IMG/VR virus record: IMGVR_UViG_3300045988_180644
Strand: one strand, 5' to 3'
Source of the DNA: a virus
Length of the DNA: 64,000 nucleotides
Shown: piece by piece, positions 1 to 64,000 of the stretch
Layout of the letters: each line of letters starts with the position of its first letter
How positions within the stretch are numbered: position 1 is the stretch's first letter
The notes under the pieces: model-generated
What the model saw: the letters and a program-made list of their open reading frames with translations, nothing else
The model's database searches: none
Told to the model about the DNA's origin: nothing
Position numbers and translations under genes: made by a program

Positions 1-238
1 TGCTAATATTCCTCTTAGTTTTATTTTCAAAATCATTGAGCTCTAAGCTAGAAATAAAGAAATAGCATCCTTCATGTATATCCATATATTCCATAGAAAG
101 AATCTCACTCTTAGTCATAAGGCCATAATAATCAATCGAAATTCTTCCTCCATACATATCAGCTAATGTATTTAAAACCTTATCAAAATCATTGCTATAC
201 TTCATTACTTTTTTATCTACAACCAAGAAATAACCCAT
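1..238 (-). CDS. hypothetical protein (partial; start at 238, 3' end beyond window edge)
   Basis: Minus-strand ORF read by hand: ATG at 238 (MGYFLVVDKK...) preceded by GGAGGATACAGAT; runs past position 1. Confidence 0.5.
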   Translation of the reverse strand, partial: MGYFLVVDKKVMKYSNDFDKVLNTLADMYGGRISIDYYGLMTKSEILSMEYMDIHEGCYFFISSLELNDFENKTKRNIS

Positions 239-264
239 ATCTGTATCCTCCTTCTCTTTTTTCC

Positions 265-450
265 TTATGAACATAACAATGCTATCACAATTGTTATTCC
301 TCCCAGCAATAAACATACTAGCCAATAATCTCTAAAAAACTGTTGAGAACCATTCACCTCCTGATGAGGTGTTGGATGACCGTAACGTTTACATCTTATC
401 TCATATAAGGGACAATACTCACAATCTTCTACATGTGTATTATCTCTCAT
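265..450 (-). CDS. small Cys-containing hypothetical protein
   Basis: 61 aa ORF, CEYCPLYEIRC motif; co-oriented with island genes. Confidence 0.4.
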   Translation of the reverse strand: MRDNTHVEDCEYCPLYEIRCKRYGHPTPHQEVNGSQQFFRDYWLVCLLLGGITIVIALLCS

Positions 451-453
451 AAC

Positions 454-828
454 TTATTTTGACTCCTCTTCTTCCAAAATCCTTTCAACAATCTTTACAA
501 CCTCTTCAACTTTTGGAACATATTTTCTATCCCAACTTGTCAATTTCTTATTCTTTTGACATCTTTGAAGATACTTTTTCATGTCCTCTAAAGTGAGACT
601 GCAAGAGCCAAATGTAGCAATCATTATCTCTTTGTAAGCATCTGTCTTATACGCTTTTAAAGTATTTTCATTAACAAAAGGCTGATGGCTGGCCAATTGA
701 CAAAATGGAACATATCCAGGAATAGCATCATATCCAATATTCCAAATCAAGTAATTCTGTGGCCATTTATCAACGAGTTCAAAACGATGATGCATATCAT
801 CTTCTATATAAATTCTTTTCTCTTCCAT
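454..828 (-). CDS. hypothetical protein
   Basis: 124 aa ORF, tight spacing with neighbours. Confidence 0.6.
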   Translation of the reverse strand: MEEKRIYIEDDMHHRFELVDKWPQNYLIWNIGYDAIPGYVPFCQLASHQPFVNENTLKAYKTDAYKEIMIATFGSCSLTLEDMKKYLQRCQKNKKLTSWDRKYVPKVEEVVKIVERILEEEESK

Positions 829-829
829 A

Positions 830-1120
830 CTATTCTCCTTTTTTTAAATATTCTTTCAACCAATTTCTTATGTCACCAATATAGACATATATATTGCTAT
901 GGTAACTACAATGATATTGAGGACATGTTTCAAAAAGCTTATCTGTTAAGAATTTGAACATGTCACTACCACCGAAATAGTCTATGTTAATGAGCAAATG
1001 ACTTTTATAATACAATATTGGAATAGCTAAATTATCATTATTTTCGACTTTCAACATATCCATAATCTCATTTAATATATTTACATCTTCCATAGTGTTT
1101 TCTCCTTTTCTTATTCCCAC
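830..1120 (-). CDS. hypothetical protein
   Basis: 96 aa ORF, abuts upstream gene. Confidence 0.55.
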   Translation of the reverse strand: MGIRKGENTMEDVNILNEIMDMLKVENNDNLAIPILYYKSHLLINIDYFGGSDMFKFLTDKLFETCPQYHCSYHSNIYVYIGDIRNWLKEYLKKGE

Positions 1121-1365
1121 TTTTCTTTTGGAATCATCTGTACAACTCCTTGCAATATTTCAAGCAACAACCATTGTCGATACCCTTCATCATCTTCGAA
1201 TAATGGTATATGCAATTCAATATGTCCACTATCAGGTGAGATGGATAGATAAGCTTCCTCTCCTAGTGTTTCTTCATCAGCCAAATAATTATCAACTAAA
1301 TAACACTTCTGACCAAATTGAATGCTGTTGTCTCGCATATAGTCTTTTATGTAATTATGATACAT
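1111..1365 (-). CDS. hypothetical protein
   Basis: 84 aa ORF overlapping next gene by 10 nt. Confidence 0.55.
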   Translation of the reverse strand: MYHNYIKDYMRDNSIQFGQKCYLVDNYLADEETLGEEAYLSISPDSGHIELHIPLFEDDEGYRQWLLLEILQGVVQMIPKEKWE

Positions 1366-1377
1366 ATAAACCTCCTA

Positions 1378-1884
1378 TCATCCAGCCAGACATCTTGCCC
1401 AAACCTCACCCAATACTTCACAGGCCTCTCTATCCCATAGGATATATTCCTCTTGTGAAGTGAGGTAAGATGTATTGAGAAAGTCCTTATTTAAAGAGGC
1501 AAGATATGCAAGACTCATGCTGGGAATGAATCTCCCATCAACCTTTTCATAATCTATTTTTGTATCCTTTAAGAAGCTGACAGGAATCTCTAAGGCTTCA
1601 TCTGACATACCTTCACATGAGTAATCCTTGAATTCCTCAATCAGTGATTCATCAATGTCAATAGAGAATAAAAAGAGATGGGGAGATTGTGAATGATTTA
1701 ACGCAGCTGTTATCTGAGCGTTTTGAATAGCCAATTCTTTCAAATACTCTTCATCTTCTTCAAAAGAATAATAGAAATAGATACAATCATCCATAGAGGT
1801 ATGCCATGTATGATTTTTTGGATTGAAACCTTCTTCTAAAATTTTCTTTCCAAATTCATAACTTGTTCCATGATAAATACGCAT
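1378..1884 (-). CDS. hypothetical protein
   Basis: 168 aa ORF. Confidence 0.6.
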   Translation of the reverse strand: MRIYHGTSYEFGKKILEEGFNPKNHTWHTSMDDCIYFYYSFEEDEEYLKELAIQNAQITAALNHSQSPHLFLFSIDIDESLIEEFKDYSCEGMSDEALEIPVSFLKDTKIDYEKVDGRFIPSMSLAYLASLNKDFLNTSYLTSQEEYILWDREACEVLGEVWARCLAG

Positions 1885-1899
1885 AATTTCACTCCTTTC

Positions 1900-2112
1900 C
1901 TATTCATTTCCCATCAAAAGGACATATAATTCCTTTGATGTATCACCTTTTTCATGCATTTTCAAGGCTTCTTCAATGATGACAATACGTGTCATAATGG
2001 TAATTGTCGTACCAAAGATGAGTTCCATCTGTCTTAGGGACTTCAACTCCTCTTGAGCTTTTCTTATAGCCTCATTCCAATCTAAAGTCATGATATTTTC
2101 AGTACATTCCAT
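1900..2112 (-). CDS. hypothetical protein
   Basis: 70 aa ORF; ATG at 2112 preceded by GAAAGGAAGG RBS, directly downstream of leader cassette a. Confidence 0.55.
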   Translation of the reverse strand: MECTENIMTLDWNEAIRKAQEELKSLRQMELIFGTTITIMTRIVIIEEALKMHEKGDTSKELYVLLMGNE

Positions 2113-2132
2113 AGTTTATCCTTCCTTTCTCC

Positions 2133-2201
2133 AACAAAAAAAGACATGCGTGTTGCATGTCTCTTTGCTCGTTTATATTGTACATATATATTTTAGCATA
2201 T
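2133..2201 (-). promoter_or_regulatory. leader cassette a: conserved promoter-like block + hairpin + U-tract before RBS of 1900..2112
   Basis: minus strand TATGCTAAAATATATATGTACAATATAAACGAGCAAAG-AGACATGC/GCATGTCT-TTTTTTT. Confidence 0.6.
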
Positions 2202-2399
2202 TTGCAATAGATGAGGGGAGTATGAATGATGAACTTTTGAAATGGAGCGCTCCAACACACGATTGGAACGCAAATGAAACGCAATATATGCAAAATAGGT
2301 ATAATCTTAGGTGCTCTATACTGTTTTTTATATATTTATATATGAATATGTGTTCATATGTGGTATTAAGCAGACTATACTACAGGTATACGTAAAGCT

Positions 2400-3420
2400 A
2401 TAGTGGACATTAAGTATAGTATATATAAATATTTAGTGTAGTATTACTAAACATTAGTATAAAAAATATATAAAAAAAGTATATCTAAGATAAGATATAC
2501 CATGTTTTACTCTATTTTAGGATATAATTATCCTTAAACCAATATAAACTTTATATAAGAGATAATGGTTTTGTGGTTGTTTTTTTATTTGACCCCTGGA
2601 AGTGGATGCTATACCCCCTACAGATTAGACACTAAAAAAATAGTGCTTCTGTAGGAGGTATATAGTTGACAGACCCGTATAGCCTCAACCAGTGGTGTTA
2701 CCGCGTGAATTAAACACAACATATATTTCCTGCTCATCTGAGCTAACGTCTAACAGTCGATTGGCCTACGTTATAGAAATATATCCCTCTTGAACTCTTA
2801 TCTGTCACCAGATAATGAAAGCATTATGCCCGTTTCTCGTTCATGAAACTTATTGACTGTATCCATCCGTGGGATATTCTTTTGCATCATTAGGAGTTCC
2901 CACTTCTCCTTCAGCCTTAGCACTACGCACACCACAGCGTAGGTAACCGGCGTAGACATTTTTGCTCTCTCGAACAGTCGGCTCTACACACCGCTCAACG
3001 GTTTTCCTTTTTTCGAGTAAAACCTAACAAAAACTCTATTCCTCCTTGTTTTCTTAGAATCATGAAAAGTGGTTTTAAAAACGTATCCATGAGGTTTACC
3101 AATTCACCAGTCGCAGTCTCTTACTCCCCAACATCACTTTTCAGCTTATTTGAGGCTTATGGAAATAGGAAGGGTCGGAAAATAGATATTCAATTGTCCG
3201 TTATCATAGATTGATGCCTCTATCATAAGGTTACTGTTTCTTTTTTGAATAATCTACCCTCCGGCCACATTGCCATTATATATTAGAAACAAAAAATGAC
3301 TTCTCACGAAGCCAAGAAAGTACAAGAAATATAAGTTATAGAATTGTGTACTCTCCTTTCTTCTTCGTCTATATTATATCATATTTTCCTAAATTAGGCA
3401 ACAAATCATTTCGTTTTATC
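2400..3420. ncRNA. ORF-free, GC-elevated ~1 kb block: candidate large structured RNA
   Basis: no ORF >60 aa on either strand across ~1 kb in an otherwise gene-dense island; GC visibly higher than flanks. Confidence 0.3.
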
Positions 3421-3457
3421 CAAAATAAAAAGGGTCCTTAGACCCTCTGCTACTATA

Positions 3458-3715
3458 TTACATAGATTCGTGGAATGTACGAGAAATAACATCATCTTGT
3501 TGTTCTTTTGTTAATTTAACAAAGTTAACAGCATATCCAGAAACACGAATAGTTAATTGAGGATATTTTTCAGGATGTTTTTGAGCATCAATTAATGTAT
3601 CTCTGTTTAAAACATTAACATTTAAATGATGTCCTCCTTTTGTAGCATAAGCATCTAACATTCCAACTAAATTTTCAACTTGTTGTTCACTTGCAAGCAT
3701 ATTAAGCACCTCCAT
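3458..3715 (-). CDS. grcA: autonomous glycyl radical cofactor (GrcA/YfiD-like, PFL C-terminal glycyl-radical domain)
   Basis: [55 protein letters not shown] is near-identical to GrcA/pyruvate formate-lyase C-terminus, including the RVSGY glycyl radical motif; no PFL N-terminal body upstream. Confidence 0.85.
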
Positions 3716-3771
3716 AGATTTTACTATTGTAGTATATCATATACTACAAAGAAAGAAGATTGATATGCTCA

Positions 3772-4443
3772 TCAATCTTCTCGTATAGCTTTCTCAGTTT
3801 CAATATCTTCCAAAATCCTTTCCACAATCTTTTCAGCTACTTTCTCAGGTTCTTGGTCTCCATCTATAGTTTCTCTAATCTTCTTACCATCAACATCAGT
3901 AAAATAAAGAGCATCGTAACTCTTCTGAATTTCCCTATGGAATGAGATATCCATCTCATCGAACTTGTTAGTATTACGGTGGTTTTTGGCGATTCTTTCA
4001 AGTCCAACTGACACATCAGAGAGCTGAAGATAAAAGGTTTTAGAAAGTTCTGGTGGGAAGATGAATCCAAACAAATCCTTCATAACTTCTTCAACCCACT
4101 CTCCTTTTGCTATTGAATATCTATATCCCTGATAGACAAGCGTACTATCCACATATCTATCACAAAGCACAATATAGCCTTTTTCAAGATAAGGTTTGAT
4201 AGATTTTTGATAGTTTTCATTTCTTATAGATAACATCAACAATAATTCCGTCGTTTTATCTATATCGCTATATTGGGGATTGAATATGATATTTCTGATA
4301 TCTTCACAGACTTCAAGCCCTCCCGGTTCACGGATGATGACGGATGGTATGTTGAGGATGTCTAGGTGTTGTTTAACAAGCTGGATAGCTGTACTTTTCC
4401 CACATCCTTCTGTTCCTTCTAATGCGTAAATTCTTCCTTTCAT
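3772..4443 (-). CDS. tmk: thymidylate kinase
   Basis: P-loop YALEGTEGCGKST, DR(Y) motif; start moved to internal ATG (MKGRIYALEG) with GGAGG RBS; tracker start at 4482 lies inside leader cassette. Confidence 0.85.
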   Translation of the reverse strand: MKGRIYALEGTEGCGKSTAIQLVKQHLDILNIPSVIIREPGGLEVCEDIRNIIFNPQYSDIDKTTELLLMLSIRNENYQKSIKPYLEKGYIVLCDRYVDSTLVYQGYRYSIAKGEWVEEVMKDLFGFIFPPELSKTFYLQLSDVSVGLERIAKNHRNTNKFDEMDISFHREIQKSYDALYFTDVDGKKIRETIDGDQEPEKVAEKIVERILEDIETEKAIRED

Positions 4444-4456
4444 TTGTTTACCTCCT

Positions 4457-4522
4457 AACAAAAAAGACGTGGACTTACCCACATCTCAATTCGTATATTT
4501 ATCTATTACTATTTTATCATAT
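4457..4522 (-). promoter_or_regulatory. leader cassette b (before tmk)
   Basis: TATGATAAAATAGTAATAGATAAATATACGAATTGAG + hairpin ATGTGGG/CCACGTCT + T6. Confidence 0.6.
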
Positions 4523-4585
4523 TTTCTTGCTTTCTTTGTTATAGGAAAAGGAATCATGTATCAATATTGTATTGATGACTATCCA

Positions 4586-4837
4586 TTATAATTCACCTTT
4601 TTTCTTTTTATCAATCAATGTGTCGAACTGTACACATAATAGGTATAAGGTATCTCCCGTCATGTCTTCAAGTTTATAATTGGAAATGCCGGTTTTTTCT
4701 TTGATATGTTGATAATTTTGTCCTCTTTTGTAAGGTATTTTTAAACTATCCATTTCCTTCATTAATTTTTTCGCTTCCTTGATTAATTCCTTTTTGGATG
4801 CTGATGCTATTGTTTCATAATATGTTATATCAATCAC
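4586..4837 (-). CDS. hypothetical protein
   Basis: 83 aa ORF. Confidence 0.55.
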   Translation of the reverse strand: MIDITYYETIASASKKELIKEAKKLMKEMDSLKIPYKRGQNYQHIKEKTGISNYKLEDMTGDTLYLLCVQFDTLIDKKKKGEL

Positions 4838-4838
4838 C

Positions 4839-5354
4839 TCATTTTTCTATGACTTTGAAGTCCTTACTGCCACATTTTTTACATGTTAGTATCTTCATTC
4901 CTTTTTCAACAGCTCCGACTGCTTGCGTATGTCTTTGAAGATAGCTTTTTGTGTGGCATTTTTGACATTCAATGATGTATTTATATTTCTTGTGCATATC
5001 ATCAGGAATTTGTGAGAGTCGTGAAATATGATAGTTTTTATATCTATTCATCTTCTGGGCATAAACTTTCCACATTCCTCCATGTCCAGCATAAACGCAA
5101 TCGGGTGCACTATGTATTAATTCATGACATATTGTATTTTTCATTAAATTTGCATCACCATAGTCTACCAATTCTTTAGATATGCCAATTTTATAGGCAA
5201 CGCGTTTGTTATCCTTCATCTGATAATAACATTTTCCTAAAGCTCTAGAATATCTTCCATTGATGAAGATTGGAACATCATGATTATAAGGAATCCCTAA
5301 TTCATCCATATCCTTTTTAACATCTTTTATTGCTATTTGAAATAGACTAACCAT
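4839..5354 (-). CDS. SprT-like zinc metalloprotease with C-terminal zinc ribbon
   Basis: HELIHS (HExxH) motif plus CxxC...CxxC (CQKCH...CKKCG). Confidence 0.7.
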   Translation of the reverse strand: MVSLFQIAIKDVKKDMDELGIPYNHDVPIFINGRYSRALGKCYYQMKDNKRVAYKIGISKELVDYGDANLMKNTICHELIHSAPDCVYAGHGGMWKVYAQKMNRYKNYHISRLSQIPDDMHKKYKYIIECQKCHTKSYLQRHTQAVGAVEKGMKILTCKKCGSKDFKVIEK

Positions 5355-5433
5355 TATTATTCCTCCTTTAAAAAAATATCCGTAATTTCTGAATTTTTAC
5401 GGATATTTTGTTTAACATTTCTATGATATTTGT

Positions 5434-5889
5434 TTAAATATTTAATTCTGCTTCACATTTTAGCGTCAAATCTAAATCAGGCTCATCAAAATATACCTGA
5501 CAATCTGTGATGACATCTTCTTTTGCCTTTTCAATATCTTCATCGTTCCATGGATATAACCCAATGACTGTGTCCGTTGAATTTTTGATAATGTTGATGA
5601 TTTTTACGATAGGATATAGCTGAAAAACCTCATCAATAGATAATTTATATAAATCTTTTTCTTCACCATTTTCTAAATCATATTCTGTCCAAGGATTTAA
5701 TGGTGTTTTACAGTGGCAATTGAATTCTATTCCATCTTTAGATGGATATGGCTCTCCAATATTGAATTCGCCTAAAACATCTAGAGTCAATTCAATTGTA
5801 TGTCCTTCTTCATTCTTGTATGTGAGTTGAATCCAATCTAACAAATATGCGATTCCTTGTTTGGTCTTGCCAGTTACACTCATTCTCAT
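5434..5889 (-). CDS. hypothetical protein
   Basis: 151 aa ORF. Confidence 0.6.
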   Translation of the reverse strand: MRMSVTGKTKQGIAYLLDWIQLTYKNEEGHTIELTLDVLGEFNIGEPYPSKDGIEFNCHCKTPLNPWTEYDLENGEEKDLYKLSIDEVFQLYPIVKIINIIKNSTDTVIGLYPWNDEDIEKAKEDVITDCQVYFDEPDLDLTLKCEAELNI

Positions 5890-5906
5890 ATGATTATTCC
5901 TCCTTT

Positions 5907-6233
5907 TTAACGTTGTAAATTTTGCTTTGCAATCTCATCATAATATTTCTTAATAGATTCATATTCAGTATCACCACAATCAGAAAATAGGTCTTCTAAT
6001 GTACTTTTTTCTATGTCATAACACATTTTCTCATTGCTTTTCATTTCCTGAATGATAGCATCATCATTATCGAAGTAATCTTCAACACATTCAATAGAAT
6101 TTTTACCATCCACAGCAATATCTAAATATCTGAATCTATCCATTTCATCACTTGTAAGTGTGATAACCTTGCCATCTCTCTTAATTTTAAAACCTTCTTC
6201 TACGAAAGATTCCATAGTGTTTAATTTTTCCAT
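5907..6233 (-). CDS. hypothetical protein
   Basis: ORF; start set to ATG (MEKLNTMESF) with AAAGGAG RBS rather than upstream TTG. Confidence 0.55.
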   Translation of the reverse strand: MEKLNTMESFVEEGFKIKRDGKVITLTSDEMDRFRYLDIAVDGKNSIECVEDYFDNDDAIIQEMKSNEKMCYDIEKSTLEDLFSDCGDTEYESIKKYYDEIAKQNLQR

Positions 6234-6246
6234 ATTATTGTCTCCT

Positions 6247-6450
6247 TTATATTTCTTTTTCAAAGACTACAAACATATAATCTCTATTTTTCTTATATGG
6301 TTCCTTATACAGAAGTTTCGAACCATGTTTCAATTCACTTTGTATAGTTTCTTCATACAAATCTATTCTAATTATTTTTGCCTCTTGAATAACATTACTA
6401 CCCATTCTCAATATAATTCCAGTTTTCCATAAATCTAATGCATCATTCAT
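6247..6450 (-). CDS. hypothetical protein
   Basis: start at ATG in ATGAATGA overlap with upstream stop, RBS AAAGGGA. Confidence 0.5.
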   Translation of the reverse strand: MNDALDLWKTGIILRMGSNVIQEAKIIRIDLYEETIQSELKHGSKLLYKEPYKKNRDYMFVVFEKEI

Positions 6451-6715
6451 TTGAATCGTCCCTTTCAAATACAATAAATAAATAATCTCCTGGACATAAA
6501 GTAACATATATAATCTTTGCCCCTGCTTCTAATTCCTTGTTAATCACCTCAGCACCAAAGTATGGTGTAAGCATAGCGTACTGCTTTGTTTGTTTTGGAA
6601 CTGTTGCATTTTTTGCAACTCTCTCGTTTTTTGCGACAGTTGGAAGATATTCAATCAAGTTATCTGCTAATTGCTGTCCTTTCACAGTATCCCAAAAACT
6701 ATTCTGATACATCAC
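6443..6715 (-). CDS. hypothetical protein
   Basis: 90 aa ORF, GGAGG RBS. Confidence 0.55.
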   Translation of the reverse strand: MMYQNSFWDTVKGQQLADNLIEYLPTVAKNERVAKNATVPKQTKQYAMLTPYFGAEVINKELEAGAKIIYVTLCPGDYLFIVFERDDSNE

Positions 6716-7283
6716 TCATTCCTCCTTCTTTTGGTTTCATGACCTGACAAATATTCCATTCAATCATATCGTCAGTATCATTATCAAAAATGATTTGTGC
6801 AAAACCATCTTCAATACAAGCCTCTCTTTCATCTGCAAAATCATCATTGTGAATTGCTTTTAACATATCTTTGTATTGACGCTTGATAAAATCATTTGCT
6901 TCCTTTCTTGTATTGAATTTGTATAGAGGTGAAGAGTTTTCAAAACTATAGTAAACACTGACATAAAAGCCTCGACTTTTCTCCACATTATTTGACGTAT
7001 CTTCTTTAAGTTCATTAAAAGTTGATAAAATATATTCTAAATATTCATGCAAGTTTCTGAGCATTGTTAATGCATATTCACCGTTTCTTTTTTCACTAAA
7101 GTAGGGTGAATTAAATTTTTCAGCTTCGTCTATAATTTCCTTAATCATACTACCCAAAACCTCATCAAAAGCCATTAAATTGTCATAGGCTAAGTTATCA
7201 TGATTTGTTTCACCATGAGCATGAATACTTCCAATCATTCTATTTAACATCTCAATAATAATTTTTTCATCTAAATGCATCAT
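6699..7283 (-). CDS. hypothetical protein
   Basis: 194 aa ORF. Confidence 0.6.
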   Translation of the reverse strand: MMHLDEKIIIEMLNRMIGSIHAHGETNHDNLAYDNLMAFDEVLGSMIKEIIDEAEKFNSPYFSEKRNGEYALTMLRNLHEYLEYILSTFNELKEDTSNNVEKSRGFYVSVYYSFENSSPLYKFNTRKEANDFIKRQYKDMLKAIHNDDFADEREACIEDGFAQIIFDNDTDDMIEWNICQVMKPKEGGMSDVSE

Positions 7284-7285
7284 TT

Positions 7286-7501
7286 TTACTTCTCTCCTTT
7301 ACATTTTTCATATTCAACTAAAATATCATTAGCTATTGCAACATTGTGACAATCAAAATATTTTTTACAGTCTTTTTCACACTCGTCAAGAGTTCGTGCA
7401 TAGGGACAGCCGCATATTTTAGTCATATCAATATCTTTTCCATCATCAATGACATACTCAAATTCTTTCATTTCTAAATCACCTTCTTCTTTTAATATCA
7501 A
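7286..7501 (-). CDS. small Cys-rich hypothetical protein
   Basis: 71 aa; CGCPYARTLDECEKDCKKYFDCH; true start may be internal MKEFEYV. Confidence 0.5.
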   Translation of the reverse strand: MILKEEGDLEMKEFEYVIDDGKDIDMTKICGCPYARTLDECEKDCKKYFDCHNVAIANDILVEYEKCKGEK

Positions 7502-7638
7502 TTGTCCATATGAGTCCTTTCAATCCTCTAGTCGCAGGACTATATTTTTTAGCAATATAAATGGGACCAATAATATGAAAAATGCCCCATTCCATTGTAT
7601 ACATTTTTTCAATTGTTTCTTCTTTTAATACAGCCAAA

Positions 7639-7866
7639 CTATATCACCTCAATGGCTTCAAGGATTTCCTTATTAAATCCCGTTTCTTCTGATGCTTCTA
7701 AAATCGCATCCTGTTCATCTGCTCCTTTGAATATTCCAACAAAGTGAGTGGGTGTAAAATCCCTCCAATGGAAATCATCATCATAAGGATTATCAAAATA
7801 ATCACCTGTGTATATCTGTGCATCTAAAATATAATATTTCTTGACCAGAATAATAAATGTTTTCAT
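7639..7866 (-). CDS. hypothetical protein
   Basis: 75 aa ORF. Confidence 0.5.
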   Translation of the reverse strand: MKTFIILVKKYYILDAQIYTGDYFDNPYDDDFHWRDFTPTHFVGIFKGADEQDAILEASEETGFNKEILEAIEVI

Positions 7867-7867
7867 G

Positions 7868-8320
7868 TTATAATTCCTCCTTGAATTCTTTTGTTTTCTG
7901 GATTTGTTCTAAAACATCAACGATTTCATTAAAATTTTTATCTGTTTGACTTGATAAAAAATGGATATATTGATTTATCAGATATAGCAGTTCAGCTTTA
8001 CCAAATTGTCCAATATATTTGACTTTATTGATGACTACCCATTTCCCGTTAATGTTTTCATTTTCGATTTCAGAAATAATAATTCTTTCATCTTCCTGCA
8101 ATTTCAAATCATGATTAATTTGTTCTTTACAACATTCACTTATTTCGATTATTTTTCTCACCGACGGTACATCTTTCTTTTCAGTTTCAACAAAGTTTTC
8201 CAGTAAATCTTCATATAGCTTTAAAATAAAGAGAAGTATCCCTTTTCCTGTTGTTTGCTCATGTTTGATTGTGATACCTTCTTGATTAAAAACTATCGTT
8301 CCTACATATTCCTTTTCCAT
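7868..8320 (-). CDS. hypothetical protein
   Basis: start moved to ATG (MEKEYVG) with GGAGAAAGGAGAG RBS; tracker start 8344 lies in leader hairpin. Confidence 0.6.
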   Translation of the reverse strand: MEKEYVGTIVFNQEGITIKHEQTTGKGILLFILKLYEDLLENFVETEKKDVPSVRKIIEISECCKEQINHDLKLQEDERIIISEIENENINGKWVVINKVKYIGQFGKAELLYLINQYIHFLSSQTDKNFNEIVDVLEQIQKTKEFKEEL

Positions 8321-8340
8321 TTTTCTCTCCTTTCTCCTAA

Positions 8341-8404
8341 ACAAAAAAGGTACGCCATGCGTACCTATCTCTCGTTTATGTTTTACATTATTATTTTACC
8401 ATAA
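8341..8404 (-). promoter_or_regulatory. leader cassette c (before 7868..8320)
   Basis: TATGGTAAAATAATAATGTAAAACATAAACGAGAGATA + GGTACGC/GCGTACC + T6. Confidence 0.6.
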
Positions 8405-8412
8405 TTTACTCT

Positions 8413-9051
8413 TTAATTCTCATTTGGTATAACGATAGATTGAATATTTCCTCCTACAACTCTAAATCTTTCGTCATATAGTTGATTTTCATAGTCAATT
8501 TCCTTTTTTACAGATTCCTTACATTTCTTTAAACCTTCTTTTAATCCTATAAACATATCATTGTACTCAAAATATTCTCTGGCATGATATTTATGTTCCT
8601 CTTCTCCCAGAAAAATAATATCTAACTCAAAAGGTTTTAAATTGTTTATGTAATGACCTCTGGCATGGAGAATATCTATGACAACAACATAATTATCTAT
8701 AACAAAAACTGTTGTATTATCCTTTTCTTCTCTATCACAAGTTATTTGCAACTTTTCAATATATTTTTCGACTATTTCTGACAACTTTTCAATATTGTTT
8801 ACATCCTTAAATAATCCTTTTATATAATCCCATATATCATAAAGCTGGTTATTATCATCATAGATTTGGTTAATTCCTGTACTAGCCACAACAAGCTTAT
8901 CATTAATTTTATATATCTTTTGGTAATTCCCATCTTTCAGTTCTCTGTTTGAGTATGTGCTATAAGAATCGGAGCATATAATAATTCCATTTTTATTTTT
9001 CAATATAACCATATAAGACATAAAATTTCTTCTCCTTTTTACTTTTTTCAT
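8413..9051 (-). CDS. HslV/proteasome-beta-like Ntn hydrolase paralog A (Ser instead of Thr at the nucleophile position)
   Basis: MSYMVILKNKNGIIICSDSYS...KLVVASTG aligns by eye to HslV N-terminus TTIVSVRRNGHVVIAGDG...KVIAGFAG; paralogous to 11803..12399; alternative start at 9021 (MSYM). Confidence 0.55.
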   Translation of the reverse strand: MKKVKRRRNFMSYMVILKNKNGIIICSDSYSTYSNRELKDGNYQKIYKINDKLVVASTGINQIYDDNNQLYDIWDYIKGLFKDVNNIEKLSEIVEKYIEKLQITCDREEKDNTTVFVIDNYVVVIDILHARGHYINNLKPFELDIIFLGEEEHKYHAREYFEYNDMFIGLKEGLKKCKESVKKEIDYENQLYDERFRVVGGNIQSIVIPNEN

Positions 9052-9107
9052 TAATTTCCTCCAGCATAATATTGCTAAGGATATTATAACATTTGATTTG
9101 GTATTAA

Positions 9108-9143
9108 TAAAAAGACTCTATGATGAGTCTTCTATCGTTTACC
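9108..9143 (-). terminator. variant hairpin/U-tract module at end of 9143..9712, followed by TGTTATAAT extended -10
   Basis: AAACGATAGAAGACTC-ATCATA-GAGTCTTTTT; conventional terminator-then-promoter order here. Confidence 0.5.
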
Positions 9144-9712
9144 TATTTTCTTGATGAATTTATTTGCTCTACAGCCAACTGAAATACCAATAAATAAATA
9201 TCTAAGATTCCTGTACTTCTTCTTCCAATCTTATGATAATCAGAATCGTCATGAAGAAGATTGTTTAATAGTTCTATTCCTCTCATACTTAGACCAGTTT
9301 GACTAGAATAATCAGTGAAAATGTCTCCAATGAGTTCTTCCATAGAATAATATCCATTAAGTCTATAATAATCCATAGACTGCTGAGATAATATTTCTAT
9401 AATATCTGCTTTAGCCGCATCCTTATCATAAGTATAAAGAGGTCGTGAACAGCATTTCACTTTCGATTCAAAATAATGCACATCATGACAATAATCTTTT
9501 AAGAAACTTGCATAAGTTAAGCCCGGATTATTAGACGCTATTAACTCTCCTAAATCACCAGTAATATGCAAGATATGTCGGTCTTCTTCAAATATAAATC
9601 TGATTTGATAGAATGATGAATCAGGTCTTTGAAAATCTAAGACTTTTATATTTCCAAAATCTTGAAAGGAAGCTACATGTTCTGCAAAGTTTTTCTTTTG
9701 GTTTTCTAACAT
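9143..9712 (-). CDS. hypothetical protein
   Basis: 189 aa ORF; 3' end overlaps a terminator-like hairpin. Confidence 0.6.
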   Translation of the reverse strand: MLENQKKNFAEHVASFQDFGNIKVLDFQRPDSSFYQIRFIFEEDRHILHITGDLGELIASNNPGLTYASFLKDYCHDVHYFESKVKCCSRPLYTYDKDAAKADIIEILSQQSMDYYRLNGYYSMEELIGDIFTDYSSQTGLSMRGIELLNNLLHDDSDYHKIGRRSTGILDIYLLVFQLAVEQINSSRK

Positions 9713-9769
9713 AAATTTCTCCTTTTTATTTCTTATTTTTATAATATCATAATGATTTTTTTATCAATA

Positions 9770-10264
9770 TTAATCATCCCAAATATCAAACATAAATCTC
9801 TTGATATTTGTCTTGCCTGCTTCTTTGATGAATTTTTTACAGGCTTCTTCTGATGTGAACAATACCTTGTTATGTACAGCTGAATAATAATAGTTAATAG
9901 ATATGCAATCCATCTTAGAGTTATAATATACATAATATTTTATAACGTGTTCATCTTTAATTTCATCCACTGAAAAATCATGGCTACATTTTTTTATTGC
10001 CATAAGATATTTAGCATATTCCATTGCTTCTTTTTCTGTCTGAAATGCATAATCTTTATTTATTAATAATAAATCAAATAAGGAATTATTCTTTGTGTCT
10101 TCTTTTATTGTGAAATCATCAATATTCACATAATAATATGTTTCTCCATATTCAGGAAAGAAGCGTTTATTTGAAATCCTATCTTTCACTATAACTTTTC
10201 CGTCATTATCAAGATATAAATCCTTTCCTTCTAACTCCTCAATACTAATCTTCTTCATCTTCAT
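9770..10264 (-). CDS. hypothetical protein
   Basis: 164 aa ORF. Confidence 0.6.
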   Translation of the reverse strand: MKMKKISIEELEGKDLYLDNDGKVIVKDRISNKRFFPEYGETYYYVNIDDFTIKEDTKNNSLFDLLLINKDYAFQTEKEAMEYAKYLMAIKKCSHDFSVDEIKDEHVIKYYVYYNSKMDCISINYYYSAVHNKVLFTSEEACKKFIKEAGKTNIKRFMFDIWDD

Positions 10265-10290
10265 TCTCCTCTAAGATTAGAATTATGAAT

Positions 10291-10542
10291 TTACTGTTTT
10301 GCTGCCATATCGGATGTATTCAGTGTGAAGACAGACCATACGAAGACGTCTTCGCCGTTGTTGTACAGCATAGCTTCGGTAGCACCACAGTAACTCATCT
10401 CAGCTTCGGATTCCTCTAGAGAGTCCGGCATATGAGCGTTGTAATCATTCTTCATGATGGATGTCGCTTCTTTTACATCGGATGTAAGTCCAAGGGAATC
10501 AATAGAGTATCCATCTGTGCGAACGATGTGATAAAGTTTCAT
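10291..10542 (-). CDS. hypothetical protein
   Basis: 83 aa ORF; locally GC-richer than surroundings. Confidence 0.5.
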   Translation of the reverse strand: MKLYHIVRTDGYSIDSLGLTSDVKEATSIMKNDYNAHMPDSLEESEAEMSYCGATEAMLYNNGEDVFVWSVFTLNTSDMAAKQ

Positions 10543-10560
10543 AATATATTCTCTCCTTTT

Positions 10561-10941
10561 CTACTCATTTTCATAAGGAACAGGCAATGGCTGCCATGCT
10601 TTAACAGGATTGTTTGCATAGAACTCAGCAAACCCTTTTCCACTAAAATACATAAACTTCTTTGTTGAGAAAAAATATGTTGCAGTTAATATACCACCGT
10701 TTTCCAAAGAAACTAATACCTCACTTGATTCGCCTAATTGAGGTACCCTTTCGCTAACAGGTATCCAATTATTGTCTTCTGGCATCACTGTAAGTATATC
10801 CAATACAGCATCTAAAGCATAATTCCATCCACGTTTGAACGCAATATCTTCTTTAGTATCTCCTTCCAAAATTCTATTTTGATACTTTTCTCTAATTTTC
10901 TCTCTTAACTTGATTCTATCAATCATTTTCATCCTCCACAA
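10561..10941 (-). CDS. hypothetical protein
   Basis: 126 aa ORF. Confidence 0.55.
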   Translation of the reverse strand: MWRMKMIDRIKLREKIREKYQNRILEGDTKEDIAFKRGWNYALDAVLDILTVMPEDNNWIPVSERVPQLGESSEVLVSLENGGILTATYFFSTKKFMYFSGKGFAEFYANNPVKAWQPLPVPYENE

Positions 10942-11560
10942 ATTCCTTCATAATTTTAAACTGGGCATCAATCATATCAATTAATGCTTTTCTGAGTTTT
11001 CCAAATTTACCATCAGGTTTTGTAATCATTTCTATAATGTTTTTAATAAGGATAAGTTTCTCATCATTGGAAACTTCTTCATTTTTAATTTGTTCAAACA
11101 AATCTTTCAATGACTTTGTTCCCCATGCGTAACTATAAGCTGAATTTCCACTCAATAAAGAATATTGTTGATTAATAAATTCGGTAATCCAATCATTGCA
11201 CCCTGAATGACTTGAAATAAAGTTATCATATAACCATGAATCATCATTGATATAAAAATAACAGCTAAGATTTCCATTCATATGACTCATCGAGAAATAG
11301 ATATTATCTGTGAGATAGTATTCCTCACCTAAATAGATATTTTCATCTGCTATTTTTTGATATAAATCTAATTGTTTTTCTAGATGTTTAATTTCTTCTT
11401 TTAACTGATATTCATTGACAGATATGTTACTTCTTCTCAAGTCTTCTAAACCTTCTTTATACAAAAACTGCTCATACTCTCTAACTTCTTCAATTTTCTT
11501 ATCCAAAACTTCAATCTCTTTTTCTAGAATTTGGATAATTTTTCTTTTATCTTCGCTCAT
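10919..11560 (-). CDS. hypothetical coiled-coil protein
   Basis: 213 aa ORF, K/E-rich N-terminus; preceded by a ~51 aa overlapping leader ORF (11553..11706). Confidence 0.6.
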   Translation of the reverse strand: MSEDKRKIIQILEKEIEVLDKKIEEVREYEQFLYKEGLEDLRRSNISVNEYQLKEEIKHLEKQLDLYQKIADENIYLGEEYYLTDNIYFSMSHMNGNLSCYFYINDDSWLYDNFISSHSGCNDWITEFINQQYSLLSGNSAYSYAWGTKSLKDLFEQIKNEEVSNDEKLILIKNIIEMITKPDGKFGKLRKALIDMIDAQFKIMKEFVEDEND

Positions 11561-11727
11561 TTTCGTTTTCCTCCTTCAAAAATCTCATACAATCCTCATA
11601 TTCATCTTTTATAAAATTTTGTAATTCTTTGTATTTCTCTTTTAATTCCTTGATTGATTTACATTTAGCAAATTCTTCATAAATCCATATTTTCGTCTCC
11701 TCATACATTTTTTTACTCCTTTCTACG

Positions 11728-11790
11728 AAAAAAAGAGAGACACATTTGTCTCTCTCATCGTTTAATATTTACATATTCATTATAGCATAA
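11728..11790 (-). promoter_or_regulatory. leader cassette d (before small ORF + 10919..11560)
   Basis: TTATGCTATAATGAATATGTAAATATTAAACGATGAG + AGAGACA/TGTCTCT + T7; duplicated with cassette e. Confidence 0.6.
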
Positions 11791-11802
11791 GACAGGGTAC
11801 TG

Positions 11803-12399
11803 TTAGTCAAAAGGTATAACTAAACACTGCACTTTTCCACCTATTGTTCTTTGACCTTCTATATGCAAAGCGTTTTCTGTCATGATGGCATATTCTACTG
11901 ACTCAATGCATCTCTTTTGGGCTTCCTTTAACGATACATTTATTTCTGTATTTCTAAATTGCATAAGCCCATTGACAGCTATAAGTTCATCTCCAGAACA
12001 AAAAATATCGACATCTCCTTTCCTTTTAACGGTTATTGCTGTTGTCTTTGAATGAATAATATCTATAACATATAAAGTATCTTTATAGACAATAATCAAA
12101 CGAATATCCTGTACATATCTATCACAAAATCTTTTAATATAAGATATATATCTGTTGATTTGTTCTTCAATACTATCAAAATTCATGAAATATTCTTTAT
12201 AAGTTTCATTGATATCAATCGCTTTCCCTGTATACTCATCAATAAATCCATTCAATCCAGTGCTTGCAATAACAACATCACCAATCTGATGAATTTTTTT
12301 ATAATTTGAATCTTTAAGTGTCCTGTCTCCATAACAGCTATATGAATCAGAAGCAATGACAATTCCTTCTTTTGTCATATAAGTAATCATGTATGACAT
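11803..12399 (-). CDS. HslV/proteasome-beta-like Ntn hydrolase paralog B (Ser at the nucleophile position)
   Basis: MSYMITYMTKEGIVIASDSYSCYGDRTLKDSNYKKIHQIGDVVIASTG matches HslV N-terminal pattern (x.VVIAxD...K.N.KK...D.VIA..G); RBS AAAGGAG. Confidence 0.55.
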   Translation of the reverse strand: MSYMITYMTKEGIVIASDSYSCYGDRTLKDSNYKKIHQIGDVVIASTGLNGFIDEYTGKAIDINETYKEYFMNFDSIEEQINRYISYIKRFCDRYVQDIRLIIVYKDTLYVIDIIHSKTTAITVKRKGDVDIFCSGDELIAVNGLMQFRNTEINVSLKEAQKRCIESVEYAIMTENALHIEGQRTIGGKVQCLVIPFD

Positions 12400-12529
12400 A
12401 ACATTTCTCCTTTCCTGTTTTTTTTTCTATGTATAACATTAAACAATTCCTCCATGAATAAACTACTCTTATTGTAACACACCAATCATTTCTATTTCAC
12501 TTTATCATGAAGGAATTCATTCTTTAGCA

Positions 12530-13351
12530 TTAATTCCAGTTGACTCCAATATGGCCGTCTGGATGGATAATAACATTTGAATATCCGTCCTCATAATCGT
12601 TATGAATTTGCTGATACATATCTCCTAAAGTGATACGAGCATGTTTCCCATTGTAATTGAATGTGGTATAAACAAAGAAATCTCCTACACGGAATGTATG
12701 CAAGTCAATTTCGTCATTTTCCTGCAATTCATCCAAGATATTGATGTCATAGTCATATTTTTCAAGACTGCTTAAAAACCGAAAAGAAAACGACTGTGCG
12801 TTTGTATTATCCATGTAATCTTTTAAGTGCTTTAAGTTCATATCTTTATCTTGGACAATGGTTTGAACGGTACAATCTGGGAAATCTTCAGGATTTGGCT
12901 TTACGTAATCATTCACTGAAAGGTTGATATGACCCAAACCATTTAATTCTTTGCTGTATCCTGACGTATTAATACTTAAGAAGATATTATCGCTGTATTC
13001 TTTATAGATATCAGATAATTCCTTTACGTATTCAGGATATAATCCTGGCTCTCCACCTGTAATTGTCAATCTCGCTGCAGGATGTTCACGTAATACTTTT
13101 CTAAGAGCTTCCTTTTGTTTTTCAATATCGATTTGCCCTTTCATAGGATTCTTTCTTTCAATACAGAACGGACAATGATAAGGACATTCCTGCGTCATGA
13201 TAATCTGAACATTAATACGATAATACAATGGACGACCTAAAGAAGTCCTTTCATGACGTGTTTCTAATCTATACTTTAAATCTTCTTTCATCTGATTTCT
13301 AATCCACTCATAATTATCAATATGTGGGATAAAGTTCATTTTTCTAGTCAT
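12530..13351 (-). CDS. radical SAM enzyme (family unresolved; activase-like)
   Basis: CPYHCPFC (CxxxCxxC) cluster, LTITGGEP and INTSG motifs; start set to ATG (MTRKMNF) with AGGAG RBS. Confidence 0.75.
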   Translation of the reverse strand: MTRKMNFIPHIDNYEWIRNQMKEDLKYRLETRHERTSLGRPLYYRINVQIIMTQECPYHCPFCIERKNPMKGQIDIEKQKEALRKVLREHPAARLTITGGEPGLYPEYVKELSDIYKEYSDNIFLSINTSGYSKELNGLGHINLSVNDYVKPNPEDFPDCTVQTIVQDKDMNLKHLKDYMDNTNAQSFSFRFLSSLEKYDYDINILDELQENDEIDLHTFRVGDFFVYTTFNYNGKHARITLGDMYQQIHNDYEDGYSNVIIHPDGHIGVNWN

Positions 13352-13383
13352 AATATTCACTCCTAATAAAAAAGCTATAACGA

Positions 13384-13428
13384 TTTAAAAATTTTTCTCG
13401 TTATAGCATGCTCTCTTTTATGTTTCCT
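13384..13428 (-). terminator. hairpin + U-tract between 430-aa gene and radical SAM gene
   Basis: TGCTATAACGA-loop-TCGTTATAGC followed by TTTTTT then AGGAG RBS. Confidence 0.5.
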
Positions 13429-14720
13429 TACTTAGATTCGTCATAGCCAACAACAAAATGATTAGTCTTTGTTACTGTTGTGTATCCTTCTTTAATATCT
13501 AATGTAAACATCACTTTACATGGCAATCCAGCAGTTGCATGTACACCAAATTTATTTGCATTGAGCCAGCCTTTTCCTTTAAAAGGAAATGATGTTTCTT
13601 CAATGAATTTTCTTGGTGTCGTATACCTTCTTCTAGAGAAATTAAAATCACAATATGAAGTTTTTAGCTGGTCTTTGGCGAGGTTTTCTAAGAATTCATC
13701 AAGATTTCCTGATTTGTCAATGATATCCCTTATTTTCTTAGTGATTTTTACATAATGATAGTATTGGATAGGATTGTTGTCAGTATATTCTAAAGCATGT
13801 TGCCAGATTCTATTATTTTCATAAGACACAGCCAGTCTTCCTAAATATAAAAATTCTGCACCATTTTTTTCTTTGTAGATAGCCCCTACATTTAAATCCT
13901 CCTGCTTCAAATATCTTGTTTTCTTTTTGATATCCTGAATATTTAAATCTTTATCTAGTAAAATGTTAGCTTTTTTGACTCCCATGATTAAAGCAATAGC
14001 TAAACGTGCTCTATGTTTATTAACAATTTCAGACATATCATATTCATCTCTGAATTCTACCGTTTCATCCGGTACAATGCATAATGCTATTCTATACCCA
14101 CATTCATAGTCTGTTAATCCGTTTTCAAAAATATATATTCTTCTATTTGCCTGAAATGTTCCGTCCTTTTTCAGTGGAATCAAATCAAAAATATCAGGTA
14201 ACTGCTCCTTATTCATAATCATATGAGCTATATCAATCATTTGCTTTATCTTTTGATAATATTTTTCACCCGTTAAACTTGACTCTGGAATCTTGCCTTT
14301 ACCATATTTAGCCAAATTTTTTTTAGCTTCATTTAAATAATAGTCTAGATTATATTCATCAAGAAATATTGATGCATTTGGACCATAAATTTCTTTTACA
14401 GTTTTAGGCGGATTTAAACAAATCTGTAACAGTTGCTTTTCATCCAAAAACTCATGTTTTAATTTACCAGTTGATGCTTCAAAAGATGAACCTTCAAATT
14501 CTGCTCTAATTTTAAATATCTCTAAAATCACATCTTGTCCATTTCTTGTTTTGACATATACATATGAGCGAGTGCGTGAGCAATTGTGCTTATTGAAAAA
14601 ATTAAGAATATCGCTTTCTGTTGTTGTTTGTGTAACTTCATAATAAATCCCGTATTTCTTTGCCTGTGTTTCAGTTATAGGACTAATATCTTCTTTTTTT
14701 AAAGCGAAAAGTTTTGCCAT
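13428..14720 (-). CDS. hypothetical protein, long paralog (430 aa)
   Basis: shares LPDIFDLIPLKKDGTFQANRRIYIFENG and EHRARLAIALI...IQDIKKKTRYLKQEDL blocks with 14880..15872. Confidence 0.65.
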   Translation of the reverse strand: MAKLFALKKEDISPITETQAKKYGIYYEVTQTTTESDILNFFNKHNCSRTRSYVYVKTRNGQDVILEIFKIRAEFEGSSFEASTGKLKHEFLDEKQLLQICLNPPKTVKEIYGPNASIFLDEYNLDYYLNEAKKNLAKYGKGKIPESSLTGEKYYQKIKQMIDIAHMIMNKEQLPDIFDLIPLKKDGTFQANRRIYIFENGLTDYECGYRIALCIVPDETVEFRDEYDMSEIVNKHRARLAIALIMGVKKANILLDKDLNIQDIKKKTRYLKQEDLNVGAIYKEKNGAEFLYLGRLAVSYENNRIWQHALEYTDNNPIQYYHYVKITKKIRDIIDKSGNLDEFLENLAKDQLKTSYCDFNFSRRRYTTPRKFIEETSFPFKGKGWLNANKFGVHATAGLPCKVMFTLDIKEGYTTVTKTNHFVVGYDESK

Positions 14721-14796
14721 TTTGTTATCCTCCTTATTGAATTTATTTTGTTTTGAAATATAGTTTATTTTCTTCTGTTTTAATCTCCTTTCTACG

Positions 14797-14859
14797 AAAA
14801 AAAAGAGAGACGAATTTGCCTCTCATATCGTTTATATTTACATATTTATTATAGCATAG
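14797..14859 (-). promoter_or_regulatory. leader cassette e (before 13428..14720)
   Basis: near-duplicate of cassette d incl. CGTAGAAAGGAG; stem weakened (GAGAG/CTCTC). Confidence 0.55.
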
Positions 14860-14879
14860 AAATTCATAAATAAAACACA

Positions 14880-15872
14880 TTATTCCGTGTCGTCATATTC
14901 AACATAAACATCATATTGTGATACAACTCCTGTATATTCATCTTTTAAATCCATTGAAAACATCGGAAATTCCGTTTGTCCTGGTGTTGCATTTGGTCCA
15001 TCGATATTGACCTTTACCCATCCTTTAGGACATGCATTTTCAACTTCATCAACAAATTTTCTTAGACTAGTTCGACTGCGTGATGAAAACCCTAACTCAT
15101 CTGTGTTATCTGTTTTTAATTTCACATGAGCCCATTTTTCTAGAAATTCATCAAGTGAATCACAACCATCAAGTATATCCCTCACTTTTTTAGTTACTCT
15201 TAGATATTCACAACCATCTATATGTTTGCATTTAGTTGTTAGGATAGTACGTGGAACATCTCTTAGAACAATACTAATGCCTCCTAAAAACAGGTACTCC
15301 GTTCCAGATTTTTCTTTGTAGATTCTCCCTGGCTTTAAGTCTGATTGCTTGATATACGTAGACCTCGTTTTGATATCCTGTATTTTAAGGCTTCTATTAA
15401 GAAGTGGATAGAGTTTTCTTACACCTGAAACAATGGTTATGGCTAAACGGGCACGATGTTCATCAACTTTTTCATTCATATCCATAAATTCATACCATGG
15501 ATTAATACCATAAGGAACAATAACTAATGCGATTCTCCTTCCTGTTATATATTCTCCAGAACTATCTGTCTCACAGTATGAAATTCCATTATCATAAATA
15601 TAAATACGTCTAGCCTTTTGAAATGTACCGTCTTTTTTCAATGGAATCAAATCAAAAAGATTAGGTACTTTTTCCTGATTCATAATCATGTTTGCTATTT
15701 TTACTAATTCGTAAATTTTACGATAATAATCTTCACCAGTTATATTGGTATCGGGTAATTTACTTTTTCCACAGACGTCTTTTATTTTTTTAGCATGTTC
15801 TAAATAATGATTGAAATTCTCTTCATCATAAAATATTGATAAACCTGCACCATAGATTTCCTTTTTTGCCAT
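14880..15872 (-). CDS. hypothetical protein, short paralog (330 aa) of 13428..14720
   Basis: aligns with residues ~100-430 of neighbour; VPNLFDLIPLKKDGTFQKARRIYIYDNG. Confidence 0.65.
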   Translation of the reverse strand: MAKKEIYGAGLSIFYDEENFNHYLEHAKKIKDVCGKSKLPDTNITGEDYYRKIYELVKIANMIMNQEKVPNLFDLIPLKKDGTFQKARRIYIYDNGISYCETDSSGEYITGRRIALVIVPYGINPWYEFMDMNEKVDEHRARLAITIVSGVRKLYPLLNRSLKIQDIKTRSTYIKQSDLKPGRIYKEKSGTEYLFLGGISIVLRDVPRTILTTKCKHIDGCEYLRVTKKVRDILDGCDSLDEFLEKWAHVKLKTDNTDELGFSSRSRTSLRKFVDEVENACPKGWVKVNIDGPNATPGQTEFPMFSMDLKDEYTGVVSQYDVYVEYDDTE

Positions 15873-15890
15873 AAGATTTATTTCCTCCTA

Positions 15891-16499
15891 CTAAAATCCA
15901 TATAAAATCACATCTTCATTTTCCCAATCCGTATGGTTATATAAATTAATAATCTGAAGAATTGTATATTCCGTAGATATGTTGATATTGTATGGAATTT
16001 CTAATTTATCTTTGTTTGTTCGTTTTGAAAATGACTTAAAAGCATCCATATTAAGACTATCATCTTGTTTCCATAAATTTGCTTTTCGATGGAAATATTC
16101 CTGTGCAAATATAGGCCCACATTCATCTTCAAAATCTTTTAACATGTCAGTATAATATTTATACATGCTTTTATAGATTGCATCGAGATACAACAGAATC
16201 ATTTCCTTAGTCAGTTTTACAATTCTTTCACCATCAATATCCCTTTCACCTTCATAAGGAATATTGACTAAATGACTCTGTTCTTTAGAAAGATATGATT
16301 TCCCCTGTTTACGTATTGTTTCAGCGTCATCATCACTTCCTAAAGGCATCACTTCTTGAAATCCTAAATGCTTGACAACATCGTATTGTGTAAGTTCATC
16401 TGGATTCTCTTTAAACACATCAATGAGTTCTTTTAGCTTTGCATCAATGTCTTGAGAGCATAGCTTTTTTCTTTTACAAATATACAAACGATAGCTCAA
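15891..16499 (-). CDS. hypothetical protein
   Basis: TTG start (LSYRLYICKRKK) 8 nt after GGAGG; tracker start 16541 overlaps leader cassette. Confidence 0.55.
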   Translation of the reverse strand: MSYRLYICKRKKLCSQDIDAKLKELIDVFKENPDELTQYDVVKHLGFQEVMPLGSDDDAETIRKQGKSYLSKEQSHLVNIPYEGERDIDGERIVKLTKEMILLYLDAIYKSMYKYYTDMLKDFEDECGPIFAQEYFHRKANLWKQDDSLNMDAFKSFSKRTNKDKLEIPYNINISTEYTILQIINLYNHTDWENEDVILYGF

Positions 16500-16518
16500 T
16501 TTATTTCCTCCTTTCAAA

Positions 16519-16578
16519 CAAAAAAGACATGCATAAAGCACGTCTCGTCTCGTTTAATATTTACATTTCTATTATACC
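16519..16578 (-). promoter_or_regulatory. leader cassette f (before 15891..16499)
   Basis: TGGTATAATAGAAATGTAAATATTAAACGAGACGAG + ACGTGC/GCATGTCT + T6. Confidence 0.6.
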
Positions 16579-16596
16579 ACATTATACTCTGCAATC

Positions 16597-16830
16597 TTAC
16601 AACAATCCTAGCATTTGTGCCATGGCTCTACCAAAGATTGATTTCATCTCTTCATTGTTCATTATGCTGGATTTTTTAGCGACATATAATCCACCCCATA
16701 GCATCGCAGCTTTCTGTTCAAGAGACAAATCTTTTTTCTCTGATAGGATTAGGTTTTCCAAATCATAATATGCTACATCTGATGACATGTCCTTGATGTG
16801 TTTTTCTTTTTCCATAAGCTTATCCTCCAT
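16597..16830 (-). CDS. hypothetical protein
   Basis: 77 aa ORF. Confidence 0.5.
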   Translation of the reverse strand: MEDKLMEKEKHIKDMSSDVAYYDLENLILSEKKDLSLEQKAAMLWGGLYVAKKSSIMNNEEMKSIFGRAMAQMLGLL

Positions 16831-17200
16831 ACATTTTTCTTATCTTTTTTCCTTCCAAATAATCAAGCAAAAAAGCTTTATGATTATGATATGTTTCACT
16901 TGGACGTTTTCTTAATTTTCCTTTTGTTGTATAAAGATAAACACAAATTCCAAATCCAAGCGAATCTTTTTCAACCATAAGTTTTCCAATTTTCCATTCA
17001 GATTTGTTATTGTATATGTTTTTGTCTTGATACCAAATATCCCCTGTCAATTTGTAATCTATCAACAGTTGCTCTAATGATTTTTTCTTAATTTCCAAAA
17101 ATTCATCTCGCAGTTTATTTAATTCAACTTTTTTTGCGTCTATTTCTTCTGACTTGCGGTTTAATTCTTCTAACAGTATTTCACTCTTTAATTTTGTCAT
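16820..17200 (-). CDS. hypothetical coiled-coil protein
   Basis: 126 aa ORF. Confidence 0.55.
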   Translation of the reverse strand: MTKLKSEILLEELNRKSEEIDAKKVELNKLRDEFLEIKKKSLEQLLIDYKLTGDIWYQDKNIYNNKSEWKIGKLMVEKDSLGFGICVYLYTTKGKLRKRPSETYHNHKAFLLDYLEGKKIRKMYGG

Positions 17201-17229
17201 ACGCTTCTCCTTCTATTCTTTATCTTTTC

Positions 17230-17369
17230 TTTTTATTCCTTCTCATCTTTCTCTTATTTTTGATTCTTTGGTTCCTCTTAGGTTGGAAGTAAGAACCACA
17301 ATTTTCACATCTACCAATGAAATCCATTGATTCTTGCCATTTGTAGTAATCGAACCACATAATTTTTAA
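17230..17369 (-). CDS. small zinc-ribbon protein with basic tail (46 aa, below tracker cutoff)
   Basis: hand translation MWFDYYKWQESMDFIGRCENCGSYFQPKRNQRIKNKRKMRRNKKKR; AAAAGGAG RBS 8 nt upstream. Confidence 0.4.
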
Positions 17370-17477
17370 CTCCTTTTCTTTATATTTTCCTTATTCATTT
17401 CACATATTTACTTTATTATTAATTACCCATCTCAATAATTATTAGCTTGATTTGCTTGATTTACTTATTCAGCATAA

Positions 17478-17726
17478 TCAGCTAATTTCACAATTATCTA
17501 ATATGTCAGTCATAGTCATATTGTTATCTACCAATCTAAAGTATCCACAGCCTTTAAGATTTAGCAAAACACCAACAGTATTTATTGTTTCCCTTGAAAA
17601 TCCGTTGTCTCGAAATGCCCTTAGTATTTCAAAATCCGTCTGTGTTATCACGATTTTCTTGTTTATAATGCTTTTAGGTTGACTTTCTATTGTTTCAGTG
17701 TAATCGTCCTCAAATCCTTCAAACAT
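17478..17726 (-). CDS. hypothetical protein
   Basis: 82 aa ORF. Confidence 0.5.
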   Translation of the reverse strand: MFEGFEDDYTETIESQPKSIINKKIVITQTDFEILRAFRDNGFSRETINTVGVLLNLKGCGYFRLVDNNMTMTDILDNCEIS

Positions 17727-17841
17727 TTAGCTCACTCCTTCTTTGATAATAAATTTAAAACTTAAGTCACCAAATTTGTTAAAATTAATATCTTCAAAAA
17801 ATCCATAATAATCTAATCCATTTATATAATTTTTGATTTCG

Positions 17842-18192
17842 TTAATCATTTTTATACTCCTCCTGATACACTAATGATTTTGTAATCGGGAATAAACGAT
17901 TTTCTTTATACTCTACATACCCAAATCCATAATCAATACACTTTTTATTTTCTTCTTCTAATTCAATAATGCTTCTAATTTTTACACACATTTTTAATTT
18001 ATTCTCCCAGACCCACATGCCAACTTTTAAATCTTCATATTTGTATGGGTTGGGATTAAAGTGCTCTTTTATTAAACTCTCTAAAATATCCAATTCTTTT
18101 GCACAAGATAAAGGATTCCTTAAGATATTCAACCATGCATTATAACACATGTCCTCAGTCAAACATTCACCTTTAGTCAACATCTTTATCAC
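17842..18192 (-). CDS. hypothetical protein
   Basis: 116 aa ORF. Confidence 0.55.
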   Translation of the reverse strand: MIKMLTKGECLTEDMCYNAWLNILRNPLSCAKELDILESLIKEHFNPNPYKYEDLKVGMWVWENKLKMCVKIRSIIELEEENKKCIDYGFGYVEYKENRLFPITKSLVYQEEYKND

Positions 18193-18460
18193 TCCTTTTG
18201 AACATCACTAATCTAACTATTTCGTATTCTTGAATTTCTTTATCTTCAAAAGGAAATTGATGGCAATATGGACATTTAATTGTTTCTAGCTTATCTTCAT
18301 TAGACAATCCATATCCTGTCCATGAAGAATCAATATCTATAACAACTGCATTTTCTTCGCATTCTTCGAAGCTGCAATTATCATAATAATCTCTTCCATC
18401 TCTAGCAAACATATTGATGTTAATATGGTTTAATTCTTTACCGCATTTTTCACATCTCAT
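18173..18460 (-). CDS. zinc-ribbon hypothetical protein
   Basis: CEKCGKEL...CPYCHQ paired CxxC. Confidence 0.55.
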   Translation of the reverse strand: MRCEKCGKELNHININMFARDGRDYYDNCSFEECEENAVVIDIDSSWTGYGLSNEDKLETIKCPYCHQFPFEDKEIQEYEIVRLVMFKRSDKDVD

Positions 18461-18750
18461 TCTTCATCACTCCCATATATTTCTTCCAACATTTCTTTTA
18501 CAGCTTCTATTGGGACCAACTCCTGCTCTCCAATGTGCCATCCTCTTGACTTTTCTTCAATGACCTTAAGATACTTTTCTTTCTCTTTCAGTTTTCTATC
18601 TTTGTATAATTCAAAATGCTCAAGCAAAATAGGAACTACTTCAATTGGTTTATCAGTTTCTTCATCATATCCAAAAGAAGTCAAATCATTATTTTCCAAT
18701 TCTTTGATGTAATTACCTAAAAACATCTGATTCATTGTATCTAGTTTCAT
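18457..18750 (-). CDS. hypothetical protein
   Basis: start set to ATG (MKLDTMNQMF) preceded by AGGAGGATTAAT. Confidence 0.55.
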   Translation of the reverse strand: MKLDTMNQMFLGNYIKELENNDLTSFGYDEETDKPIEVVPILLEHFELYKDRKLKEKEKYLKVIEEKSRGWHIGEQELVPIEAVKEMLEEIYGSDEE

Positions 18751-18760
18751 ATTAATCCTC

Positions 18761-19003
18761 CTAAAATACCAGCAATAATCTTTCTTCATTCAAATCATCT
18801 TGATGTATGACAACTTCTCTTCTTGTTCCATCCAACATCTCCACATACTCTTCATCAAGTGAAGAAATGTTTTCTGGTACCCATACACCCTGAATATCAA
18901 AAACTTCTCTCTTCTGTAAATCAACTTTACATAGTGCTTTGATATCGTGCTGTCCTTTGTTATATATTGAATGAAACCATGCAAAAACTATATTATTCAC
19001 CAT
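18761..19003 (-). CDS. hypothetical protein
   Basis: 80 aa ORF; preferred over overlapping alternate-frame 18790..18984. Confidence 0.5.
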   Translation of the reverse strand: MVNNIVFAWFHSIYNKGQHDIKALCKVDLQKREVFDIQGVWVPENISSLDEEYVEMLDGTRREVVIHQDDLNEERLLLVF

Positions 19004-19122
19004 TCATCCTCCTTACCTTAACTTTACATTTTTTGACTTTAGAACACTTTTTGTACTCAAAGAATGTTCTCCAGGCGATGCAGTATATCTCATTGCCTTT
19101 TGTAAAGCTATATGAGCATTCT

Positions 19123-19338
19123 TTACAACTTCTCATGCCCATTTTCTTCAACAGATACCTTAATTCCTGCTTCTTCTAATGCTGATAACAGTGTTTCAGG
19201 TGACTGTTTTGCCTTTTTCATAATTTTTGTGACCTTTAAAAGTTTCTTTCTCTTGATTCCATCAGTATGAATGATGAAAGTCTTTCCATCATGTTCAAAT
19301 AAGATATCATTACCTCTTCTTTCGTATTTTTTGTCCAT
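19123..19338 (-). CDS. hypothetical protein (first gene of an operon)
   Basis: start ATG (MDKKYERRGN) with GGAAAGGAGG RBS just downstream of leader cassette g. Confidence 0.55.
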   Translation of the reverse strand: MDKKYERRGNDILFEHDGKTFIIHTDGIKRKKLLKVTKIMKKAKQSPETLLSALEEAGIKVSVEENGHEKL

Positions 19339-19355
19339 AAATAACCTCCTTTCCA

Positions 19356-19420
19356 ACAAAAAAGACATGCCAAAGCACGTCTCAATTTCGTTTATAATTA
19401 CATATTTATTTTATCATATA
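19356..19420 (-). promoter_or_regulatory. leader cassette g (before 19123..19338; sits in a divergent intergenic region)
   Basis: TATATGATAAAATAAATATGTAATTATAAACGAAATTGAG + ACGTGC/GCATGTCT + T6; no upstream minus-strand gene to terminate. Confidence 0.65.
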
Positions 19421-19557
19421 TGTGTTTTGTTAAGAAAAAAGTATCCTGATGATGCAGACAGGATACTCCAAAAATATCTCACCAATGAGACAATCTTAGT
19501 TTATTCTATATTACATAAAATTTCAACTCATTCTTATATATAAATTTAAAAAGTTAT

Positions 19558-19586
19558 TTGACAATATGTTGTATACGACATATAAT
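19558..19586 (+). promoter_or_regulatory. consensus sigma-70 promoter of higBA
   Basis: TTGACA-17 nt-TATAAT, ~24 nt upstream of RBS. Confidence 0.7.
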
Positions 19587-19609
19587 ATAATTGAAAGATG
19601 AGGAGTATT

Positions 19610-19978
19610 ATGAATTTTGAAATAGAATTTTATGAAACAGAGAATGGACGTGAGCCAGCAAAAGAATTTATTTTATCATTAGAGCCTAAAATGCAAGCTA
19701 AAATGTTACATGAAATAGATTTATTGAAAGAAAATGGGATTTTTTTACGAGAACCACATACAAAAATGATTGAAAAAGGAATATATGAAATTCGAGCTAA
19801 ACAAGGAAGTAATATAAGTAGAGTTTTATACTTCTTCACTATAGGTCAAAGAATCATTCTTACAAATGGATTTATAAAGAAAACACAAAAAACACCTAAA
19901 AGATATATTAACTATGCAAAACAATGTAAGAAAGATTATGAAGCTAGGCATACTATGAAAAAGGAGGAGATTTTATGA
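19610..19978 (+). CDS. higB: type II toxin, HigB/RelE-ParE (Gp49-like) family
   Basis: MNFEIEFYETENGREPAKEFILSL...IYEIRAK...RVLYFF fits Gp49/HigB-type toxin; GAGGAG RBS; 4-nt ATGA overlap with antitoxin. Confidence 0.7.
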   Translation: MNFEIEFYETENGREPAKEFILSLEPKMQAKMLHEIDLLKENGIFLREPHTKMIEKGIYEIRAKQGSNISRVLYFFTIGQRIILTNGFIKKTQKTPKRYINYAKQCKKDYEARHTMKKEEIL

Positions 19979-20253
19979 GCAGTTATGATGATTTTAGAAA
20001 TAAGTTATTAGAAAATCCTGAAGTTAAAGCTGAGTATGAAGCAATGCAACCTGAATATGATATTATTCAAGCACTTATTGATGCAAGAAAACAACAGGGC
20101 TTAACACAAAAAGATTTATCTCATATTACAGGAATTACACAGGCTGATATTAGTAGAATTGAAAATGGAACACGAAATCCAAGTTTAGCTATGTTGAAAA
20201 GATTAGCTGATGGTATGGGTATGAGATTAAAATTAGAGTTTGTTAAAAAATAA
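19975..20253 (+). CDS. higA: HTH (XRE-family) antitoxin, HigA-like
   Basis: GLTQKDLSHITGITQADISRIENG helix-turn-helix; 92 aa. Confidence 0.75.
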   Translation: MSSYDDFRNKLLENPEVKAEYEAMQPEYDIIQALIDARKQQGLTQKDLSHITGITQADISRIENGTRNPSLAMLKRLADGMGMRLKLEFVKK

Positions 20254-20254
20254 A

Positions 20255-20281
20255 GAGTCTACCATAAGGTAGACTTTTTTC
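20255..20281 (+). terminator. intrinsic terminator between convergent higA and ClpC-like gene
   Basis: AGTCTACC-ATAA-GGTAGACT + TTTTTT; A-run on other side makes it potentially bidirectional. Confidence 0.7.
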
Positions 20282-20289
20282 GTATTCCA

Positions 20290-21528
20290 TTAAGCTATGT
20301 TGACCATATATTCATCGTTCTTGTTGTCTTTTCCTAACAAAGAAGTCACATAATCACTAGCAACCTCCAGATTAAACCTTTCCATATCCTCACATGCACA
20401 CCATGCCATTGTATAGTCGATGATGTCTAGTGCCTTGTCTGGAAAGTATCTATCTGGAATAGTCTTCGCCATAGAAATGACTTTTTCTATATCCTCTAAT
20501 TCAATGCTAACATGATGATACTTACAATATCCCTGCAACTTCTTTTGAATCATTGCAGGAATTTGAGAAGGTTTTGGCTCATGAATATGAATTCTTCTAA
20601 AACGTCTTGCTAAAGCCTTGTTTACCGCTAGATATCTGTCATATTCTTCTTCAGTCGTAGCAATGATGAACTTGTGTTTCCCTTGTGTCAAAATAGGTTT
20701 TAATATTTCTGACAAAGATGTACTCCCTTCACTGCTTCCTGCCTGTGTTAAAGAGTGGGCTTCATCAATGAATACGATAAGTTTTTTACCTTTGACTGCT
20801 TTCAAAAATCTTTGAATCTTCTCTTCAAATTCCCCTCTATATTTAGTACCAGCCACAGTTGCTGTCACATCTAGATTGACAATTTGGTATCCTTTGAGTT
20901 TTTGGGGAGGATTGTATCGAATCAGTCTAGCTAATTCTTCTACAATGGCACTCTTCCCTACCCCAGCCTTACCAAGAAGAGCAATATTAGCCTTATCCTT
21001 GCATGATAAACCAATAATCATCTGTTTAACCTCTTTGTCTCTGCCAAGAATTGTCTTGGTTTTGGCTGGTTTGATGATTTCCGTGAATGATTCACAACCT
21101 TTTATAGCCTTTAATGAACTTTCTTTTTCTCTTAGTTTGTCAACAACTTCATCAATGTCGACTCCCTCTTCCTTAAGGATTTCTACAGAGACAGATTCTG
21201 ACTCTAATAATGCAACGCACAATTCATCAATGTTTACTTTAGCCTTTTTCTTGTTTTCTAAGGCATTATTAAGAATCTTTTTAAAAACATCGCCATATTC
21301 TAAATAGAACGGCTGTACTTCCTTTTCTGGGAAGAAATATTCTACCCTTTTAGCAAAAGATGTATAATCAACTCCATACTTTTTTAGTTCCTTTGTTAAT
21401 AAAACATCCATTTGTAATAGAGCTAATAGTAAATGACATGTGTCAACTCTTTCGTGTCCTTTATCGAAACAGATAGATTCAGCTGTCACAATTGCTTTTT
21501 GACATTTTTCATCAAATTTATCTAACAT
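20290..21528 (-). CDS. ClpA/ClpC-like AAA+ ATPase, truncated: Clp N-domain repeats + D1 module only
   Basis: two Clp_N-like repeats (LLLALL...), Walker A GKAGVGKS, LIVFIDEAHSL Walker B, ARRF sensor; no D2 domain; 412 aa. Confidence 0.75.
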   Translation of the reverse strand: MLDKFDEKCQKAIVTAESICFDKGHERVDTCHLLLALLQMDVLLTKELKKYGVDYTSFAKRVEYFFPEKEVQPFYLEYGDVFKKILNNALENKKKAKVNIDELCVALLESESVSVEILKEEGVDIDEVVDKLREKESSLKAIKGCESFTEIIKPAKTKTILGRDKEVKQMIIGLSCKDKANIALLGKAGVGKSAIVEELARLIRYNPPQKLKGYQIVNLDVTATVAGTKYRGEFEEKIQRFLKAVKGKKLIVFIDEAHSLTQAGSSEGSTSLSEILKPILTQGKHKFIIATTEEEYDRYLAVNKALARRFRRIHIHEPKPSQIPAMIQKKLQGYCKYHHVSIELEDIEKVISMAKTIPDRYFPDKALDIIDYTMAWCACEDMERFNLEVASDYVTSLLGKDNKNDEYMVNIA

Positions 21529-21547
21529 AGTATTCCTCCTTTTGATG

Positions 21548-21610
21548 CAAAAAAGACGTGCTATGCACGTCTTCGTTCGTTTATTTATCTACGTTAATAT
21601 TATATCATAG
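21548..21610 (-). promoter_or_regulatory. leader cassette h (before ClpC-like gene)
   Basis: CTATGATATAAT (perfect extended -10) ...AAACGAACGA + AGACGTGC/GCACGTCT + T6. Confidence 0.65.
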
Positions 21611-21615
21611 AAAAT

Positions 21616-22068
21616 TTAATTCAACACTGTATCGTCTTTAAACATATTCAATGCATTAATGACAATTTCAAGTGCATTGATATCATTATTCGTTAAAATT
21701 GTCAAAATGCAGTATGTGACTACCATGATATCACACAAGAATACATCTCCTTTATACCCTATATCTCTATATCCTGTCTCTTCATTGTTTTGAATGCTTA
21801 TTTCCTCACGGATATATATTTCTCTTTCTTCCTCATGTTTCTGTGCTTCCTGAGCAATGAAGTTCTGTGCTTCAACAACATATCTGATAAAAGTTTCTAT
21901 ATCATAGAAGTCATTCATTTCCTCATCATTCATATTATCAATCTCCTGACAGATAATTTCATGTAAATTGACAATAGCCATTAAACATCCTTCCTGCGTT
22001 ATTGTAGGACAGTTGACATCAATGTTTTCCTTATTCAATTGAAACGTTCCTTCAAATTTTACTTCCAT
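21616..22068 (-). CDS. hypothetical acidic protein
   Basis: 150 aa ORF. Confidence 0.55.
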   Translation of the reverse strand: MEVKFEGTFQLNKENIDVNCPTITQEGCLMAIVNLHEIICQEIDNMNDEEMNDFYDIETFIRYVVEAQNFIAQEAQKHEEEREIYIREEISIQNNEETGYRDIGYKGDVFLCDIMVVTYCILTILTNNDINALEIVINALNMFKDDTVLN

Positions 22069-22082
22069 AAGTTCACCTCCAA

Positions 22083-22150
22083 AATAAAAACTGTAATGTT
22101 TCCATTACAGTCCTTCTAAGAAAAGTATATCATAAATCGCTTATATTTTG
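22083..22150 (-). promoter_or_regulatory. same architecture, different sequence: TGATATACT -10, hairpin CTGTAATG/CATTACAG, U-tract, RBS of 21616..22068
   Basis: read on minus strand from 22150 down to 22083. Confidence 0.45.
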
Positions 22151-22182
22151 CGTTATAGAAGATTTTTGATTCATAGGTAATC

Positions 22183-23001
22183 TTATACCACCTTTAACTT
22201 AAAACTTGCTTCAGCCCCAAATAAAGAAGTTCTGATAGTTGTTTCTCCTTTCTTTTTAGGGTTAATCTTTCCACTTTCATTAATACTGGCTATTTCTTCA
22301 TCATCAATAGCATACTTTATATCATCTGTTTTATCACTACCAATTATATGTGGCTTTAATGTTGTTGTCTGATTAAGTCTTAGGGTTAATGTATCATTCT
22401 GAAACCCAAATACGATTTCTGGATTTTGTATAGAAACCTCAATATCCTTAGACACTTTATTTCCTGATTCATCGTTGGCAGTCACTTCTAATTGGTAAGT
22501 TCCTGCTTTTGTCATATCAACGTCACTGTCATCTATTTCTAACTGACACTTTGACAGGTCCTTGACCCCAAAATATTCGTTCCAGTCGATTGTCTGTCCA
22601 ACATAGACATTTAAATCCTTGTATTGAACAATTTCAGGTTTTACTGTATCTTCAACAGAAACTGTAAATGGAAGTTCAATTGTTTCTGAATCGCTTTTGT
22701 ATGTTATCTTGCATTGATATGTTCCTACTGCTGGATAATTCTTACCTTTTTCCATCTCTACATCAGTTTCTAATGTCGAATCAAATAATGGGCTTCCTTG
22801 TTTTTTAGCCTTGGATTTATTGATGTTGACATATTCAGATATAGACGAAGATATATTTGTTCCATACTCTATAGTGAAGTTATCCTGTTTGAGGGATATG
22901 ATAGGGCCTGTTTCATCCAGAATGAATCTTATCAAAAATACAGTGCCAAAACATGCAATCATTATCATAATCGTAAGAATAATTATTTTTCCTTTTTTCA
23001 T
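22183..23001 (-). CDS. membrane-anchored surface protein with Ig-like repeats
   Basis: N-terminal TM/signal (IIILTIMIMIACFGTVFLI); domain paralogous to N-terminus of 23077..24402 (YPAVG...VEDT.KP). Confidence 0.6.
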   Translation of the reverse strand: MKKGKIIILTIMIMIACFGTVFLIRFILDETGPIISLKQDNFTIEYGTNISSSISEYVNINKSKAKKQGSPLFDSTLETDVEMEKGKNYPAVGTYQCKITYKSDSETIELPFTVSVEDTVKPEIVQYKDLNVYVGQTIDWNEYFGVKDLSKCQLEIDDSDVDMTKAGTYQLEVTANDESGNKVSKDIEVSIQNPEIVFGFQNDTLTLRLNQTTTLKPHIIGSDKTDDIKYAIDDEEIASINESGKINPKKKGETTIRTSLFGAEASFKLKVV

Positions 23002-23076
23002 CTCCTTTCCTCCGATTCAAAAGTTCTTGTATCTTTATTATTTTATCACACATATAAAAAAAGAGGCATTTTGCCC

Positions 23077-24402
23077 CTAATATTTCGTAATATTCTTTTC
23101 CAAGTCAATGATAAACACTGTGTTGCTGTCAATAGCCTGCATAACTTTCTTCATCTGAGAAGTCGGAATTGCTACACATCCTCCTGTATAATGGATACTA
23201 TTAGCACAATGCAGGAAAAAAGCAAAGCCTTTTCCTTTTACATTAGATGTATTATAGCTGAAGGCTGCAGCATACTTATATTGAGTAGGATAATCAATTA
23301 AATGCTCATCATTTTTTTTACTGCAAGAATGTTCTGTTACATCCTCATCTACAAATTGATTGTATAATGTTTCTCCACACCAGTAATCATTGTTATCAAT
23401 TCTATGATACGGAAGCTGAGTACCAGGATTTGATGATATTCCCATTAATTTTGTAAAAGTATATTGTCCAATAGGCGTTCTCGTACTGTTTTCACTTCCT
23501 GTTCCTACTCCAGCCTTACCAAAATCAGCTGTTGTCTCTAGAACTTCTTTCCATTTTCCATTCACTTTCTGATAATAAGTAAATGTTCCTTGTCTTGATG
23601 AACTTGATGGAGCTGATGCAATCATAATTTTTGAATAGCTTTTAGCAACATCTAATTTAGAAACCCATAAATCATTTGACGATGCGCTGGATGAACCAGA
23701 TGTTCCAGTTGATGTTCCGGTATTCTTATTTGAAGTGCTTGAAGAATTGCTACTTGCTGTTTTGTTACTCGTAGAACTCCCCTTCTGTGATGAGCTTGAG
23801 TTGTTTGTCTTGTTTGATGATTGACTTGTAGTGCTTCCCTTTGAAGAACTCTTAGAAGTAGTATTCTTTGATGCCGTTATAGCTTTTTCTTTGACTGTCA
23901 AATCAATTTCCTTTTGAGCCTTGTTCTGATATTCATCAGTAGCTGTGACCTTCACCTTATAATTTCCTGATTTTGTATAGTCAATTTGAGCATCTTCTAC
24001 TGTAATGGTTACATCAGATAAATCTGTTGCTGTAAATTTCTTTTTATCAATCTTTTCACCATTATCAACAGTGACCTTTGTTATTCCATCGGTAAAGGTT
24101 GGAGCCTTTGTGTCTTCAACTTTTATTGTCACTTCCTGATTCGTATTTCCGTGACTAATCTTTAATGTATACTCCCCAACGGCAGGGTATTCTTTACCTT
24201 CTTCATTTTCTGGAATCCCTGTCATTGTTGAATTTTTCATATATTCATCACTGTTTTCTAGATACGTTTTTAAATCCGAAGAAACGATTTCTCCATATTC
24301 TACTGTTAATTCTTTATTCTTTAATTTCATTTGTTCCTGCTGGCATCCACTAATCATTAATGACACTAACAGTACCAAAAAAACTTGTAAACATTTTCTC
24401 AT
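23077..24402 (-). CDS. lipoprotein with Ig-like domains, S/T-rich linker and C-terminal L,D-transpeptidase (YkuD-like) domain
   Basis: lipobox LMISGC; LHCANSIHYTGGCVAIP matches LD-transpeptidase catalytic motif; start moved to ATG (MRKCLQV) with GGAGG RBS. Confidence 0.65.
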   Translation of the reverse strand: MRKCLQVFLVLLVSLMISGCQQEQMKLKNKELTVEYGEIVSSDLKTYLENSDEYMKNSTMTGIPENEEGKEYPAVGEYTLKISHGNTNQEVTIKVEDTKAPTFTDGITKVTVDNGEKIDKKKFTATDLSDVTITVEDAQIDYTKSGNYKVKVTATDEYQNKAQKEIDLTVKEKAITASKNTTSKSSSKGSTTSQSSNKTNNSSSSQKGSSTSNKTASSNSSSTSNKNTGTSTGTSGSSSASSNDLWVSKLDVAKSYSKIMIASAPSSSSRQGTFTYYQKVNGKWKEVLETTADFGKAGVGTGSENSTRTPIGQYTFTKLMGISSNPGTQLPYHRIDNNDYWCGETLYNQFVDEDVTEHSCSKKNDEHLIDYPTQYKYAAAFSYNTSNVKGKGFAFFLHCANSIHYTGGCVAIPTSQMKKVMQAIDSNTVFIIDLEKNITKY

Positions 24403-24417
24403 TTTATTCCTCCTTAC

Positions 24418-24486
24418 AACAAAAAAAAGATGTGTAGCTTTGTACACATCTCCTTCGTATATATTTACATGATTATTTTATCATAA
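24418..24486 (-). promoter_or_regulatory. leader cassette i (before LD-transpeptidase lipoprotein)
   Basis: TATGATAAAATAATCATGTAAATATATACGAAGGAG + ATGTGTACA/TGTACACATCT + T8. Confidence 0.6.
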
Positions 24487-24506
24487 GTTAACATTCTATG
24501 GAAAAT

Positions 24507-26321
24507 CTACGCCTTGTCTACTTCCAATACATTGTATCTTGGTCCAACCCCATTAAAATCAGTATATCCGACTTCAATCAGATAATTGACATTGGCCTTT
24601 TTATCCTTCTTTCTTTGATATGTTTCGGCACGGATTTCTCTAGCTTCATTTTCTGTGACATTATCTCTTTCCATGATTCGCTGAACATTATCACTCATTG
24701 TAAATGACTCTTCATTACAAATCGGTTTTACATTTTTTAATCCTCCAAACAACCACAATTCCAAAGCTGGGAAGGATTTCTTTCCATGGTCAAAGACCAT
24801 TTCATATTGCGTCATCTTAGCGTGATTAGACTTGTAATAGAGGTCAATTCTTGATACATTGAAACTCATTTTTGCTATAGGCAAAGGTAATCCATTTCCA
24901 AATGGCTTCAATTTCTTAATCTCTTCTACAAAAGCCAATCTTTCCTTGCGATTATGGATTTGAACATAAGTCTTTTCAATAACCTTACCTTGTTCTTGCT
25001 TTTCCACACTCTCGCAAAACTCTTGTTTAAACTCTTCCAAATTTTCATCCAGCACGGTCAACCCTGCTGCATCGGCATGTCCTCCATATGCATATAACAA
25101 ATGTTTTCTGTCATCAATGTCCTGAAGAGTATCATACAAGTTGATAAGCGAGTTGCCTCTTGCTGAACCTTTCCAGGCTTTTTGACCATCCACCATACAG
25201 TCTGTCATGACTAGAGTTGTCTTATTATTTTCATTCATGTAAGCACCAGCCAAAATCCCAATAATTCCCTCATGGATTCCTTCTTGAGCAATAAAATTGA
25301 CTGATGTTGATTCATCAAGATGGATTCCTTCCATAGTCTGTTTTTTGATGTCCTTTCTTTCTTCATTTAAAAAGACAATAAATGAACAGGCTCTTCTGGC
25401 ATCTTCTTTATTATCAGTTGTTAAGAAATCAACTGCCAACTTAGCATCATGTAAACGTCCAACAGCATTGATGGCCGGCGCAATGGAAAATCCAATGGAC
25501 TGCTCATCAAATGTTTCCTGATTCACTTCCTGATAATCCATAAGCATTTTAAGATGCCAGTCGGGCTCAGTCTGGATAGACTTGATTCCATCCTTTAACC
25601 ATTTTCTATTCTCATTGACCTGAGATAAAGCATCATCTGCTGATGCAATAGGCATGACGTCTGAAACAATGGTCAAAGCTGAAAGCTGTAATAGGTATTT
25701 TCGAAGATTGTCTTTTTTCTTCTTTAACGCCTTGCTATTATCCAATAATAAGCTTGCAACCTTATATGCAACCTGTGCTCCACTGATGTATGGGAATGGA
25801 TATGCTCCAATTTGAGGATGCACGATGAGATTGGCATTTGGCAAGACTGATGATGGTGTATGATGGTCGGTAACGTATACGTACAATCCTTTCTCTCTTG
25901 CATAGTCAATAACCTCATGACAGGCAATTCCATTATCACAGGTTAAGATGGCCTTGATATTATCATCTAAAGCCTTATCTATCATCTCCTTGCATAATCC
26001 ATATCCATTTCTGATACGATGAGGGATATCATAATCCACTCTGGCATGAATGAATGTTAAAGCAAGGTATAAGATAGAAGTTGCTCCTACACCATCCATA
26101 TCATAATCTCCCATAATTCTGATTTTTTCATTGTTTTTGATGTGAGTTTGAAGAGCTTCGCATAACTCTACACAATTATCCAATAACTTTGGCGAATGCA
26201 ACTCACAGGGGTTGTAGAGAGTTTGGATGGATTTTTGGGAGAATCCTAAATGTGTTAACCACTCATCCATCTGCACATTGTCTACAAGTCCGCTTGTTTT
26301 ATCTAATTCCTTCCAGTTCAT
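24507..26321 (-). CDS. recJ: single-stranded-DNA-specific exonuclease RecJ (DHH family)
   Basis: DHH motifs GDYDMDG, TCDNG, VTDHH; 604 aa. Confidence 0.8.
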   Translation of the reverse strand: MNWKELDKTSGLVDNVQMDEWLTHLGFSQKSIQTLYNPCELHSPKLLDNCVELCEALQTHIKNNEKIRIMGDYDMDGVGATSILYLALTFIHARVDYDIPHRIRNGYGLCKEMIDKALDDNIKAILTCDNGIACHEVIDYAREKGLYVYVTDHHTPSSVLPNANLIVHPQIGAYPFPYISGAQVAYKVASLLLDNSKALKKKKDNLRKYLLQLSALTIVSDVMPIASADDALSQVNENRKWLKDGIKSIQTEPDWHLKMLMDYQEVNQETFDEQSIGFSIAPAINAVGRLHDAKLAVDFLTTDNKEDARRACSFIVFLNEERKDIKKQTMEGIHLDESTSVNFIAQEGIHEGIIGILAGAYMNENNKTTLVMTDCMVDGQKAWKGSARGNSLINLYDTLQDIDDRKHLLYAYGGHADAAGLTVLDENLEEFKQEFCESVEKQEQGKVIEKTYVQIHNRKERLAFVEEIKKLKPFGNGLPLPIAKMSFNVSRIDLYYKSNHAKMTQYEMVFDHGKKSFPALELWLFGGLKNVKPICNEESFTMSDNVQRIMERDNVTENEAREIRAETYQRKKDKKANVNYLIEVGYTDFNGVGPRYNVLEVDKA

Positions 26322-26830
26322 CTTGACTCCTCCTTTATGATTCTTTTAAGTTCTGAAGCGAATATCCAGTCAGGAAGTTCATAGTGGACAGTATGTCCTT
26401 TCCATGTTCCCTTTGTAAAGTTAATATTGTTGACAAGTTTAATTCCTGTCATGTTATGTAAAGCAACATCTTCTAGATTCTTTGTATAGTCATCAAGCAA
26501 GTATAACTCATGAGAATTATCACTTGAATTCATGTAATGGCTTTTTTGCTTGCCATAGGGAACATAGATTCTATCTTTTTTATCAATAAATGGTAGATAT
26601 TTATCTACAAGCTGATTCTTTTCTTCTAGAATATAATCTCTGTCCAGACATGATGACAATATCTTGAGTTTCACATCTGGATTCTCTTTGTGGAAAGTCT
26701 TAATCCCTCTAATGACATTATCGAATGGATAAAGTGATGAGAAAAAGCCTCTTTCCAGTATTTCATCCAGTGATGCATCCTTTTTAAATTCAAAGCATGT
26801 TCCATCTAAATCTATATATAATGTTTTCAT
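26318..26830 (-). CDS. 5'(3')-deoxyribonucleotidase (HAD superfamily, NT5C-like)
   Basis: LYIDLDGT HAD motif I; start set to ATG (MKTLYIDLDG) with AAAGGAGAG RBS. Confidence 0.65.
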   Translation of the reverse strand: MKTLYIDLDGTCFEFKKDASLDEILERGFFSSLYPFDNVIRGIKTFHKENPDVKLKILSSCLDRDYILEEKNQLVDKYLPFIDKKDRIYVPYGKQKSHYMNSSDNSHELYLLDDYTKNLEDVALHNMTGIKLVNNINFTKGTWKGHTVHYELPDWIFASELKRIIKEESR

Positions 26831-26929
26831 ATCTTCTCTCCTTTCTTTAGTGACATTATTTTCATTTATACATGACATTTTTTTCTTTTCGTCTTGTATC
26901 TGATGACAACATTTTCTTTTGGTCTTGTA

Positions 26930-29176
26930 TTAGATATCATATTGCTCCAGCAGTTCAGTCAGCATGGTATTTCTCTTTCTTTCCTTGTTGTCCAATGCAT
27001 GTTGCATCATATTCTTTTGACCAACAATAAAAAGTTCGTTTTTGTTTCTTGTCATTCCTGTATAGACAAGACGTTTCTTTATCATGAATCGGTGTAATCC
27101 ATCCATAAGCATAATAGAGCACTTGTATTCAGACCCTTGCGTTTTATGAATGGTCATAGCATAAGCCAAGCGCAATTCATCAAACTCTTCTCTTAGGTAT
27201 GTATGTTCCATTCCATCATAATCCACAACGATTCTATCTTCATTGCTGTTCTTTGTATCTGAGTAAATACAATCAATCACATTTCCGACCATACCATTGA
27301 ACAGATTAAATTCCGGATGGTTCTTCAACTGAAGAACTCTATCCCCTACCCTAATGATTTTCTTGAATCCAACTTTCATTTCAGGCTTGTCTTCATCATA
27401 GGGATTTAATATAGCCTGTATTTCTACGTTCATGACATCACAGCCGATATCTCCCTTATTCTGTGGCTCCAACAAGCAGACATTTTCAACACCCCACTGT
27501 GTCACTTTCTTGAGATAAAGCTGTAACACTTCATCTTTAGTTGCCTGAATATCACTTTCTGGTGTTTCAATGAATGCAAAATCTTGAGCATCTGTTAAAT
27601 CTGGTACTCTTTCCTGAAAGTTGAAATCAAGAGCTCTAGGCAAAGTTGTACTACCATCAACAGCTCGATAGATTTTTTCAAGGATTGTTTTTGGAATATA
27701 ATCTACATCAATCAAATCCTCCAAGACTTGTCCTGGGTCAACAGATGGCAACTGGTCCTTATCACCTGTCAAGATGACAACAGTATCTGAAGAGATGGCT
27801 TTCATCAGTCGTTCAAACAAAACAATATCAACCATTGAAAACTCGTCGACAATCAGCAAATCAACCTGCAAAGGATTATGTTCATTATATTTCCATCCCG
27901 TTTCAGGATTATATCCAAGTAATCTATGGATTGTGCTTGCTTCCATTCCAGTGGCTTCTGACATTCTTGTAGCAGCCTTTCCTGCTAGCGCACATAACTT
28001 AATGTTGACTCGTTTCTTGCTGTTTTGGAATATATAGCAGATACAATCAATCAATGTTGTCTTTCCACTTCCTGGTGGACCAGAAATAATGGAAAACTGA
28101 TTAATAGATGAACGCTTGATTCCTTCTCTTTGCTTGTCAGCCAACTGAAAACCTTTCATTGCCTCATATTGTGCAATCATTTCATCTACTTTGCTCTCTG
28201 CAACTATTCTGTTTTTGCGTACTGCTGTAGCAACCATTTGAGCAACATTGTTTTCTGCTTTGTAGATATATGGCAGGTAAATGACAATATCTGTTTTCTT
28301 TAGTCTCTTATATATCTTTCTAGAATCCAGCATTTTAATGATTGCCTCTCTGATAAGCGATTCATCTACATTTAACCCTCTCTCTGCCTGAACTATCAAT
28401 TCTTCTAGAATCATGTAACAGTCGCCAGTATATAGTTTTGCTTTTAGCAATGATATGATATATGCCTCTATTCTTCTTAAATCCTCTTTTGAATAGTTAT
28501 AATATCTTAAACCAATCCCATCAACGGTTTCAAAAGAAAATCCATCAACATTAATTAATTGATATGGATTATCATCTATGATACTTGAGGCATTTGTTCC
28601 CCAGAGTTTTAAGAGTTTGAGTGCTGAGTTTAATGAAACACCAAAACGAACAAATTTATAATAAAGAGAATCTATCGCCTGGTATTTTTTCTGTTTTTCA
28701 AGAGCTTTGTCAATAGTTTTCTGTCCAATCCCACTTACATCCTTCATATCCACTCTAAACTCCTCAATGTTTTGTTTGAAGGTGTTGATGGCATTTAGTG
28801 GGTTGCTATCATAATACTCAATCAGTCTTTCTGCTCTTTTAGGGCCGAATAGAAATGCCAGCATTGACGTTGCTCCTACGATGTCATCATCAGCTCTGAT
28901 AGCATAAGTGAAATGAAATTCATCTTTCCCGTTCTTTCCTTTCTTCCATTCTCCAATAAATTCCAGATAATCACCTACAGAATGATGATTTGTTGTACCG
29001 ACAGCTTTGAACTTCTTGTTTGTCAATGGGTCTCTAACGTTTAAAACACACCATAATAGTTCATCTGCTTCTAGAAATCCTTTAGGTACTATCACATAAT
29101 CAATCCATCCTCTGATTCTTTCTAAATTTTCCTGACTCTCCATCTTCTTTTTTATAATTCTTTCTTTGAGTCCCAT
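26930..29176 (-). CDS. recD2: RecD2-like ATP-dependent DNA helicase
   Basis: GPPGSGKTT Walker A, LIVDEFSMVD, ILTGDKDQLPSV, TIHKTQGSEY motifs; 748 aa. Confidence 0.8.
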   Translation of the reverse strand: MGLKERIIKKKMESQENLERIRGWIDYVIVPKGFLEADELLWCVLNVRDPLTNKKFKAVGTTNHHSVGDYLEFIGEWKKGKNGKDEFHFTYAIRADDDIVGATSMLAFLFGPKRAERLIEYYDSNPLNAINTFKQNIEEFRVDMKDVSGIGQKTIDKALEKQKKYQAIDSLYYKFVRFGVSLNSALKLLKLWGTNASSIIDDNPYQLINVDGFSFETVDGIGLRYYNYSKEDLRRIEAYIISLLKAKLYTGDCYMILEELIVQAERGLNVDESLIREAIIKMLDSRKIYKRLKKTDIVIYLPYIYKAENNVAQMVATAVRKNRIVAESKVDEMIAQYEAMKGFQLADKQREGIKRSSINQFSIISGPPGSGKTTLIDCICYIFQNSKKRVNIKLCALAGKAATRMSEATGMEASTIHRLLGYNPETGWKYNEHNPLQVDLLIVDEFSMVDIVLFERLMKAISSDTVVILTGDKDQLPSVDPGQVLEDLIDVDYIPKTILEKIYRAVDGSTTLPRALDFNFQERVPDLTDAQDFAFIETPESDIQATKDEVLQLYLKKVTQWGVENVCLLEPQNKGDIGCDVMNVEIQAILNPYDEDKPEMKVGFKKIIRVGDRVLQLKNHPEFNLFNGMVGNVIDCIYSDTKNSNEDRIVVDYDGMEHTYLREEFDELRLAYAMTIHKTQGSEYKCSIMLMDGLHRFMIKKRLVYTGMTRNKNELFIVGQKNMMQHALDNKERKRNTMLTELLEQYDI

Positions 29177-29216
29177 TATAATCCTCCTTTTAAAGAAAGA
29201 GGCCTAATAGCCTCTT

Positions 29217-29849
29217 CTAATGATTCTTGATATATGCTAGGTAAATGAATTCCAACATGGCTACGAGTCTTTCTGTTCTGACAGGAACTGATACTCTAGC
29301 TGTTTTACCATCTCTTGTTTCTGAAACACCAATCATCCAGTTTCCTTCACGATTTCCTGGAGTGACTGTAAATGTTCTTTGGAATGCCTTCCCTTCAAAT
29401 TCGGGTTGTTTAAATTCACTAAAGACTGCCGAAGCAAATTTCTTCTTTCCATCTCTCATGGCTTCTCTTTCTGTTGCTTCTAAATCAAAGATATAGCCTG
29501 ACGTAAAGGCCCATCTTAAATATAGTAAATTCTTAAAGTCCAAATAGTAAGGGATGAACGCCTTTTGTTTATTGGATTCGTCCAATTCGACGAAGTTCAT
29601 ATGAACCTTACAGTCCATACCAGCATCATCATCAATCAAATTAAATCCATCCTGTAAAACTTCTAAGAATACATCTCCGCCTGTTTTTCTTTGAGCATAT
29701 ACTTTATCAATTTTCTTAGCATATTCTTTCTTCACTTCTTTTTCTTTGACTTCAGTTTTAACTTCTGAATTCATAGTTTTAGGAGTATATGTTTTCATTT
29801 CTACTCCCTTGTTTTCTTTATTTGCTTTTGCTTTGTCTTTTAATCCCAT
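29217..29849 (-). CDS. hypothetical protein
   Basis: 210 aa ORF, AAAGGAGG RBS after leader cassette j. Confidence 0.6.
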   Translation of the reverse strand: MGLKDKAKANKENKGVEMKTYTPKTMNSEVKTEVKEKEVKKEYAKKIDKVYAQRKTGGDVFLEVLQDGFNLIDDDAGMDCKVHMNFVELDESNKQKAFIPYYLDFKNLLYLRWAFTSGYIFDLEATEREAMRDGKKKFASAVFSEFKQPEFEGKAFQRTFTVTPGNREGNWMIGVSETRDGKTARVSVPVRTERLVAMLEFIYLAYIKNH

Positions 29850-29865
29850 AGTTTTCCTCCTTTAA

Positions 29866-29934
29866 ACAAAAAAGACACACCTTATGTGCGTCTTTTCTTT
29901 CGTATATGATTTACATATATATTTTATCATATAT
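29866..29934 (-). promoter_or_regulatory. leader cassette j (before 29217..29849)
   Basis: TATATGATAAAATATATATGTAAATCATATACGAAAGAAAAG + ACGCAC/GTGTGTCT + T6. Confidence 0.6.
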
Positions 29935-29959
29935 TTCAGTTATGTGTTTATGTTTTATA

Positions 29960-29981
29960 AAAAAGAACTCAGGTTCATATG
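29960..29981. repeat. perfect 22-bp palindrome CTCAGGTTCATATGAACCTGAG (parS-like) just downstream of parB
   Basis: exact inverted repeat; 6 further copies of core GGTTCATATGAAC in 32.3-34.5 kb. Confidence 0.7.
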
Positions 29982-29991
29982 AACCTGAGAA

Positions 29992-31014
29992 TTATTTTAA
30001 ACTTTGTCTTAGTTTTTTTATATCAGCCTCTAAGGATAGTAAATAATTTTTAAATTCCTTTTTTTCATCATTATCAGCAAAGATGATTTTATCAGGTGTT
30101 AAATTTGTAGTTATTGTCTTAAATGTTCTCACTTTTTTTATGATTTCATTGCCAGTGTAATTTTTATCCTTATTCCCTTCAATTTCCATTTGTAAATCAA
30201 AAAGATATTTTGAGAATCCTTTTCTATCCATTTTGCTAAGAGCCTTCATGACTCTATCTTGTTCTGCATCAGTTAGCGAAGATATTAAATAAGCTTGATT
30301 AAAATTAATGAGTTCTTTTCTGAAGTATTCCTTAATGAGAGTATTATGTGCAAAGTATATTGCGTTAACTTTTTTGGCTTTTGCTAGTGAATATGAAAAA
30401 CCAAATCTTTTCATTTTATTAACAACATATTCAGCTTTATTAACTACACCTTCAAGTTTTGTGTAAACTCCATTTTCATATCCAAAAATATAGTCGTAAT
30501 GTATCATGAGCTTTTCAGCACTTAAGTTTCTAGACAGAAGGTTTGTATCATGATATACCTTTTCTATTTCCTTTTGTGTTGCCCCGCGTGGTACTACAAT
30601 GGCTGGTATCTTCGAAAACTTTCTTCTCTTGGCTTCATTTCTTTCTTCAATAGCTCTTTTATATAGATTATGAACAGCTCTAAATCTCTGAGACCCAGCT
30701 CTTATCTCGTATTTTCCCGTTTCATTTCCTTCTTCATCTACTTCTCTTATGACATTGATTGGCTGTAACACCCCTACTAACCAAATAGATTCCTGAAACT
30801 CCTCCATTTCTTCTGGGGTCTTATTTGGATATTCATTCTTTTTATTATCAACAATTTTATCTAAGGGGATGTATTGCATCTCATATTCTTCAAGTTCATC
30901 TAAAGTTTTTTTATCATTAGCTTCAAATGGTGTTTCAAATGAGTTCCCAAAAAAATCAATTGATTCAACTGGCTCCATGTCACCAACACTTAAACTTCTT
31001 TTATTCCTTGCCAT
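29992..31014 (-). CDS. parB: ParB/Spo0J-like partition protein
   Basis: LQPINVIRE...YEIRAGSQRFRAV resembles ParB N-terminal box; downstream of parA; perfect palindrome parS-like site just 3' of it. Confidence 0.65.
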   Translation of the reverse strand: MARNKRSLSVGDMEPVESIDFFGNSFETPFEANDKKTLDELEEYEMQYIPLDKIVDNKKNEYPNKTPEEMEEFQESIWLVGVLQPINVIREVDEEGNETGKYEIRAGSQRFRAVHNLYKRAIEERNEAKRRKFSKIPAIVVPRGATQKEIEKVYHDTNLLSRNLSAEKLMIHYDYIFGYENGVYTKLEGVVNKAEYVVNKMKRFGFSYSLAKAKKVNAIYFAHNTLIKEYFRKELINFNQAYLISSLTDAEQDRVMKALSKMDRKGFSKYLFDLQMEIEGNKDKNYTGNEIIKKVRTFKTITTNLTPDKIIFADNDEKKEFKNYLLSLEADIKKLRQSLK

Positions 31015-31017
31015 TTT

Positions 31018-32160
31018 CTATGCCTCCTTTTTCCCTTGCAAGAGCTTTGACACATATTCATCAACCATTAATAATTCTTCGGTAGATAAACCATCCATTT
31101 TATCTTCTACATGTCTCTGAGCTCTAATTCTTTCAGCCGCTTTTTGATTTTCCTCTGTTCTCTTATTAGCACTTACTATTCCTGCTAATAAATCCATTTC
31201 ATACTCAATTTTTTCTGCATCAAAATATTCTTTAACAAAATTTATGATACTTGTTCTATAATCATCTTTAACTTGTGAAGCTAAATAATCCCAAGTATTT
31301 GAATCAACAACTAATTGTTTATCTACAATTTTAGTATCAAAAACTTTAATACCTGCTACATCAGAAATACTATTATTAATTTCTTCAAGGACTATTCTAT
31401 CGTTACTTCTTACTCTTTTATATTTATTACATAAAATACCTTTAATCTCAAAATCTGGTATATACTTCTTTACACTTTCTACATTTCTTAAAACGGTATT
31501 TATTCCTTCAGCTGAATTCATATCCATAAAGGTAGGAATAATTAATTCTCTAGACGCAGCAATTCCATTAAGCGATAATACTCCTAAAGATGGAGGGCAG
31601 TCTATAAAGATAAAGTCATAATCGAAATACTCTTCAATTTGTTTTACAACTAATTGCAACATGATACGATTGTACTTTTTCCCTTCATCTGTTAGTATAT
31701 AATGTCTTTCTACATGATTGTCAGGAGTTTGACTCATAAAGGCTAGTTCAATAAAAGATGTATCTTGTCCGACTCCAGGAATGATATCACATCCAAAAGG
31801 AATATCATTATATATCCACTTCATTCCATTTCTTTCAGCTTTTGTATATGTTGGAGTTCTTTTTGAATTGCTTATATATTGTATAGGAGGTAACTTTCCC
31901 CATCTTTCGAAATAAGACACAAGATATGCCATCGTTGGAATTCCATGTTCTTTCCCAAATTCCAATGCACCCATTCGATTCGTGTTAATATTAAACATAC
32001 TCGTTAAAGAGTTCTGAGGGTCCCAATCTATCAGGAGAACCTTCTTATGAAAAACTGTCCCCATAATATTAGCAATATTTGCTGTCAATGTCGTTTTACC
32101 TATTCCACCTTTATTATTATAAATGAGTATGACATGTGTTTTATTTTTATTTGTTGACAT
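31018..32160 (-). CDS. parA: ParA/Soj-family partition ATPase (long C-terminal extension)
   Basis: deviant Walker A NNKGGIGKTT; start set to ATG (MSTNKNKTHVIL) with AAAGGAG RBS rather than tracker start 32292. Confidence 0.8.
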   Translation of the reverse strand: MSTNKNKTHVILIYNNKGGIGKTTLTANIANIMGTVFHKKVLLIDWDPQNSLTSMFNINTNRMGALEFGKEHGIPTMAYLVSYFERWGKLPPIQYISNSKRTPTYTKAERNGMKWIYNDIPFGCDIIPGVGQDTSFIELAFMSQTPDNHVERHYILTDEGKKYNRIMLQLVVKQIEEYFDYDFIFIDCPPSLGVLSLNGIAASRELIIPTFMDMNSAEGINTVLRNVESVKKYIPDFEIKGILCNKYKRVRSNDRIVLEEINNSISDVAGIKVFDTKIVDKQLVVDSNTWDYLASQVKDDYRTSIINFVKEYFDAEKIEYEMDLLAGIVSANKRTEENQKAAERIRAQRHVEDKMDGLSTEELLMVDEYVSKLLQGKKEA

Positions 32161-32308
32161 CCTGATTCTCCTTTCATATTCACACTTTATTATATTAAAA
32201 TTATATATTTTTTTCAACTTGTATTTACATTCCCTTGAATTTGTGCGTATCGTTTTCGCGGCCCCAAAATCTTTTGATTTTGCCAGGTTCACTTTTCATT
32301 TTAGATAA

Positions 32309-32326
32309 AGTTCATATGAACCTGGT
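32309..32326. repeat. parS-like palindrome copy
   Basis: AAGTTCATATGAACCTGG. Confidence 0.6.
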
Positions 32327-32540
32327 CATCATGTCATGTATCTTAAAAATATGACTTTTAGATTTCTTTAATAAATTTAAGATATTTTTTAAAAACATAG
32401 CAATTTCTTAAATACGACTGACTTATGACAATTGTTTCTAACAAATTTATAAAAGACCTTATTGTTGGTATATAAAACTCTTAACCTTCTTCTCAATACT
32501 TTGTTTTCTATATAAACTCTATCATTAAACTTAATATCTT

Positions 32541-32558
32541 TTGAGTTCATATGAACCT
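32541..32558. repeat. parS-like palindrome copy
   Basis: TGAGTTCATATGAACCTC. Confidence 0.6.
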
Positions 32559-33218
32559 CTATACAAACTCATCATATTCTTTTATCTAATGATATGAATT
32601 GTGATTGACTTTTAAAGGACTTCTTCCTTATGTCATATAAATTATAACTTTATATTCTAAGATAATTTTTTCTTGTTTTATAAGGTTTTTTGATAGGTTT
32701 TTTATAGTATTTTGAGTCCATCATGTTTTTATTGTTTTTTAATAGAATTTTTCTCATTTCTATTTAGTTTTCTATAATTATCTATCAGAGTCCCACTCCT
32801 ACAATCCCCACCAAACTCTCTCCATCATCCTACAACCACCTCATGTATTTGGATAGGTTATTAATAGGATTTTTATAATTTATCAGACATATCAAGTCCC
32901 CTATTCAAAATCTATCCTCTTCCTTACACTCTCGCTTTCATTTCATATACTCATACCTTACTTTCCACCCACCTCCCTCAAATTAATCCATTATCAGAGC
33001 ATAACAAAAATTAGTGGTTTATAGATAGATTGTTAATAGGATTGTAAATAGAATCGAGTCATATGTTGTTCATGAGTAAGACAGGATTCAATTCTATCCA
33101 TCCCCTATTCACTTCCATTAAAACTCAAGCATAACTTTAGTTAATAGGACAGTATTACTTTAAGTTCTTAATAGATAATTGATAGAATCAATATTACACT
33201 TCTATAAAAGTTATGACT

Positions 33219-33236
33219 GAGGTTCATATGAACTTC
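33219..33236. repeat. parS-like palindrome copy
   Basis: GAGGTTCATATGAACTTC. Confidence 0.6.
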
Positions 33237-33525
33237 AAGCTTATATATTAAAAAAAGTATAGACGTACTATTAACAATCTATCCACAATCATAAACTAAA
33301 GCTATACTTGAGAATAGAAGCAAGATAGAATATTAATAGAATTGTATAAAACGAATCATAGATAAGTTTCCTGATGTCTTTTGTGAATATAACAATCCTA
33401 TTCAAAATCTATCATAACTCAAACTTATTTCATAATACTGAAATTAGATTTGTGAGAGGATTTACAATAGAAATGTGTATCCTTTCAAACTCTTCCAACA
33501 TCTAAATAAACACTTTTATATATTC

Positions 33526-33542
33526 GGGTTCATATGAACTTC
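33526..33542. repeat. parS-like palindrome copy
   Basis: GGGTTCATATGAACTTC. Confidence 0.6.
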
Positions 33543-33760
33543 TATATAGATTTGCAAGAGCTATGTCTATATTTTGATTTTAGAAAGATATATTTAGATT
33601 CCTATGATGAATAGATGCTCGATAGAAGCTAAAGTATAACTTGAGTCGTTGTAAAATTCTATCAACAACCTTTCATAAATCAATTCATGTAAACGAAGAA
33701 AAAATTTGAAGAGTTAATAATGGGGTTTTGATAGAGGGTTAATAGGATTTATTTATATAT

Positions 33761-33777
33761 AGGTTCATATGAACTTC
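33761..33777. repeat. parS-like palindrome copy
   Basis: AGGTTCATATGAACTTC. Confidence 0.6.
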
Positions 33778-34456
33778 ATGAATTAAAAAGCACAGAATAC
33801 TAATTTATATCTAATCACTCTATCAATAACCTATCAAAGCTCCATTCATAAGAGTAAAAATACTTTCTACTTAAATAAAGTATAACTTAAGTTATAAAAA
33901 AAATCTATCAATAATCTTTCAATCAACCTTCATATTATTTTTGTGTAAGATGAGCTTAGAACAGGTGGAGGATTTAGATAGATGATGGATAATGTTAGTG
34001 ACATAAATAAATCATTTCTATTTCAATAAAGAAAATCCTATCAACTCTCTATCAAAATTCCTTCAATCTCAATTCATATAAACTATAGCTTGAGTTATAA
34101 AAAGAACAACTCCTCATAAATTCCATTCATCTCCATTCTGAATATAAAAATCTTATTGCATAGAAATAGTTTCAATAGAAGATAAAAAGAATATGAGAAG
34201 ATTATATGTAATAGGTACAATATTATCAAATACCAATGTGACACAATCCAAACTCTTATCAAAACAAAAAAAGGATAACGATATTATATGAATGAGATTA
34301 TGATAGGAGTAGGAAGGTGATAAAACGAATCATAATACATCATCAAAACTCTATCAAAAAGCCTAATGATATTGAGTTGTAAAAGTTTGGATGATGATAG
34401 ACTTTAGATGGGATTGAATGGGTTAAATAAATGGGAGGGTTTGGAAAGAATGTGGG

Positions 34457-34476
34457 GAGGTTCATATGAACCTGAG
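34457..34476. repeat. parS-like palindrome copy
   Basis: GAGGTTCATATGAACCTGAG. Confidence 0.6.
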
Positions 34477-34798
34477 AATAGGATAATAAGGGATATAGAT
34501 AGACTTGTATTGGAAAAACATTAAAAAAATACGATAAATCGCATATTTATCAAGAAAATAGTATTTTTAAGGAAAAAGAGGGAAAACCAATTAAAAACTA
34601 TCAAAAACCCAATAAGAAATAGGATAAAACTTAAAGTTATTATTCTTATTGTCTAAGGAAGAAGTCCTCTTAAAGTCAGCCCAATCATTTTATTTCACTC
34701 ATCCCATAATATGATACAATAGTAATGTAAATTAATACGAATAGAGACATGTAGCACTATACATGTCTCTTTTTTTATGAACTAAAAGGAGGATTAAA

Positions 34799-35455
34799 AT
34801 GAAGAAAAAGAAATGTCCTATATGTGGTTCATTTTTAGATGAAGAAAATGAATTGCGTTGCAGTAAGTTTCCAATATGTACGTATCAGGAGACAACTGAC
34901 AAGGAGCTGAATAGATTTGTTATGTATGACTTAGAAACATCAGGATTTAAGGATAGCGACCATATCATAGAGATAGGAGCAATTTATGTGGAAGATGGAA
35001 AGATTATGGATAGGTTCGACAAACTATGCAATCCAGGAATTTTCATCAACCAGAGAATCACACAAGTTACAAATATTACTAATGATATGTTGAAGGACAA
35101 AGAATCTGAAGAGAATATTTTGAAGGAATTTATAGAATGGGTCAATACGAAAGGTATAGATGTCTGTGTCGGTCATAATATCGATGCATTCGATAACAGA
35201 ATGTTAAACGCAGCGTGTAAGAAATACAAACAGCAGATGCCATTCCATAGAACACTAGATACCCTCAAAATGGCAAGAAATCTAAAATTAAAGGAAAGGG
35301 GGTTAGTCCTAGATTATAAACAGGAAACATTAGCAAGTGAATATTGTCATTTCACATATACAGCCCATAGAGCAATCCAAGACGTAGAAGCATTATTTAG
35401 AATTTTTGAAGTATTAAGAAAGGAATATAAACAACTTCCAATTATCAATATCTGA
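34799..35455 (+). CDS. DEDDh 3'-5' exonuclease (DnaQ/Pol III epsilon-like) with N-terminal zinc finger
   Basis: MYDLETSGF...HIIEIGAIYV exo I motif, GHNIDAFD exo II; N-terminal CPICG...CTY. Confidence 0.75.
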   Translation: MKKKKCPICGSFLDEENELRCSKFPICTYQETTDKELNRFVMYDLETSGFKDSDHIIEIGAIYVEDGKIMDRFDKLCNPGIFINQRITQVTNITNDMLKDKESEENILKEFIEWVNTKGIDVCVGHNIDAFDNRMLNAACKKYKQQMPFHRTLDTLKMARNLKLKERGLVLDYKQETLASEYCHFTYTAHRAIQDVEALFRIFEVLRKEYKQLPIINI

Positions 35456-35458
35456 TAA

Positions 35459-36169
35459 ATGGGATTAAAACAGAAGTGTCTAAATAATGCAAAGAAATCT
35501 AACTATCTTGGAGATAAATGTTTTGAAGAAACGTCTATGCACTACCTTGAAAATACTCAGATATTCAAAGATATGAATATTAGAGAAGTCGTTCATGATA
35601 GAGCGAGACAGTTAAAAGGTATTGATGCTATAGGAAGCATAGGTAATGTTAGTATCAATGTCGATGTCAAGGCTATCGCATCTCAATTAAATACATTCTG
35701 CTTTGAAATAAGTGGTAATGTATCAACAAATCAGGTGGGATGGCTGATTAATCCAAAACTAGAAACAACACATTATCTGATTGTCTATCACACAGTGAAA
35801 GGAGCTGAAAGAAATTACAGATTAGGAAAAAGAATTATGACAGTCAATAACGTGATAGAAACAGAAGCGTTGTTAATAGAAAAAGAAAAACTGAAGTCAT
35901 TCATTCAAAAAGAGTTAGGACAGAATCTTGATAGTGTTGTCAAGGAAATAAGAAAACAGGATTTAGAGGGTAGGGGAGTTGTAAGATTCAATAAAGAAAT
36001 GAACGCAGTCAAAGGTACAGTGAATCAGAAAGCCTATCCTACAATTTCTCTAGGTTTAAAAGAACAGCCTATCAATGTGGTTGTCAGAAAAGAAAGCTTA
36101 AAAGAATTAGCTGACAAGCATTGGATTATAGAAGATGAAAAGAATTTGGTCACTAGTGACCAAATCTAA
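35459..36169 (+). CDS. hypothetical protein
   Basis: 236 aa ORF directly after exonuclease. Confidence 0.6.
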   Translation: MGLKQKCLNNAKKSNYLGDKCFEETSMHYLENTQIFKDMNIREVVHDRARQLKGIDAIGSIGNVSINVDVKAIASQLNTFCFEISGNVSTNQVGWLINPKLETTHYLIVYHTVKGAERNYRLGKRIMTVNNVIETEALLIEKEKLKSFIQKELGQNLDSVVKEIRKQDLEGRGVVRFNKEMNAVKGTVNQKAYPTISLGLKEQPINVVVRKESLKELADKHWIIEDEKNLVTSDQI

Positions 36170-36312
36170 AATTTACCTATTATCTTGCTAAATAAACATG
36201 ATTAACTTTCACACATCAAAGAAAATATATGATATACTTTATGTGTAAATATTATACGAGAAGAGATTCATGTAGCTATGAATCTCTTTTTTATTTGAAG
36301 GAGGAAAATTTA

Positions 36313-36939
36313 ATGCCAAGTTTAAAAGGTAGAGCAAAAGCTAAAACAGAATCACAAGAAACAAAAGGAACTAAAACAGTAGAAGTAAGAATGAGAAAAG
36401 TAGAATTTGAAAAGAATCCATCACTTAAAGCATTCTTTAATGCAACAGTAACGGGTTATCCTGTATCTACAAAAGTAACATTTACTGAAAAAGAAGATGG
36501 TGACGATTCTATTTATGGAATTCTATTCCAATCTCAAAAAGGTAAAGATGGTAAATATTATGACCATATTCATCCTATTGACAAAGAAACAAGAACAGTC
36601 ATTGTCAATAACTTGTTATCAGCTTTTACAAAGTTTTTTGAAGGAGACGAAGATGTCACTATTGATGAAAATGATGTAAAGGTATCACAAGTTGTAGAAA
36701 AAGGCAACTTTAAAGGTCAGCTTGGAGACGCTATTATTGAAACATCAAGACCTATGGCTCTTCAAAATTTAGAATTACATCAAAGTAAAGATGGTAATTA
36801 CTATTTAGCATATCCAGGTCGTAATTATAAAAATTCTAATGGTGAGTGGCAAAAAATGCCATATTACTGGCCACAAAAAGACAGTGATACAACACAAGCT
36901 ATCTTAGAGGCTGCCATCAAAGAATATGAAAAGGCTTAA
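36313..36939 (+). CDS. hypothetical protein (possible DNA-binding/recombination accessory)
   Basis: start at ATG (MPSLKGRAK) after GAAGGAGG RBS; K-rich N-terminus. Confidence 0.55.
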   Translation: MPSLKGRAKAKTESQETKGTKTVEVRMRKVEFEKNPSLKAFFNATVTGYPVSTKVTFTEKEDGDDSIYGILFQSQKGKDGKYYDHIHPIDKETRTVIVNNLLSAFTKFFEGDEDVTIDENDVKVSQVVEKGNFKGQLGDAIIETSRPMALQNLELHQSKDGNYYLAYPGRNYKNSNGEWQKMPYYWPQKDSDTTQAILEAAIKEYEKA

Positions 36940-37003
36940 AGTTTAGAGCTAAATAAACGATAGAAAAGGGATGCTCTAGCATCTCTTTTTTCTTCAATCG
37001 GAG

Positions 37004-37576
37004 GTGTTTCGTATAAGCCTAAAAAAAGTTTCACGTGAAACGAAATCCATCAAAAAACTCCCATCAATCCAACTCTTTTTAGACGTCTCCTCTACAAACA
37101 CAGGAGTTGCTATCTTGTTGGAAGATGGAAGGGTGATGATGGACTCAATCAACCTCAAAAGATTCCAAAGACCACCCTGTATGTCTTTGACGGATTATGA
37201 AAAGGTTAAAATAGGAGTCATCAAGGCATATCTAGATAAGCTCGAAGAGGAATACAGGATTGATTTGGTATGTGTTGAGGGTATATTCATTCGCCCTGGA
37301 TATAATCAATCTTCTCAAATCCTTCTCAAACTCCATGGATTTTTGATGGGATATTTTCTGGATACACCATTCATATCAATACCACCATCAAACATTAAAA
37401 AAGCTATAGCAGACAAGGGTAATGCAAAAAAGGAAGAAGTGAGAGGAAGATTAGAAGAGGTTTACCAATTTCATTTTCGAAGTGATGATGAAAGTGATGC
37501 AATGGCTCTGCTCGTCACTTACAGAGGCCATAGTCAATATCAAATAGAACAGAAGGAGGATACTTATGGAATATGA
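37004..37576 (+). CDS. RuvC-like Holliday junction resolvase
   Basis: LFLDVSSTNTGVAIL (RuvC motif I-like), CVEG, ESDAMAL; apparent GTG start. Confidence 0.6.
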   Translation: MFRISLKKVSRETKSIKKLPSIQLFLDVSSTNTGVAILLEDGRVMMDSINLKRFQRPPCMSLTDYEKVKIGVIKAYLDKLEEEYRIDLVCVEGIFIRPGYNQSSQILLKLHGFLMGYFLDTPFISIPPSNIKKAIADKGNAKKEEVRGRLEEVYQFHFRSDDESDAMALLVTYRGHSQYQIEQKEDTYGI

Positions 37577-38153
37577 TACATTATATAAAGAAGTGCTAGG
37601 TAGACTGGATGCTTATAAGGACAATGAAAAGAAGATAAAAGACACAGATGTCAATAAAAAAGCTTTTAATAAGATGTTATATAAGTATGAGGTTAATAAG
37701 CAGACAGAAGAATTATCTGATGAGTTCAAGGAAAGTATTCAGTTGTTAAAGGATTCTGGATTAAGCTTGAATGATATCTTAACTGTGCTTACTGTTTCCA
37801 GCAAAGAGATGAAACCATTTTTAACCGAGGCTAAAAATGAGTTAAAAACTTTAGCAGAAACGAATGAAGAATTATATCAGGAAATTGGAAAGGTGATGCT
37901 TGAAGATGAGAAGATGACTGAAAGAAGTATGCACTTCCCGCACATTGGAACAGTCAAAGTTGTAAGAGAAAAAGAGGTCACAATCACAGACGAAGACAAA
38001 CTGATTGTTGAATTAGCAAATATTAAAGAATGGCGAGATAAATATTTAAAGATATCAAAGACTGTCACAAAATTACCAGAGGCAAAAGATGGATTGATTG
38101 ATGGAATCTCAATTGAAGAGAAATTCAAAGTCACAGTGAAGTCAGATAAATAA
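37566..38153 (+). CDS. hypothetical coiled-coil protein
   Basis: 195 aa ORF, overlaps upstream gene by 11 nt. Confidence 0.6.
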   Translation: MEYDTLYKEVLGRLDAYKDNEKKIKDTDVNKKAFNKMLYKYEVNKQTEELSDEFKESIQLLKDSGLSLNDILTVLTVSSKEMKPFLTEAKNELKTLAETNEELYQEIGKVMLEDEKMTERSMHFPHIGTVKVVREKEVTITDEDKLIVELANIKEWRDKYLKISKTVTKLPEAKDGLIDGISIEEKFKVTVKSDK

Positions 38154-38512
38154 TGGGATTAAAAGAACGAGTCAAAAAACAACAAAAACAAAAGACTGAA
38201 CAGTCTCCATCAAAAACCCAACAAAACTCCCCAATAGGAAATGAACTTGCTGGATATGTGCAATCATATCTTGCCTGGTTAAAGGTTCAAAATCCTAACT
38301 TTGCCGAAAACCTAACAACAGAAGAATTAGCCAATTATTTTTATGGTAAGGTCAAATTACCAGAGGAAATAATGATATACATGGAAAGCAATCCTCTCCA
38401 GACTCTTTCTAAAGTCTATGAATATATAGACCGTTACAAGGATAAGACTGATATGTTTGCAATCAATAAGAAAATCATTCCCAAAGATAAAGGAAACTAC
38501 AAGGAGGTTTAA
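38153..38512 (+). CDS. hypothetical protein
   Basis: 119 aa ORF, ATGA-type coupling. Confidence 0.6.
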   Translation: MGLKERVKKQQKQKTEQSPSKTQQNSPIGNELAGYVQSYLAWLKVQNPNFAENLTTEELANYFYGKVKLPEEIMIYMESNPLQTLSKVYEYIDRYKDKTDMFAINKKIIPKDKGNYKEV

Positions 38513-39499
38513 ATGTATAAGAAGAAAGATTTCCAGTTCCTAGAGAAATATGAAAAGATATCTTATAAGACAGGAATTATCCTTTGTACAGGAGACTGGA
38601 TTCATATTATCATCAACAGCTTTCAAGAATCTCACAAGATTCAAACAGAATGTAGTCAGGATGTCTATTTCGACCTCAGAGATTTTCTAGGTAAGTATAA
38701 AAAGATACATGGAAGTAGACATGTGTTTACAATTGGAGATGATGGATTACATATTCAAACAAAAAAGACAGGAGTAGAAGAAATTATTGAAGTAGAGGAG
38801 GGGATAAAAGTATCTCCTCTGATTCCAAAAGAAAAGAGATGTTACTTCACTGATTGCAACTTTAAACAGTTTGATATTCTTAGCTCCATTAACATGGATT
38901 TGAGTTATATCAGTTTTTTAAAGGATGCCTCGTTGGTGATAGATGAAGATAAATCCTATATCTGGAAAACAAATGGAATTACTGATATCTATATACAGTT
39001 GCCTTCATTGTCTAAACCAATGGGATATATTCCTCATAGCTTAATTTCATTATTTGCCAATTGGCAAGGTGAAGAAGCGTATATCAGCATTGAAAAGAAT
39101 GTACCAGGTATTGGGGTGGATAATCTTGTTTTACATGATGATGAAAACATCTTAGCTGTAGCAATGAATAGAAATCAGGAATACAACACCTATGAACTTC
39201 CATCATCTTCTCAACAATACACTTTAACCAGTGAAGAATTGAAAAACCTTCAAAGTATCAAGTTTAAGAAGTTATTAGCTCAGATAAAGAAGGAAAAGAA
39301 TCTGAAAACAAGTTATGAAGTATATGTTGAGATTGTTGATGGGATTTGGTATATGAATGGAGAGAAATTCTTTGAAACAGAAGAAAAGATAACGACACGA
39401 CGCTACGAAGGCTATAAGCTTGCCACATTCATTAACAACGCCAAACACTTAACAGTTCATGATACTTATCTACAAGATGAAAATATTTATTTCATATAA
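38513..39499 (+). CDS. hypothetical protein
   Basis: 328 aa ORF; followed by a hairpin terminator (AAAAGGTCCC...GGGGACCTCTTTTTTT) at 39503..39530. Confidence 0.6.
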   Translation: MYKKKDFQFLEKYEKISYKTGIILCTGDWIHIIINSFQESHKIQTECSQDVYFDLRDFLGKYKKIHGSRHVFTIGDDGLHIQTKKTGVEEIIEVEEGIKVSPLIPKEKRCYFTDCNFKQFDILSSINMDLSYISFLKDASLVIDEDKSYIWKTNGITDIYIQLPSLSKPMGYIPHSLISLFANWQGEEAYISIEKNVPGIGVDNLVLHDDENILAVAMNRNQEYNTYELPSSSQQYTLTSEELKNLQSIKFKKLLAQIKKEKNLKTSYEVYVEIVDGIWYMNGEKFFETEEKITTRRYEGYKLATFINNAKHLTVHDTYLQDENIYFI

Positions 39500-39531
39500 A
39501 CGAAAAGGTCCCTTTTTGGGGACCTCTTTTT

Positions 39532-40002
39532 TTATTTACTGAAAGTTTTGACTGTTCCTTGTAATACCTCTAGCATCTTTCCAGAATCTGTATCTTTGGC
39601 GGCCGAAATAGAGGTTAGTTTGCTATTGCTAACTAATTCATTTCTTTCTTCAAGATAGACTTCTGAATATGCCTGCATTGTTGCCACATAATCCATATAC
39701 TTATCAGAAAAGGCATCTAATATTTCTAAATCAAGATTAACTCGATTTGATGCAATCTGATAAACATCATCCAAATACTTAACAGTCACAACCTGCTTCT
39801 GAGTATTCGTATCTGCTTTTTTCATATTTGTTTCATAAATATCTTCTGCCTTTTGAATCAATTCATAATCGTTTTGAACATTACTTAATTCGACTTCACT
39901 ATAATCCATTGTTTTGCTGGAATCTATACTTTGCTTACATCCAAGAAGAGAAAAACAAAGAAGTAAGCAAATCACAGCCTTGAATAATCTTGATATTTTC
40001 AT
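39532..40002 (-). CDS. lipoprotein
   Basis: signal + lipobox LLGCKQ. Confidence 0.6.
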   Translation of the reverse strand: MKISRLFKAVICLLLCFSLLGCKQSIDSSKTMDYSEVELSNVQNDYELIQKAEDIYETNMKKADTNTQKQVVTVKYLDDVYQIASNRVNLDLEILDAFSDKYMDYVATMQAYSEVYLEERNELVSNSKLTSISAAKDTDSGKMLEVLQGTVKTFSK

Positions 40003-40004
40003 AA

Positions 40005-40982
40005 CTATTTCACTGACTTAATAATATTCTTGACTTTATTCTGATAGCTTTTAGATGTACTGGCTGAATTACCAGCGGAACTAATAGCTTTCTGTGCTGA
40101 AATTATCTGTTTTCTTAATGTATTATAGTTCTTTTGAATTGTTGTATTTTGATTTGCTGCAGCAGAGCCAAAGGCAGAATTATTTTGTTTGCTATTAGCA
40201 ATATTACTGTTATTTTGTGCTGTTGATGAATTTTTATCATTCTTTATCTCATTATTCTTTTTATCTATTGCTTGTTGATTCGCTTGTTGCTTTGAAGCTG
40301 TATCGGATGCATTGTTTTGCGCATTTTCCTCACTTTTGGATAGACTCCCTCCAAATTCTTTTGATTGACTTTCCTTATCTGTTAATGATTGTTGTTTCTG
40401 TTGGTCTTTGATGGCATTATAATCATCTTTACTGGCTAAGCTTTCATCACCAAAAGCCTCAGCAAATGTCTCATTACCATCCTCGATTTTCAGTATGCTG
40501 TCTTCTTCCTCTTTTTGACTAGCTTCCTGTTGTTCTAGTTCTTTAGCTTTTTCTTCATCACTGACTCCTCCAACTGCATCAGCAAGACTATTCATAGTAC
40601 TCGTATTTGCGTTAACTGTATAATAGCCTTGAGCTATCTGATTGATTTCATTTTGTAAAGCCTGATTTTCTTTATCTGCCTGAATACTTTTCAAATACGC
40701 TTGAAATCCTTTGCCAGCATTTGTTTCTTCATCTAAAGACCCGTATTGTGCCTGAAGATTTTGAAAATTCTGTTTAGCTTCTCCAAATAGAGAATAAGCT
40801 TCTTCTTGTATATCAAAAGGTTGTTCCTTTCTTGCCTCATTGCTATTATCTTCTGACTTGAATCTTTCCTCGGCAGATTGTGTTGCATTTGTCTGCGAAC
40901 TTTCTAGGGGGTTTGTAGCAAAGACAGGGGTAGGGGCTATCATGAATAGAGATAAAGCACCTGCAAAAAACTTTTTATTCAC
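40005..40982 (-). CDS. secreted low-complexity (Q/N/S-rich) protein
   Basis: signal peptide NKKFFAGALSLFMIAPTPVFA; probable GTG start after GGAGGTG. Confidence 0.55.
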   Translation of the reverse strand: MNKKFFAGALSLFMIAPTPVFATNPLESSQTNATQSAEERFKSEDNSNEARKEQPFDIQEEAYSLFGEAKQNFQNLQAQYGSLDEETNAGKGFQAYLKSIQADKENQALQNEINQIAQGYYTVNANTSTMNSLADAVGGVSDEEKAKELEQQEASQKEEEDSILKIEDGNETFAEAFGDESLASKDDYNAIKDQQKQQSLTDKESQSKEFGGSLSKSEENAQNNASDTASKQQANQQAIDKKNNEIKNDKNSSTAQNNSNIANSKQNNSAFGSAAANQNTTIQKNYNTLRKQIISAQKAISSAGNSASTSKSYQNKVKNIIKSVK

Positions 40983-41138
40983 CTGTATCACCTCCACACT
41001 TTATTTTATCATACATAGGCTTCAATTCGATTTTCCTCAGATTGATGAATAGTTGATACAATAGTGTAAGGATAAAAACTTGAGAAAGTCATGGAAATGA
41101 GTTTTTGTCACTACACCAATAACAAAAGAGGTGATGAA

Positions 41139-41891
41139 ATGAAACAGATTTATTTTTATGGAAATACAGCACAATGCCAATGTGATAAACAGGAAGATGC
41201 TATCTTTATGAGTGAATTAGAAGATTATTACATACTGATGATTGCTGATGGTAATGGAGGACAGGCAGGGGACATCAATACTGGTCAGCTTGCCATAAAC
41301 ATCATGTTCAACTATCTACAAAAAATCATTACACCTTATTCCTCTTTACAGGATATTAGAGATTCGATGGATTTTGGCATGTTTATAGTATCGCAGTCAT
41401 TTCTGTCAATTAATGCTATCTCTGAAAAATATAGAAACATCTATGCATCATTGGCAGTTGTTATCATTTCTAAGACAACACAAAAAATGATGTTTGCCAG
41501 TACAGGGAATACTGAATTGCAATTGATACGCAATGGTAAACTTCAAAGAATCAACAGAATCTATTCAGATGCCTATGAAGCTCTGCAAAGAGGAGAGATA
41601 GAAGAAAGGGATTTCTATATTCATCCTGGCAGAAGTATGTTAACAAGTGCAATAGGAGTCTTTCCAGATGTCTCAGCTGATATCATGCTGTTTGGAGAAT
41701 TACAGGAAAAAGATATCTTTATTTTAAGTACAGACGGTGTCTATCGTTATCTAAATCCTGATGAAGTCATTTCTATCCTTGGAGAAGCATCCAATATTCA
41801 GGAAGGAGTGAATCAAATCTTAACAGAAATAAATGATAAAGGTGGCGAAGACAATGCCTCTTTAATAGTGGGACATCTGTTCAATCAGTAA
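41139..41891 (+). CDS. PP2C-family Ser/Thr protein phosphatase
   Basis: IADGNGG and LSTDGV metal-binding motifs; start at ATG (MKQIYFY) after AAGAGGTGA. Confidence 0.65.
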   Translation: MKQIYFYGNTAQCQCDKQEDAIFMSELEDYYILMIADGNGGQAGDINTGQLAINIMFNYLQKIITPYSSLQDIRDSMDFGMFIVSQSFLSINAISEKYRNIYASLAVVIISKTTQKMMFASTGNTELQLIRNGKLQRINRIYSDAYEALQRGEIEERDFYIHPGRSMLTSAIGVFPDVSADIMLFGELQEKDIFILSTDGVYRYLNPDEVISILGEASNIQEGVNQILTEINDKGGEDNASLIVGHLFNQ

Positions 41892-42012
41892 AAATACGAT
41901 TTTACACAACTTGAAAATGAAATGATATAATGATTGAGATGTCAGATTTGTTTTAGGCAAATACAGATACATCAAAATTATTTATGTAGCAAAGGCTACG
42001 GAGGATTTACAA

Positions 42013-42300
42013 ATGAATAAAATTATGAAGATTGGAAGTGGTATTGAAAGAGTAGACGGAGAAGCAAGAGAAGTGACAGCTTATGTAAGTAAATGTAGCA
42101 CTTCATTAACAAGATTGTTAGAAGGAAACGACCCGGTAACAATCAAAGCTATGGGAAATAGAGCCATTGCTAACACAATGAAAGTTATTGCTAGAGTTCA
42201 CAAAACTGTCCCTTTAAAATTAGATGCTCCAGTGTTCTTAGATGAACAGGTTGGCGAATCTGAATTAGCAGTATTCAACATCACAGTAGAAAAAGCATAG
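42013..42300 (+). CDS. SpoVS-like (Alba-fold) protein
   Basis: IKAMGNRAIANTMKVIARV resembles SpoVS IQAIGAGALNQAVKAVAIAR; 95 aa. Confidence 0.5.
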   Translation: MNKIMKIGSGIERVDGEAREVTAYVSKCSTSLTRLLEGNDPVTIKAMGNRAIANTMKVIARVHKTVPLKLDAPVFLDEQVGESELAVFNITVEKA

Positions 42301-42304
42301 TTCA

Positions 42305-42682
42305 ATGGATAATGGACAGTTAGAAGACTGGGGACAAATCATTCTTATTTGCCCTTGTCATATAAAAGAAGCGAAGGAATGTGAAGATATTAGAAAAATG
42401 AAAGATATGACCATGAAGATGGTCAATGGATATAGAAATGTCAATTTTCAATGTCCTTACTGCACAAACAGCTTTGATTATGAAGTGAAAATTAAACTCT
42501 TTGAACTTCTTAACAAATACTTTCAAAACAACCAGACATATGTGGGATTTAACAAGTATGTAAGTAGGAAAGGGGAAAGGATTCGTTTAAGATATATCAA
42601 AGAAATGAAAACTAACACAGGAAAAGCAATCATTATCGAAGCGGCTAATCTCACACAACATCCAAGCTTTAAAAATGCTTAG
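42305..42682 (+). CDS. zinc-finger hypothetical protein
   Basis: CPCH...CED and CPYCTNSF. Confidence 0.55.
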   Translation: MDNGQLEDWGQIILICPCHIKEAKECEDIRKMKDMTMKMVNGYRNVNFQCPYCTNSFDYEVKIKLFELLNKYFQNNQTYVGFNKYVSRKGERIRLRYIKEMKTNTGKAIIIEAANLTQHPSFKNA

Positions 42683-43001
42683 GACTCTGATGAGTCCTTT
42701 TTTTGTTGAAAAATGAAAAGAAGTCGTTTATAATAGTTATTGGGTAAATAAAAAACAAAACACAGCAAAATTTTCAATGAAAACAAGCTAAAACATCTTG
42801 ATTTTTACATATCAAAGATGTATTATAGTTATGCATTGATAATGCTTTTGCGTACAAATTAAAAATTATGAAAAGTGCATGTATGAAGGCATGACCATTA
42901 TTCAATGGTGATGCTGTGTATCGCCTTATTTACCCAACAAATAGGTCGTGACTTCGTACATGCATTTTTATTTTAAAAAAAAGAAAGGAGGATAAATATT
43001 C

Positions 43002-44624
43002 ATGGACAAATATTATAAATATGAAGACAAAATAGTCAATTCCTTTCTTTTTGTACCAAAGTTCTTGTTTTCTGACGAACGCTTTATGAAGTTAAGTGTC
43101 ACAGAGAAACTGATTTATTCCTTATATCTACACAGATATACAATAAGCCAATATCATGACGAGATAGGACGATATATCATTTTTACTGATGATGATGTTG
43201 TTGACAAACTTTACATCACTTCAAGGACTTGTATCAGAGCTAGAAAAAAACTCGAAGAAGCAAATCTCATCAAAATCCAAAAAACTCTAACATATAACAA
43301 AATCTATCTTGTGAATGTACTGAAAGCTTCTGAAAGTGAACATTTCTTTAACGAAAATGATTTAGAGGGATTAAAATTTTATCAGTTCCCAAGAGAATTC
43401 TTTGAAAATACTTATAAAAACTTAACACTGAATGCCAAGATGGTCTATACAGTTTTTCTAGATACTTTAACTCTTAGTCAAATGAATTACTTTGTAGATT
43501 CTAACAAAAGGATTTATTTTCAGGAGAACATGGACATACAGATAAAAAAACTAAATCTAACAAAGCCGACAATACGTGAGGCAAGATACCTCTTGATGGT
43601 ATGTGGATTGTTGTTAGAGTATAAAACTTTCACTGAAGATATCAGATATTATCCATTAAAGCTGTCTCATTATACAGATAGAACTGCTGAATATAAGAAA
43701 TGTAAGACAGCGAAAGAGAAAAAAGCATTTATAGAGAAGACAACAAAACAAGACAAAGATGAGTTAATACTGAATCCATTAAAAATAGGTGTAAAACTTC
43801 AGGACTATAGAAAAGACGCAGGACTTACACAGACAAGACTAATCTCTTTATTAAGAGAAAGAAATGTAGATATTACTCAGCAGACTTATTCTGCGTATGA
43901 AAATGGAAAGTTACATATCAAAAAAGAACTATATGATATCTGTTTAGAGTGTATACAAGACGAAAAGAAAAAAATGTCTGAGTATACAATACCAAAAGAA
44001 AATATTGTCATAAATGACAACCCTAAAGAAAAAAATTGTCATGACATACAAGATAAAAACAAAGAAATGTCAGTAGAGGAAGAAAAATTAGTCACGAATG
44101 AAAAGAAAGAATTGACATCTCCTGAAAGAAAAGAAAGTCATATAAATTATACTTATACAAACAAAACAGAAAATAATTATAATGAAAAATTAATAGAATT
44201 AATTAATTATATTAATAACATTATAAATACTTCACATATTCTTTTAGAAGAAAAAGATTACTTAACTGCATGCTTTGATAAACTTCGTATATATAAACGA
44301 TTCTATCTCAATACTTCACAAGAACTATTCACAACAGAAAGATTATATGAAATCTTACAGAAGATGAATGAAAAAAATAAAGTTGAAGAAGTGTGTTTGA
44401 AGATTTTAGATAGAATTGAAACAAGTCACTATCAATTTAAAACACCAGATGCAGCCATCAATTGTTTTATTACTTTCTTGCTTAATGAACTAAAAGTAGA
44501 GGAAAAACAAGCTGATGATGTCCCAGAATGGTTTTCTAAAAAGAAATTTCAGTTTAATAGATTACCTGAACGAAAAATAGAAGTGTCAGATGAAATAAAA
44601 GACTATAAATGGTGGGAGGAATAA
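43002..44624 (+). CDS. rep: RepA_N-family replication initiator with duplicated N-domain and internal HTH
   Basis: YYKYEDKIVNSFLFVPKFLF...LSVTEKLIYSLYLHRY...IGRYIIFT matches Firmicutes RepA_N signature; second copy FYQFPREFF...LTLNAKMVYTVFLD; XRE-like HTH GLTQTRLISLL. Confidence 0.7.
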   Translation: MDKYYKYEDKIVNSFLFVPKFLFSDERFMKLSVTEKLIYSLYLHRYTISQYHDEIGRYIIFTDDDVVDKLYITSRTCIRARKKLEEANLIKIQKTLTYNKIYLVNVLKASESEHFFNENDLEGLKFYQFPREFFENTYKNLTLNAKMVYTVFLDTLTLSQMNYFVDSNKRIYFQENMDIQIKKLNLTKPTIREARYLLMVCGLLLEYKTFTEDIRYYPLKLSHYTDRTAEYKKCKTAKEKKAFIEKTTKQDKDELILNPLKIGVKLQDYRKDAGLTQTRLISLLRERNVDITQQTYSAYENGKLHIKKELYDICLECIQDEKKKMSEYTIPKENIVINDNPKEKNCHDIQDKNKEMSVEEEKLVTNEKKELTSPERKESHINYTYTNKTENNYNEKLIELINYINNIINTSHILLEEKDYLTACFDKLRIYKRFYLNTSQELFTTERLYEILQKMNEKNKVEEVCLKILDRIETSHYQFKTPDAAINCFITFLLNELKVEEKQADDVPEWFSKKKFQFNRLPERKIEVSDEIKDYKWWEE

Positions 44625-44781
44625 ACCCACCTTTTCTTATATTTCAAAATTTAGGATTTTACTAAATGCACTTAGTTTATGTTATAATACATTTGTATAG
44701 ATAAACGATTTCCGGAGATTACATTGAAGTAATCTCTTTTTTCTTTTTGGAGGGAAAAGGAAAACGTGGAAAGGAGAAAAG

Positions 44782-44985
44782 ATGAAAACATTAAAAAAAA
44801 TCAAATGGAATCATGTTGCTTTGACTTTCATGACTCCAATGTTCATTGGAGTAAACTTCTATTGTATCTGGAAATTAATGTTAGCTTTTTTAACAGCTAA
44901 CGTAAACACTGGATATAGTGCTTCTTGTTTTCTATTGATTGAAGCAATTATTCTATTTCTTATTATTACAATTAGATTTAAATAA
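44782..44985 (+). CDS. small membrane protein
   Basis: 67 aa, two predicted TM helices. Confidence 0.5.
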   Translation: MKTLKKIKWNHVALTFMTPMFIGVNFYCIWKLMLAFLTANVNTGYSASCFLLIEAIILFLIITIRFK

Positions 44986-45012
44986 TGACCTATCTTGAAA
45001 GGAGGGATTGAG

Positions 45013-45369
45013 ATGATGGTCATAAAGAAAAACCGTGTTTATGTGGATTTGAGTAGCATATCATACTCAATCCACTCACAGGAAAAAGGTAGAGAGAAAA
45101 GAATGTCTTATGTTGGAGACATTGCTTCCATGCATGTTCTCAAATCATTTAGTGTTGACAGAGGTCATTTTGACGGACCAGAAATCCATCTCATTACAAC
45201 AGATGGATATATCATCATTGTCAATGCATGGACATTTAAGTTATGTACGGTCTTGATAGCAAGACCAGGACAGATTGATAGATATTATAAAGCTATCAAT
45301 CAAAAAGCACCAGTCTGGTTGCTTGATAAGGCTTTTTACAATCAAAAAAGAAAATTAAACAAACTCTAG
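45013..45369 (+). CDS. hypothetical protein
   Basis: start at ATGATG after AAAGGAGGG. Confidence 0.55.
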   Translation: MMVIKKNRVYVDLSSISYSIHSQEKGREKRMSYVGDIASMHVLKSFSVDRGHFDGPEIHLITTDGYIIIVNAWTFKLCTVLIARPGQIDRYYKAINQKAPVWLLDKAFYNQKRKLNKL

Positions 45370-45404
45370 TCTGGCCAACTGGAGCAAGAAAGGAAGAAAG
45401 AATT

Positions 45405-45629
45405 ATGAGTTATATTGGTGAATCAAAATTAATGAGAGCAATTAGAAAAAAATTAGAAAGATATGGATATGGTGATATGGAAACGGCATGTGCTGCTGAG
45501 CATATCATCGATGACAGATATGCGATTGAAGCTATCATTGCTGATGTCTTGGATGAAGATATGACCATCAATGAAGCTGTAAAGAAAGCAGTGAATGCGG
45601 AAGTTGAAAGAATGGAGTGTATGGAATAG
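45405..45629 (+). CDS. hypothetical acidic protein
   Basis: 74 aa ORF. Confidence 0.5.
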   Translation: MSYIGESKLMRAIRKKLERYGYGDMETACAAEHIIDDRYAIEAIIADVLDEDMTINEAVKKAVNAEVERMECME

Positions 45630-45681
45630 AGTGATAAGAATCACTCTATTTTATCTTAAAACAAATAATATGATATAATTA

Positions 45682-45710
45682 TTGACACAATATCATTTAT
45701 ATGATATAAT
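45682..45710 (+). promoter_or_regulatory. consensus sigma-70 promoter for the tRNA array
   Basis: TTGACA-17 nt-TATAAT ~110 nt upstream of first tRNA. Confidence 0.7.
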
Positions 45711-45820
45711 GTGTGTACAGTGATGAAAGGAGAGAACATATTAAGACGATTTGTGATAGACTTTTCAATATTTCTTAATTTGTTGCTTCTTGGTCACAAG
45801 AAGTTTTTATTTTGAAAAAC

Positions 45821-45903
45821 GTCCTCGTGATGGAACAGGTAGACATGCATGGCTTAGACCCATGTGCTTATGCGTAAGGGTTCGAATCCCTTCGAGGACA
45901 CCA
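45821..45903 (+). tRNA. tRNA-Leu (anticodon TAG), class II long variable arm
   Basis: hand-folded cloverleaf: acceptor GTCCTCG/CGAGGAC, anticodon stem CATGG/CCATG loop CTTAGAC, GGTTCGAATCC T-arm, CCA encoded. Confidence 0.7.
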
Positions 45904-45947
45904 ATATCACTCCAATGCTTGTAAAGAGTGAATATATGAAATTATAT

Positions 45948-46020
45948 GAACATCTAGCATAATGGAAATGCGTAGGGTTCAGCGCCCTTCATGATACTGG
46001 TTCAAGTCCAGTGGTGTTCA
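45948..46020 (+). tRNA. atypical tRNA-like gene (anticodon loop TTCAGCG; no encoded CCA)
   Basis: acceptor GAACATC/GATGTTC, D-arm TAGCATAATGGAAATGC, T-arm ACTGG-TTCAAGT-CCAGT; paralog of 46396..46468. Confidence 0.45.
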
Positions 46021-46070
46021 AATGCCAGATAAGAAATAAAGCTAAAACAGGGATAATCATATCCCTACAT

Positions 46071-46208
46071 GGTCCTTTAGCTCAGTAGGTAGAGTAGATG
46101 ACTGTTATACATCACTACATCAAATAAAGAAAGTTAAGTACGTGATGTATGTCAACACTTTGTGTTGATAAATCATGGTTACAGGTTCGAATCCTGTAGG
46201 GACCACCA
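46071..46208 (+). tRNA. tRNA-Asn-like (GTT) gene carrying ~62-nt insertion in variable region
   Basis: acceptor GGTCCTT/AGGGACC+A+CCA pairs across 138 nt; D-arm TAGCTCAGTAGGTAGAG; anticodon loop CTGTTAT; insert forms 9-bp hairpin ATACATCAC/GTGATGTAT. Confidence 0.45.
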
Positions 46209-46236
46209 AATATACATTTTTTGTGACAAACAATAT

Positions 46237-46313
46237 TGGTGAGTAGCGTAGTTGGTTAGCGCAATCGGCTGTTAACCGATGGGTCGTGGGTTCAAGTCCC
46301 ACCTCGCCAGCCA
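46237..46313 (+). tRNA. tRNA-Asn (GTT)
   Basis: acceptor TGGTGAG/CTCGCCA, anticodon stem ATCGG/CCGAT loop CTGTTAA, CCA encoded. Confidence 0.7.
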
Positions 46314-46314
46314 T

Positions 46315-46390
46315 GGCCTGTTCGTCTAAAGGTTAGGACACAACCCTTTCACGGTTGCAATGTTGAGTTCAAGTCTCACACAGGTCACCA
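46315..46390 (+). tRNA. tRNA-Glu (TTC)
   Basis: anticodon stem CAACC/GGTTG loop CTTTCAC; GTCTAAAGG D-loop. Confidence 0.65.
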
Positions 46391-46395
46391 AAAAT

Positions 46396-46468
46396 AGACA
46401 TCTAGCATGATGGTAATGCAAAGGGTTAATTACCCTTTATGATATCGGTTCAAGTCCGATGATGTTCA
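46396..46468 (+). tRNA. atypical tRNA-like gene (anticodon loop TTAATTA; A1-C72 mismatch; no CCA)
   Basis: paralog of 45948..46020: same acceptor/D-arm, T-arm ATCGG-TTCAAGT-CCGAT. Confidence 0.45.
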
Positions 46469-46528
46469 GAATCTAATAATTATATAGACTATGTATTATG
46501 TATTGTTATTAGGGCTTAGCCCTAAAGT

Positions 46529-46605
46529 GGACATTTAGCTCAGGTGGTTAGAGCCATCGCCTCATAAGCGATTGGTCGGAGGTTCAAGTCCTTCAATGTC
46601 CACCA
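46529..46605 (+). tRNA. tRNA-Met (CAT), elongator-type
   Basis: acceptor GGACATT/AATGTCC, anticodon stem ATCGC/GCGAT loop CTCATAA. Confidence 0.7.
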
Positions 46606-46615
46606 TATAAAGATG

Positions 46616-46689
46616 GTGAGGTTAGCTTAATGGTAAAGCACTGGACTGTGGCCCCAGTTATACGAGTTCGATTCTCGTACTTCACACCA
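46616..46689 (+). tRNA. tRNA-His (GTG)
   Basis: anticodon loop CTGTGGC; extra 5' G at 46615 (His G-1). Confidence 0.65.
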
Positions 46690-46694
46690 TATAT

Positions 46695-46771
46695 TGGAAA
46701 GTAGCTCAGTTTGGTAGGGCGCACGCTTTGGGAGCGTGAGGGCATGGGTTCAAATCCCGTCTTTCCAGCCA
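46695..46771 (+). tRNA. tRNA-Pro (TGG)
   Basis: acceptor TGGAAAG/CTTTCCA, anticodon stem CACGC/GCGTG loop TTTGGGA. Confidence 0.7.
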
Positions 46772-46776
46772 TATAT

Positions 46777-46853
46777 GCCACCATAGCACAACTGGCAGTG
46801 CAACTGACTTGTAATCAGGAGGTTGGAGGTTCGATTCCTTCTGGTGGCACCAT
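46777..46853 (+). tRNA. tRNA-Thr (TGT)
   Basis: acceptor GCCACCA/TGGTGGC, anticodon loop CTTGTAA. Confidence 0.7.
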
Positions 46854-46857
46854 ATTT

Positions 46858-46944
46858 GGAGAGGTATGCCTAGTGGCGATGGCACCTGACTGTAAATCAG
46901 GCACGTTAGAAACACCGTAGGTTCGACTCCTACTCTCTCCACCA
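46858..46944 (+). tRNA. tRNA-Tyr (GTA), long variable arm
   Basis: anticodon stem CCTGA/TCAGG loop CTGTAAA. Confidence 0.7.
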
Positions 46945-46952
46945 TTTCAAAT

Positions 46953-47041
46953 GCCCAAATGGTGAAATCAGGTAGACACACTGGACTTAAAATCCAGAGG
47001 AAAATAATTCCGTGCCAGTTCGAGTCTGGCTTTGGGTACCA
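46953..47041 (+). tRNA. tRNA-Leu (TAA), long variable arm
   Basis: anticodon stem CTGGA/TCCAG loop CTTAAAA. Confidence 0.7.
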
Positions 47042-47047
47042 TATTTT

Positions 47048-47122
47048 GCGGGTGTGATTCAACGGCTAGAATGTCAGCCTTCCAAGCTGAATACGTGGGT
47101 TCGATTCCCATCACCCGCTCCA
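47048..47122 (+). tRNA. tRNA-Gly (TCC)
   Basis: acceptor GCGGGTG/CACCCGC, anticodon stem TCAGC/GCTGA loop CTTCCAA. Confidence 0.7.
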
Positions 47123-47127
47123 TAAAT

Positions 47128-47217
47128 GGAAAGTAAATCCAAGAGGTTTTGGAACACGCCTGCTAAGCGTTGTGTGGGTATGACACCCATGAGTTTCGAT
47201 TACTCTGCTTTCCGCCA
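47128..47217 (+). tRNA. tRNA-Ser (GCT), long variable arm
   Basis: anticodon loop CTGCTAA; 90 nt. Confidence 0.65.
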
Positions 47218-47220
47218 TAT

Positions 47221-47296
47221 ACGTCCTTAGCTCAGAGGAAAGAGCACGCGCCTTCTAAGCGTGATGTCAAAGGTTCGACTCCTTTAGGGCGTACCA
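47221..47296 (+). tRNA. tRNA-Arg (TCT)
   Basis: anticodon stem CGCGC/GCGTG loop CTTCTAA. Confidence 0.65.
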
Positions 47297-47305
47297 ATTC
47301 AATAT

Positions 47306-47382
47306 CGCGGGGTAGAGCAGTTTGGTAGCTCGTCGGGCTCATTCCCCGAAGGTCGCAAGTTCAAATCTTGCCCCCGCAACCA
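47306..47382 (+). tRNA. initiator tRNA-fMet (CAT)
   Basis: C1xA72 mismatch, three G-C pairs in anticodon stem (TCGGG/CCCGA), loop CTCATTC. Confidence 0.7.
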
Positions 47383-47384
47383 AT

Positions 47385-47459
47385 GGTGCATTCGTATAAT
47401 GGTTAGTATGCTTGACTGTCTATCATGAGATAGGGGTTCGATTCCCCTATGCACCGCCA
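47385..47459 (+). tRNA. tRNA, probably Asp (GTC); anticodon arm imperfect
   Basis: acceptor GGTGCAT/ATGCACC, T-arm AGGGG-TTCGATT-CCCCT; loop CTGTCTA. Confidence 0.5.
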
Positions 47460-47465
47460 AAAAAC

Positions 47466-47550
47466 GCCGAATGTCCGGGTGGTGAGGAAGGAATCTTGAA
47501 AACTCTGGGCGGGCAACCGCTTGCAGGTTCGAATCCTGTGTTCGGCGCCA
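47466..47550 (+). tRNA. tRNA-Ser (TGA), long variable arm
   Basis: loop CTTGAAA; 85 nt. Confidence 0.55.
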
Positions 47551-47551
47551 C

Positions 47552-47627
47552 GGTTTCGTAGCTCAATAGGTAGAGCGCGTGGCCGAAGACCACGGCAGTA
47601 TTGGTTCAATTCCAGTCGAAACCACCA
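47552..47627 (+). tRNA. tRNA-Phe (GAA)
   Basis: anticodon stem CGTGG/CCACG loop CCGAAGA. Confidence 0.7.
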
Positions 47628-47632
47628 TAAAT

Positions 47633-47711
47633 GGGAAATGGGACTGCTTGGAGTGGTCATCTGTTTTGCACACAGAACATCAGATGGATTCGAATCCCAT
47701 ATTTTCCACCA
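47633..47711 (+). tRNA. tRNA-Ala (TGC)
   Basis: anticodon stem TCTGT/ACAGA loop TTTGCAC. Confidence 0.6.
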
Positions 47712-47718
47712 AAAATCT

Positions 47719-47793
47719 AGGAGCGTAGCACAAAGGTGAGTGTACACGACCGATAATCGTGCGATGTAAGTTCGAGTCTTGCCGTTCCTACCA
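47719..47793 (+). tRNA. tRNA-Ile (GAT)
   Basis: anticodon stem CACGA/TCGTG loop CCGATAA. Confidence 0.7.
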
Positions 47794-47800
47794 TTTATAT

Positions 47801-47874
47801 CATCTGTAGCTTATATGGTAAAGCCACAGCCGTTAGTGCTGGGGAAGTTTGGTTCGACTCCAGACCGGATGCCA
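47801..47874 (+). tRNA. atypical tRNA-like gene; anticodon loop CGTTAGT (would read TTA = ochre UAA if functional)
   Basis: T-arm TTTGG-TTCGACT-CCAGA, acceptor CATCTGT/CCGGATG with one mismatch; position-33 G. Confidence 0.35.
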
Positions 47875-48283
47875 GAGTTAAGGATTCTCTGAGAAAAATC
47901 TATATTGGAAAGGACCACGGTGAGGAACTGTAAGCTTTTTTGCGACACTATTCCAAAACCGAAAGCATCTAGCTAATGCCTTGTTGGTCTGAGTTTCAAG
48001 TGCGAGGTTTGGGGCGACTTGAATAAAAATAGTATGGGAATAAAAAATCTGACGACAGCCGGATTGACAATATATTTCCGTCCTGTATAGGTAAAAGTGG
48101 TTTGATGTGAACCGTCAAAAGAAAAAACATCGCTGTCAAATACCGAACAAAGGATAAGAGTAGGTAAAAGACAAACCAGAATTCTTGAGGCTATTAACCT
48201 CTATTTGAATATCATTGAATAAGTTAATGGTCAACAGTCCATTGGGTAACTCCATAGGAGCGCTGTTAGGTCTTTTCTTTTAT

Positions 48284-48360
48284 AGCAGAATGGCGAAATT
48301 GGTAGACGCACAGGACTTTGACTCCTGCATTTGAAGGTTCGAATCCTTCTTCTGCTGCCA
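48284..48360 (+). tRNA. tRNA-Gln (TTG)
   Basis: acceptor AGCAGAA/TTCTGCT, anticodon stem CAGGA/TCCTG loop CTTTGAC, CCA encoded. Confidence 0.7.
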
Positions 48361-48375
48361 AAATACTCAAATAGG

Positions 48376-48969
48376 GTGATAGATTTGTCAACTTATTATG
48401 ATTATTATGTTTTTATTAAAAAGGATAATGAGTTTAAGTATGCTGGATACTATGATATCTCTGGCAAACCCCTTCCCATATATTATCATACCCGTAGCTT
48501 CTCATACGGTTTCTTAGATTATGGACAATACGTTAATGACCTAGATAAATATGGTATCCATTTACCAAACGAAGGTGATGAGGAAGATGAAGCCAGATTT
48601 GGTTACCTTTTCCAATTACCAGACATAGATTCCATTCCAGACAGAAGCCATAAAGAAGCTTATATATATCAAACTCTACAAAGAGATATGGAAATTAATC
48701 ATTTCGAATATGACATAGAAGAATATTTGGAAAATGATGAAGAATCTGTCGATGGGCATCCACTTGTTATCTGCAAGAGCGAATTTGATAGATTGTCATT
48801 AGATAAACAAAGGGAATATTTTTACTATCACTGGACTGATTATGAAGATATGTCCTACCATAGAAATATTCTATGTACCATCATCAATAACTGGATTAAT
48901 ATAAGACAATTCAAGGAATTCAGTGATGTAGATAGAAAAGACATTTATATTGTTGCCTTTGGAGGGTAG
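48376..48969 (+). CDS. hypothetical protein (start uncertain)
   Basis: tracker ORF begins inside tRNA-Gln; candidate GTG start VIDLSTYYDYY just after it. Confidence 0.4.
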   Translation: MIDLSTYYDYYVFIKKDNEFKYAGYYDISGKPLPIYYHTRSFSYGFLDYGQYVNDLDKYGIHLPNEGDEEDEARFGYLFQLPDIDSIPDRSHKEAYIYQTLQRDMEINHFEYDIEEYLENDEESVDGHPLVICKSEFDRLSLDKQREYFYYHWTDYEDMSYHRNILCTIINNWINIRQFKEFSDVDRKDIYIVAFGG

Positions 48970-48983
48970 GGGGGGTGATGTAA

Positions 48984-49712
48984 GTGCAATGTAAAATATA
49001 TAAACGCACTTGGTCGTTGAAAAGGAAGTATCAATCAGAAGCGAGTTGTTATTATCTTTTTGATATTGATTATCCTTTTCCTTATAAACCATCCTATTTA
49101 AAAGCTCACAATTATCCTCGATTTTGGTGGACAACAGAATGGAATCTTATCTGTGATGAATTCAATCCTGAAAAGTATGAAGATATGGAATGGTTTAGGA
49201 AGAATGTTGCAGGATGCTTTGTGTCTCCTAAAGCGCTTAAATATATTCCATTTGCCAAATCAGATGATGATTTCCCTGTCCATGAAATATATGAAATAGA
49301 AGTTGTACAATATAAGGTAGTCAATGAAATGAGCTATCCTATAGATATGAATAACTATATCAGTGATTATATTGAGGAAAATATTAGAAGGCGTAAGGAA
49401 ACAGCACAACATTTCGATATTGGTCGTTATTATCCATCTCTACGCTACTATTGGCGAAATCCTCAAACAACAAATGAAAAAAGACAGCAGTTATCTAAAG
49501 AGGAGAAAAGATACTATCAGGAAAACGGATGGCCTATCCAAGAACGTTCTAAAAGAAATGCAAGGAATTTGCCAGACCTGTTTGACGATAAATTCATCCA
49601 TGTTGATAAATGCTGGAAATCTCAGACTCGTCAGTCTCGACAATATTTTAGAAATAAAAGAGCCAAAAGAAAAAGAATTCATGGAGAGGAATATAGGAAT
49701 TTTGTGGGGTGA
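48984..49712 (+). CDS. hypothetical protein with basic C-terminus
   Basis: 242 aa; GTG start; RNKRAKRKRIH tail. Confidence 0.5.
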   Translation: MQCKIYKRTWSLKRKYQSEASCYYLFDIDYPFPYKPSYLKAHNYPRFWWTTEWNLICDEFNPEKYEDMEWFRKNVAGCFVSPKALKYIPFAKSDDDFPVHEIYEIEVVQYKVVNEMSYPIDMNNYISDYIEENIRRRKETAQHFDIGRYYPSLRYYWRNPQTTNEKRQQLSKEEKRYYQENGWPIQERSKRNARNLPDLFDDKFIHVDKCWKSQTRQSRQYFRNKRAKRKRIHGEEYRNFVG

Positions 49713-50011
49713 TATTCTTGTCATATACTCAAAAACGTCATTCAAAAGAAGATATTCGACATGAAGCATGTGTTCATATCAAAAGAAAAGAAAAAATATT
49801 AAAGAATGTTTATGATGCGGGCAATGGTGAATGTAAAAACAATGAAAAACTTGGCTCTTACTACGGATACACGAAAGGAAAGTCGCACCGTCTTTCAAAA
49901 GGCAAAATTCATTGCTCCTGTCCAATGTGTAGAGAAAAGACGAAGGAAAGAGGATGGAAACACGCTGATGAAGTCAATATGATGAAAGGACTTGAAGATG
50001 AGAGAGAATAG
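49709..50011 (+). CDS. small basic CxC...CxxC protein (paralog of 51856..52113)
   Basis: SHRLSKGKIHCSCPMCREKTKERGW vs THRLSDAKIHKSCPLLQRKTNKLGY. Confidence 0.5.
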   Translation: MIFLSYTQKRHSKEDIRHEACVHIKRKEKILKNVYDAGNGECKNNEKLGSYYGYTKGKSHRLSKGKIHCSCPMCREKTKERGWKHADEVNMMKGLEDERE

Positions 50012-50134
50012 CCAATGTGAATGATGGATAATTCTAGAAAAAATCCGTCAAGACTCTACTCCTATTGAGGATGGGAAAAACTCAAGCTGAAAGATGCACC
50101 AATAACCAAGTATAAGAGGAAGGCTGTTTTATAT

Positions 50135-50209
50135 CTGTCTGTGGTCCAAAGGATACGATACAGAGCTACGGACTCTGTGATGATGGTTCGATTCCATCCA
50201 GACAGGCCA
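50135..50209 (+). tRNA. tRNA-Arg (ACG)
   Basis: acceptor CTGTCTG/CAGACAG, anticodon stem CAGAG/CTCTG loop CTACGGA. Confidence 0.65.
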
Positions 50210-50221
50210 AGAGGTAGAAAG

Positions 50222-50833
50222 ATGATAAGAGATTTTGTTTATCAGAGACTTGAATCTATGATAAACACTGTACCAACAGAACATTCTCAATCTCTTAATC
50301 AATATGCGAAAGATTTTATAAAAGGAATACAAGAGAAATGTGATGTCACAATGTCACATGTGTTTATCGAAAATTTCCCTATGATAGTTACTATTCATGA
50401 TATAGGGAAAAAGCATATTCCAGATTATATTTTAGAAAAAACAACTCAGTTGACGGATGATGAATATGAATGTGTGAAACATCATTGCATTTTAGGATAT
50501 GAAGACTTGCAAAAAGCTTTCAACAACATACCTCTGAATGAAGAAGAAAGGGAGTTGATAGAATTATGCAAGGAATCATGTTTATATCATCACGAAAGAC
50601 TTGATGGGAGCGGATATCCTTATGGTTATAAGCAAATCCCTCTTATCGCTCAGATGGTAGGAATTCTTGATAGTTTTGATGCTATGACTGTAAACAGATG
50701 CTATAAGAAAGCCATGAGCAAAGAAGAAGCTATCAAAAAACTTATTCAATCAGACAAATATAATGAGGAATTTATTTATGTATTATCGGAGGTGATAGAA
50801 AATGAAAATGAAATTAGAAATTCAGACAAATGA
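50222..50833 (+). CDS. HD-GYP domain phosphohydrolase (cyclic-dinucleotide phosphodiesterase family)
   Basis: HDIGK...HHCILGYED...HHERLDGSGYPYGY signature; start moved past tRNA-Arg to ATG (MIRDFVYQ) with AGAGGTAGAAAG RBS. Confidence 0.75.
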   Translation: MIRDFVYQRLESMINTVPTEHSQSLNQYAKDFIKGIQEKCDVTMSHVFIENFPMIVTIHDIGKKHIPDYILEKTTQLTDDEYECVKHHCILGYEDLQKAFNNIPLNEEERELIELCKESCLYHHERLDGSGYPYGYKQIPLIAQMVGILDSFDAMTVNRCYKKAMSKEEAIKKLIQSDKYNEEFIYVLSEVIENENEIRNSDK

Positions 50834-51008
50834 ATTGAATGTAACATATGAAGAATTAGTCAATCATGTTAAAGACTCTTTAAAAATGAAGAATGTCCCT
50901 TTAACAAAAGTGAAAGATGTAAAAGCATATTATGTTCCTAACACAAAAGTTTTGTATTACACAGCCATGTATAATGGTGAAGAAATCAAAGGAGAAAAAT
51001 ACTTGTAG
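50802..51008 (+). CDS. hypothetical protein
   Basis: 68 aa ORF overlapping HD-GYP 3' end. Confidence 0.4.
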   Translation: MKMKLEIQTNELNVTYEELVNHVKDSLKMKNVPLTKVKDVKAYYVPNTKVLYYTAMYNGEEIKGEKYL

Positions 51009-51009
51009 T

Positions 51010-51450
51010 TTTATACTTACAGTTTTCTCTTTATGCCAGCATTGCGATGAAACCTCCTCGTGGTTGCTGGTGGGTCGCGCTAATATCATCACAAGAAACA
51101 GACATATGGCTGAAAATCCTTTCAACGGGATAAGGCACACTTGCTTCATGGTGGGTGGAATTCCCATTACAGAAACTCGATTGAGATATAACATAAAGTG
51201 GTTCCAAGATGAACAATGCCGTTTGTAAATTGGCTGTGCGGACAAGGCTTTCCTATCCGGGTAACAAGGAAAGGGAAATCCTTCTGGTGATGCAAAGGTC
51301 GAGGCACAGGCTCCATGGTAGAAAAATCCAGAGAAGAAAAACATATGGTGATATATTCTGTAGTTGATACCATGGTTGAAGGTTACAGAGTCCTTTTTTA
51401 ATGCAATGAAAGCAAACGAGGAGCAGCATGTTGAGGTATGTACGTCTGTT
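51010..51450. ncRNA. ORF-free, GC-elevated ~440 nt block immediately upstream of tRNA-Gln: candidate structured RNA
   Basis: only overlapping low-complexity ORFs on both strands (50901..51539 etc.); GC-rich relative to flanks. Confidence 0.3.
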
Positions 51451-51453
51451 TGT

Positions 51454-51528
51454 ATCGGGATAGCATAATGGTAATGCGCATGGCTCTGAACCATGTCAGT
51501 GGAGGTTCGAATCCTTCTCCCGATGCCA
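51454..51528 (+). tRNA. tRNA-Gln (CTG)
   Basis: acceptor ATCGGGA/TCCCGAT, anticodon stem CATGG/CCATG loop CTCTGAA. Confidence 0.65.
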
Positions 51529-51683
51529 AAATAATGCAAATGACCTAAATCATGATAAAATGATAGTGGTAATCCTAATATCAGGAGCCACTATAATAGA
51601 AGATGGTAGCAGGGAACTATCATCTTCACTATTACATTAAAAAAAAGGAGAAAGATGATAGAAAACCACTATCATCTTCAAAT

Positions 51684-51758
51684 ATCTCCATAGTTTAGTT
51701 GGTAGAACGTCGGTCTCCAAAACCGAAAGCAGATGTTCGAGTCGTCTTGGAGGTGCCA
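51684..51758 (+). tRNA. tRNA-Trp (CCA)
   Basis: acceptor ATCTCCA/TGGAGGT, anticodon stem TCGGT/ACCGA loop CTCCAAA. Confidence 0.65.
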
Positions 51759-51759
51759 T

Positions 51760-51833
51760 GGTTTCTTGGCAGATTGGTTATGCGCAGGACTGCAACTCCT
51801 GTCAAGCTGGTTCGATTCCAGCAGAAATCTCCA
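51760..51833 (+). tRNA. tRNA-Cys (GCA)
   Basis: anticodon stem CAGGA/TCCTG loop CTGCAAC, T-arm GCTGG-TTCGATT-CCAGC. Confidence 0.65.
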
Positions 51834-51855
51834 TAAATTCTATTGAGGTGATTTT

Positions 51856-52113
51856 ATGTCTTATATGAGAAAAAGACACGACAGAGCTACAAAGCTTCGT
51901 AATGATTACAAGCACATGGCTCGCAAGAAAGAAATCATCCGTAATACATATACGGATAGCTTTTGGAGGGATGAAAGAGCAAAGAAAAGACTCTTTACGC
52001 ATCGTCTAAGCGATGCCAAGATACACAAAAGCTGTCCTTTGCTTCAAAGGAAAACAAATAAACTTGGATATTCATATTCAGACAAGAAAAGAATGAAGCC
52101 TATTGAAGCGTAA
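51856..52113 (+). CDS. small basic protein (paralog of 49709..50011)
   Basis: 85 aa; shared KIHxSCP block. Confidence 0.5.
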   Translation: MSYMRKRHDRATKLRNDYKHMARKKEIIRNTYTDSFWRDERAKKRLFTHRLSDAKIHKSCPLLQRKTNKLGYSYSDKKRMKPIEA

Positions 52114-52390
52114 AGAAAATTTCAAGCGTGAAGGGTATCTCTTGCAGATAGCATCCTTTTAAAAAGTAAGTCATATTATAAAGTATATAAGGATACTCTT
52201 TTACTCGCTATCAGATAGCTTGAAATTTGTGAACGTACTTTTCTGTTGTGTGCTTTCCTTGGAAAGCATTTGATGTAGCATCCTTTTAATTCTAAAAAAC
52301 GGAAGATTGGGGAAGCAGAAAAGCTTATCGCTACAAGATAGTTCGCATGGGGCTTTATGCCCCTTTTCTTTGTATATAAGGAGGTCAAAC

Positions 52391-54352
52391 ATGGAATTAA
52401 AGAACAATTATCAGTATTTATTACTTTCACAATATAGAATGGCTGTTTATGATGATACAGAATTGCCATTAACTCATGAAAATCTCATTAAAGCCATCAC
52501 ATTGAATGAGAATCTACTATCTCTCGGTTATACTTTAACAGCTAAGGATATCATCACTTTAGCATCTTCTCCATCATTAGACACCTTTTACTCCTCAATC
52601 AAATCCATCATCCCAAATATCAAAGCCAAGCCAATGTATCCAAACTTTCCAAGTCAGGTCATGAAGATGGATGAGGCAACATATCGCTTCCATCAGATGG
52701 TTCATTATTTTTCAACATATGGTCTTGAATCTATGTTGCCAATTGAGATTTGTAAAGGATGGTTGCCTAGCGTTGAAGACACAGAAAAGAATAAGGAGGA
52801 TGATACGTTATTAGAAGCCAAGGTACTAAGACTTTTACCTTGTAAACTCCAATATCAAACTCCTTACATATTATCTGTATCAAAGACGGAAAGAATGACT
52901 GCCATGGAAAGAGAAATTGTCAGACATGCGTGTACAGAAATTCCTTTAAAAATCCTTCAGGAAACACCTATCCCATTTAAGGAGAATCTATTGGAATTAT
53001 CATGGATTCTTTTCAATACATTAGAAAAGAAGTCTTTCCAGGATACACTTTCAAAAATCTGCAAACATACTGGAGATGTTTTAAGAGTCATCGCATACAT
53101 TTATAAAAGAAATCATTACCATTTCAAGACAAGTCAGAAAAGAATGTTTGTGCAGGTTCTGGAAAGATATTCCCCTGCAGACCTTGAAACAAACCTGATG
53201 CTTTCTTGGAAGAAAAGAGAGGGAAATATCAAGGTTTTACAGGGGATTGATTATCAGAACTACTCTCGCTCATTACCTCATATAAATGCTGTCAAAAAGC
53301 TAAGAAACAAGGAGTTGCGTTCATGGAATGGACAGGTTGATGCTATGCTTAAGATAAAGGATGAAAATGCTGTCTCTTTCATTGGTCAAAGACCAGGAAT
53401 GCTACTGAGAATGATGGCATGGTTGATGAGACTAGGATATGATAAAGAGTCAATCAAGAAGGAGTTGATAAATCATTGTGAAGACTTATCTATGTCAACT
53501 CTTATAACAGTCTTGACGTATTTCGGGGGACATGAGGAAAGAGAAGAGGCTGAAGGAATTTATGAAGTCTTAAGCGAGGTTCTTTTTGAAAAGATGAAAC
53601 ATCTCAAAACACCTCTACAGAACAAGAAAGTCTATGTGGATGAAGGAAACTTCTCTATGATAGATTCCATTGTTGAGTGTTCATCAAAATCTGATGAGGG
53701 AGGATACATCAGAAGTGGACTTGCCATCAAGATTCCAGAGAATGTAAAGAGATTACGTTTCTTTGTCTACTGGAATGATAAGCATCGTGTAGACATTGAC
53801 CTACACGCTAATGCCTTTGATAAGGAAGGAAATGCATTTCATGTCGGATGGTATGAAGAATATCATAAAAATGGTATCGTGACGTCAGGAGATATCACAC
53901 ATAGCAACGCTGCAGAATATATTGATATTGATATGACAAAGAATGTAGCTCGTGTCGATGCTCAAATTGATATCTACGATGGAAAGAGAAGTTTCAAGGA
54001 AATAGAAGAGTGTTTTGTTGGAATGATGGCTGTCAATCAATTAGGAGAAGACGTGAAGCTATATAATCCAAAGAACTGCTTCTTTTCACATTATCTAAGA
54101 AGTCAGCTGGACTATATGAACTATGGATTTATTGATGTAGACAAAAGACTTCTAATCTTTGGAGGAAAGAATAGAATAGAAGACTTGTACTCATCAAAGT
54201 TCAATCTTAAAGTCTATGTAGATTTGCTTTGCTTGGCACAAGGGGCAACAATGGTTTCCAATAGAGAGGAAGCTGAAATCATCTTAAGTGTAGATAAGAG
54301 AGAAGAAAAGAATAGCGTTTCTCTATTGGATAATAACTTTTTTGTTGAATAG
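52391..54352 (+). CDS. large protein with C-terminal TerD-like domain
   Basis: C-terminus VDIDLHANAFDKEGN...SGDITHSNAAEYIDIDMTK...IDIYDGKRSFKEIEECFVGM parallels TerD DLDASAF...TGDNRTGEGDGDDE...TIHDAQARRQSFGQV; start at ATG (MELKNNY) after AAGGAGG. Confidence 0.55.
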   Translation: MELKNNYQYLLLSQYRMAVYDDTELPLTHENLIKAITLNENLLSLGYTLTAKDIITLASSPSLDTFYSSIKSIIPNIKAKPMYPNFPSQVMKMDEATYRFHQMVHYFSTYGLESMLPIEICKGWLPSVEDTEKNKEDDTLLEAKVLRLLPCKLQYQTPYILSVSKTERMTAMEREIVRHACTEIPLKILQETPIPFKENLLELSWILFNTLEKKSFQDTLSKICKHTGDVLRVIAYIYKRNHYHFKTSQKRMFVQVLERYSPADLETNLMLSWKKREGNIKVLQGIDYQNYSRSLPHINAVKKLRNKELRSWNGQVDAMLKIKDENAVSFIGQRPGMLLRMMAWLMRLGYDKESIKKELINHCEDLSMSTLITVLTYFGGHEEREEAEGIYEVLSEVLFEKMKHLKTPLQNKKVYVDEGNFSMIDSIVECSSKSDEGGYIRSGLAIKIPENVKRLRFFVYWNDKHRVDIDLHANAFDKEGNAFHVGWYEEYHKNGIVTSGDITHSNAAEYIDIDMTKNVARVDAQIDIYDGKRSFKEIEECFVGMMAVNQLGEDVKLYNPKNCFFSHYLRSQLDYMNYGFIDVDKRLLIFGGKNRIEDLYSSKFNLKVYVDLLCLAQGATMVSNREEAEIILSVDKREEKNSVSLLDNNFFVE

Positions 54353-54501
54353 ACTGCTCATATAGGGTAGTCTATTTTTTACAAAGAAACGGATATGTTA
54401 ATATTAGGAAAAACATAAACATATTTAGAAAAATAACAAATATATATGAAAATATGTTATTATAGAGAAGTCAAAAATAGTAAAGAAAGGAGGTTGGATG
54501 A

Positions 54502-55965
54502 ATGTTAAATACTATTTTATCGCCAGGAATTATTATAGGAGCCATCGTTATTATCATTATTGTTTTGATTATGTTGACTGGTTATGTCAAGGCATCGCCA
54601 GATACGGCGTATATTATATCTGGATTGAGAAAAGAACCAAAAGTTTTGATTGGTAAAGCAGGAATTAAAATACCTTTCCTAGAAAAGAAAGATGAATTGA
54701 ATTTACAATTAATTCCTATTGATGTACAAACTTCTAACGCTGTACCAACAGCCGATTATATCAATATCAATGTCGATGCTACAGTGAATGTAAAAATCAG
54801 TGACAAAACAGAATTATTGAATTTAGCTGCACAAAACTTTTTAAATAAATCGACAGAATATATTGCAAGAGTAGCACGAGAAGTCCTTGAGGGAAACGTT
54901 CGTGAAATTGTCGGCCGAATGAATTTGGAAGAAATGGTTTCTGATAGACAAAAATTTGCTGAATTGGTTAAGGAAAATGCAGAACCAGATTTGGCAAAAA
55001 TGGGATTAGATATCGTTTCTTTTAATGTTCAGAATTTCATGGATGACCAACAAGTTATTGAAAACCTTGGTGTTGATAATATTGTAAAAATTCAAAAGAA
55101 TGCAGCCATTTCTAGAGCAGTGAGCGAACGAGACATTGCAGAAGCCCAATCAAAAGCTTCACAAGAAGCCAATGATGCTAGAATTGAAGCGGAAACAAAA
55201 ATTGCAGAAAGAAATAATGAATTAGCCATTAAACAGGCAGAATTAAAGAAGGTTTCTGATGCAAAGAAAGCAGAAGCAGATGCTGCTTATAAGATTCAAG
55301 AAGAACAATCTCGTAAGTCTATTGAAATTGCCACTGCAGATGCTAACATTATGCGCCAAGAAAAGGAAATTGAATTAAGAAGAAAAGATGTAGAAGTCAC
55401 TGAACAAGAATTAGAAGCCAAAATCAAAAAACAAGCAGAAGCTGAAAAATTTGCTGCTCAACAAAAAGCTGATGCTGAATTGTATAAGCGTCAAAAAGAA
55501 GCTGAAGCAAGATATTTTGAGACTCAAAAAGAAGCCGAAGCTCAAAAGGCTCAAGCAGAAGCTATCAAATATCAAATGGAACAGGAAGCTGCAGGTATTG
55601 CAGCCAAAGGTGAGGCTGAAGCCAAAGCCATTGAAGCAAAAGGTATTGCTGAAGCTCAAGCTCTTGACAGAAAAGCAGAAGCTATGAAAAAATATGGAGA
55701 AGCTGCCATTGCTGAAATGTATTTCAATGCTTGGCCAAAAGCTGTTGAAGCCGCTGCAAAGCCACTTGAAAAGGTTGGTAATATTACTATGTATGGTGAA
55801 GGAAACAGTGCAAAGCTTATTGAGGACGTTATGAAAAGTACAACTCAAGTCAATTCAGGTTTAGAAGGAAGTATCGGCATGGGATTAAATCCAATGTTAT
55901 CTAGTTTGCTTGGAATCAAAGCAATGTCAACTTTATCTGATAATCAGCTTAATGAAGGAGAGTAA
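54502..55965 (+). CDS. floT: flotillin-like SPFH/band-7 protein
   Basis: N-terminal TM, SPFH domain, long AEAKA/EAEA coiled-coil repeats; 487 aa. Confidence 0.8.
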   Translation: MLNTILSPGIIIGAIVIIIIVLIMLTGYVKASPDTAYIISGLRKEPKVLIGKAGIKIPFLEKKDELNLQLIPIDVQTSNAVPTADYININVDATVNVKISDKTELLNLAAQNFLNKSTEYIARVAREVLEGNVREIVGRMNLEEMVSDRQKFAELVKENAEPDLAKMGLDIVSFNVQNFMDDQQVIENLGVDNIVKIQKNAAISRAVSERDIAEAQSKASQEANDARIEAETKIAERNNELAIKQAELKKVSDAKKAEADAAYKIQEEQSRKSIEIATADANIMRQEKEIELRRKDVEVTEQELEAKIKKQAEAEKFAAQQKADAELYKRQKEAEARYFETQKEAEAQKAQAEAIKYQMEQEAAGIAAKGEAEAKAIEAKGIAEAQALDRKAEAMKKYGEAAIAEMYFNAWPKAVEAAAKPLEKVGNITMYGEGNSAKLIEDVMKSTTQVNSGLEGSIGMGLNPMLSSLLGIKAMSTLSDNQLNEGE

Positions 55966-56112
55966 TCCCCTTCATTTTTTTCTGTATTTTTCGCACAAAG
56001 CAACATTTATATGATAAAATATAGACAATTTGAAATAGGTGTAGACACCTGGAGGGCAGAGAAGATACATATTTACTTATGTGTTTTCTCTGTCTTTTTT
56101 ATGGAGGTAGAA

Positions 56113-56412
56113 ATGATAAGAGTTAATTACGATTTTACTATCAAATCTTATTCACAGGGATATAAGGTTTATCGTGAGTTACATAAAATTGATAAAAAGG
56201 GAAACCCATTATATGATTTTTTAGGATATGCTACTGATATTCCACATGCTCTGGGAATGATTCAAAAACGCATGGAAAGAGAAAAAGTAGATGAAGGTGA
56301 TTGGACATTAAAAGAAGCAATTGAACAATTCAAGGCAATTCATGATGATTTATATAAGGATTTTTTAAGTATTGAACAAACTATCAAAAACCATGAAAAC
56401 ACTCACTCATAA
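56113..56412 (+). CDS. hypothetical protein
   Basis: start at ATG (MIRVNYDF) after GGAGG. Confidence 0.55.
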   Translation: MIRVNYDFTIKSYSQGYKVYRELHKIDKKGNPLYDFLGYATDIPHALGMIQKRMEREKVDEGDWTLKEAIEQFKAIHDDLYKDFLSIEQTIKNHENTHS

Positions 56413-56632
56413 TTGGATAAGATTTTGGATTGGCTACATAGCCATGTTTATGATTTTATGCATGGCTGATGTAAAAACTGGATTGTTCTTTTATGGACCA
56501 ATAGGGATTATGCATGGAATGTTGATAGGATATATCATATATCCAAATATGAATGATAAGAAGTTATATATTCCATACTATTTGTATTATATTTGGACAT
56601 TTGCTAACTGTTTATTGTTTATATACTTGTAA
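56372..56632 (+). CDS. small membrane protein (start uncertain)
   Basis: two TM helices; alternative start ATG 56393. Confidence 0.45.
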   Translation: MNKLSKTMKTLTHNWIRFWIGYIAMFMILCMADVKTGLFFYGPIGIMHGMLIGYIIYPNMNDKKLYIPYYLYYIWTFANCLLFIYL

Positions 56633-56727
56633 AATAAAAACAACAAAAACTAGATAATAGCATATCTATATTGACTGAAAACAGTTAATATGATATAATA
56701 TGTATACATTTGAAGGAGGTATGATAG

Positions 56728-57621
56728 ATGGCCAATAAAAGCTTTATTATTAATAAATTAAAAGAAAGATTAGCATGGATGAAGGAAAATACTGACTATA
56801 ATGTGGCATTTATCTGTCTTCAGGGAAGCCAAAATTATGCTATGGATACAAAAAAAAGTGATGTTGACGTTAAGTGCTTTATTGTTCCTACGCTAAAGGA
56901 CATGGTAAGCAATAAACAACCAATCAGCAAAATTTATACTATGGATGATAACAGCATCATTGATGTTAAAGATATAAGACTGTTACCTTCATTGCTACAT
57001 AAATGCAATCCATCTTATCTTGAACTTTTATATTCTGATTATTTTTTAACAAACAATTCTTATCATCGCGTACCGACTTTAAGATTGAAAAAACAGTTAA
57101 AGAAAGTTCGTCATGATATTTGCAATAGAGATGTGATGCGTTTTATGAAATGTTTAAAAGGGAATATTCATGATAGGCGTAAACATATGGAAAAAGAAAC
57201 AGAAACGACAGCTAAGGACATTGAAATCTATGGATATGTTCCTAAAGACTTTCATCATTTATTGAGATATACTTACATGATTGAAGAAATCAATAGACTT
57301 GGTAAAATCAAGTTTGAGTCATTAATGTCTCTTGATTTTTTAACAAAGCCGAAATTCAATGAATTAAAGCTCTACAAGACAAATCCAGTTTCAAAAGTGG
57401 AAGCCATGAGATTAGCAGATATGTATGTCAATAAAGCGGATAGAATTGTAGAAGAATTTGAAGCAAACTATAGTGGCAATATTAATGATGAAATTGATGA
57501 AAAAGTGAAACATTATGTCAATGAGTATGTAGAGTTCTGTATTGAACGTGATGTGATTACAGAATTCGTTGACAAGGTTCAACAAAAGAAATTAAAAGAA
57601 GTAGAAAGAGAAAGGAGCTAA
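56728..57621 (+). CDS. nucleotidyltransferase-domain protein (Pol-beta superfamily, ANT(6)/Lnu-like size)
   Basis: FICLQGSQNYAMDTKKSDVDVKCFIV = GS...D.D NTase motif; GGAGG RBS. Confidence 0.6.
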   Translation: MANKSFIINKLKERLAWMKENTDYNVAFICLQGSQNYAMDTKKSDVDVKCFIVPTLKDMVSNKQPISKIYTMDDNSIIDVKDIRLLPSLLHKCNPSYLELLYSDYFLTNNSYHRVPTLRLKKQLKKVRHDICNRDVMRFMKCLKGNIHDRRKHMEKETETTAKDIEIYGYVPKDFHHLLRYTYMIEEINRLGKIKFESLMSLDFLTKPKFNELKLYKTNPVSKVEAMRLADMYVNKADRIVEEFEANYSGNINDEIDEKVKHYVNEYVEFCIERDVITEFVDKVQQKKLKEVERERS

Positions 57622-57690
57622 GTTATAATTTTATAGAATCTGAAAAGCTACCTTTTATGGTGGCTTTTTTTTCTTAGGAGGGATACAAGC

Positions 57691-58191
57691 ATGACTTTAG
57701 AAGAATTAAAAAATATTAGTAATGAAATCAAGATAAGAAATAGTACAGGTACTCATATGATAAAGCATGTTTTTATTTATAAACCTTCAAAGAAAACATT
57801 TAAGACCTTTCAAAAATTAAATTTACCTTATATAAGTGACTTAATTCTTTCAATAGATGAGGACAAAAAATCATGCTTTCAGTTCTACTATGAGTCTCAT
57901 CTAGAGAATGAGTTTCATGGTGTTATAGATATAGAATGCAATGAAAATGGTTTTTGTTCCTATGTCTGTTTTAAAACAAGATACTTGAGAAAGAAATCTC
58001 CAAATAAGTATAGAGATTTATGCAATTTTGAAATATATGGCGTCATAAGGGGTGGGAAGTTATTTCAATATCAGGTTTATACATCGATAGCTTTTTATAA
58101 AGATGCTGATATTTGTCCGGGTTGTGGAAATATTAATTATTTAAGCTATCAAGAAGCGTTAAAAAAAAGAAATAGCTATTTACATGAATAA
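57691..58191 (+). CDS. hypothetical protein, paralog 1
   Basis: MTLEELKNISNEIKIRN... paralogous to next gene. Confidence 0.6.
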   Translation: MTLEELKNISNEIKIRNSTGTHMIKHVFIYKPSKKTFKTFQKLNLPYISDLILSIDEDKKSCFQFYYESHLENEFHGVIDIECNENGFCSYVCFKTRYLRKKSPNKYRDLCNFEIYGVIRGGKLFQYQVYTSIAFYKDADICPGCGNINYLSYQEALKKRNSYLHE

Positions 58192-58237
58192 CCCAGATTT
58201 TGGGCTAAGAAGAATGTATACACTGAAATAAAAGGAG

Positions 58238-58726
58238 TTGAAAAATATGACTTTAGAAGAATTCAAAAGTGTCAGCAATGAAATTAAATTAAGAAATATG
58301 ACATCTCAAAATATGATTCGACATTGCTTTATTTATAATCCAACAGAGGAAGATATTCAAAATCTTGTTAAGATGAAACTCATATATCATGAGCATAAGG
58401 ATTCAGATTTCTTTACATTTGGAAAGTGGAAGCGTCCAAACAATGAAATGATTTCCTTTTTGAATGTAAAGATAGATATTCAATGCAATGAAGAAGGATG
58501 TGTAGCTTATACATGCTTCTTTGCTACTGAAGGAGGAAATAATAATAATCGAGGATATCTGAATTTAAAAGAAAACGAAATCATAGGAGTTATTCATAAT
58601 CATCAATTTGGTTATTCAAAGTATGAGTCACTTAATTTTTATTTAGATATGTTATGTAGAGATAGAGAAACAAGACCTGATTTCTCTATATATCAAGAAA
58701 TTCAAAAAGCAACAGCTTTATGTTAG
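58238..58726 (+). CDS. hypothetical protein, paralog 2
   Basis: MTLEEFKSVSNEIKLRN... Confidence 0.6.
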   Translation: MKNMTLEEFKSVSNEIKLRNMTSQNMIRHCFIYNPTEEDIQNLVKMKLIYHEHKDSDFFTFGKWKRPNNEMISFLNVKIDIQCNEEGCVAYTCFFATEGGNNNNRGYLNLKENEIIGVIHNHQFGYSKYESLNFYLDMLCRDRETRPDFSIYQEIQKATALC

Positions 58727-58762
58727 AAAATTTATTGGGATTTTACCCAGGAGTGAAAGGAG

Positions 58763-59257
58763 TTGGAATTAAGAAATCTATTCCCTAATGAAGCTTTGGA
58801 TTTTACACCATGGCTAGCAAAAAACAATTTAATACCAGATATCATTCATACCCTCAACCTCTTTGATAATCCTATCCATCTCTATAAGACTGAAGTTTCA
58901 GTAGGAGACTATCGTTTAGATATGATTTACAAAGAATCTGGAGGGAAGGGGAGTCTGATAGTAGAAAATCAATATGGCGACAGCGACTCCCGACATCTCG
59001 GACAAATCATCGTTTATTCCAAGCTGACTCATATACCTAAAATACTGTGGATATGTGACAAGGTGTGCTTGGAGCATCGAAGAATATCCGAGAGTTTGAA
59101 TGGTATCGAGATAATCCCAGTGTCTATGGAGATTGTTCCTAGAGCAGAGGGAGGATACTTCCTTAAATCTCACATATATGGCAACTATAACCGAGTTTTG
59201 ACTTATCGACTTGGGGAAGATTGTGAGGTTTTGGGAAGGATTATAAATGGAGTGTAG
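58763..59257 (+). CDS. hypothetical protein
   Basis: 164 aa ORF. Confidence 0.55.
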   Translation: MELRNLFPNEALDFTPWLAKNNLIPDIIHTLNLFDNPIHLYKTEVSVGDYRLDMIYKESGGKGSLIVENQYGDSDSRHLGQIIVYSKLTHIPKILWICDKVCLEHRRISESLNGIEIIPVSMEIVPRAEGGYFLKSHIYGNYNRVLTYRLGEDCEVLGRIINGV

Positions 59258-59296
59258 ATATAATTTCTTTTGAAAAAAGCATGAGGAGGTAGGAGA

Positions 59297-59737
59297 ATGG
59301 AAATCACAATAAACTCAAATATATTAATTGGAAGTATTATTGCAATTATAGTCATTGTTTTTAGTCTAATAGGACTATTTTGTGATGAAGATGAAAAACT
59401 TCTGTCTCATATGGGATATTTTGCTTGTTTCTTTTTTGGAACATCAGCGTTAGCGTTAGTCCTTTTTGGAAACAGTGTATTATATTCTGAAAATACGGTA
59501 TTTCTAACAGAAATTCCTAATACTCATGAATATTATATTTATCATCAAGGAGATGAACAAAGTTCATTGCAGTATATGGAAGGAAATAAATTGATAACTG
59601 ACAAAGTCAATGATTTAGAGATTATCTATGATGCCAAAGATGAACCTTATATGGAAATAGAGGAAGGGAAAAGCATCATCAATCAGACAATAGAAAAAAA
59701 TGTAACTATTCATATGACTGTTGAGGGAAATGAATAG
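59297..59737 (+). CDS. small membrane protein, tandem paralog 1 of 5
   Basis: N-terminal TM helices + conserved C-terminal YxxxxxPYMEIEE...V.IH module. Confidence 0.6.
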   Translation: MEITINSNILIGSIIAIIVIVFSLIGLFCDEDEKLLSHMGYFACFFFGTSALALVLFGNSVLYSENTVFLTEIPNTHEYYIYHQGDEQSSLQYMEGNKLITDKVNDLEIIYDAKDEPYMEIEEGKSIINQTIEKNVTIHMTVEGNE

Positions 59738-59782
59738 ACTTGAGATGCCAAAATGGCATTTCAAGATGTGAGGAGGTAATAG

Positions 59783-60244
59783 ATGGCAAATGTAATTATT
59801 ATACTCGGAATAATTTTTTTAATCATTGGATGCGTTTATGCTATATATTGTTTCATAAATGAAATGGGCTTATATATGACGATATTCTTTTCTGTGTTTT
59901 GTTTGGTCATAGGTGGGATACTCATAAAAGATGGAATAGATAGGAAGAACGCTAAAGAACAAGAACAAATGAGAAACGAGATTGTTGATATTGATGAAAG
60001 AACTGTTGTTCTCAAAGAATTACCAGAGCAATCATCGTATTATGAGGTTCAGAATTTGTCTGGTGGTACAAAGATAAAATATTTGGATGGCAAAGAATTA
60101 GTGACCTTAAATATTGATAATTATAGAGAATTCTATGATGCTAAGAATCAACCATATATTGAAATCAAAGAGAGCAAAAATACATACGGTGACGTGCTAG
60201 AAACAAATGTTGTTATTCATTTGAAGGAGCTAGAAGATGAGTAA
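59783..60244 (+). CDS. small membrane protein, tandem paralog 2 of 5
   Basis: KYLDGKELVTL...QPYIEIKE...VVIHLKELE. Confidence 0.6.
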   Translation: MANVIIILGIIFLIIGCVYAIYCFINEMGLYMTIFFSVFCLVIGGILIKDGIDRKNAKEQEQMRNEIVDIDERTVVLKELPEQSSYYEVQNLSGGTKIKYLDGKELVTLNIDNYREFYDAKNQPYIEIKESKNTYGDVLETNVVIHLKELEDE

Positions 60245-60668
60245 TAATGAACTTTTCCTTTATATAGGATTCGCATGTTTCTTCTTTGCGTTTATAGCTT
60301 TCTTGCAATTTCTTCGGGATGATTATGATATTGTTATGAAGGAGTTTAGAGAAAGAGTATCCTTTTTCATCATTTCTATAATCGTAGGATTCTTATGTTT
60401 GATTCCTGTGACGACATCTACTCAGGAAAATACTATCAAACTCAAGCCTATACCTGAACAAGGAACTTATTACACGTATCAAGAGATTGATAAAACAATA
60501 CGATATTTAGATGGGAGCGAATTAAAGAGCATGAAAGCAAATAGCTGTAAGGTTCTTTTTGATATTAATGATGATAGGCAGCCATATATGGTGAAAACTG
60601 ATAATTATAATATTTATGGTAATAAAATTAAAACAGAAGTCATTGTTCATCTTAAATATAATTCTTAA
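60237..60668 (+). CDS. small membrane protein, tandem paralog 3 of 5
   Basis: RYLDGSELKSM...QPYMVKTD...VIVHLKY. Confidence 0.6.
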   Translation: MSNNELFLYIGFACFFFAFIAFLQFLRDDYDIVMKEFRERVSFFIISIIVGFLCLIPVTTSTQENTIKLKPIPEQGTYYTYQEIDKTIRYLDGSELKSMKANSCKVLFDINDDRQPYMVKTDNYNIYGNKIKTEVIVHLKYNS

Positions 60669-60676
60669 TAGAAGAG

Positions 60677-61102
60677 GTGATGATTTTGATAAGATTTAAT
60701 ATAGTCATGATTTTATGTCTTACAGGAATTTTGACTCTTTCTATTTATATGCATAAAAAAACTGAAGATAATTACTTTTTTCCTATTTTTACCTGTGTAA
60801 TAACGATTTTAGTTCTTGGATGTGCTTTAATAGAAAGTTGCATCACGTCTACCGAAGAAAGCATTGTTTATCTGGAACAAATGCCAGACGAATCCAAATG
60901 CTATTATCACTATACAAACAAAGAAGATAATAGAACAATAAAGTATTTAGATGGAGCAGAAATGGTTACATTGCCCGTTGACGAATACAGGTTATATTAT
61001 GACTCGGATGATAAACCATACATGAAAATTGAAGAAAATAAGAATCTTTTTGGTAGAACCGTTCAAACGAAAGTGGTTGTCCATCTGGAAAAATTAGAGT
61101 AA
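60677..61102 (+). CDS. small membrane protein, tandem paralog 4 of 5
   Basis: KYLDGAEMVTL...KPYMKIEE...VVVHLEKLE. Confidence 0.6.
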   Translation: MMILIRFNIVMILCLTGILTLSIYMHKKTEDNYFFPIFTCVITILVLGCALIESCITSTEESIVYLEQMPDESKCYYHYTNKEDNRTIKYLDGAEMVTLPVDEYRLYYDSDDKPYMKIEENKNLFGRTVQTKVVVHLEKLE

Positions 61103-61122
61103 TAAGAGTAACGGAGGTATAT

Positions 61123-61548
61123 ATGATAATAGCTGTAAGTCTAATATTAATGGGGATATTCTTATTTTGTTTATGTATTTATTTTATGTCCGAATTTTGT
61201 GATATGCTTGGGTTTATATGTGTTATTTTAGCCTCGATTTCTTTTGCTGTTGGGATTTTTTATCCAATAAATGAGAAAACAACAAAATACTATATCGTTT
61301 ATGAAATGAAAAATAATGAAAATGTAGCCTTGCTAGATAGCAACAGCGACGAATATATAATGAAGTATATAGAAGATAATGAATTGAAGACAATAGATGA
61401 AGACAAGTCTGATACCAAAATTTATTTTGATGCTGAAAAGCCATTTATCGAGGTGGAAAGAATACAAACTCTATTCTTTAGTGGGACGTCTATGAGCTTG
61501 CATTTTCAAACACAAAAACAGATGGAAAAATTGATAGAAAATGAATAA
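61123..61548 (+). CDS. small membrane protein, tandem paralog 5 of 5 (most divergent)
   Basis: same TM + C-terminal architecture. Confidence 0.55.
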   Translation: MIIAVSLILMGIFLFCLCIYFMSEFCDMLGFICVILASISFAVGIFYPINEKTTKYYIVYEMKNNENVALLDSNSDEYIMKYIEDNELKTIDEDKSDTKIYFDAEKPFIEVERIQTLFFSGTSMSLHFQTQKQMEKLIENE

Positions 61549-61575
61549 CCTTATCCTAAATAGGAGGAGTAATAT

Positions 61576-62277
61576 ATGGATAAAACAAATCAAAGTATCG
61601 AACAGATATTTACAGACCCAAAAAATCTTGATAACTTCTTAGAAAATCCCAAGGAGTTAGAATATATATTATACGAACTTCTGACTCAAGGTGATAATAT
61701 ACGTTTCATTCAAATACTGACATTATTAAAAAGAAGGTTAAATCAAATAACTAGAACGTCTGAAGAAAATAATGAAAAAGCATATAAAATTGGATGTGCT
61801 GAAGGAATGTTAAATCTCTGCATGAAAATTGTCACTTTTAATTCTGAAAAAGAAATGAAAGAAATGAATTCCTCTGAGAATTTAGTAGAGAATATAGAAA
61901 ACAATTGCTGGCATAGCACATTGGTAGACAATCCAGATGAAGATGGCCAATATTATGTTTTCATATCTAATTGTATGGATAACTCTAATGAAGTGCGCAA
62001 ACTTGAATATAAAAACAAGCAATGGGATATATCAGATAATGATTATGATAGAATTTTGGCATGGAAGCCTATAGCAAGAAAAATCATATTTGATGAAGAA
62101 GCATGGTTAAAAAATCATATTAATGAAATACAAACAGCTTTTCATAATGATAAAATACAATATAATGATTGCTTTATTGCAGAGACTTTAGAAGAGTGTA
62201 TAAGTGAATATGAATATTTCTTATGGGCAGGATATGTACGATTTATCGACGATATATTTGTAATAATAGTTATTTGA
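61576..62277 (+). CDS. hypothetical protein
   Basis: 233 aa ORF with GGAGG RBS. Confidence 0.55.
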   Translation: MDKTNQSIEQIFTDPKNLDNFLENPKELEYILYELLTQGDNIRFIQILTLLKRRLNQITRTSEENNEKAYKIGCAEGMLNLCMKIVTFNSEKEMKEMNSSENLVENIENNCWHSTLVDNPDEDGQYYVFISNCMDNSNEVRKLEYKNKQWDISDNDYDRILAWKPIARKIIFDEEAWLKNHINEIQTAFHNDKIQYNDCFIAETLEECISEYEYFLWAGYVRFIDDIFVIIVI

Positions 62278-62336
62278 TTCGCTTTTTGCTAATGTAAATT
62301 ATCCAAAGAAAGATAAAAAAGGGGAAAAGAAGACAG

Positions 62337-62720
62337 ATGAATAACAAAAAAAATTATGAAATCAAAACGGATGAAGATTACAATATCTATATATTGGCTA
62401 CATCCTATGAAATAGATGACCTTATTAAAATGAAAGAAGGGTTATTGTCTAATCCACGTGGATATTCTAAAAAGGAGTTATCTAAGGCAATAGAACTTTA
62501 TAATACAGAGGAGTTTATAAATATAAGAGAAGACCTTTTGAAAGATAATATTGTGGCATCCTATGAAGTAACACTTATTATTGATGATTTTGGTAAAGAC
62601 TTTTATTCGATTTATGATGAACCAGAGATAGATGAGTATTTAAAAGGATTTTCAAATGAAAGATTTCGTATAAAGAATATAAAACATTTAAAGGCTTTGA
62701 AAAGATATAAAAATTACTAA
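62337..62720 (+). CDS. hypothetical protein
   Basis: 127 aa ORF. Confidence 0.55.
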   Translation: MNNKKNYEIKTDEDYNIYILATSYEIDDLIKMKEGLLSNPRGYSKKELSKAIELYNTEEFINIREDLLKDNIVASYEVTLIIDDFGKDFYSIYDEPEIDEYLKGFSNERFRIKNIKHLKALKRYKNY

Positions 62721-63130
62721 TTGGTTTCAATCAAAAATAAGTATTAACAAAAACAAAAAAAACAAAATATCAGAGGTGATACAATGACTATAGGAGATAT
62801 AATACCTTTATTTCTTAAGCTATTTGCTCAATCGTGGGGACTCTGCTTTTTGGCTATTTTTGCATGTATGAGCCTAAGTTTCTTGTTTTTGATTATGATG
62901 GAACCAGTATTTAGAAAGTTAGATAAGAATACCTAACCAAAAGTAGATAGAATTTTTGAAAGGTGATGAAATGAATTATGTTTTGATGATGATAGTTTGT
63001 GGAATGATTGTTAATGGGTTTAGATTAACCATCAATAAAAAAATGGCTAAGGGCATGATAATGTACGCCTTAGCTATTGTTCTAACTGTATATAGTATTT
63101 CATGGCTTGGATAAAAAAAGAGATGGCAAG

Positions 63131-63622
63131 CTATTTGCCATCTTCTTCACCTGTAAAGAAACCATCTAATAAACTATCAATTTCTTTATCAAGTTTAGCA
63201 TCGTCTTCAACTATAGGAGTATAGTTAGAAGTTGATACTTTTTGCTGAGTGTCTTTATTGACATCATTCAACATTGCCAAAAGCTCCTCTTTAGAGAAGT
63301 TTGACATGAGTGCTCTAAGTAATGGAGCATTTTGTTGGTCAGCAGCCTTAATATGTGCTTCCAACATATCTGCATTTGCAGAAATTTTGGCTTGTTCAAC
63401 TTTAGCTCTTTCAACCTTAACTTTTTCTCTGTGAGCAAGTAAGTTAAGAACTGCACTTCCAATAATAGCAAAGATAGCCATTATGAATAAGATAATTAGT
63501 GCAATTTGTACCAAGTTAAACATTCCTTCAACATTGTTCATGGCAGCAGTATTTTCTGCGTATGCCTGTTCATACTGTGATGCTAAATCTGCATATGAAG
63601 ATAAAGTTATAAAGTTTGCCAT
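63131..63622 (-). CDS. membrane protein (single TM, coiled-coil)
   Basis: 163 aa; TM IALIILFIMAIFAIIGSAVL. Confidence 0.55.
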   Translation of the reverse strand: MANFITLSSYADLASQYEQAYAENTAAMNNVEGMFNLVQIALIILFIMAIFAIIGSAVLNLLAHREKVKVERAKVEQAKISANADMLEAHIKAADQQNAPLLRALMSNFSKEELLAMLNDVNKDTQQKVSTSNYTPIVEDDAKLDKEIDSLLDGFFTGEEDGK

Positions 63623-64000
63623 AATATTCTCCCTTCCGATACATTCAAATGAATATACCTCACCCTGGCAAAGAATATATATTTTATAGTTTATATATTC
63701 AGGTGGCCTAAATTTATTAGGACTTGAAATGAATAGTTGATATTTAATCCATAAATGATGTGAAGTGAAGAAAGATAAATATCAGACTCCCAAAACACAA
63801 AAAAGAGACTTTGAAATAAAGTCTCAAGTCGGAATAAATATACATATATATTATAGCATCAACATTGCTATTTGTAATAAAACGAAATATTTTAAATATA
63901 TATTTAGAAAATAACTAAAGTCATGCTTGATATGATAAAATAAAGATGTGGAGGTGGAACATGACAGTAAATAAAATCATAAAAAAAATCATTATTTATA

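What the first reader, a model, noticed from the sequence alone, without database searches (positions are those of the whole stretch)
8413..12399. Two paralogous HslV/proteasome-beta-like Ntn hydrolases with Ser at the nucleophile position
Proteins at 8413..9051 and 11803..12399 begin MSYM(I/V)... and align by eye to the HslV N-terminus (TTIVSV..GHVVIAGDG....KGNVKKV....DKVIAGFAG). Ser2 sits where the catalytic Thr1 would be after Met removal, and the conserved Lys and a GSG-like segment are retained. Ser-nucleophile HslV-like proteases in two diverged copies inside a phage-like island are not a described phage function. They could form a hetero-oligomeric peptidase and might partner with the orphan ClpC-like ATPase at 20290..21528.
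Basis: partly seen in the sequence, partly recalled or inferred. Interest (0 to 1): 0.7.

Follow-up and report, generated by a model that had tools for sequence, protein, structure and literature searches.

The report
Serine-type proteasome-like hydrolases on a gut mobile element
Two diverged genes in a large uncultured gut phage-like element encode proteasome-fold enzymes that carry serine instead of threonine at the catalytic N-terminus; they belong to a rare, metagenome-only branch of an already catalogued group of phage-borne proteasome relatives, their function is unknown, and they come and go independently rather than working as an obligate pair.

Summary

Across 22 diverse relatives, the only invariant positions in mature numbering are Asp17, the Lys33 equivalent and Gly47. 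Position 1 is Ser in 20 and Thr in 2. dN/dS is about 0.1 for each copy.

- Phage-borne proteasome homologues and Ser1 variants are already described (Fuchs et al. 2021; BPH; CodW).
- The fold is closer to Anbu and beta subunits than to HslV.
- Near-identical elements carry A+B, B alone, or A with a decapitated B, so an obligate hetero-oligomer is unlikely.
- The Clp-like ATPase and the radical SAM gene are absent from the sequenced flanks of the other element types.

The family is tiny (17 clusters among 1.84 billion proteins) and found only in metagenomes. Related elements carry one to six paralogues, some broken.

Most likely these are independent accessory Ser-Ntn hydrolase cassettes. I call it a new member of a known kind, of moderate interest.

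The parts
11803..12399 (-). Copy B: 198-aa proteasome-family Ntn hydrolase, clade I ('SG' type). Ser2 (Ser1 after Met removal), Asp18, Lys35 and Gly48 are conserved.
12407..12412 (-). Shine-Dalgarno AAGGAG, 7 nt before the ATG of copy B. The upstream sequence is out of frame, so MSYM is the true N-terminus.
   Evidence: Sequence read directly.
11733..11756 (-). Intrinsic-terminator-like hairpin (10-bp stem plus T run), 47 nt after the stop codon of copy B.
   Evidence: 5 terminator-like sites in the region against 1.0 +/- 1.2 in shuffles.
8413..9021 (-). Copy A: 202-aa proteasome-family Ntn hydrolase, clade II ('F-L/M-G' type). Ser2, Asp18, Lys35 and Gly49 are conserved. The Ser129-equivalent is Leu.
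   Evidence: ORF; Pfam PF00227 27.4 bits; AF2 model pLDDT 93.8 with the same topology; alignments; dN/dS 0.10 against L018.
9022..9062 (-). Start region of copy A with two candidate initiation sites. AAGGAG at 9037..9032 lies 10 nt before the MSYM ATG at 9021. GGAGG at 9062..9058 lies 6 nt before an upstream in-frame ATG at 9051, which would add an 11-residue leader, MKKVKRRRNFM, ahead of Ser.
   Evidence: Sequence read directly. Both sites are conserved in L018. The gene caller used the 9021 start.
8348..8366 (-). Intrinsic-terminator-like hairpin (8-bp stem, 5 GC pairs, T run), 47 nt after the stop codon of copy A.
9112..9131 (.). Hairpin between the 189-aa gene and copy A. Read on the minus strand it is followed by TTTATT, so it may insulate copy A from upstream transcription.
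   Evidence: scored on the + strand by the scan; the minus-strand reading is mine.
9143..10264 (-). Two upstream genes (189 aa, phrog_5051; 164 aa) that are gained and lost together with copy A as one replaceable block. This is context, not a demonstrated partner.
   Evidence: The block is replaced by a 358-aa gene in L006, and by a Y1 transposase plus a 488-aa gene in L007. The 189-aa family occurs in Streptococcus prophages that lack any proteasome-like gene.

Best explanation
The window is part of a large (at least 126 kb) uncultured human-gut mobile element with low G+C. It looks like a phage or phage-plasmid of a Firmicute. It carries two separately terminated accessory genes for proteasome-family N-terminal-nucleophile hydrolases.

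Proposed mechanism, by analogy with the 20S beta subunit, HslV and BPH:
1. Translation starts at the Met of MSYM, and methionine aminopeptidase removes that Met. There is no propeptide.
2. This exposes Ser1, whose hydroxyl is the nucleophile.
3. The Lys33 equivalent acts with the free alpha-amine as the base, Asp17 orients the lysine, and Gly47 forms the oxyanion hole.

How the two copies relate:
- They descend from an old duplication (clade I and clade II) but function independently of each other.
- They do not depend on a dedicated AAA+ unfoldase.
- They belong to a small gene family on related elements that shows birth-and-death turnover: one to six diverged paralogues per element, with frequent truncation or disruption.
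- That pattern fits a set of specialised hydrolases acting on particular host or element proteins (host takeover or counter-defence) better than it fits a housekeeping degradation machine.

What is shown: the fold, the conserved catalytic constellation, purifying selection, independent presence and absence of the copies, and the lack of a conserved ATPase or radical SAM neighbour.

What is inferred: Met removal, catalytic activity, ring assembly, peptide-bond substrates and the biological role.
For: Fold:
- AF2 pLDDT 86 and 94.
- The Foldseek top 50 are all 20S subunits or Anbu, probability 1.0.

Active site:
- In 22 paralogues sharing 15-46% identity, the only invariant columns are D17, K34 (equivalent to Lys33) and G47. 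Position 1 is Ser in 20 and Thr in 2.
- hhalign against E. coli HslV pairs D18 with Asp17 and K35 with Lys33.
- The HMM alignment to yeast-type beta2 does the same.
- The broad family profile hits only proteasome subunits in the PDB, best E 5e-6.

Start codon:
- The SD is placed before MSYM, and the upstream frame of copy B is broken.
- 'M-S/T' is the only conserved N-terminal feature across subfamilies.

The genes are functional: dN/dS is 0.10 for copy A and 0.09 for copy B.

The copies are independent:
- A+B in the window, L005 and L019.
- B alone in L006 and L007.
- A plus a B remnant lacking codons 1-31 in L018.
- Each copy has its own terminator.

Turnover of the family:
- Six tandem paralogues in L009, four in L011, three in L016.
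- Split or truncated copies in L009/L010, L014, L016 and L018.

No dedicated partner:
- No AAA+ or radical SAM gene in the flanks of L001-4, L009, L011, L013-17 and L021.
- Fuchs et al. 2021 likewise found no AAA+ partner for the new proteasome homologues.

Setting: the surrounding genes are accessory or host-interaction types, namely SprT-like, PTH2, PARG-like, a toxin-antitoxin pair, and RadC in relatives.
Against: - No biochemical evidence exists for any member of this family.
- The second-shell residues of the 20S active site (Ser129, Asp166, Ser169) are only partly kept. Copy A has Leu where Ser129 would be. This mapping is by secondary-structure register, not by superposition.
- BPH, a comparable orphan homologue, was inert in standard peptidase assays (PMC5777263), so hydrolysis of ordinary peptides cannot be assumed.
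- Copy A has a second, better-spaced SD and ATG 30 nt upstream, conserved in L018. If that start is used, an 11-residue leader ending in Met, not the usual Gly-1, would have to be removed.
- Two unrelated element lineages each keep one clade I plus one clade II gene (window; L002-4 and L014), which leaves room for optional cooperation.
- Only about 10 kb of flank was visible per locus, so a distant ATPase partner cannot be excluded.
- The host-interaction role is inferred from context and turnover only.
Confidence: 0.55

Rival explanations
1. One reading: copies A and B form a hetero-oligomeric ring peptidase, fed by the orphan ClpC-like ATPase at 20290..21528, making a phage-encoded ATP-dependent protease.
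For: - Two independent element lineages carry one clade I and one clade II paralogue (window/L005/L019; L002-4/L014).
- Related elements hold up to six tandem paralogues, reminiscent of heteromeric rings.
- The ATPase has intact Walker A and B motifs and matches PHROG 4871, 'ATP-dependent protease'.
- A 150-aa gene next to the ATPase has a weak homologue directly downstream of the proteasome-like gene in L011.
Against: - Near-identical elements carry B without A (L006, L007), or A with a B remnant that lacks Ser1 and Asp17 (L018).
- The two copies lie 2.8 kb apart, each with its own terminator.
- The ATPase is 8 kb away, beyond a toxin-antitoxin pair on the opposite strand. It consists only of a Clp N domain plus D1, so it has no D2 module, where ClpP-docking loops reside (established knowledge). 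It ends ...EYMVNIA, without an HbYX motif.
- No AAA+ gene appears in the flanks of seven other element types.
Confidence: 0.12
2. The proteins are proteasome-fold enzymes that are not general peptidases. They would act as sequence-specific transpeptidases or ligases like connectase, or as amidases on a non-protein substrate, perhaps linked to the neighbouring radical SAM enzyme.
For: - The substrate-binding strand region is unusually conserved (SDSYS-Y--R-LKD-NYKKIH is invariant or nearly so across the family), which suggests one defined substrate.
- BPH is inert on standard peptides.
- The Ntn clan includes many amidases.
- The radical SAM gene directly precedes copy B in the window.
Against: - The models show no two-helix insertion between strands S3 and S4, which is the signature of connectase.
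- Anbu and the beta subunits score higher than connectase.
- The radical SAM neighbour is absent in L021 and in the other element types.
Confidence: 0.2
3. The proteins are catalytically dead scaffolds, analogous to proteasome alpha subunits, or decaying passenger genes with no present function.
For: - Several relatives are truncated, frameshifted or interrupted (L009/L010, L014, L016, L018).
- The copies are dispensable in near-identical elements.
- Copy A lacks the Ser129 equivalent.
Against: - dN/dS is about 0.1 for both copies.
- The nucleophile, Asp17, Lys33 and Gly47 positions are the only invariant ones across 15-46% identical paralogues. That is the opposite of what is expected for inactive subunits.
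- The Shine-Dalgarno sites and terminators are intact.
Confidence: 0.06

Closest known systems
Anbu (ancestral beta subunit; PDB 5LOY/5LOX)
   Different: The model ends in a beta strand at residues 190-196 and has no long C-terminal coiled-coil helix H5. The neighbours scanned with Pfam show none of the ATP-grasp or transglutaminase-type genes of the Anbu operon as I recall it. Sequence similarity is undetectable outside the N-terminal ~50 residues.
20S proteasome beta subunits (Pfam PF00227, MEROPS T1)
   Same: Same fold, and the same Thr/Ser1-Asp17-Lys33-Gly47 constellation.
   Different: Ser replaces Thr. Copy B has no propeptide. Asp166 and Ser169 equivalents are absent and Ser129 is kept only in clade I (inferred by register). 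No alpha subunit and no proteasomal ATPase are present. The genes are carried on a mobile element.
HslV / CodW (ClpQ)
   Same: Compact subunit whose nucleophile is exposed by Met removal. B. subtilis CodW uses an N-terminal Ser (cited in PMC5777263). PHROG 1040 'peptidase HslV family' gives a weak hit.
BPH (Betaproteobacteria proteasome homologue)
   Different: Different taxa, and chromosomal rather than mobile. 10-18% identity. The acidic elongated pore loop was not examined here.
Phage-associated proteasome homologues PPH, AAH and CPH, and Firmicute clusters FC1-FC5 (Fuchs, Alva and Lupas 2021, PMC8665760)
   Same: Proteasome-like proteins spread by phages or restricted to Firmicutes. Catalytic residues are conserved, no AAA+ partner is known and function is unknown. 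BFVD holds about 20 phage proteins of this fold.
   Different: PPH is about 140 aa and lacks helix H2, whereas these proteins are 198-202 aa with both helix pairs. This family is absent from the GenBank phage, PLSDB, IMG/VR and GTDB species-representative collections searched. It has no NCBI-sourced member among its 17 clusters, so it could not have been in the nr-based 2021 survey. The relation to FC1-5 could not be tested.

Membership tests
Proteasome-like Ntn hydrolases (Pfam PF00227 / MEROPS T1 superfamily) | Four-layer alpha-beta-beta-alpha Ntn fold of the proteasome type | tested here: met
Proteasome-like Ntn hydrolases (Pfam PF00227 / MEROPS T1 superfamily) | Thr or Ser nucleophile as the first residue of the mature chain | tested here: inconclusive
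   Ser directly follows the initiator Met in all 17 family members, and Ser or Thr does so in all 22 wider paralogues. Ser is a good P1' residue for Met aminopeptidase (established knowledge). Actual Met removal cannot be shown computationally, and copy A has an alternative upstream start.
Proteasome-like Ntn hydrolases (Pfam PF00227 / MEROPS T1 superfamily) | Asp17, Lys33 and Gly47 equivalents | tested here: met
   D17, K34 and G47 are the only invariant columns in 22 paralogues. They align to Asp17 and Lys33 of HslV and of beta2.
Proteasome-like Ntn hydrolases (Pfam PF00227 / MEROPS T1 superfamily) | Score above the Pfam gathering threshold | tested here: inconclusive
   Copy A scores 27.4 bits, above the threshold of 22.4. 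Copy B scores 21.3 bits, below it.
Proteasome-like Ntn hydrolases (Pfam PF00227 / MEROPS T1 superfamily) | Assembly into stacked hexameric or heptameric rings | not testable with these tools
   No multimer prediction or model coordinates were available.
HslV (ClpQ) of the HslVU protease | Sequence membership in the HslV equivalog models | tested here: not met
HslV (ClpQ) of the HslVU protease | A cognate HslU (ClpY) ATPase encoded with it | tested here: not met
   The only AAA+ gene nearby is a ClpA/B/C-type N domain plus D1 module, 8 kb away. None was called in the flanks of the other elements.
Anbu | Long C-terminal helix H5 forming a coiled coil, and the conserved Anbu operon neighbours | tested here: not met
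   The models end with a beta strand and no H5. The neighbours scanned show no Anbu-operon domains. The operon content is recalled from memory.
PPH (proteasome homologue of phages and their hosts) | About 140 residues, with helix H2 missing | tested here: not met
   The proteins are 198 and 202 residues, and both helix pairs are present (H63-71/H77-95 and H138-148/H157-178). Definition taken from PMC8665760.
Connectase | Mobile two-helix insertion between strands S3 and S4; monomeric ligase | tested here: not met
Firmicute clusters FC1-FC5 (Fuchs et al. 2021) | HMM or cluster-map membership with the published representatives (WP_075525441.1 and others) | not testable with these tools
Indirect evidence: a profile search of 1.84 billion proteins returned only one NCBI-sourced protein (P0033), at E 1.9e-4.

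The most novel reading that the evidence does not exclude
The MSYM family and its sister subfamilies (MSFVG-type, MT-type and the 'distant' MSYMV-type) may form a mobile-element-specific radiation of proteasome-like enzymes. Arrays of two to six diverged paralogues would then do one of two things:
(a) co-assemble into heteromeric rings, which would be an independent, virus- or plasmid-borne reinvention of the heteromeric proteasome; or
(b) act as a fast-evolving set of ATP-independent proteases, each destroying a particular host defence or regulatory protein.

The window's A+B pair would be the minimal version of such a set.
Probability: 0.2. Interest if true: 0.8.

Novelty: new member of a known kind. 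Interest (0 to 1): 0.42.

Why it matters
No phage-borne or orphan bacterial proteasome homologue has an assigned function. This family gives a compact test case. It has an invariant Ser nucleophile, it sits on gut mobile elements, natural knock-outs of each paralogue exist, and relatives carry tandem arrays of up to six paralogues.

If the enzymes prove active, they would show what a proteasome-fold hydrolase does for a mobile element without a dedicated unfoldase. They would also show whether Ser1 enzymes of this fold have distinct chemistry or inhibitor sensitivity. If the arrays form mixed rings, they would be an independent origin of subunit heterogeneity in the proteasome family.

As it stands, the finding mainly extends a known catalogue with a rare, metagenome-only subfamily.

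Tried and rejected
Searches that found no relative of the family:
- Megablast and tblastn against GenBank phages.
- tblastn against PLSDB plasmids.
- Back-translated pattern scans of IMG/VR and of the GTDB genome representatives.
- PADLOC defence models.
- NCBIfam for either copy.

Methods that did not work:
- The afdb50 fold library was not available.

Ideas considered and rejected:
- The conserved 'RRNF' before MSYM is a propeptide. Rejected for the family in general: it translates a Shine-Dalgarno sequence, it is out of frame in copy B, and it is absent from P0002 and P0015. It stays open for copy A.
- The 189-aa neighbour is a dedicated partner. Rejected: its family lives in Streptococcus prophages that have no proteasome-like gene.
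- The radical SAM gene is a functional partner. Rejected: it is absent in L021 and in the other elements.
- In-frame TAA recoding operates in the window. A scan for split ORFs found only ordinary adjacent genes.

Other dead ends:
- Literature searches for a characterised phage proteasome homologue or an anti-defence link found nothing beyond the 2021 catalogue.
- I could not establish that the element is a phage. No virion genes appear in the window or in the 10 kb to its left.

Full report
**Observation**

Both ORFs are real and lie on the minus strand.
- Copy B (11803..12399, 198 aa) begins MSYMITYM. An AAGGAG Shine-Dalgarno lies 7 nt upstream, and the sequence further upstream is out of frame.
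- Copy A, read from stop to stop, gives a 212-aa ORF (8413..9051). The MSYMVIL start is the ATG at 9021 (202 aa), and that is the start the gene caller used on the source contig.
- A second in-frame ATG at 9051 has a well-spaced GGAGG and is conserved in a 94%-identical relative. So copy A's true N-terminus is not settled.
- The two proteins are clear paralogues: 38% identity, E 3e-39.

**What they are**

Sequence evidence:
- Pfam PF00227 (Proteasome) matches the N-terminal ~45 residues of both. Copy A scores 27.4 bits, above the 22.4-bit threshold. Copy B scores 21.3 bits, just below it.
- PHROG 1040, 'peptidase HslV family', gives weak hits.

Structural evidence:
- AlphaFold models built on family alignments are confident: copy B pLDDT 86, pTM 0.86; copy A pLDDT 93.8, pTM 0.89, with the same order of strands and helices.
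- The Foldseek top 50 against the PDB are all 20S subunits or Anbu (E about 2e-8, probability 1.0).

So the fold is proteasome-type, and it is closer to Anbu and the beta subunits than to HslV.

**Active site**

- In 17 family members, Ser2, Asp18, Lys35 and Gly48 are invariant.
- I aligned 22 much more diverse paralogues (15-46% identity) after dropping the initiator Met. The only invariant columns are D17, K34 and G47. Position 1 is Ser in 20 sequences and Thr in 2.
- This is the Thr/Ser1-Asp17-Lys33-Gly47 signature that defines proteasome-like proteins (PMC8665760).
- HMM and hhalign alignments place D18 on Asp17 and K35 on Lys33 of beta2 and of HslV.
- The broad family profile hits only proteasome subunits in the PDB: 110 sequences, best E 5e-6.
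- Second-shell residues are less conserved. By secondary-structure register, the Ser129-Gly130 equivalent is S-G in copy B's clade but L/M/Q-G in copy A's clade, and I see no Asp166 or Ser169 equivalents before the conserved GG. This mapping is an inference, not a superposition.
- Both genes are under purifying selection: dN/dS is 0.10 for A and 0.09 for B.

**Is the Met before Ser the initiator?**

- The conserved 'RRN[FY]' upstream of MSYM in many database entries translates an AGGAG-type Shine-Dalgarno.
- Copy B, P0002 and P0015 have no such extension.
- In the distant subfamilies, only the 'M-S/T' dipeptide is conserved at the N-terminus.
- As with E. coli HslV, the nucleophile would therefore be exposed by methionine aminopeptidase. 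This rests on established knowledge and was not tested.

**How rare is the family?**

- A word-indexed search of 5.8 billion proteins found 9 relatives of copy B and 2 of copy A.
- A full HMMER profile search of 1.84 billion representatives found 17 at E below 1e-10 and 28 at E below 1e-3.
- All family members come from metagenome assemblies (Logan, ENA, JGI). One distant hit, P0033, has an NCBI source.
- Nothing was found in GenBank phages, PLSDB, IMG/VR or the GTDB representatives.

**Context**

- The window matches a 106.7-kb human-gut contig (ERR525948) and runs past that contig's end, so the element is at least about 126 kb (coordinate arithmetic is mine).
- It has 31% G+C, ParA/ParB, RecD-like and RecJ-like genes, a DnaD-like loader, SpoVG, and 25 tRNA genes including a UAA suppressor.
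- I saw no virion genes, so 'phage' is likely but unproven.
- The two genes sit in a long one-directional array of small accessory genes: SprT-like, thymidylate kinase, a GrcA-like glycyl-radical protein, PTH2, a PARG-like protein and a Gp49/HTH toxin-antitoxin pair.
- A terminator-like hairpin follows each copy (8366..8348 and 11756..11733). The region holds 5 such sites against 1.0 +/- 1.2 expected.

**Test of the hetero-oligomer idea**

Near-identical versions of this element show every combination:
- A+B: window, L005, L019.
- B only: L006 and L007, where the block of the 162-aa gene, the 189-aa gene and copy A is replaced by other genes while both flanks are conserved.
- A with a B remnant: L018, where the remnant lacks its first 31 codons, including Ser1 and Asp17.

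An obligate A/B complex is therefore unlikely.

A neighbour-joining tree does show that the duplication is old. Clade I holds copy B, L002_a and L014_a. Clade II holds copy A, L002_b and L014_b. A second, unrelated element type also carries one gene of each clade. Optional cooperation therefore cannot be excluded.

**Test of the ATPase and radical SAM links**

- The 412-aa ATPase is a Clp N domain plus the D1 AAA module and lid. It has no second AAA module and ends ...EYMVNIA, with no HbYX-type tail.
- It lies 8 kb away, beyond a toxin-antitoxin pair on the opposite strand.
- No AAA+ gene and no radical SAM gene was called within about 10 kb of family members in L001-4, L009, L011, L013-17 and L021.
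- In L021, the 79%-identical copy-B homologue directly follows the 433-aa gene with no radical SAM gene between them.
- Fuchs et al. also found no AAA+ partner for the new proteasome homologues.

**Wider pattern**

- Related elements carry several diverged proteasome-like paralogues.
  - L009, from a 200-kb contig, has six in tandem at 7571..12169: two Thr1 types, two MSFVG types, one member of the window's family and one distant MSYMV type.
  - L011 has four and L016 has three.
- Several copies are damaged:
  - an in-frame TAA in the same place in two samples (L009, L010);
  - frameshifted copies in L010 and L016;
  - N-terminal truncations in L014 and L018.
- Variable copy number, frequent decay and replacement inside otherwise conserved flanks together look like birth-and-death evolution of accessory genes. 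That pattern is typical of genes engaged with the host. This last step is inference.

**Comparison with what is known**

- Phage-borne proteasome homologues (PPH, AAH, CPH) and Firmicute-specific clusters FC1-FC5 were catalogued in 2021, with conserved catalytic residues and unknown function (PMC8665760).
- BFVD contains about 20 phage proteins of this fold.
- Ser as nucleophile is rare but documented: some BPH subfamilies, one Anbu and CodW (PMC5777263).
- Literature searches found no functional study of any phage homologue.
- This is therefore a new, metagenome-only subfamily of a known kind. It is not HslV, and its fold is nearest to Anbu and the beta subunits. Its relation to FC1-FC5 could not be tested here.

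**Verdict**

- The reading as a Ser-nucleophile proteasome-fold enzyme is supported.
- The claims of phage novelty, obligate hetero-oligomer and Clp-ATPase partnership are not supported.
- Best explanation, confidence about 0.55: independent accessory cassettes encoding Ser1 Ntn hydrolases that need no dedicated unfoldase and probably act on specific host or element proteins.
- Interest is moderate (0.42). The most novel reading still open is heteromeric rings or a diversifying counter-defence protease set, at about 0.2 probability.

Noticed in passing
window 45821..51833 (tRNA-Sup at 47801..47873): An array of 25 tRNA genes on the + strand, including a suppressor tRNA with anticodon TTA, which reads UAA. 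A scan for ORFs split by one in-frame stop found only ordinary adjacent genes in this window.
   Followed up: partly
L009 7571..12169 (ENA ERZ27273442 contig_2251, 199,570 bp); also L010: Six tandem, highly diverged proteasome-like paralogues in 4.6 kb: two with Thr1, four with Ser1. They sit next to two Peptidase_M90-like genes and a SecA-like gene. The first paralogue carries an in-frame TAA at 7970..7972 in two independent samples, so it is either a pseudogene or a read-through target.
   Followed up: partly
window 20290..21528 (-): A truncated Clp/Hsp100-type ATPase: Clp N domain plus the D1 AAA module and lid only, 412 aa, with intact Walker A and B motifs. It matches PHROG 4871. Its function and partner are unknown.
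   Followed up: partly
window 12530..13360 (-) and 3458..3715 (-): A radical SAM enzyme (CPYHCPFC motif) with weak similarity to NrdG, PFL-activase and viperin models. About 9 kb away is an 85-aa GrcA/YfiD-like glycyl-radical protein (RVSGYAV motif). Together they may be an activase and spare-part pair.
   Followed up: no
window 13428..14720 (-) and 14880..15872 (-): Two adjacent large genes (430 and 330 aa) that both hit PHROG 2475, of unknown function. They are conserved next to the copy-B locus in all variants of this element and in L021.
   Followed up: no
window 29992..32292 (-) and about 33000..34800: ParB-like and ParA-like partition genes next to a strand switch and a reversal of GC skew near 34 kb. 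This suggests a replication and partition centre, hence a plasmid-like or phage-plasmid lifestyle.
   Followed up: no
window 54502..55965 (+): A 487-aa SPFH/Band 7 protein with a flotillin C-terminal domain, which is unusual cargo for a mobile element.
   Followed up: no
L022 18781..19980 (about 9 kb left of the window on the source contig); L022 14406..15440: A microbial PARG-like catalytic domain fused to YAcAr, plus PTH2 and metallophosphatase genes. The same HTH, PTH2 and metallophosphatase trio lies just downstream of the proteasome-like gene in L015.
   Followed up: no
L007 7782..9650 and L019 4714..6582: An IS200/IS605-type Y1 transposase plus a 488-aa gene, inserted in the variable spot between copy B and copy A in some variants of the element.
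   Followed up: no
window 21616..22068 (-) and L011 3852..4319: The 150-aa gene next to the Clp-like ATPase has a weak homologue (25% identity, E 7e-11) directly downstream of the proteasome-like gene P0055 in another element. This is the only hint of a link between the two loci.
   Followed up: no

What the first reader, a model, noticed from the sequence alone, without database searches (positions are those of the whole stretch)
12530..15872. Radical SAM enzyme co-transcribed with two large paralogous unknown proteins
A 273-aa radical SAM protein (CPYHCPFC; GGEP; NTSG, activase-like) lies directly downstream of two paralogs of 430 and 330 aa that share long conserved blocks (LFDLIPLKKDGTFQ..RRIYI..NG; EHRARLAI...IQDIK) and have no recognisable domains. 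A hairpin/U-tract sits between them and the radical SAM gene, which would permit attenuated read-through. A glycyl-radical cofactor gene (grcA-like, 3458..3715) is in the same island, so the radical SAM protein could be a glycyl-radical activase, a nucleoside-modifying enzyme, or something else.
Basis: partly seen in the sequence, partly recalled or inferred. Interest (0 to 1): 0.6.

Follow-up and report, generated by a model that had tools for sequence, protein, structure and literature searches.

The report
Orphan phage radical SAM gene beside duplicated unknowns
A gut-phage early region carries a duplicated pair of unknown proteins followed by a radical SAM enzyme from a large, uncharacterised phage-only family; the enzyme travels independently of the pair, and it fits none of the families tested: glycyl-radical activases (NrdG, PFL-AE), viperin, QueE or MoaA.

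Summary
On the minus strand lie a 330-aa gene (15872..14880), a 430-aa paralog (14720..13428; 45% identity, E 3e-90), a conserved hairpin plus U-tract (13407..13368) and a 273-aa radical SAM gene (13351..12530).

It belongs to a tight family of 270-278 aa (≥59% identity). The family is abundant in gut Clostridia phages and prophages, absent from 50,697 deposited phage records, and has no family-level PHROG match.

In 79 other loci it has 22 different upstream and 26 different downstream neighbour families, and none is a paralog. A sister phage keeps both paralogs and grcA but has deleted the radical SAM gene. So this is not a functional module and not a GrcA activase.

The paralogs belong to a phage-only family with no recognisable fold and no catalytic-type invariant residues. 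Function remains open. My best guess is a stand-alone early enzyme acting on a nucleotide or DNA-related substrate.

The parts
14880..15872 (-). Paralog A, 330 aa. Member of a phage-only family of unknown function. Starts 18 nt after the stop of the upstream 202-aa ORF.
14785..14856 (-). Intergenic regulatory cassette between the paralogs. It runs extended -10 box TGCTATAAT (14856..14848), A-rich leader, hairpin GAGAGGC/GTCTCTC (14824..14805), U8, then AAAGGAG. One of at least 9 copies in the window.
   Evidence: Terminator scan. Motif listing. Alignment of the nine copies A5. Folds of -8.8 to -19 kcal/mol with arms that differ between copies but stay complementary.
13428..14720 (-). Paralog B, 430 aa. 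The same core as paralog A plus an N-terminal extension of about 105 aa.
   Evidence: 428-435-aa orthologues carry the same extension.
13368..13407 (-). Terminator-like hairpin (10-bp stem, 14-nt loop) plus U6, between paralog B and the radical SAM gene. The AGGAG ribosome-binding site at 13364..13360 follows it.
   Evidence: Fold. Conserved in L008, L197 and L198 with one compensatory pair change. In L006, where the downstream gene is deleted, it carries a mismatch and a wobble.
12530..13351 (-). Radical SAM protein, 273 aa. One CX3CX2C cluster (C56, C60, C63), a GGEP motif and a nearly invariant extra Cys160. It has a conserved N-terminal helix extension (residues 1-45) and a C-terminal beta-sheet cap (residues 216-270).

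Best explanation
The interval is a stretch of early or accessory genes of a large low-GC phage of gut Clostridia. The three genes are neighbours by lineage history, not a functional module.

(1) The 330-aa and 430-aa genes are a tandem duplication within a phage-only protein family (typical length 300-340 aa). The family has no invariant catalytic-type residues and no recognisable fold. They are most likely non-enzymatic binding or host-takeover proteins. The second copy has its own promoter-like and hairpin cassette.

(2) The 273-aa gene is a stand-alone member of a large, tightly conserved, uncharacterised, phage-restricted radical SAM family.

Shown: it has a single [4Fe-4S]/SAM site, and the predicted core shows six beta-strands alternating with helices, as in a partial TIM barrel. 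Family-specific N- and C-terminal elements are also present. It fails every curated subfamily model. Its neighbours vary, and it is gained and lost independently of them.

Inferred: it cleaves SAM reductively, using host flavodoxin or ferredoxin. The 5'-deoxyadenosyl radical then attacks a small substrate, probably nucleotide-like or DNA-related, early in infection. The reasons are these:
- In the commonest carrier lineage the gene sits inside the recombination/replication module (RecT, SSB, unknown protein, radical SAM, DnaD-like loader, G39P-like loader).
- In another lineage it overlaps an HU-like gene.
- Its nearest, still distant, sequence relatives act on nucleotides (AbmM, prokaryotic viperins, MoaA).
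- The N- and C-terminal caps suggest an enclosed active site.
- The extra conserved Cys160 could return a hydrogen atom.

In this phage the gene is probably expressed by read-through of the weak hairpin after paralog B.
For: - Classification: only PF04055 passes its cut-off. NCBIfam best hits are viperin_w_prok 31.9 vs 180, NrdG2 28.7 vs 131, HxsC 27.7 vs 268, MoaA 26.3 vs 284, PFLA 21.2 vs 232, QueE 16.9 vs 260, and all cover only the N-terminal SAM-binding third. PADLOC pVip hits cover residues 51-133 only.
- Family: at least 120 clusters of 270-278 aa at 59% identity or more, some with 812 to 2445 member sequences, none named. There is a sharp gap to the next radical SAM proteins at 35% identity or less. 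Genome hits at 60% identity or more are mostly Lachnospiraceae and other Clostridia, including a prophage with RecT, SSB and G39P in the Lachnospira intestinalis isolate CLA-AA-H89B. Two hits, in Prevotella and Odoribacter MAGs, fall outside this group.
- Independence: 22 distinct upstream and 26 distinct downstream neighbour families across 79 loci. No paralog-family gene lies in any of the other family loci held.
- Gain and loss: L006 keeps both paralogs and grcA, but lacks window 13275..11621, leaving about 25 codons of the radical SAM gene. L008, L197 and L198 keep the order paralog, paralog, radical SAM.
- Context annotation.
- Paralogs: the only nearly invariant residues across 80 diverse members are P, K, Y, G, Y, L and K.
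Against: - Nothing here identifies a substrate. The structural and sequence similarities are at the generic radical SAM level, so the nucleotide or DNA assignment rests on context and weak ranking.
- The order paralog, paralog, radical SAM is conserved in four related contigs. That is compatible with a lineage-specific functional link that wider comparison cannot exclude.
- Only 6 kb of flank was examined in most loci. The 80 viral loci are dominated by a few phage lineages.
- A family pI of about 6 does not suggest a nucleic-acid-binding protein.
- Replication modules of temperate phages also collect unrelated accessory genes.
Confidence: 0.6

Rival explanations
1. Glycyl-radical activating enzyme. 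The radical SAM protein installs the glycyl radical on the phage GrcA-like protein (3458..3715) or on a host pyruvate formate-lyase or NrdD.
Against: NrdG2, NrdG, PFLA and BssD score 19-29 bits against cut-offs of 126-496. The cluster motif starts at residue 56, behind a conserved extension, with no Gly-rich GxGxR motif. L006 keeps grcA but has deleted the radical SAM gene. No GrcA-like gene lies within 6 kb in about 90 other family loci. No contig is shared between the 62 GrcA and the 80 radical SAM viral contigs. From established knowledge, GrcA is activated by the host PFL activase.
Confidence: 0.05
2. Operon-level module. The radical SAM enzyme post-translationally modifies one or both paralog proteins, possibly with the downstream HslV-like peptidase, in a protein-maturation system.
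For: The gene order paralog, paralog, radical SAM is kept in the window, L008, L197 and L198. All genes are on the same strand, and a leaky terminator is compatible with tuned stoichiometry.
Against: The radical SAM family occurs in about 90 loci without any paralog-family gene. Distant paralog-family members occur without a radical SAM gene. L006 retains intact paralogs after losing the radical SAM gene. The HslV-like gene is absent from L008 and L197. The secondary-structure prediction shows only one N-terminal helix before the core, and only one further Cys is conserved, so no peptide-recognition (RRE) or SPASM domain is apparent.
Confidence: 0.07
3. Viperin-like nucleotide dehydratase. It makes chain-terminating ddh-nucleotides, either as a prophage-encoded defence against other phages or to shut off host transcription.
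Against: It scores 31.9 bits against a cut-off of 180, and the match is limited to the generic SAM-binding third. No similarity covers the viperin C-terminal nucleotide-binding region. The gene lies inside lytic early operons, co-oriented with replication genes, rather than in a lysogen-expressed accessory-gene position.
Confidence: 0.1
4. Counter-defence enzyme. It destroys or alters a host immune molecule such as a signalling nucleotide, or depletes SAM needed by restriction or BREX-type systems.
For: The distribution is patchy and transfer-like, yet sequence conservation is very high across phages of 30-50% GC. The gene is expressed early. It is gained and lost between sister phages that also differ in restriction-modification cassettes.
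Against: There is no similarity to any known anti-defence protein. No literature record of such a radical SAM enzyme was found. No association with a particular host defence system could be tested.
Confidence: 0.15

Closest known systems
Viperin and prokaryotic viperins (pVips; NF038283, PDLC02903/4)
   Different: The score is about 150 bits below the family cut-off. Only the N-terminal third aligns. The N-terminal helix extension and the C-terminal beta-sheet cap are family-specific. The gene is phage-encoded inside early or replication operons.
MoaA (GTP 3',8-cyclase) and AbmM (albomycin thiosugar radical SAM enzyme, 8wm2)
   Different: There is no second Fe-S cluster: only one further conserved Cys, C160. 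The MoaA models score 21-26 bits against cut-offs of 231-325.
Glycyl-radical activases (PFL-AE TIGR02493; NrdG TIGR02491 and TIGR02495)
   Same: Small, single-cluster enzymes with a partial barrel. A glycyl-radical protein gene (grcA-like) lies in the same phage.
   Different: It fails the HMM cut-offs, lacks the activase N-terminal motif and does not co-occur with GrcA in other phages. It was deleted in a sister phage that keeps grcA.
PeSLs (promoter-early stem-loops) of T4-type phages (PMC4122927, PMC2839356)
   Same: The intergenic cassettes here are also repeated composites of promoter, stem-loop and Shine-Dalgarno sequence, lying in front of accessory genes in a variable region.
   Different: In PeSLs the stem-loop lies upstream of the promoter. 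Here the hairpin plus U-run lies downstream of the -10 box, inside the predicted 5' leader. The indel boundaries seen here do not coincide with the cassettes.
PHROG 2475 (unknown function)
   Same: It is the only library family hit by the paralogs (E 4.6e-5 and 3.7e-4) and by 16 of 80 wider family members.
   Different: The matches are weak and partial (38-99 residues), and the PHROG has no annotated function.

Membership tests
Radical SAM superfamily (PF04055) | CX3CX2C cluster motif, GGE-type SAM-binding motif, and a score above the Pfam gathering threshold | tested here: met
   C56, C60 and C63 are invariant and GGEP is at 99-102. PF04055 scores 42.6 bits against 29.5.
Radical SAM superfamily (PF04055) | Partial or full (beta/alpha) TIM-barrel fold | tested here: met
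Glycyl-radical activases (PFL-AE, NrdG) | Score above the TIGR02493, TIGR02491 or TIGR02495 cut-offs | tested here: not met
   21.2 vs 231.75, 19.3 vs 126.1, and 28.7 vs 131.15 bits.
Glycyl-radical activases (PFL-AE, NrdG) | Cluster motif near the N-terminus, preceded by a Gly-rich GxGxR motif (definition from my own knowledge) | tested here: not met
   The cluster starts at residue 56, after a conserved 45-aa extension. The preceding sequence is ...SLGRPLYYRINVQIIMTQE with no GxGxR.
Glycyl-radical activases (PFL-AE, NrdG) | Genomic linkage or co-occurrence with a glycyl-radical enzyme | tested here: not met
   The only glycyl-radical ORF in the window is grcA-like, 9 kb away. None lies within 6 kb in the other family loci. 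No contig is shared between the capped lists of 62 and 80. L006 has grcA without the radical SAM gene. The test is limited by flank size and list caps.
Viperin / pVip | Score above the NF038283 or TIGR04278 cut-off, covering the C-terminal nucleotide-binding region | tested here: not met
   31.9 vs 180 and 16.0 vs 450 bits. The aligned regions are 52-123 and 22-120 only. PADLOC pVip hits cover 51-133.
Viperin / pVip | Converts NTP to 3'-deoxy-3',4'-didehydro-NTP | not testable with these tools
   Needs an enzyme assay.
QueE (7-carboxy-7-deazaguanine synthase) | Score above the TIGR03963 cut-off, and neighbouring 7-deazaguanine pathway genes (FolE, QueD, QueC, DpdA) | tested here: not met
   16.9 vs 260.1 bits. 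The recurrent neighbour families that were annotated are RecT, SSB, an MBL-fold protein, loaders and unknowns, and none is a pathway gene. Only a subset of neighbours was scanned.
MoaA | Second C-terminal [4Fe-4S] cluster (three further Cys) and a score above the TIGR02666 cut-off | tested here: not met
   Only one further conserved Cys, C160 in 39 of 42 sequences. 26.3 vs 284 bits.
SPASM/twitch or RRE-dependent peptide maturases | C-terminal auxiliary-cluster domain and/or an N-terminal RRE (PqqD-like) domain, with an adjacent precursor peptide | tested here: not met
   There are no auxiliary Cys. The N-terminal extension is a single helix. Maturase models score 16-19 bits against cut-offs of 340-525. 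Small neighbouring ORFs are not conserved.
PeSL-type composite regulatory cassettes | Repeated promoter plus stem-loop plus SD motif in variable regions, with the stem-loop upstream of the promoter | tested here: inconclusive
   Repetition, promoter-like box, hairpin and SD are present in 9 copies. The order is promoter then hairpin, the opposite of published PeSLs. Promoter activity has not been tested.

The most novel reading that the evidence does not exclude
The 270-aa phage radical SAM family is common in gut Clostridia phages and usually embedded in their replication modules. It would catalyse a so far undescribed oxygen-independent radical reaction on DNA, on a nucleotide-pool component or on an immune signalling nucleotide. 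Examples would be an anaerobic route to a base modification, or a new counter-defence chemistry. On this reading it is a stand-alone, horizontally mobile phage gene.
Probability: 0.3. Interest if true: 0.7.

Novelty: new variant of a known kind. Interest (0 to 1): 0.4.

Why it matters
Radical SAM enzymes are the anaerobic world's way of doing difficult chemistry. Phage-encoded examples with known roles are few: QueE, NrdG and the thymidine-hypermodification enzymes.

This family is abundant in human-gut and other animal-associated phage metagenomes. The searches found it in no deposited phage genome, in no curated model library and in no paper of the held library. It is under strong purifying selection across very different phages.

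Assigning its substrate could reveal a new DNA or nucleotide modification, or a new counter-defence mechanism, in strictly anaerobic phage-host systems. A prophage copy in a cultured Lachnospira intestinalis isolate, and natural sister phages with and without the gene, make this testable.

The specific idea that drew attention here, an activase or an operon with the paralogs, is not what the data support.

Tried and rejected
- blastn of 12000-16600 against 50,697 phage records gave no match. tblastn of the radical SAM protein gave only three weak (about 30% identity) generic hits in huge uncultured phages.
- PADLOC gave only generic pVip hits limited to the N-terminal region, plus a spurious Cas2a hit for the 430-aa protein.
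- The afdb50 fold library was unavailable.
The scan with the narrow alignment found nothing.
- Cluster-member look-up produced no functional names; the only one given was 'hypothetical protein'.
- Four literature searches for a phage radical SAM enzyme of this kind found nothing relevant. Thymidine-hypermodification radical SAM enzymes were rejected because no 5-hmdU pathway genes turned up among the annotated genes in the window or the carrier loci.
- RiPP-maturase and HXS-type readings were rejected for lack of SPASM or RRE domains and of conserved small neighbours.
- The idea that the commonest upstream neighbour (phrog_19106) is a GIY-YIG homing nuclease was not confirmed by Pfam.
Full report
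**1. What is in the sequence**

All genes in 10-33 kb run on the minus strand. In transcription order the region holds:

- A 202-aa ORF, listed as 216 aa from GTG 16541. The cassette RBS points to TTG 16499, and orthologues are 202-205 aa.
- Paralog A, 330 aa, 15872..14880.
- A 159-nt gap.
- Paralog B, 430 aa, 14720..13428.
- A 76-nt gap.
- The radical SAM gene, ATG 13351 to 12530, 273 aa.
- An HslV/proteasome-like gene, 12399..11803.

The paralogs share 45% identity over 331 residues (E 3e-90). Paralog B adds about 105 N-terminal residues.

The hairpin plus U-tract before the radical SAM gene is real. It has a 10-bp stem, a centroid energy of -12.6 kcal/mol and z -2.4. Three related contigs keep it with one compensatory A-U to G-C exchange. 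The grcA-like gene is confirmed by Pfam Gly_radical at 2e-24.

**2. Classifying the radical SAM protein**

Only the superfamily model passes its threshold (PF04055, 42.6 vs 29.5 bits). Every curated NCBIfam model is far below cut-off:

| Model | Score (bits) | Cut-off (bits) |
|---|---|---|
| viperin_w_prok | 31.9 | 180 |
| NrdG2 | 28.7 | 131 |
| HxsC | 27.7 | 268 |
| MoaA | 26.3 | 284 |
| PFL-AE | 21.2 | 232 |
| BssD | 20.6 | 496 |
| NrdG | 19.3 | 126 |
| QueE (Clostridial type) | 16.9 | 260 |

All of these matches cover only the SAM-binding N-terminal third. PADLOC's pVip models behave the same way. No PHROG matches beyond that third, apart from one marginal hit of unknown function (phrog_17662, E 1e-4).

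A family alignment (A2) gave a confident AF2 model, with pLDDT 91.1 and pTM 0.87. Its secondary structure runs as follows:

- a conserved N-terminal helix (14-31)
- a core of six beta-strands interleaved with helices
- a C-terminal beta-sheet element (216-270)

Three cluster cysteines are invariant, and one further Cys (C160) is present in 39 of 42 sequences. There is no second cluster. The protein is therefore a true radical SAM enzyme. It is not a member of the activase, viperin, QueE, MoaA or SPASM-maturase families.

**3. The family and where it lives**

The homology search found 351 hits. The best 120 clusters are all 266-278 aa and at least 59% identical. Some hold hundreds to thousands of member sequences (P0112 has 2445, P0065 has 812). 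No functional name is attached to any of them.

In one-genome-per-species data, ten loci carry it at 60% identity or more. Eight are Lachnospiraceae, Eubacteriales or other Clostridia, and two are Prevotella and Odoribacter MAGs. The next best radical SAM proteins drop to 35% identity or less.

One carrier is a cultured isolate, Lachnospira intestinalis CLA-AA-H89B. There the gene sits among RecT, SSB and a G39P-like loader, which marks a prophage. IMG/VR yielded 106 viral loci, of which 80 were kept. No deposited phage genome out of 50,697 contains the family.

**4. Testing the proposed linkage**

I called ORFs in all loci and clustered them.

- Among 79 loci the gene has 22 different upstream and 26 different downstream neighbour families, in 39 different pairs.
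- An HMM of the paralog family finds it only in the window and its close relatives L006, L007 and L008.
- The commonest context is a temperate-phage replication module: RecT, MBL-fold protein, SSB, phrog_19106 (unknown), radical SAM, DnaD-like loader, G39P-like loader.
- In a roughly 50%-GC lineage the gene overlaps the start of an HU-like gene.
- Elsewhere it is followed by a CxxCxxCC protein or sits among small unknown ORFs.

Within the window's own lineage, L008, L197 and L198 keep the order paralog, paralog, radical SAM. L006 keeps both paralogs and, further on, thymidylate kinase plus grcA. It lacks window 13275..11621, which leaves only about 25 codons of the radical SAM gene. L008 and L197 lack the HslV-like gene.

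Conversely, distant paralog-family members are single genes in other phage accessory regions, with no radical SAM gene nearby. No GrcA-like gene lies near any other family member. The 62 viral contigs with a GrcA relative share no contig with the 80 radical SAM contigs. The radical SAM gene is therefore an independently mobile, dispensable, stand-alone gene.

**5. The paralogs**

An exhaustive profile search finds 125 representatives at 50% identity. Most full-length members are about 300-340 aa.

- There is no Pfam domain in 80 members. A weak PHROG 2475 hit, to a family of unknown function, occurs in 16 of them.
- The nearly invariant positions across the wide alignment are P, K, Y, G, Y, L and K. 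No Asp, Glu, His, Cys or Ser is conserved. This argues for a binding or structural role rather than catalysis. That is an inference.

**6. Transcription architecture**

Between the paralogs lies a composite element: an extended -10 box (TGCTATAAT), an A-rich leader, a GC hairpin, a U8 run and an RBS-like AAAGGAG. At least nine copies occur in the window on both strands. The -10 positions are invariant, and the hairpin arms differ in sequence between copies but stay complementary.

The 430-aa gene therefore probably has its own promoter. The radical SAM gene has only the different, weaker hairpin before it, so expression by read-through is plausible.

The cassettes resemble T4-type PeSLs, but with the opposite promoter and stem-loop order. 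Their function is unresolved. It could be antitermination control, 5' mRNA stabilisation or insulation.

**7. Verdict**

- The activase reading and the operon reading are not supported.
- The nucleoside-modifying reading remains possible, but not as a viperin or a QueE.
- What remains is an abundant orphan phage radical SAM family.
- My working mechanism is reductive SAM cleavage with radical chemistry on a nucleotide or DNA-related small substrate during early infection. I rate that specific step at about 0.3.
- The paralogs are a duplicated phage-only protein of unknown, probably non-catalytic, function.
- Interest is moderate. The family is real, widespread and uncharacterised, but nothing here shows unusual chemistry or a new kind of system.

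Noticed in passing
window, -10 boxes on the minus strand at 63858, 21607, ~19412, 16579, 14856, 11787 and ~2198, and on the plus strand at 34712 and 44680: At least nine copies of a composite cassette. Each has an extended -10 box (TGnTAnAAT), a leader of about 20 nt (ATGTAAAT..TAAACGA), a 7-10 bp GC hairpin whose arms covary between copies, a U6-8 run, an AAAGGAG RBS and, in most copies, a start codon soon after. The hairpin lies downstream of the promoter-like box, unlike T4-type PeSLs. It could mark an antitermination-controlled regulon, a 5' stabiliser or an insulator.
   Followed up: partly
window 45821-51833 (+): An array of 25 ARAGORN tRNAs. One at 47801-47873 is called as a suppressor with anticodon TTA (reads UAA). 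Rfam's tRNA model does not report it at gathering score, and TAA is the commonest stop codon in the window (43 of 77 ORFs). The call is therefore doubtful, or noteworthy if real.
   Followed up: partly
window 46071-46205 (+): Rfam reports a tRNA match spanning 135 nt (51.3 bits) that ARAGORN did not call. It may be a tRNA with a long insertion or intron.
   Followed up: no
window 11803-12399 (-) and 8413-9051 (-): Two paralogous HslV/proteasome-like genes (Pfam Proteasome at 2e-4 and 3e-6; phrog_1040 'peptidase HslV family'). The copy just downstream of the radical SAM gene is missing from the related contigs L008 and L197.
   Followed up: partly
window 29992-32292 (-), 43002-44624 (+), 20290-29176 (-): ParA and ParB_N genes and a RepA_N replication initiator sit alongside a RecD2-like helicase, a RecJ-like DHH protein, a Clp_N-AAA ATPase, a DNA polymerase exonuclease subunit and a protein with a weak major-tail PHROG hit. 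This suggests a large phage that may be maintained as a plasmid. The strand switch and GC-skew flip fall at about 33-34 kb.
   Followed up: partly
L006 3517-5534 versus L008 1-5560: Just upstream of the shared block of small early ORFs, sister contigs carry different restriction-modification cassettes. L006 has a C5-methylase plus an NgoBV-type endonuclease. L008 has a complete type I HsdM/S/R set. L008 also carries a group II intron reverse transcriptase/maturase at 14773-16513.
   Followed up: no
window 15891-16541 (-): The mechanically listed 216-aa ORF overlaps a cassette hairpin. The true start is probably TTG 16499 (202 aa), as in its orthologues. It has no hit in Pfam or PHROGs.
   Followed up: yes
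L093 (Lachnospira intestinalis CLA-AA-H89B, contig 1, 300067-312873): A cultured isolate carries the radical SAM family gene in a prophage, with RecT, SSB, phrog_19106 and a G39P-like loader. This gives an experimental handle for the family.
   Followed up: partly
window 3458-4482 (-); L006 19888-20873: The GrcA-like glycyl-radical 'spare part' gene is paired with a thymidylate kinase gene in the window and in L006. L197 also has the kinase, but the contig ends there. GrcA relatives occur in 62 IMG/VR contigs, many of 100-400 kb.
   Followed up: partly

What the first reader, a model, noticed from the sequence alone, without database searches (positions are those of the whole stretch)
20290..21528. 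Orphan ClpC-like N-domain + D1 AAA+ module (no D2) convergent with a HigBA module
The 412-aa protein carries two Clp_N-type repeats and one AAA+ module (GKAGVGKS, IDEAH, ARRF) but lacks the second nucleotide-binding domain of ClpA/B/C and any IGF/ClpP-docking loop that could be recognised by eye. It has its own leader cassette (h), and a HigB/HigA-like toxin-antitoxin pair converges on it across a bidirectional terminator. Such truncated unfoldase modules in mobile elements can act as adaptor decoys or partner with the HslV-like peptidases described above.
Basis: partly seen in the sequence, partly recalled or inferred. Interest (0 to 1): 0.6.

Follow-up and report, generated by a model that had tools for sequence, protein, structure and literature searches.

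The report
Phage single-ring ClpC-like ATPase
A large human-gut phage carries a conserved, apparently working half of the bacterial ClpC protein-unfolding motor (recognition domain plus first ATPase ring, no protease-docking half); in related phages the recognition domain has been swapped for the host's own, which points to interference with host protein quality control.

Summary
ORF 20290-21528 (-) encodes 412 aa: a ClpC-type N-domain plus one complete D1 AAA+ module (Walker A/B, pore-loop Tyr and Arg fingers intact). It ends at the D1-D2 linker. There is no M-domain, D2 or ClpP loop, and no D2 remnant in the window.

It is not a broken ClpC. It belongs to a small family of 412-429 aa proteins, about 6-8 clusters at 50% identity, found in phage-like contexts of gut Bacillota. 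dN/dS against a 90% ortholog is 0.16.

D1 of the family forms one clade (100/100 bootstraps), separate from the 650-700 aa chromosomal ClpC-like proteins of Erysipelotrichaceae. The N-domains are polyphyletic (0/100). One sister gene carries a host N-domain that is 86% identical at nucleotide level, with a sharp breakpoint at the domain boundary.

Best reading: a ClpP-independent single-ring unfoldase or competitor with an exchangeable, host-ClpC-like recognition domain.

The HigB/HigA-like pair is a 743-bp insertion that is absent from a close relative, so it is incidental.

Two proteasome-beta-like genes do exist in the window. Linkage to this ATPase is weak: a variant phage keeps the ATPase but has deleted both, and the C-terminal tails are not conserved.

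Verdict: new variant of a known kind; moderate interest.

The parts
20290..21528 (-). CDS of the 412-aa single-ring ClpC-like protein (NTD + D1), stop codon TAA at 20290-20292
21121..21528 (-). N-domain (residues 1-136): ClpC-type double four-helix repeat. Only the first repeat passes Pfam. The near-invariant Glu31 of the family is Cys here.
20575..21081 (-). D1 large AAA+ subdomain (residues about 150-318). Walker A is at 20950-20973, pore loop KYRG at 20824-20853, Walker B at 20761-20778 and Arg fingers R308/R309 at 20602-20607.
   Evidence: these residues are invariant columns
20329..20574 (-). D1 small (lid) subdomain and a family-specific C-terminal helix (residues 319-400). In two-ring relatives this helix region is the D1-D2 linker.
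20293..20328 (-). Disordered, non-conserved C-terminal tail (residues 401-412, pLDDT below 50)
21529..21615 (-). 5' leader: extended -10-like TGATATAAT (21599-21607), hairpin 21553-21573 plus U-run, SD AGGAGG 21535-21540. The hairpin could be the upstream gene's terminator or an attenuator; this is not resolved.
20256..20275 (.). Hairpin flanked by an A-run and a T-run: a bidirectional terminator shared with the convergent antitoxin gene. It is also present, without the TA pair, in the ortholog's contig L101.
19505..20247 (+). 743-bp insertion relative to L101. It holds a perfect TTGACA-17-TATAAT promoter (19558-19586), the Gp49/HigB-like toxin (19598-19978) and the HTH_3 antitoxin (19975-20253). 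It is a neighbour, not part of the ATPase system.
11803..12399 (-). Proteasome-beta/Anbu-like paralogue B (198 aa, starts MSYM; Ser2, Asp18 and Lys35 are invariant in its family). Candidate partner only; linkage not shown.
8413..9021 (-). Proteasome-beta-like paralogue A (202 aa counted from the MSYM start; the listed ORF runs to 9051, and the upstream 'RRNF' is the translated SD). Candidate partner only.

Best explanation
The gene encodes a phage-borne, catalytically competent single-ring member of the ClpC/Hsp100 lineage, made of an N-domain plus the D1 AAA+ ring.

Shown:
- It has every D1 residue needed to bind and hydrolyse ATP and to grip a polypeptide in the pore.
- It ends at the D1-D2 linker.
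- It has no M-domain, D2 or ClpP-docking loop.
- It belongs to a small family of phage proteins of the same architecture under purifying selection.
- The family's D1 has a single origin.
- N-domains have been exchanged with the chromosomal clpC-like genes of the hosts.

Inferred: it assembles into its own hexamer and acts as a ClpP-independent unfoldase or remodeller. Its N-domain is the exchangeable specificity module and engages the same adaptors or clients as the host ClpC N-domain. The phage thereby diverts or competes for clients of host ClpCP. One possible benefit is protecting phage proteins or host antitoxins from degradation. Substrates would be unfolded and released, not delivered to ClpP.

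The adjacent HigBA-like pair is an unrelated inserted cassette.
For: Architecture and fold: pLDDT 86; D1 superposes on ClpC/ClpC1 D1 at 2.3-2.8 A over about 260 residues.

Catalytic residues are invariant across 12 family members and 60 relatives: G186, G189-K192, Y230-R231-G232, D255-E256, T291-T292, R308-R309.

Family evidence:
- 412-429 aa relatives at 42-97% identity.
- The profile search of 1.84e9 representatives puts 412-423 aa proteins on top at 644-504 bits (one 392-aa member with an internal deletion among them). There is then a gap to 667-aa two-ring proteins at 443 bits.
- The identical protein occurs on at least 22 gut contigs of up to 187 kb.
- dN/dS against the 90% ortholog is 0.16 overall, 0.115 for D1 and 0.23 for the NTD.

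No D2 in the window or in family loci.

Domain history:
- D1 clade 100/100 bootstraps, NTD clade 0/100.
- NTD identity to the best host protein exceeds D1 identity in 10 of 13 members. Among two-ring pairs NTD exceeds D1 in only 4%.
- The P0004 gene, nt 13-420, is 86% identical to the chromosomal gene of P0033. Identity falls to 45-60% after codon about 125-140.
- The two-ring relatives are chromosomal (YchF ... S6-SSB-S18 neighbours) and carry the (V/L/I)GF ClpP loop.

Phage contexts in every locus read.

Precedent for phages targeting ClpC: SPO1 Gp53 (PMC6873191).
Against: No biochemistry: hexamerisation, ATPase and unfolding are inferred from sequence only.

An isolated D1 ring of a class-II Hsp100 may be a weak motor.

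For the window's own protein the host-mimicry signal is modest. Its NTD is 52% and its D1 43% identical to P0018. The near-invariant Glu31 is Cys; I believe this residue corresponds to ClpC E32, a phospho-arginine contact, but that equivalence is from memory. Its NTD subclade does not nest in any sampled host clade.

NTD exchange could partly reflect homology-driven recombination without selection for mimicry.

The host and its ClpC adaptors are unknown. An NTD-only database search returned nothing useful.
Confidence: 0.5

Rival explanations
1. Remodeller for the phage's own replication or partition machinery. A ClpP-independent chaperone would activate or recycle phage proteins such as the RepA_N initiator or ParB. 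From my own knowledge, ClpA does this for P1 RepA and ClpX for MuA.
For: In two lineages the gene sits in the replication block: ParA-ParB-RecD2-RecJ-[ATPase], then RadC and Pol III alpha. The window also encodes a RepA_N initiator at 43002-44624. The catalytic motifs are conserved.
Against: Other family members sit among Bro-N/ANT/integrase genes, or among RtcB/PARG/dUTPase genes, or among ligase/methylase/sigma genes. No conserved neighbour exists. This model does not explain why N-domains are replaced by host ClpC N-domains.
Confidence: 0.17
2. Poison subunit. The protein co-assembles with host ClpC through D1-D1 contacts. The mixed rings would have fewer D2 modules and ClpP loops, so host ClpCP is inhibited in a dominant-negative way.
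For: It shares the NTD + D1 architecture of the host protein and lacks D2 and the ClpP loop. Phages are known to target ClpC (PMC6873191).
Against: The D1 ring-forming domain is the part that has diverged from host D1 (about 40-48% identity). It forms an old, separate clade with 100/100 support. Co-assembly should select for D1 that tracks the host, and the opposite is seen.
Confidence: 0.12
3. Dedicated unfoldase of the phage's own proteasome-like peptidases (ORFs 8413-9021 and 11803-12399). Together they would form a phage-encoded HslUV-like or proteasome-like ATP-dependent protease.
For: Both peptidase-like genes are on the same strand, 8-12 kb downstream. One passes the Pfam Proteasome threshold (27.3 against 22.4 bits). 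The AF2 model (pLDDT 87, pTM 0.86) matches proteasome beta and Anbu subunits. The ATPase has lost ClpP coupling and has a flexible C-terminal tail. The published survey of proteasome homologues, including phage ones, found no co-occurring AAA+ partner (PMC8665760), so the niche is open. Motif-level proteasome-like ORFs lie about 8 kb downstream of the ATPase in the P0004 phages.
Against: Variant L009 (187-kb contig) has a 100% identical ATPase, but a deletion has removed both peptidase genes, leaving a 15-aa remnant. Five other family lineages have no such gene within 10 kb, and peptidase-bearing phages L096-L099 have no ATPase within 10 kb. The C-terminal tails of the family are variable, with no HbYX- or HslU-like motif. 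Pfam does not recognise the P0004-phage ORFs. The two co-occurring lineages are syntenic relatives, so they are not independent evidence.
Confidence: 0.1
4. Passive sponge. The N-domain sequesters host adaptors or N-domain-binding molecules, like mycobacterial ClpC2. D1 would serve only as an oligomerisation scaffold.
For: N-domains track host ClpC N-domains. ClpC2 is a precedent for a partial ClpC homologue acting as a sponge (PMC10030653).
Against: Walker B Asp-Glu, the pore-loop Tyr, sensor-1 and both Arg fingers are invariant. D1 is the most constrained part, with dN/dS 0.115. A scaffold would not need these residues.
Confidence: 0.08
5. Decaying remnant or assembly artefact of an ordinary two-ring clpC gene, through a frameshift, a split gene or interruption by the TA cassette.
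For: The TA cassette lies immediately downstream. One 390-aa hit (P0070) is indeed just a fragment of a 697-aa two-ring protein.
Against: No D2-like sequence is present in any frame of the window or family loci. The ortholog without the TA cassette ends at the same position, with the same terminator. Thirteen or more members share the same end point. dN/dS is 0.16. The identical protein occurs in at least 22 independent contigs.
Confidence: 0.03

Closest known systems
ClpC of Bacillota (B. subtilis / S. aureus ClpC, PDB 3j3s, 9rai) and the M-domain-less 650-700 aa ClpC-like proteins of Erysipelotrichaceae
   Same: The N-domain fold, D1 AAA+ fold and all D1 catalytic and pore-loop motifs are shared. 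Identity is 29-36% to solved ClpC structures and about 40-52% to the Erysipelotrichaceae proteins.
   Different: There is no D2 and no (V/L/I)GF ClpP loop. There is no M-domain either, but the closest two-ring relatives also lack one. D1 forms a separate clade. NCBIfam equivalog scores are far below the cut-offs (221 against 993 bits).
Clp-family genes of jumbo phages (ClpA, ClpX, ClpP, ClpS; Iyer et al. 2021, PMC7824862) and PHROG 4871 'ATP-dependent protease'
   Same: These are phage-encoded Hsp100/Clp ATPases. The PHROG 4871 hit has E 3e-73.
   Different: Those are full-length two-ring or ClpX-type proteins. Here only profile positions 5-437 of 764 are present. GenBank phage records reach at most about 30% identity over the full length.
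SPO1 Gp53, phage adaptor-like modulator of ClpCP (PMC6873191)
   Same: The proposed purpose is the same: a phage factor that redirects host ClpC-dependent proteolysis.
   Different: Gp53 is a 25-kDa non-AAA+ protein that binds ClpC. The protein here is itself a ClpC paralogue with a motor domain.
Mycobacterial ClpC2 (PMC10030653), and plant ClpT from my own knowledge: partial ClpC homologues made of N-domain-like modules
   Same: A free-standing copy of the ClpC N-domain that can compete for N-domain ligands.
   Different: Those lack any AAA+ module. Here a complete, conserved D1 motor is attached.
Single-ring protease partners HslU and ClpX
   Same: One AAA+ ring per subunit. HslV-like genes are present in the same genome.
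   Different: They belong to a different AAA+ clade. There is no I-domain or zinc finger, no IGF loop and no conserved C-terminal docking tail.

Membership tests
ClpC / class-II Hsp100 (ClpA/B/C) | N-terminal Clp_N double-repeat domain | tested here: met
   Pfam Clp_N at residues 22-63. Residues 1-128 align to ClpC NTD chains. The AF2 model has eight helices in residues 1-137. The second repeat is below Pfam detection.
ClpC / class-II Hsp100 (ClpA/B/C) | D1 AAA+ module with Walker A/B, pore-loop Tyr, sensor-1 and Arg fingers | tested here: met
ClpC / class-II Hsp100 (ClpA/B/C) | Second AAA+ module D2 (AAA_2, PF07724) | tested here: not met
   The protein ends at the D1-D2 linker. There is no PF07724 hit and no D2 in any frame of the window.
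ClpC / class-II Hsp100 (ClpA/B/C) | ClpP-docking (I/V/L)G(F/L) loop | tested here: not met
   The loop lies in the D2 of the two-ring relatives (VGF/LGF/IGF) and is absent here.
ClpC / class-II Hsp100 (ClpA/B/C) | Coiled-coil M-domain between D1 and D2 | tested here: not met
   The alignment to ClpC stops at residue 397, before the M-domain. The nearest two-ring relatives also lack it.
ClpC / class-II Hsp100 (ClpA/B/C) | NCBIfam equivalog score above cut-off (ClpA, ClpB, ClpV) | tested here: not met
   220.7 against 993 bits, 216.3 against 1232 bits, 201.1 against 885 bits
Phage single-ring NTD-D1 family (defined here) | 412-429 aa with the same end point; D1 in the monophyletic clade; signatures FIIATT, RRFR, R(Y/F)FPDK..ID(Y/F)TM | tested here: met
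   (100/100 bootstraps)
HslU/ClpX-type single-ring peptidase partner | Conserved peptidase-docking element (IGF loop or C-terminal tail) | tested here: not met
   The C-terminal tails are disordered and variable across the family.
HslU/ClpX-type single-ring peptidase partner | Conserved genomic linkage with the peptidase | tested here: not met
   This was tested only within +/-10 kb, so whole genomes remain untested.
N-domain-only ClpC decoys (ClpC2 / ClpT) | No AAA+ module | tested here: not met
   A complete D1 is present.
Known anti-phage defence systems (PADLOC) | Significant match to a defence-system model | tested here: not met
   Only generic P-loop matches, E at least 2e-4 and under 19 bits.
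Type II toxin-antitoxin, HigB/Gp49 + HTH antitoxin (the neighbour) | Gp49/RelE-fold toxin followed by an overlapping Xre-type HTH gene with its own promoter | tested here: met
   PF05973 E 2e-26 and PF01381 E 2e-15. The genes overlap by 4 nt. The promoter is a 12/12 match. Toxicity was not tested.
Proteasome beta / HslV / Anbu Ntn-hydrolases (candidate partner ORFs) | Ntn-hydrolase alpha-beta-beta-alpha fold | tested here: met
   AF2 pLDDT 87, pTM 0.86. Foldseek gives proteasome beta and Anbu with probability 1.0 and TM 0.58-0.65. Pfam PF00227 scores 27.3 and 21.3 bits.
Proteasome beta / HslV / Anbu Ntn-hydrolases (candidate partner ORFs) | N-terminal Thr1 nucleophile with Asp17 and Lys33 | tested here: inconclusive
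   The family starts M-S-Y-M with invariant Ser2, Asp18 and Lys35. That implies Ser in place of Thr. Register was assigned by eye and processing is unknown.

The most novel reading that the evidence does not exclude
The single-ring ClpC-like ATPase is the missing AAA+ partner of phage-encoded proteasome homologues. Together with the two Ser1 proteasome-beta-like paralogues of this phage it would form a virus-encoded, ClpP-independent ATP-dependent protease. That would be a Clp-clade unfoldase recruited to a proteasome-fold peptidase, with an N-domain that picks host ClpC clients for destruction.
Probability: 0.09. Interest if true: 0.85.

Novelty: new variant of a known kind. Interest (0 to 1): 0.55.

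Why it matters
Class-II Hsp100 proteins are normally two-ring machines. A natural, conserved, selected N-domain + D1 protein shows that the first ring can be kept as a stand-alone unit, and it offers a minimal model for D1 function.

The domain history marks the N-domain as the host-specific interface: one old phage-type motor, with N-domains repeatedly replaced by the current host's ClpC N-domain. This points to a previously undescribed way for phages to interfere with ClpC-dependent proteolysis, by molecular mimicry with an active motor.

In Bacillota, ClpCP controls stress responses, competence and, in S. aureus, antitoxin turnover (my own knowledge).

The same genome also contains two phage proteasome homologues. 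The published survey found no AAA+ partner for this class of protein, so the pairing is directly testable.

Tried and rejected
- Frameshift or split gene: tblastn of five D2 domains against the window and family loci gave only the D1 P-loop cross-match. Rejected.
- Stop-codon read-through, prompted by a tRNA with anticodon TTA: TAA is the commonest stop (47 of 86 ORFs). Reading through the ATPase stop runs antisense into the antitoxin gene, with 10 in-frame TAA. Rejected.
- Conserved small downstream partner gene: 63-80 aa ORFs follow the gene in several loci but are unrelated between lineages. Rejected.
- Functional coupling with HigBA: the cassette is a 743-bp indel. Rejected.
- Defence-system membership: none in PADLOC.
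- Near-identical DNA in GenBank phages: no match for 20 kb. Protein hits in phages and plasmids reach at most about 33% identity over the full length. The proteasome-like protein has no GenBank phage match.
- IMG/VR scan with the family alignment: only one true member (L016, the T. cocleata element); the rest are generic Clp proteins. An IMG/VR scan with the proteasome-like pair found nothing.
- N-domain-only protein search to find the host's ClpC: only 88 candidates and one fragment.
- C-terminal HbYX- or HslU-like docking motif: not conserved.
Full report
**1. Observation**

- Pfam finds Clp_N (22-63), AAA PF00004 (183-312) and AAA_lid_9 (325-383).
- phmmer against all PDB chains aligns residues 1-372 to B. 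subtilis ClpC 2-397 (E 2e-51). That span is the N-domain plus the large and small subdomains of D1, and it stops where the M-domain begins.
- PHROG 4871 ('ATP-dependent protease') matches only profile positions 5-437 of 764.
- All quoted motifs are present: GKAGVGKS, FIDEAH and ARRFR, plus the D1 pore loop AGTKYRGEFE.
- An AF2 model built on a 60-sequence alignment has pLDDT 86. The N-domain and D1 are folded, and the last 11 residues are disordered.
- Foldseek superposes D1 on ClpC and ClpC1 D1 at 2.3-2.8 A over about 260 residues.
- The downstream convergent pair is a Gp49/HigB-like toxin and an HTH_3 antitoxin. A hairpin with flanking A and T runs lies between the stop codons.

**2. It is not a broken ClpC**

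- tblastn with the D2 halves of five two-ring relatives finds nothing in any frame of the 64-kb window or in the flanks of family members. The only cross-match is the D1 P-loop itself.
- The protein search returns a set of 412-429 aa proteins at 42-97% identity with the same architecture and the same end point. Only after these come 650-700 aa two-ring proteins of Erysipelotrichaceae (Coprobacillus, Longibaculum, Thomasclavelia).
- A profile of 12 single-ring members was searched against 1.84 billion representatives. The top hits are 412-423 aa proteins at 644-504 bits, together with one 392-aa member that has an internal deletion. There is then a gap to the first two-ring protein at 443 bits. 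The family is therefore real but small, about 6-8 clusters at 50% identity.
- The identical protein occurs on at least 22 human-gut contigs of up to 187 kb.
- Against the 90%-identical ortholog (L101), dN/dS is 0.16 overall, 0.115 for D1 and 0.23 for the N-domain.
- Walker A, pore-loop Tyr-Arg-Gly, Walker B Asp-Glu, sensor-1 Thr-Thr and both Arg fingers are invariant columns in the 12- and 60-sequence alignments.

**3. Context**

The window is part of a large phage or phage-plasmid at about 31% GC.

- The gene lies in a minus-strand block: ParA, ParB, RecD2-like helicase, a small ORF, RecJ-like DHH, a YkuD-like protein, a Big_2 protein, a 150-aa ORF, then the ATPase.
- The window also holds a RepA_N initiator and an array of 25 tRNAs.
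- A sister lineage (P0004, 50% identity, 183-kb contig) has ParA-...-RecD2-RecJ-[ATPase]-RadC-Pol III alpha.
- Other members sit among Bro-N/ANT/integrase genes in a Thomasclavelia cocleata element (the same element is in IMG/VR), among RtcB/PARG/dUTPase/ThyA genes, or among ligase/methylase/sigma/NrdD genes.
- No locus has a D2 gene, a ClpP gene or a conserved small neighbour.
- The two-ring relatives are chromosomal (YchF ... S6-SSB-S18 neighbours). They carry a (V/L/I)GF ClpP loop and also lack an M-domain.

**4. Domain history, the most informative result**

- Neighbour-joining trees on the 60-sequence alignment give 100/100 bootstrap support for a clade of the 13 single-ring proteins when D1 (150-375) is used. 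Support is 0/100 when the N-domain (1-140) is used. The N-domains scatter among different host N-domain clades.
- Among two-ring proteins the N-domain is normally less conserved than D1 (47% against 61%). It exceeds D1 in only 4% of pairs. For single-ring proteins compared with their best host match, the N-domain exceeds D1 in 10 of 13 cases. The extreme is 88% against 39% for P0004.
- At nucleotide level, nt 13-420 of the P0004 gene are 86% identical to a chromosomal clpC-like gene (P0033). Identity drops to 45-60% after codon about 125-140.
- So an old, phage-specific D1 motor has repeatedly received host ClpC N-domains.
- For the window's own protein the signal is weaker. Its N-domain is 52% and its D1 43% identical to P0018. 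The near-invariant Glu31 is Cys. Its subclade does not nest in any sampled host clade.

**5. Mechanism**

Shown: a complete D1 motor with an N-domain, no ClpP coupling, purifying selection, and N-domain exchange with hosts.

Inferred: it forms a homo-hexameric, ClpP-independent unfoldase or remodeller. The N-domain engages host ClpC adaptors or clients, which diverts them from ClpCP.

- A passive sponge in the manner of ClpC2 (PMC10030653) is unlikely, because the catalytic residues and D1 are the most constrained parts.
- A poison subunit is unlikely, because D1, the ring-forming part, is the domain that does not track the host.
- A role in remodelling phage replication proteins fits the position of the gene in two lineages. 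It does not fit the other contexts, and it does not explain the N-domain swaps.

**6. HigBA**

The contig of the 90% ortholog aligns to window 21545-20248 and 19504-19158. It skips 19505-20247, a 743-bp stretch that holds a 12/12 sigma-70 promoter and both TA genes. In that contig the terminator hairpin is followed directly by the ortholog of the window's 81-aa ORF. The TA pair is an inserted cassette and is not part of the ATPase's function.

**7. HslV-like peptidases**

These are real genes.

- ORFs 8413-9021 and 11803-12399 are 37-39% identical paralogues, depending on the alignment. They hit Pfam Proteasome at 27.3 and 21.3 bits against a cut-off of 22.4.
- The AF2 model (pLDDT 87, pTM 0.86) matches proteasome beta and Anbu subunits.
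- The true start is MSYM. The conserved 'RRNF' upstream is the translated Shine-Dalgarno sequence. Ser2, Asp18 and Lys35 are invariant, which suggests a Ser1 Ntn hydrolase.
- The family is tiny: 12 proteins.
- The published survey of proteasome homologues describes phage-borne ones and found no co-occurring AAA+ partner (PMC8665760).

Partnership is attractive but poorly supported.

- Variant L009 keeps an identical ATPase while a deletion has removed both peptidase genes.
- Neither gene predicts the other within 10 kb in other lineages.
- The ATPase tails are variable.
- I put this reading at about 0.1.

**8. Comparison and novelty**

- Phage-encoded ClpA, ClpX, ClpP and ClpS are known in jumbo phages (PMC7824862).
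- SPO1 Gp53 shows that phages target ClpC (PMC6873191).
- I found no description of a conserved N-domain + D1-only Clp family with host-swapped N-domains. No NCBIfam, PADLOC or PHROG model is specific for it.
- It fails the defining ClpC features of D2 and the ClpP loop, so it is not a ClpC. It is a new variant within the Hsp100 and phage-Clp kind.

**Verdict**

Interest 0.55. The biology is plausible and testable. The mechanism is inferred, and the mimicry signal is strongest in sister lineages, not in the window's own copy.

Noticed in passing
window 8413-9051 (-) and 11803-12399 (-): Two paralogous proteasome-beta/Anbu-like proteins with an MSYM start and invariant Ser2, Asp18 and Lys35. 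This suggests a Ser1 Ntn hydrolase. The family has only 12 proteins in the 5.8-billion-protein database and no GenBank phage match.
   Followed up: yes
L009:15634-15678 compared with window about 8.4-15.9 kb: A natural variant of the same phage (187-kb contig) carries a deletion. It removes both proteasome-like genes, the radical-SAM gene and the 430-aa and 330-aa ORFs, leaving a 15-aa remnant of the first proteasome-like gene.
   Followed up: partly
window 45821-51833 (+): An array of 25 tRNA genes, including one with anticodon TTA (47801-47873), which would read UAA. TAA is nevertheless the commonest stop codon in the window (47 of 86 ORFs), and no gene looks interrupted. Rfam also reports a 135-nt tRNA match at 46071-46205 that ARAGORN did not list; it may carry an insertion.
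   Followed up: partly
window 19505-20247: The Gp49/HigB-like + HTH antitoxin cassette, with a perfect TTGACA-17-TATAAT promoter, is a 743-bp indel relative to the closest ortholog's contig (L101).
   Followed up: yes
window 29992-32292 (-) and 43002-44624 (+): ParA, ParB and a RepA_N-type replication initiator suggest a phage-plasmid lifestyle.
   Followed up: no
window, many intergenic sites (for example 21598-21607, 23039-23048, 24474-24483, 29920-29929, 9082-9091, all minus strand): An extended -10-like motif TGnTAnAATA recurs 25-40 nt upstream of minus-strand genes: 38 matches against 23 expected. Upstream of the ATPase it is followed by a stable hairpin plus U-run inside the would-be 5' UTR. 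This could be an attenuator or the upstream gene's terminator.
   Followed up: partly
window 22183-24447 (-): A YkuD-like L,D-transpeptidase-domain protein with a Ser/Thr-rich linker and a signal or lipoprotein-like N-terminus, plus a Big_2 Ig-like protein, lie between RecJ and the ATPase. They are absent from the syntenic position in the P0004-type phages.
   Followed up: no
L001:19057-19722, L002:18918-19604, L003:18986-19702, L004:18949-19635: At one position in otherwise near-identical P0004-type phages, different unrelated-looking 221-238 aa ORFs occur. Each has a proteasome-like N-terminal pattern (Thr or Ser, then Asp 16 residues later, and (V/I)GG near the C-terminus). Pfam does not recognise them. 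This may be a variable locus of divergent proteasome homologues.
   Followed up: partly
window 54502-55965 (+): An SPFH/Band-7 + flotillin-domain protein encoded by the phage.
   Followed up: no
L096-L099 (about 11.3-14.1 kb in L096): Related phages that carry proteasome-like pairs also carry a PhdYeFM/ParE TA pair and an integrase nearby. TA cassettes appear to be common cargo in this phage group.
   Followed up: no
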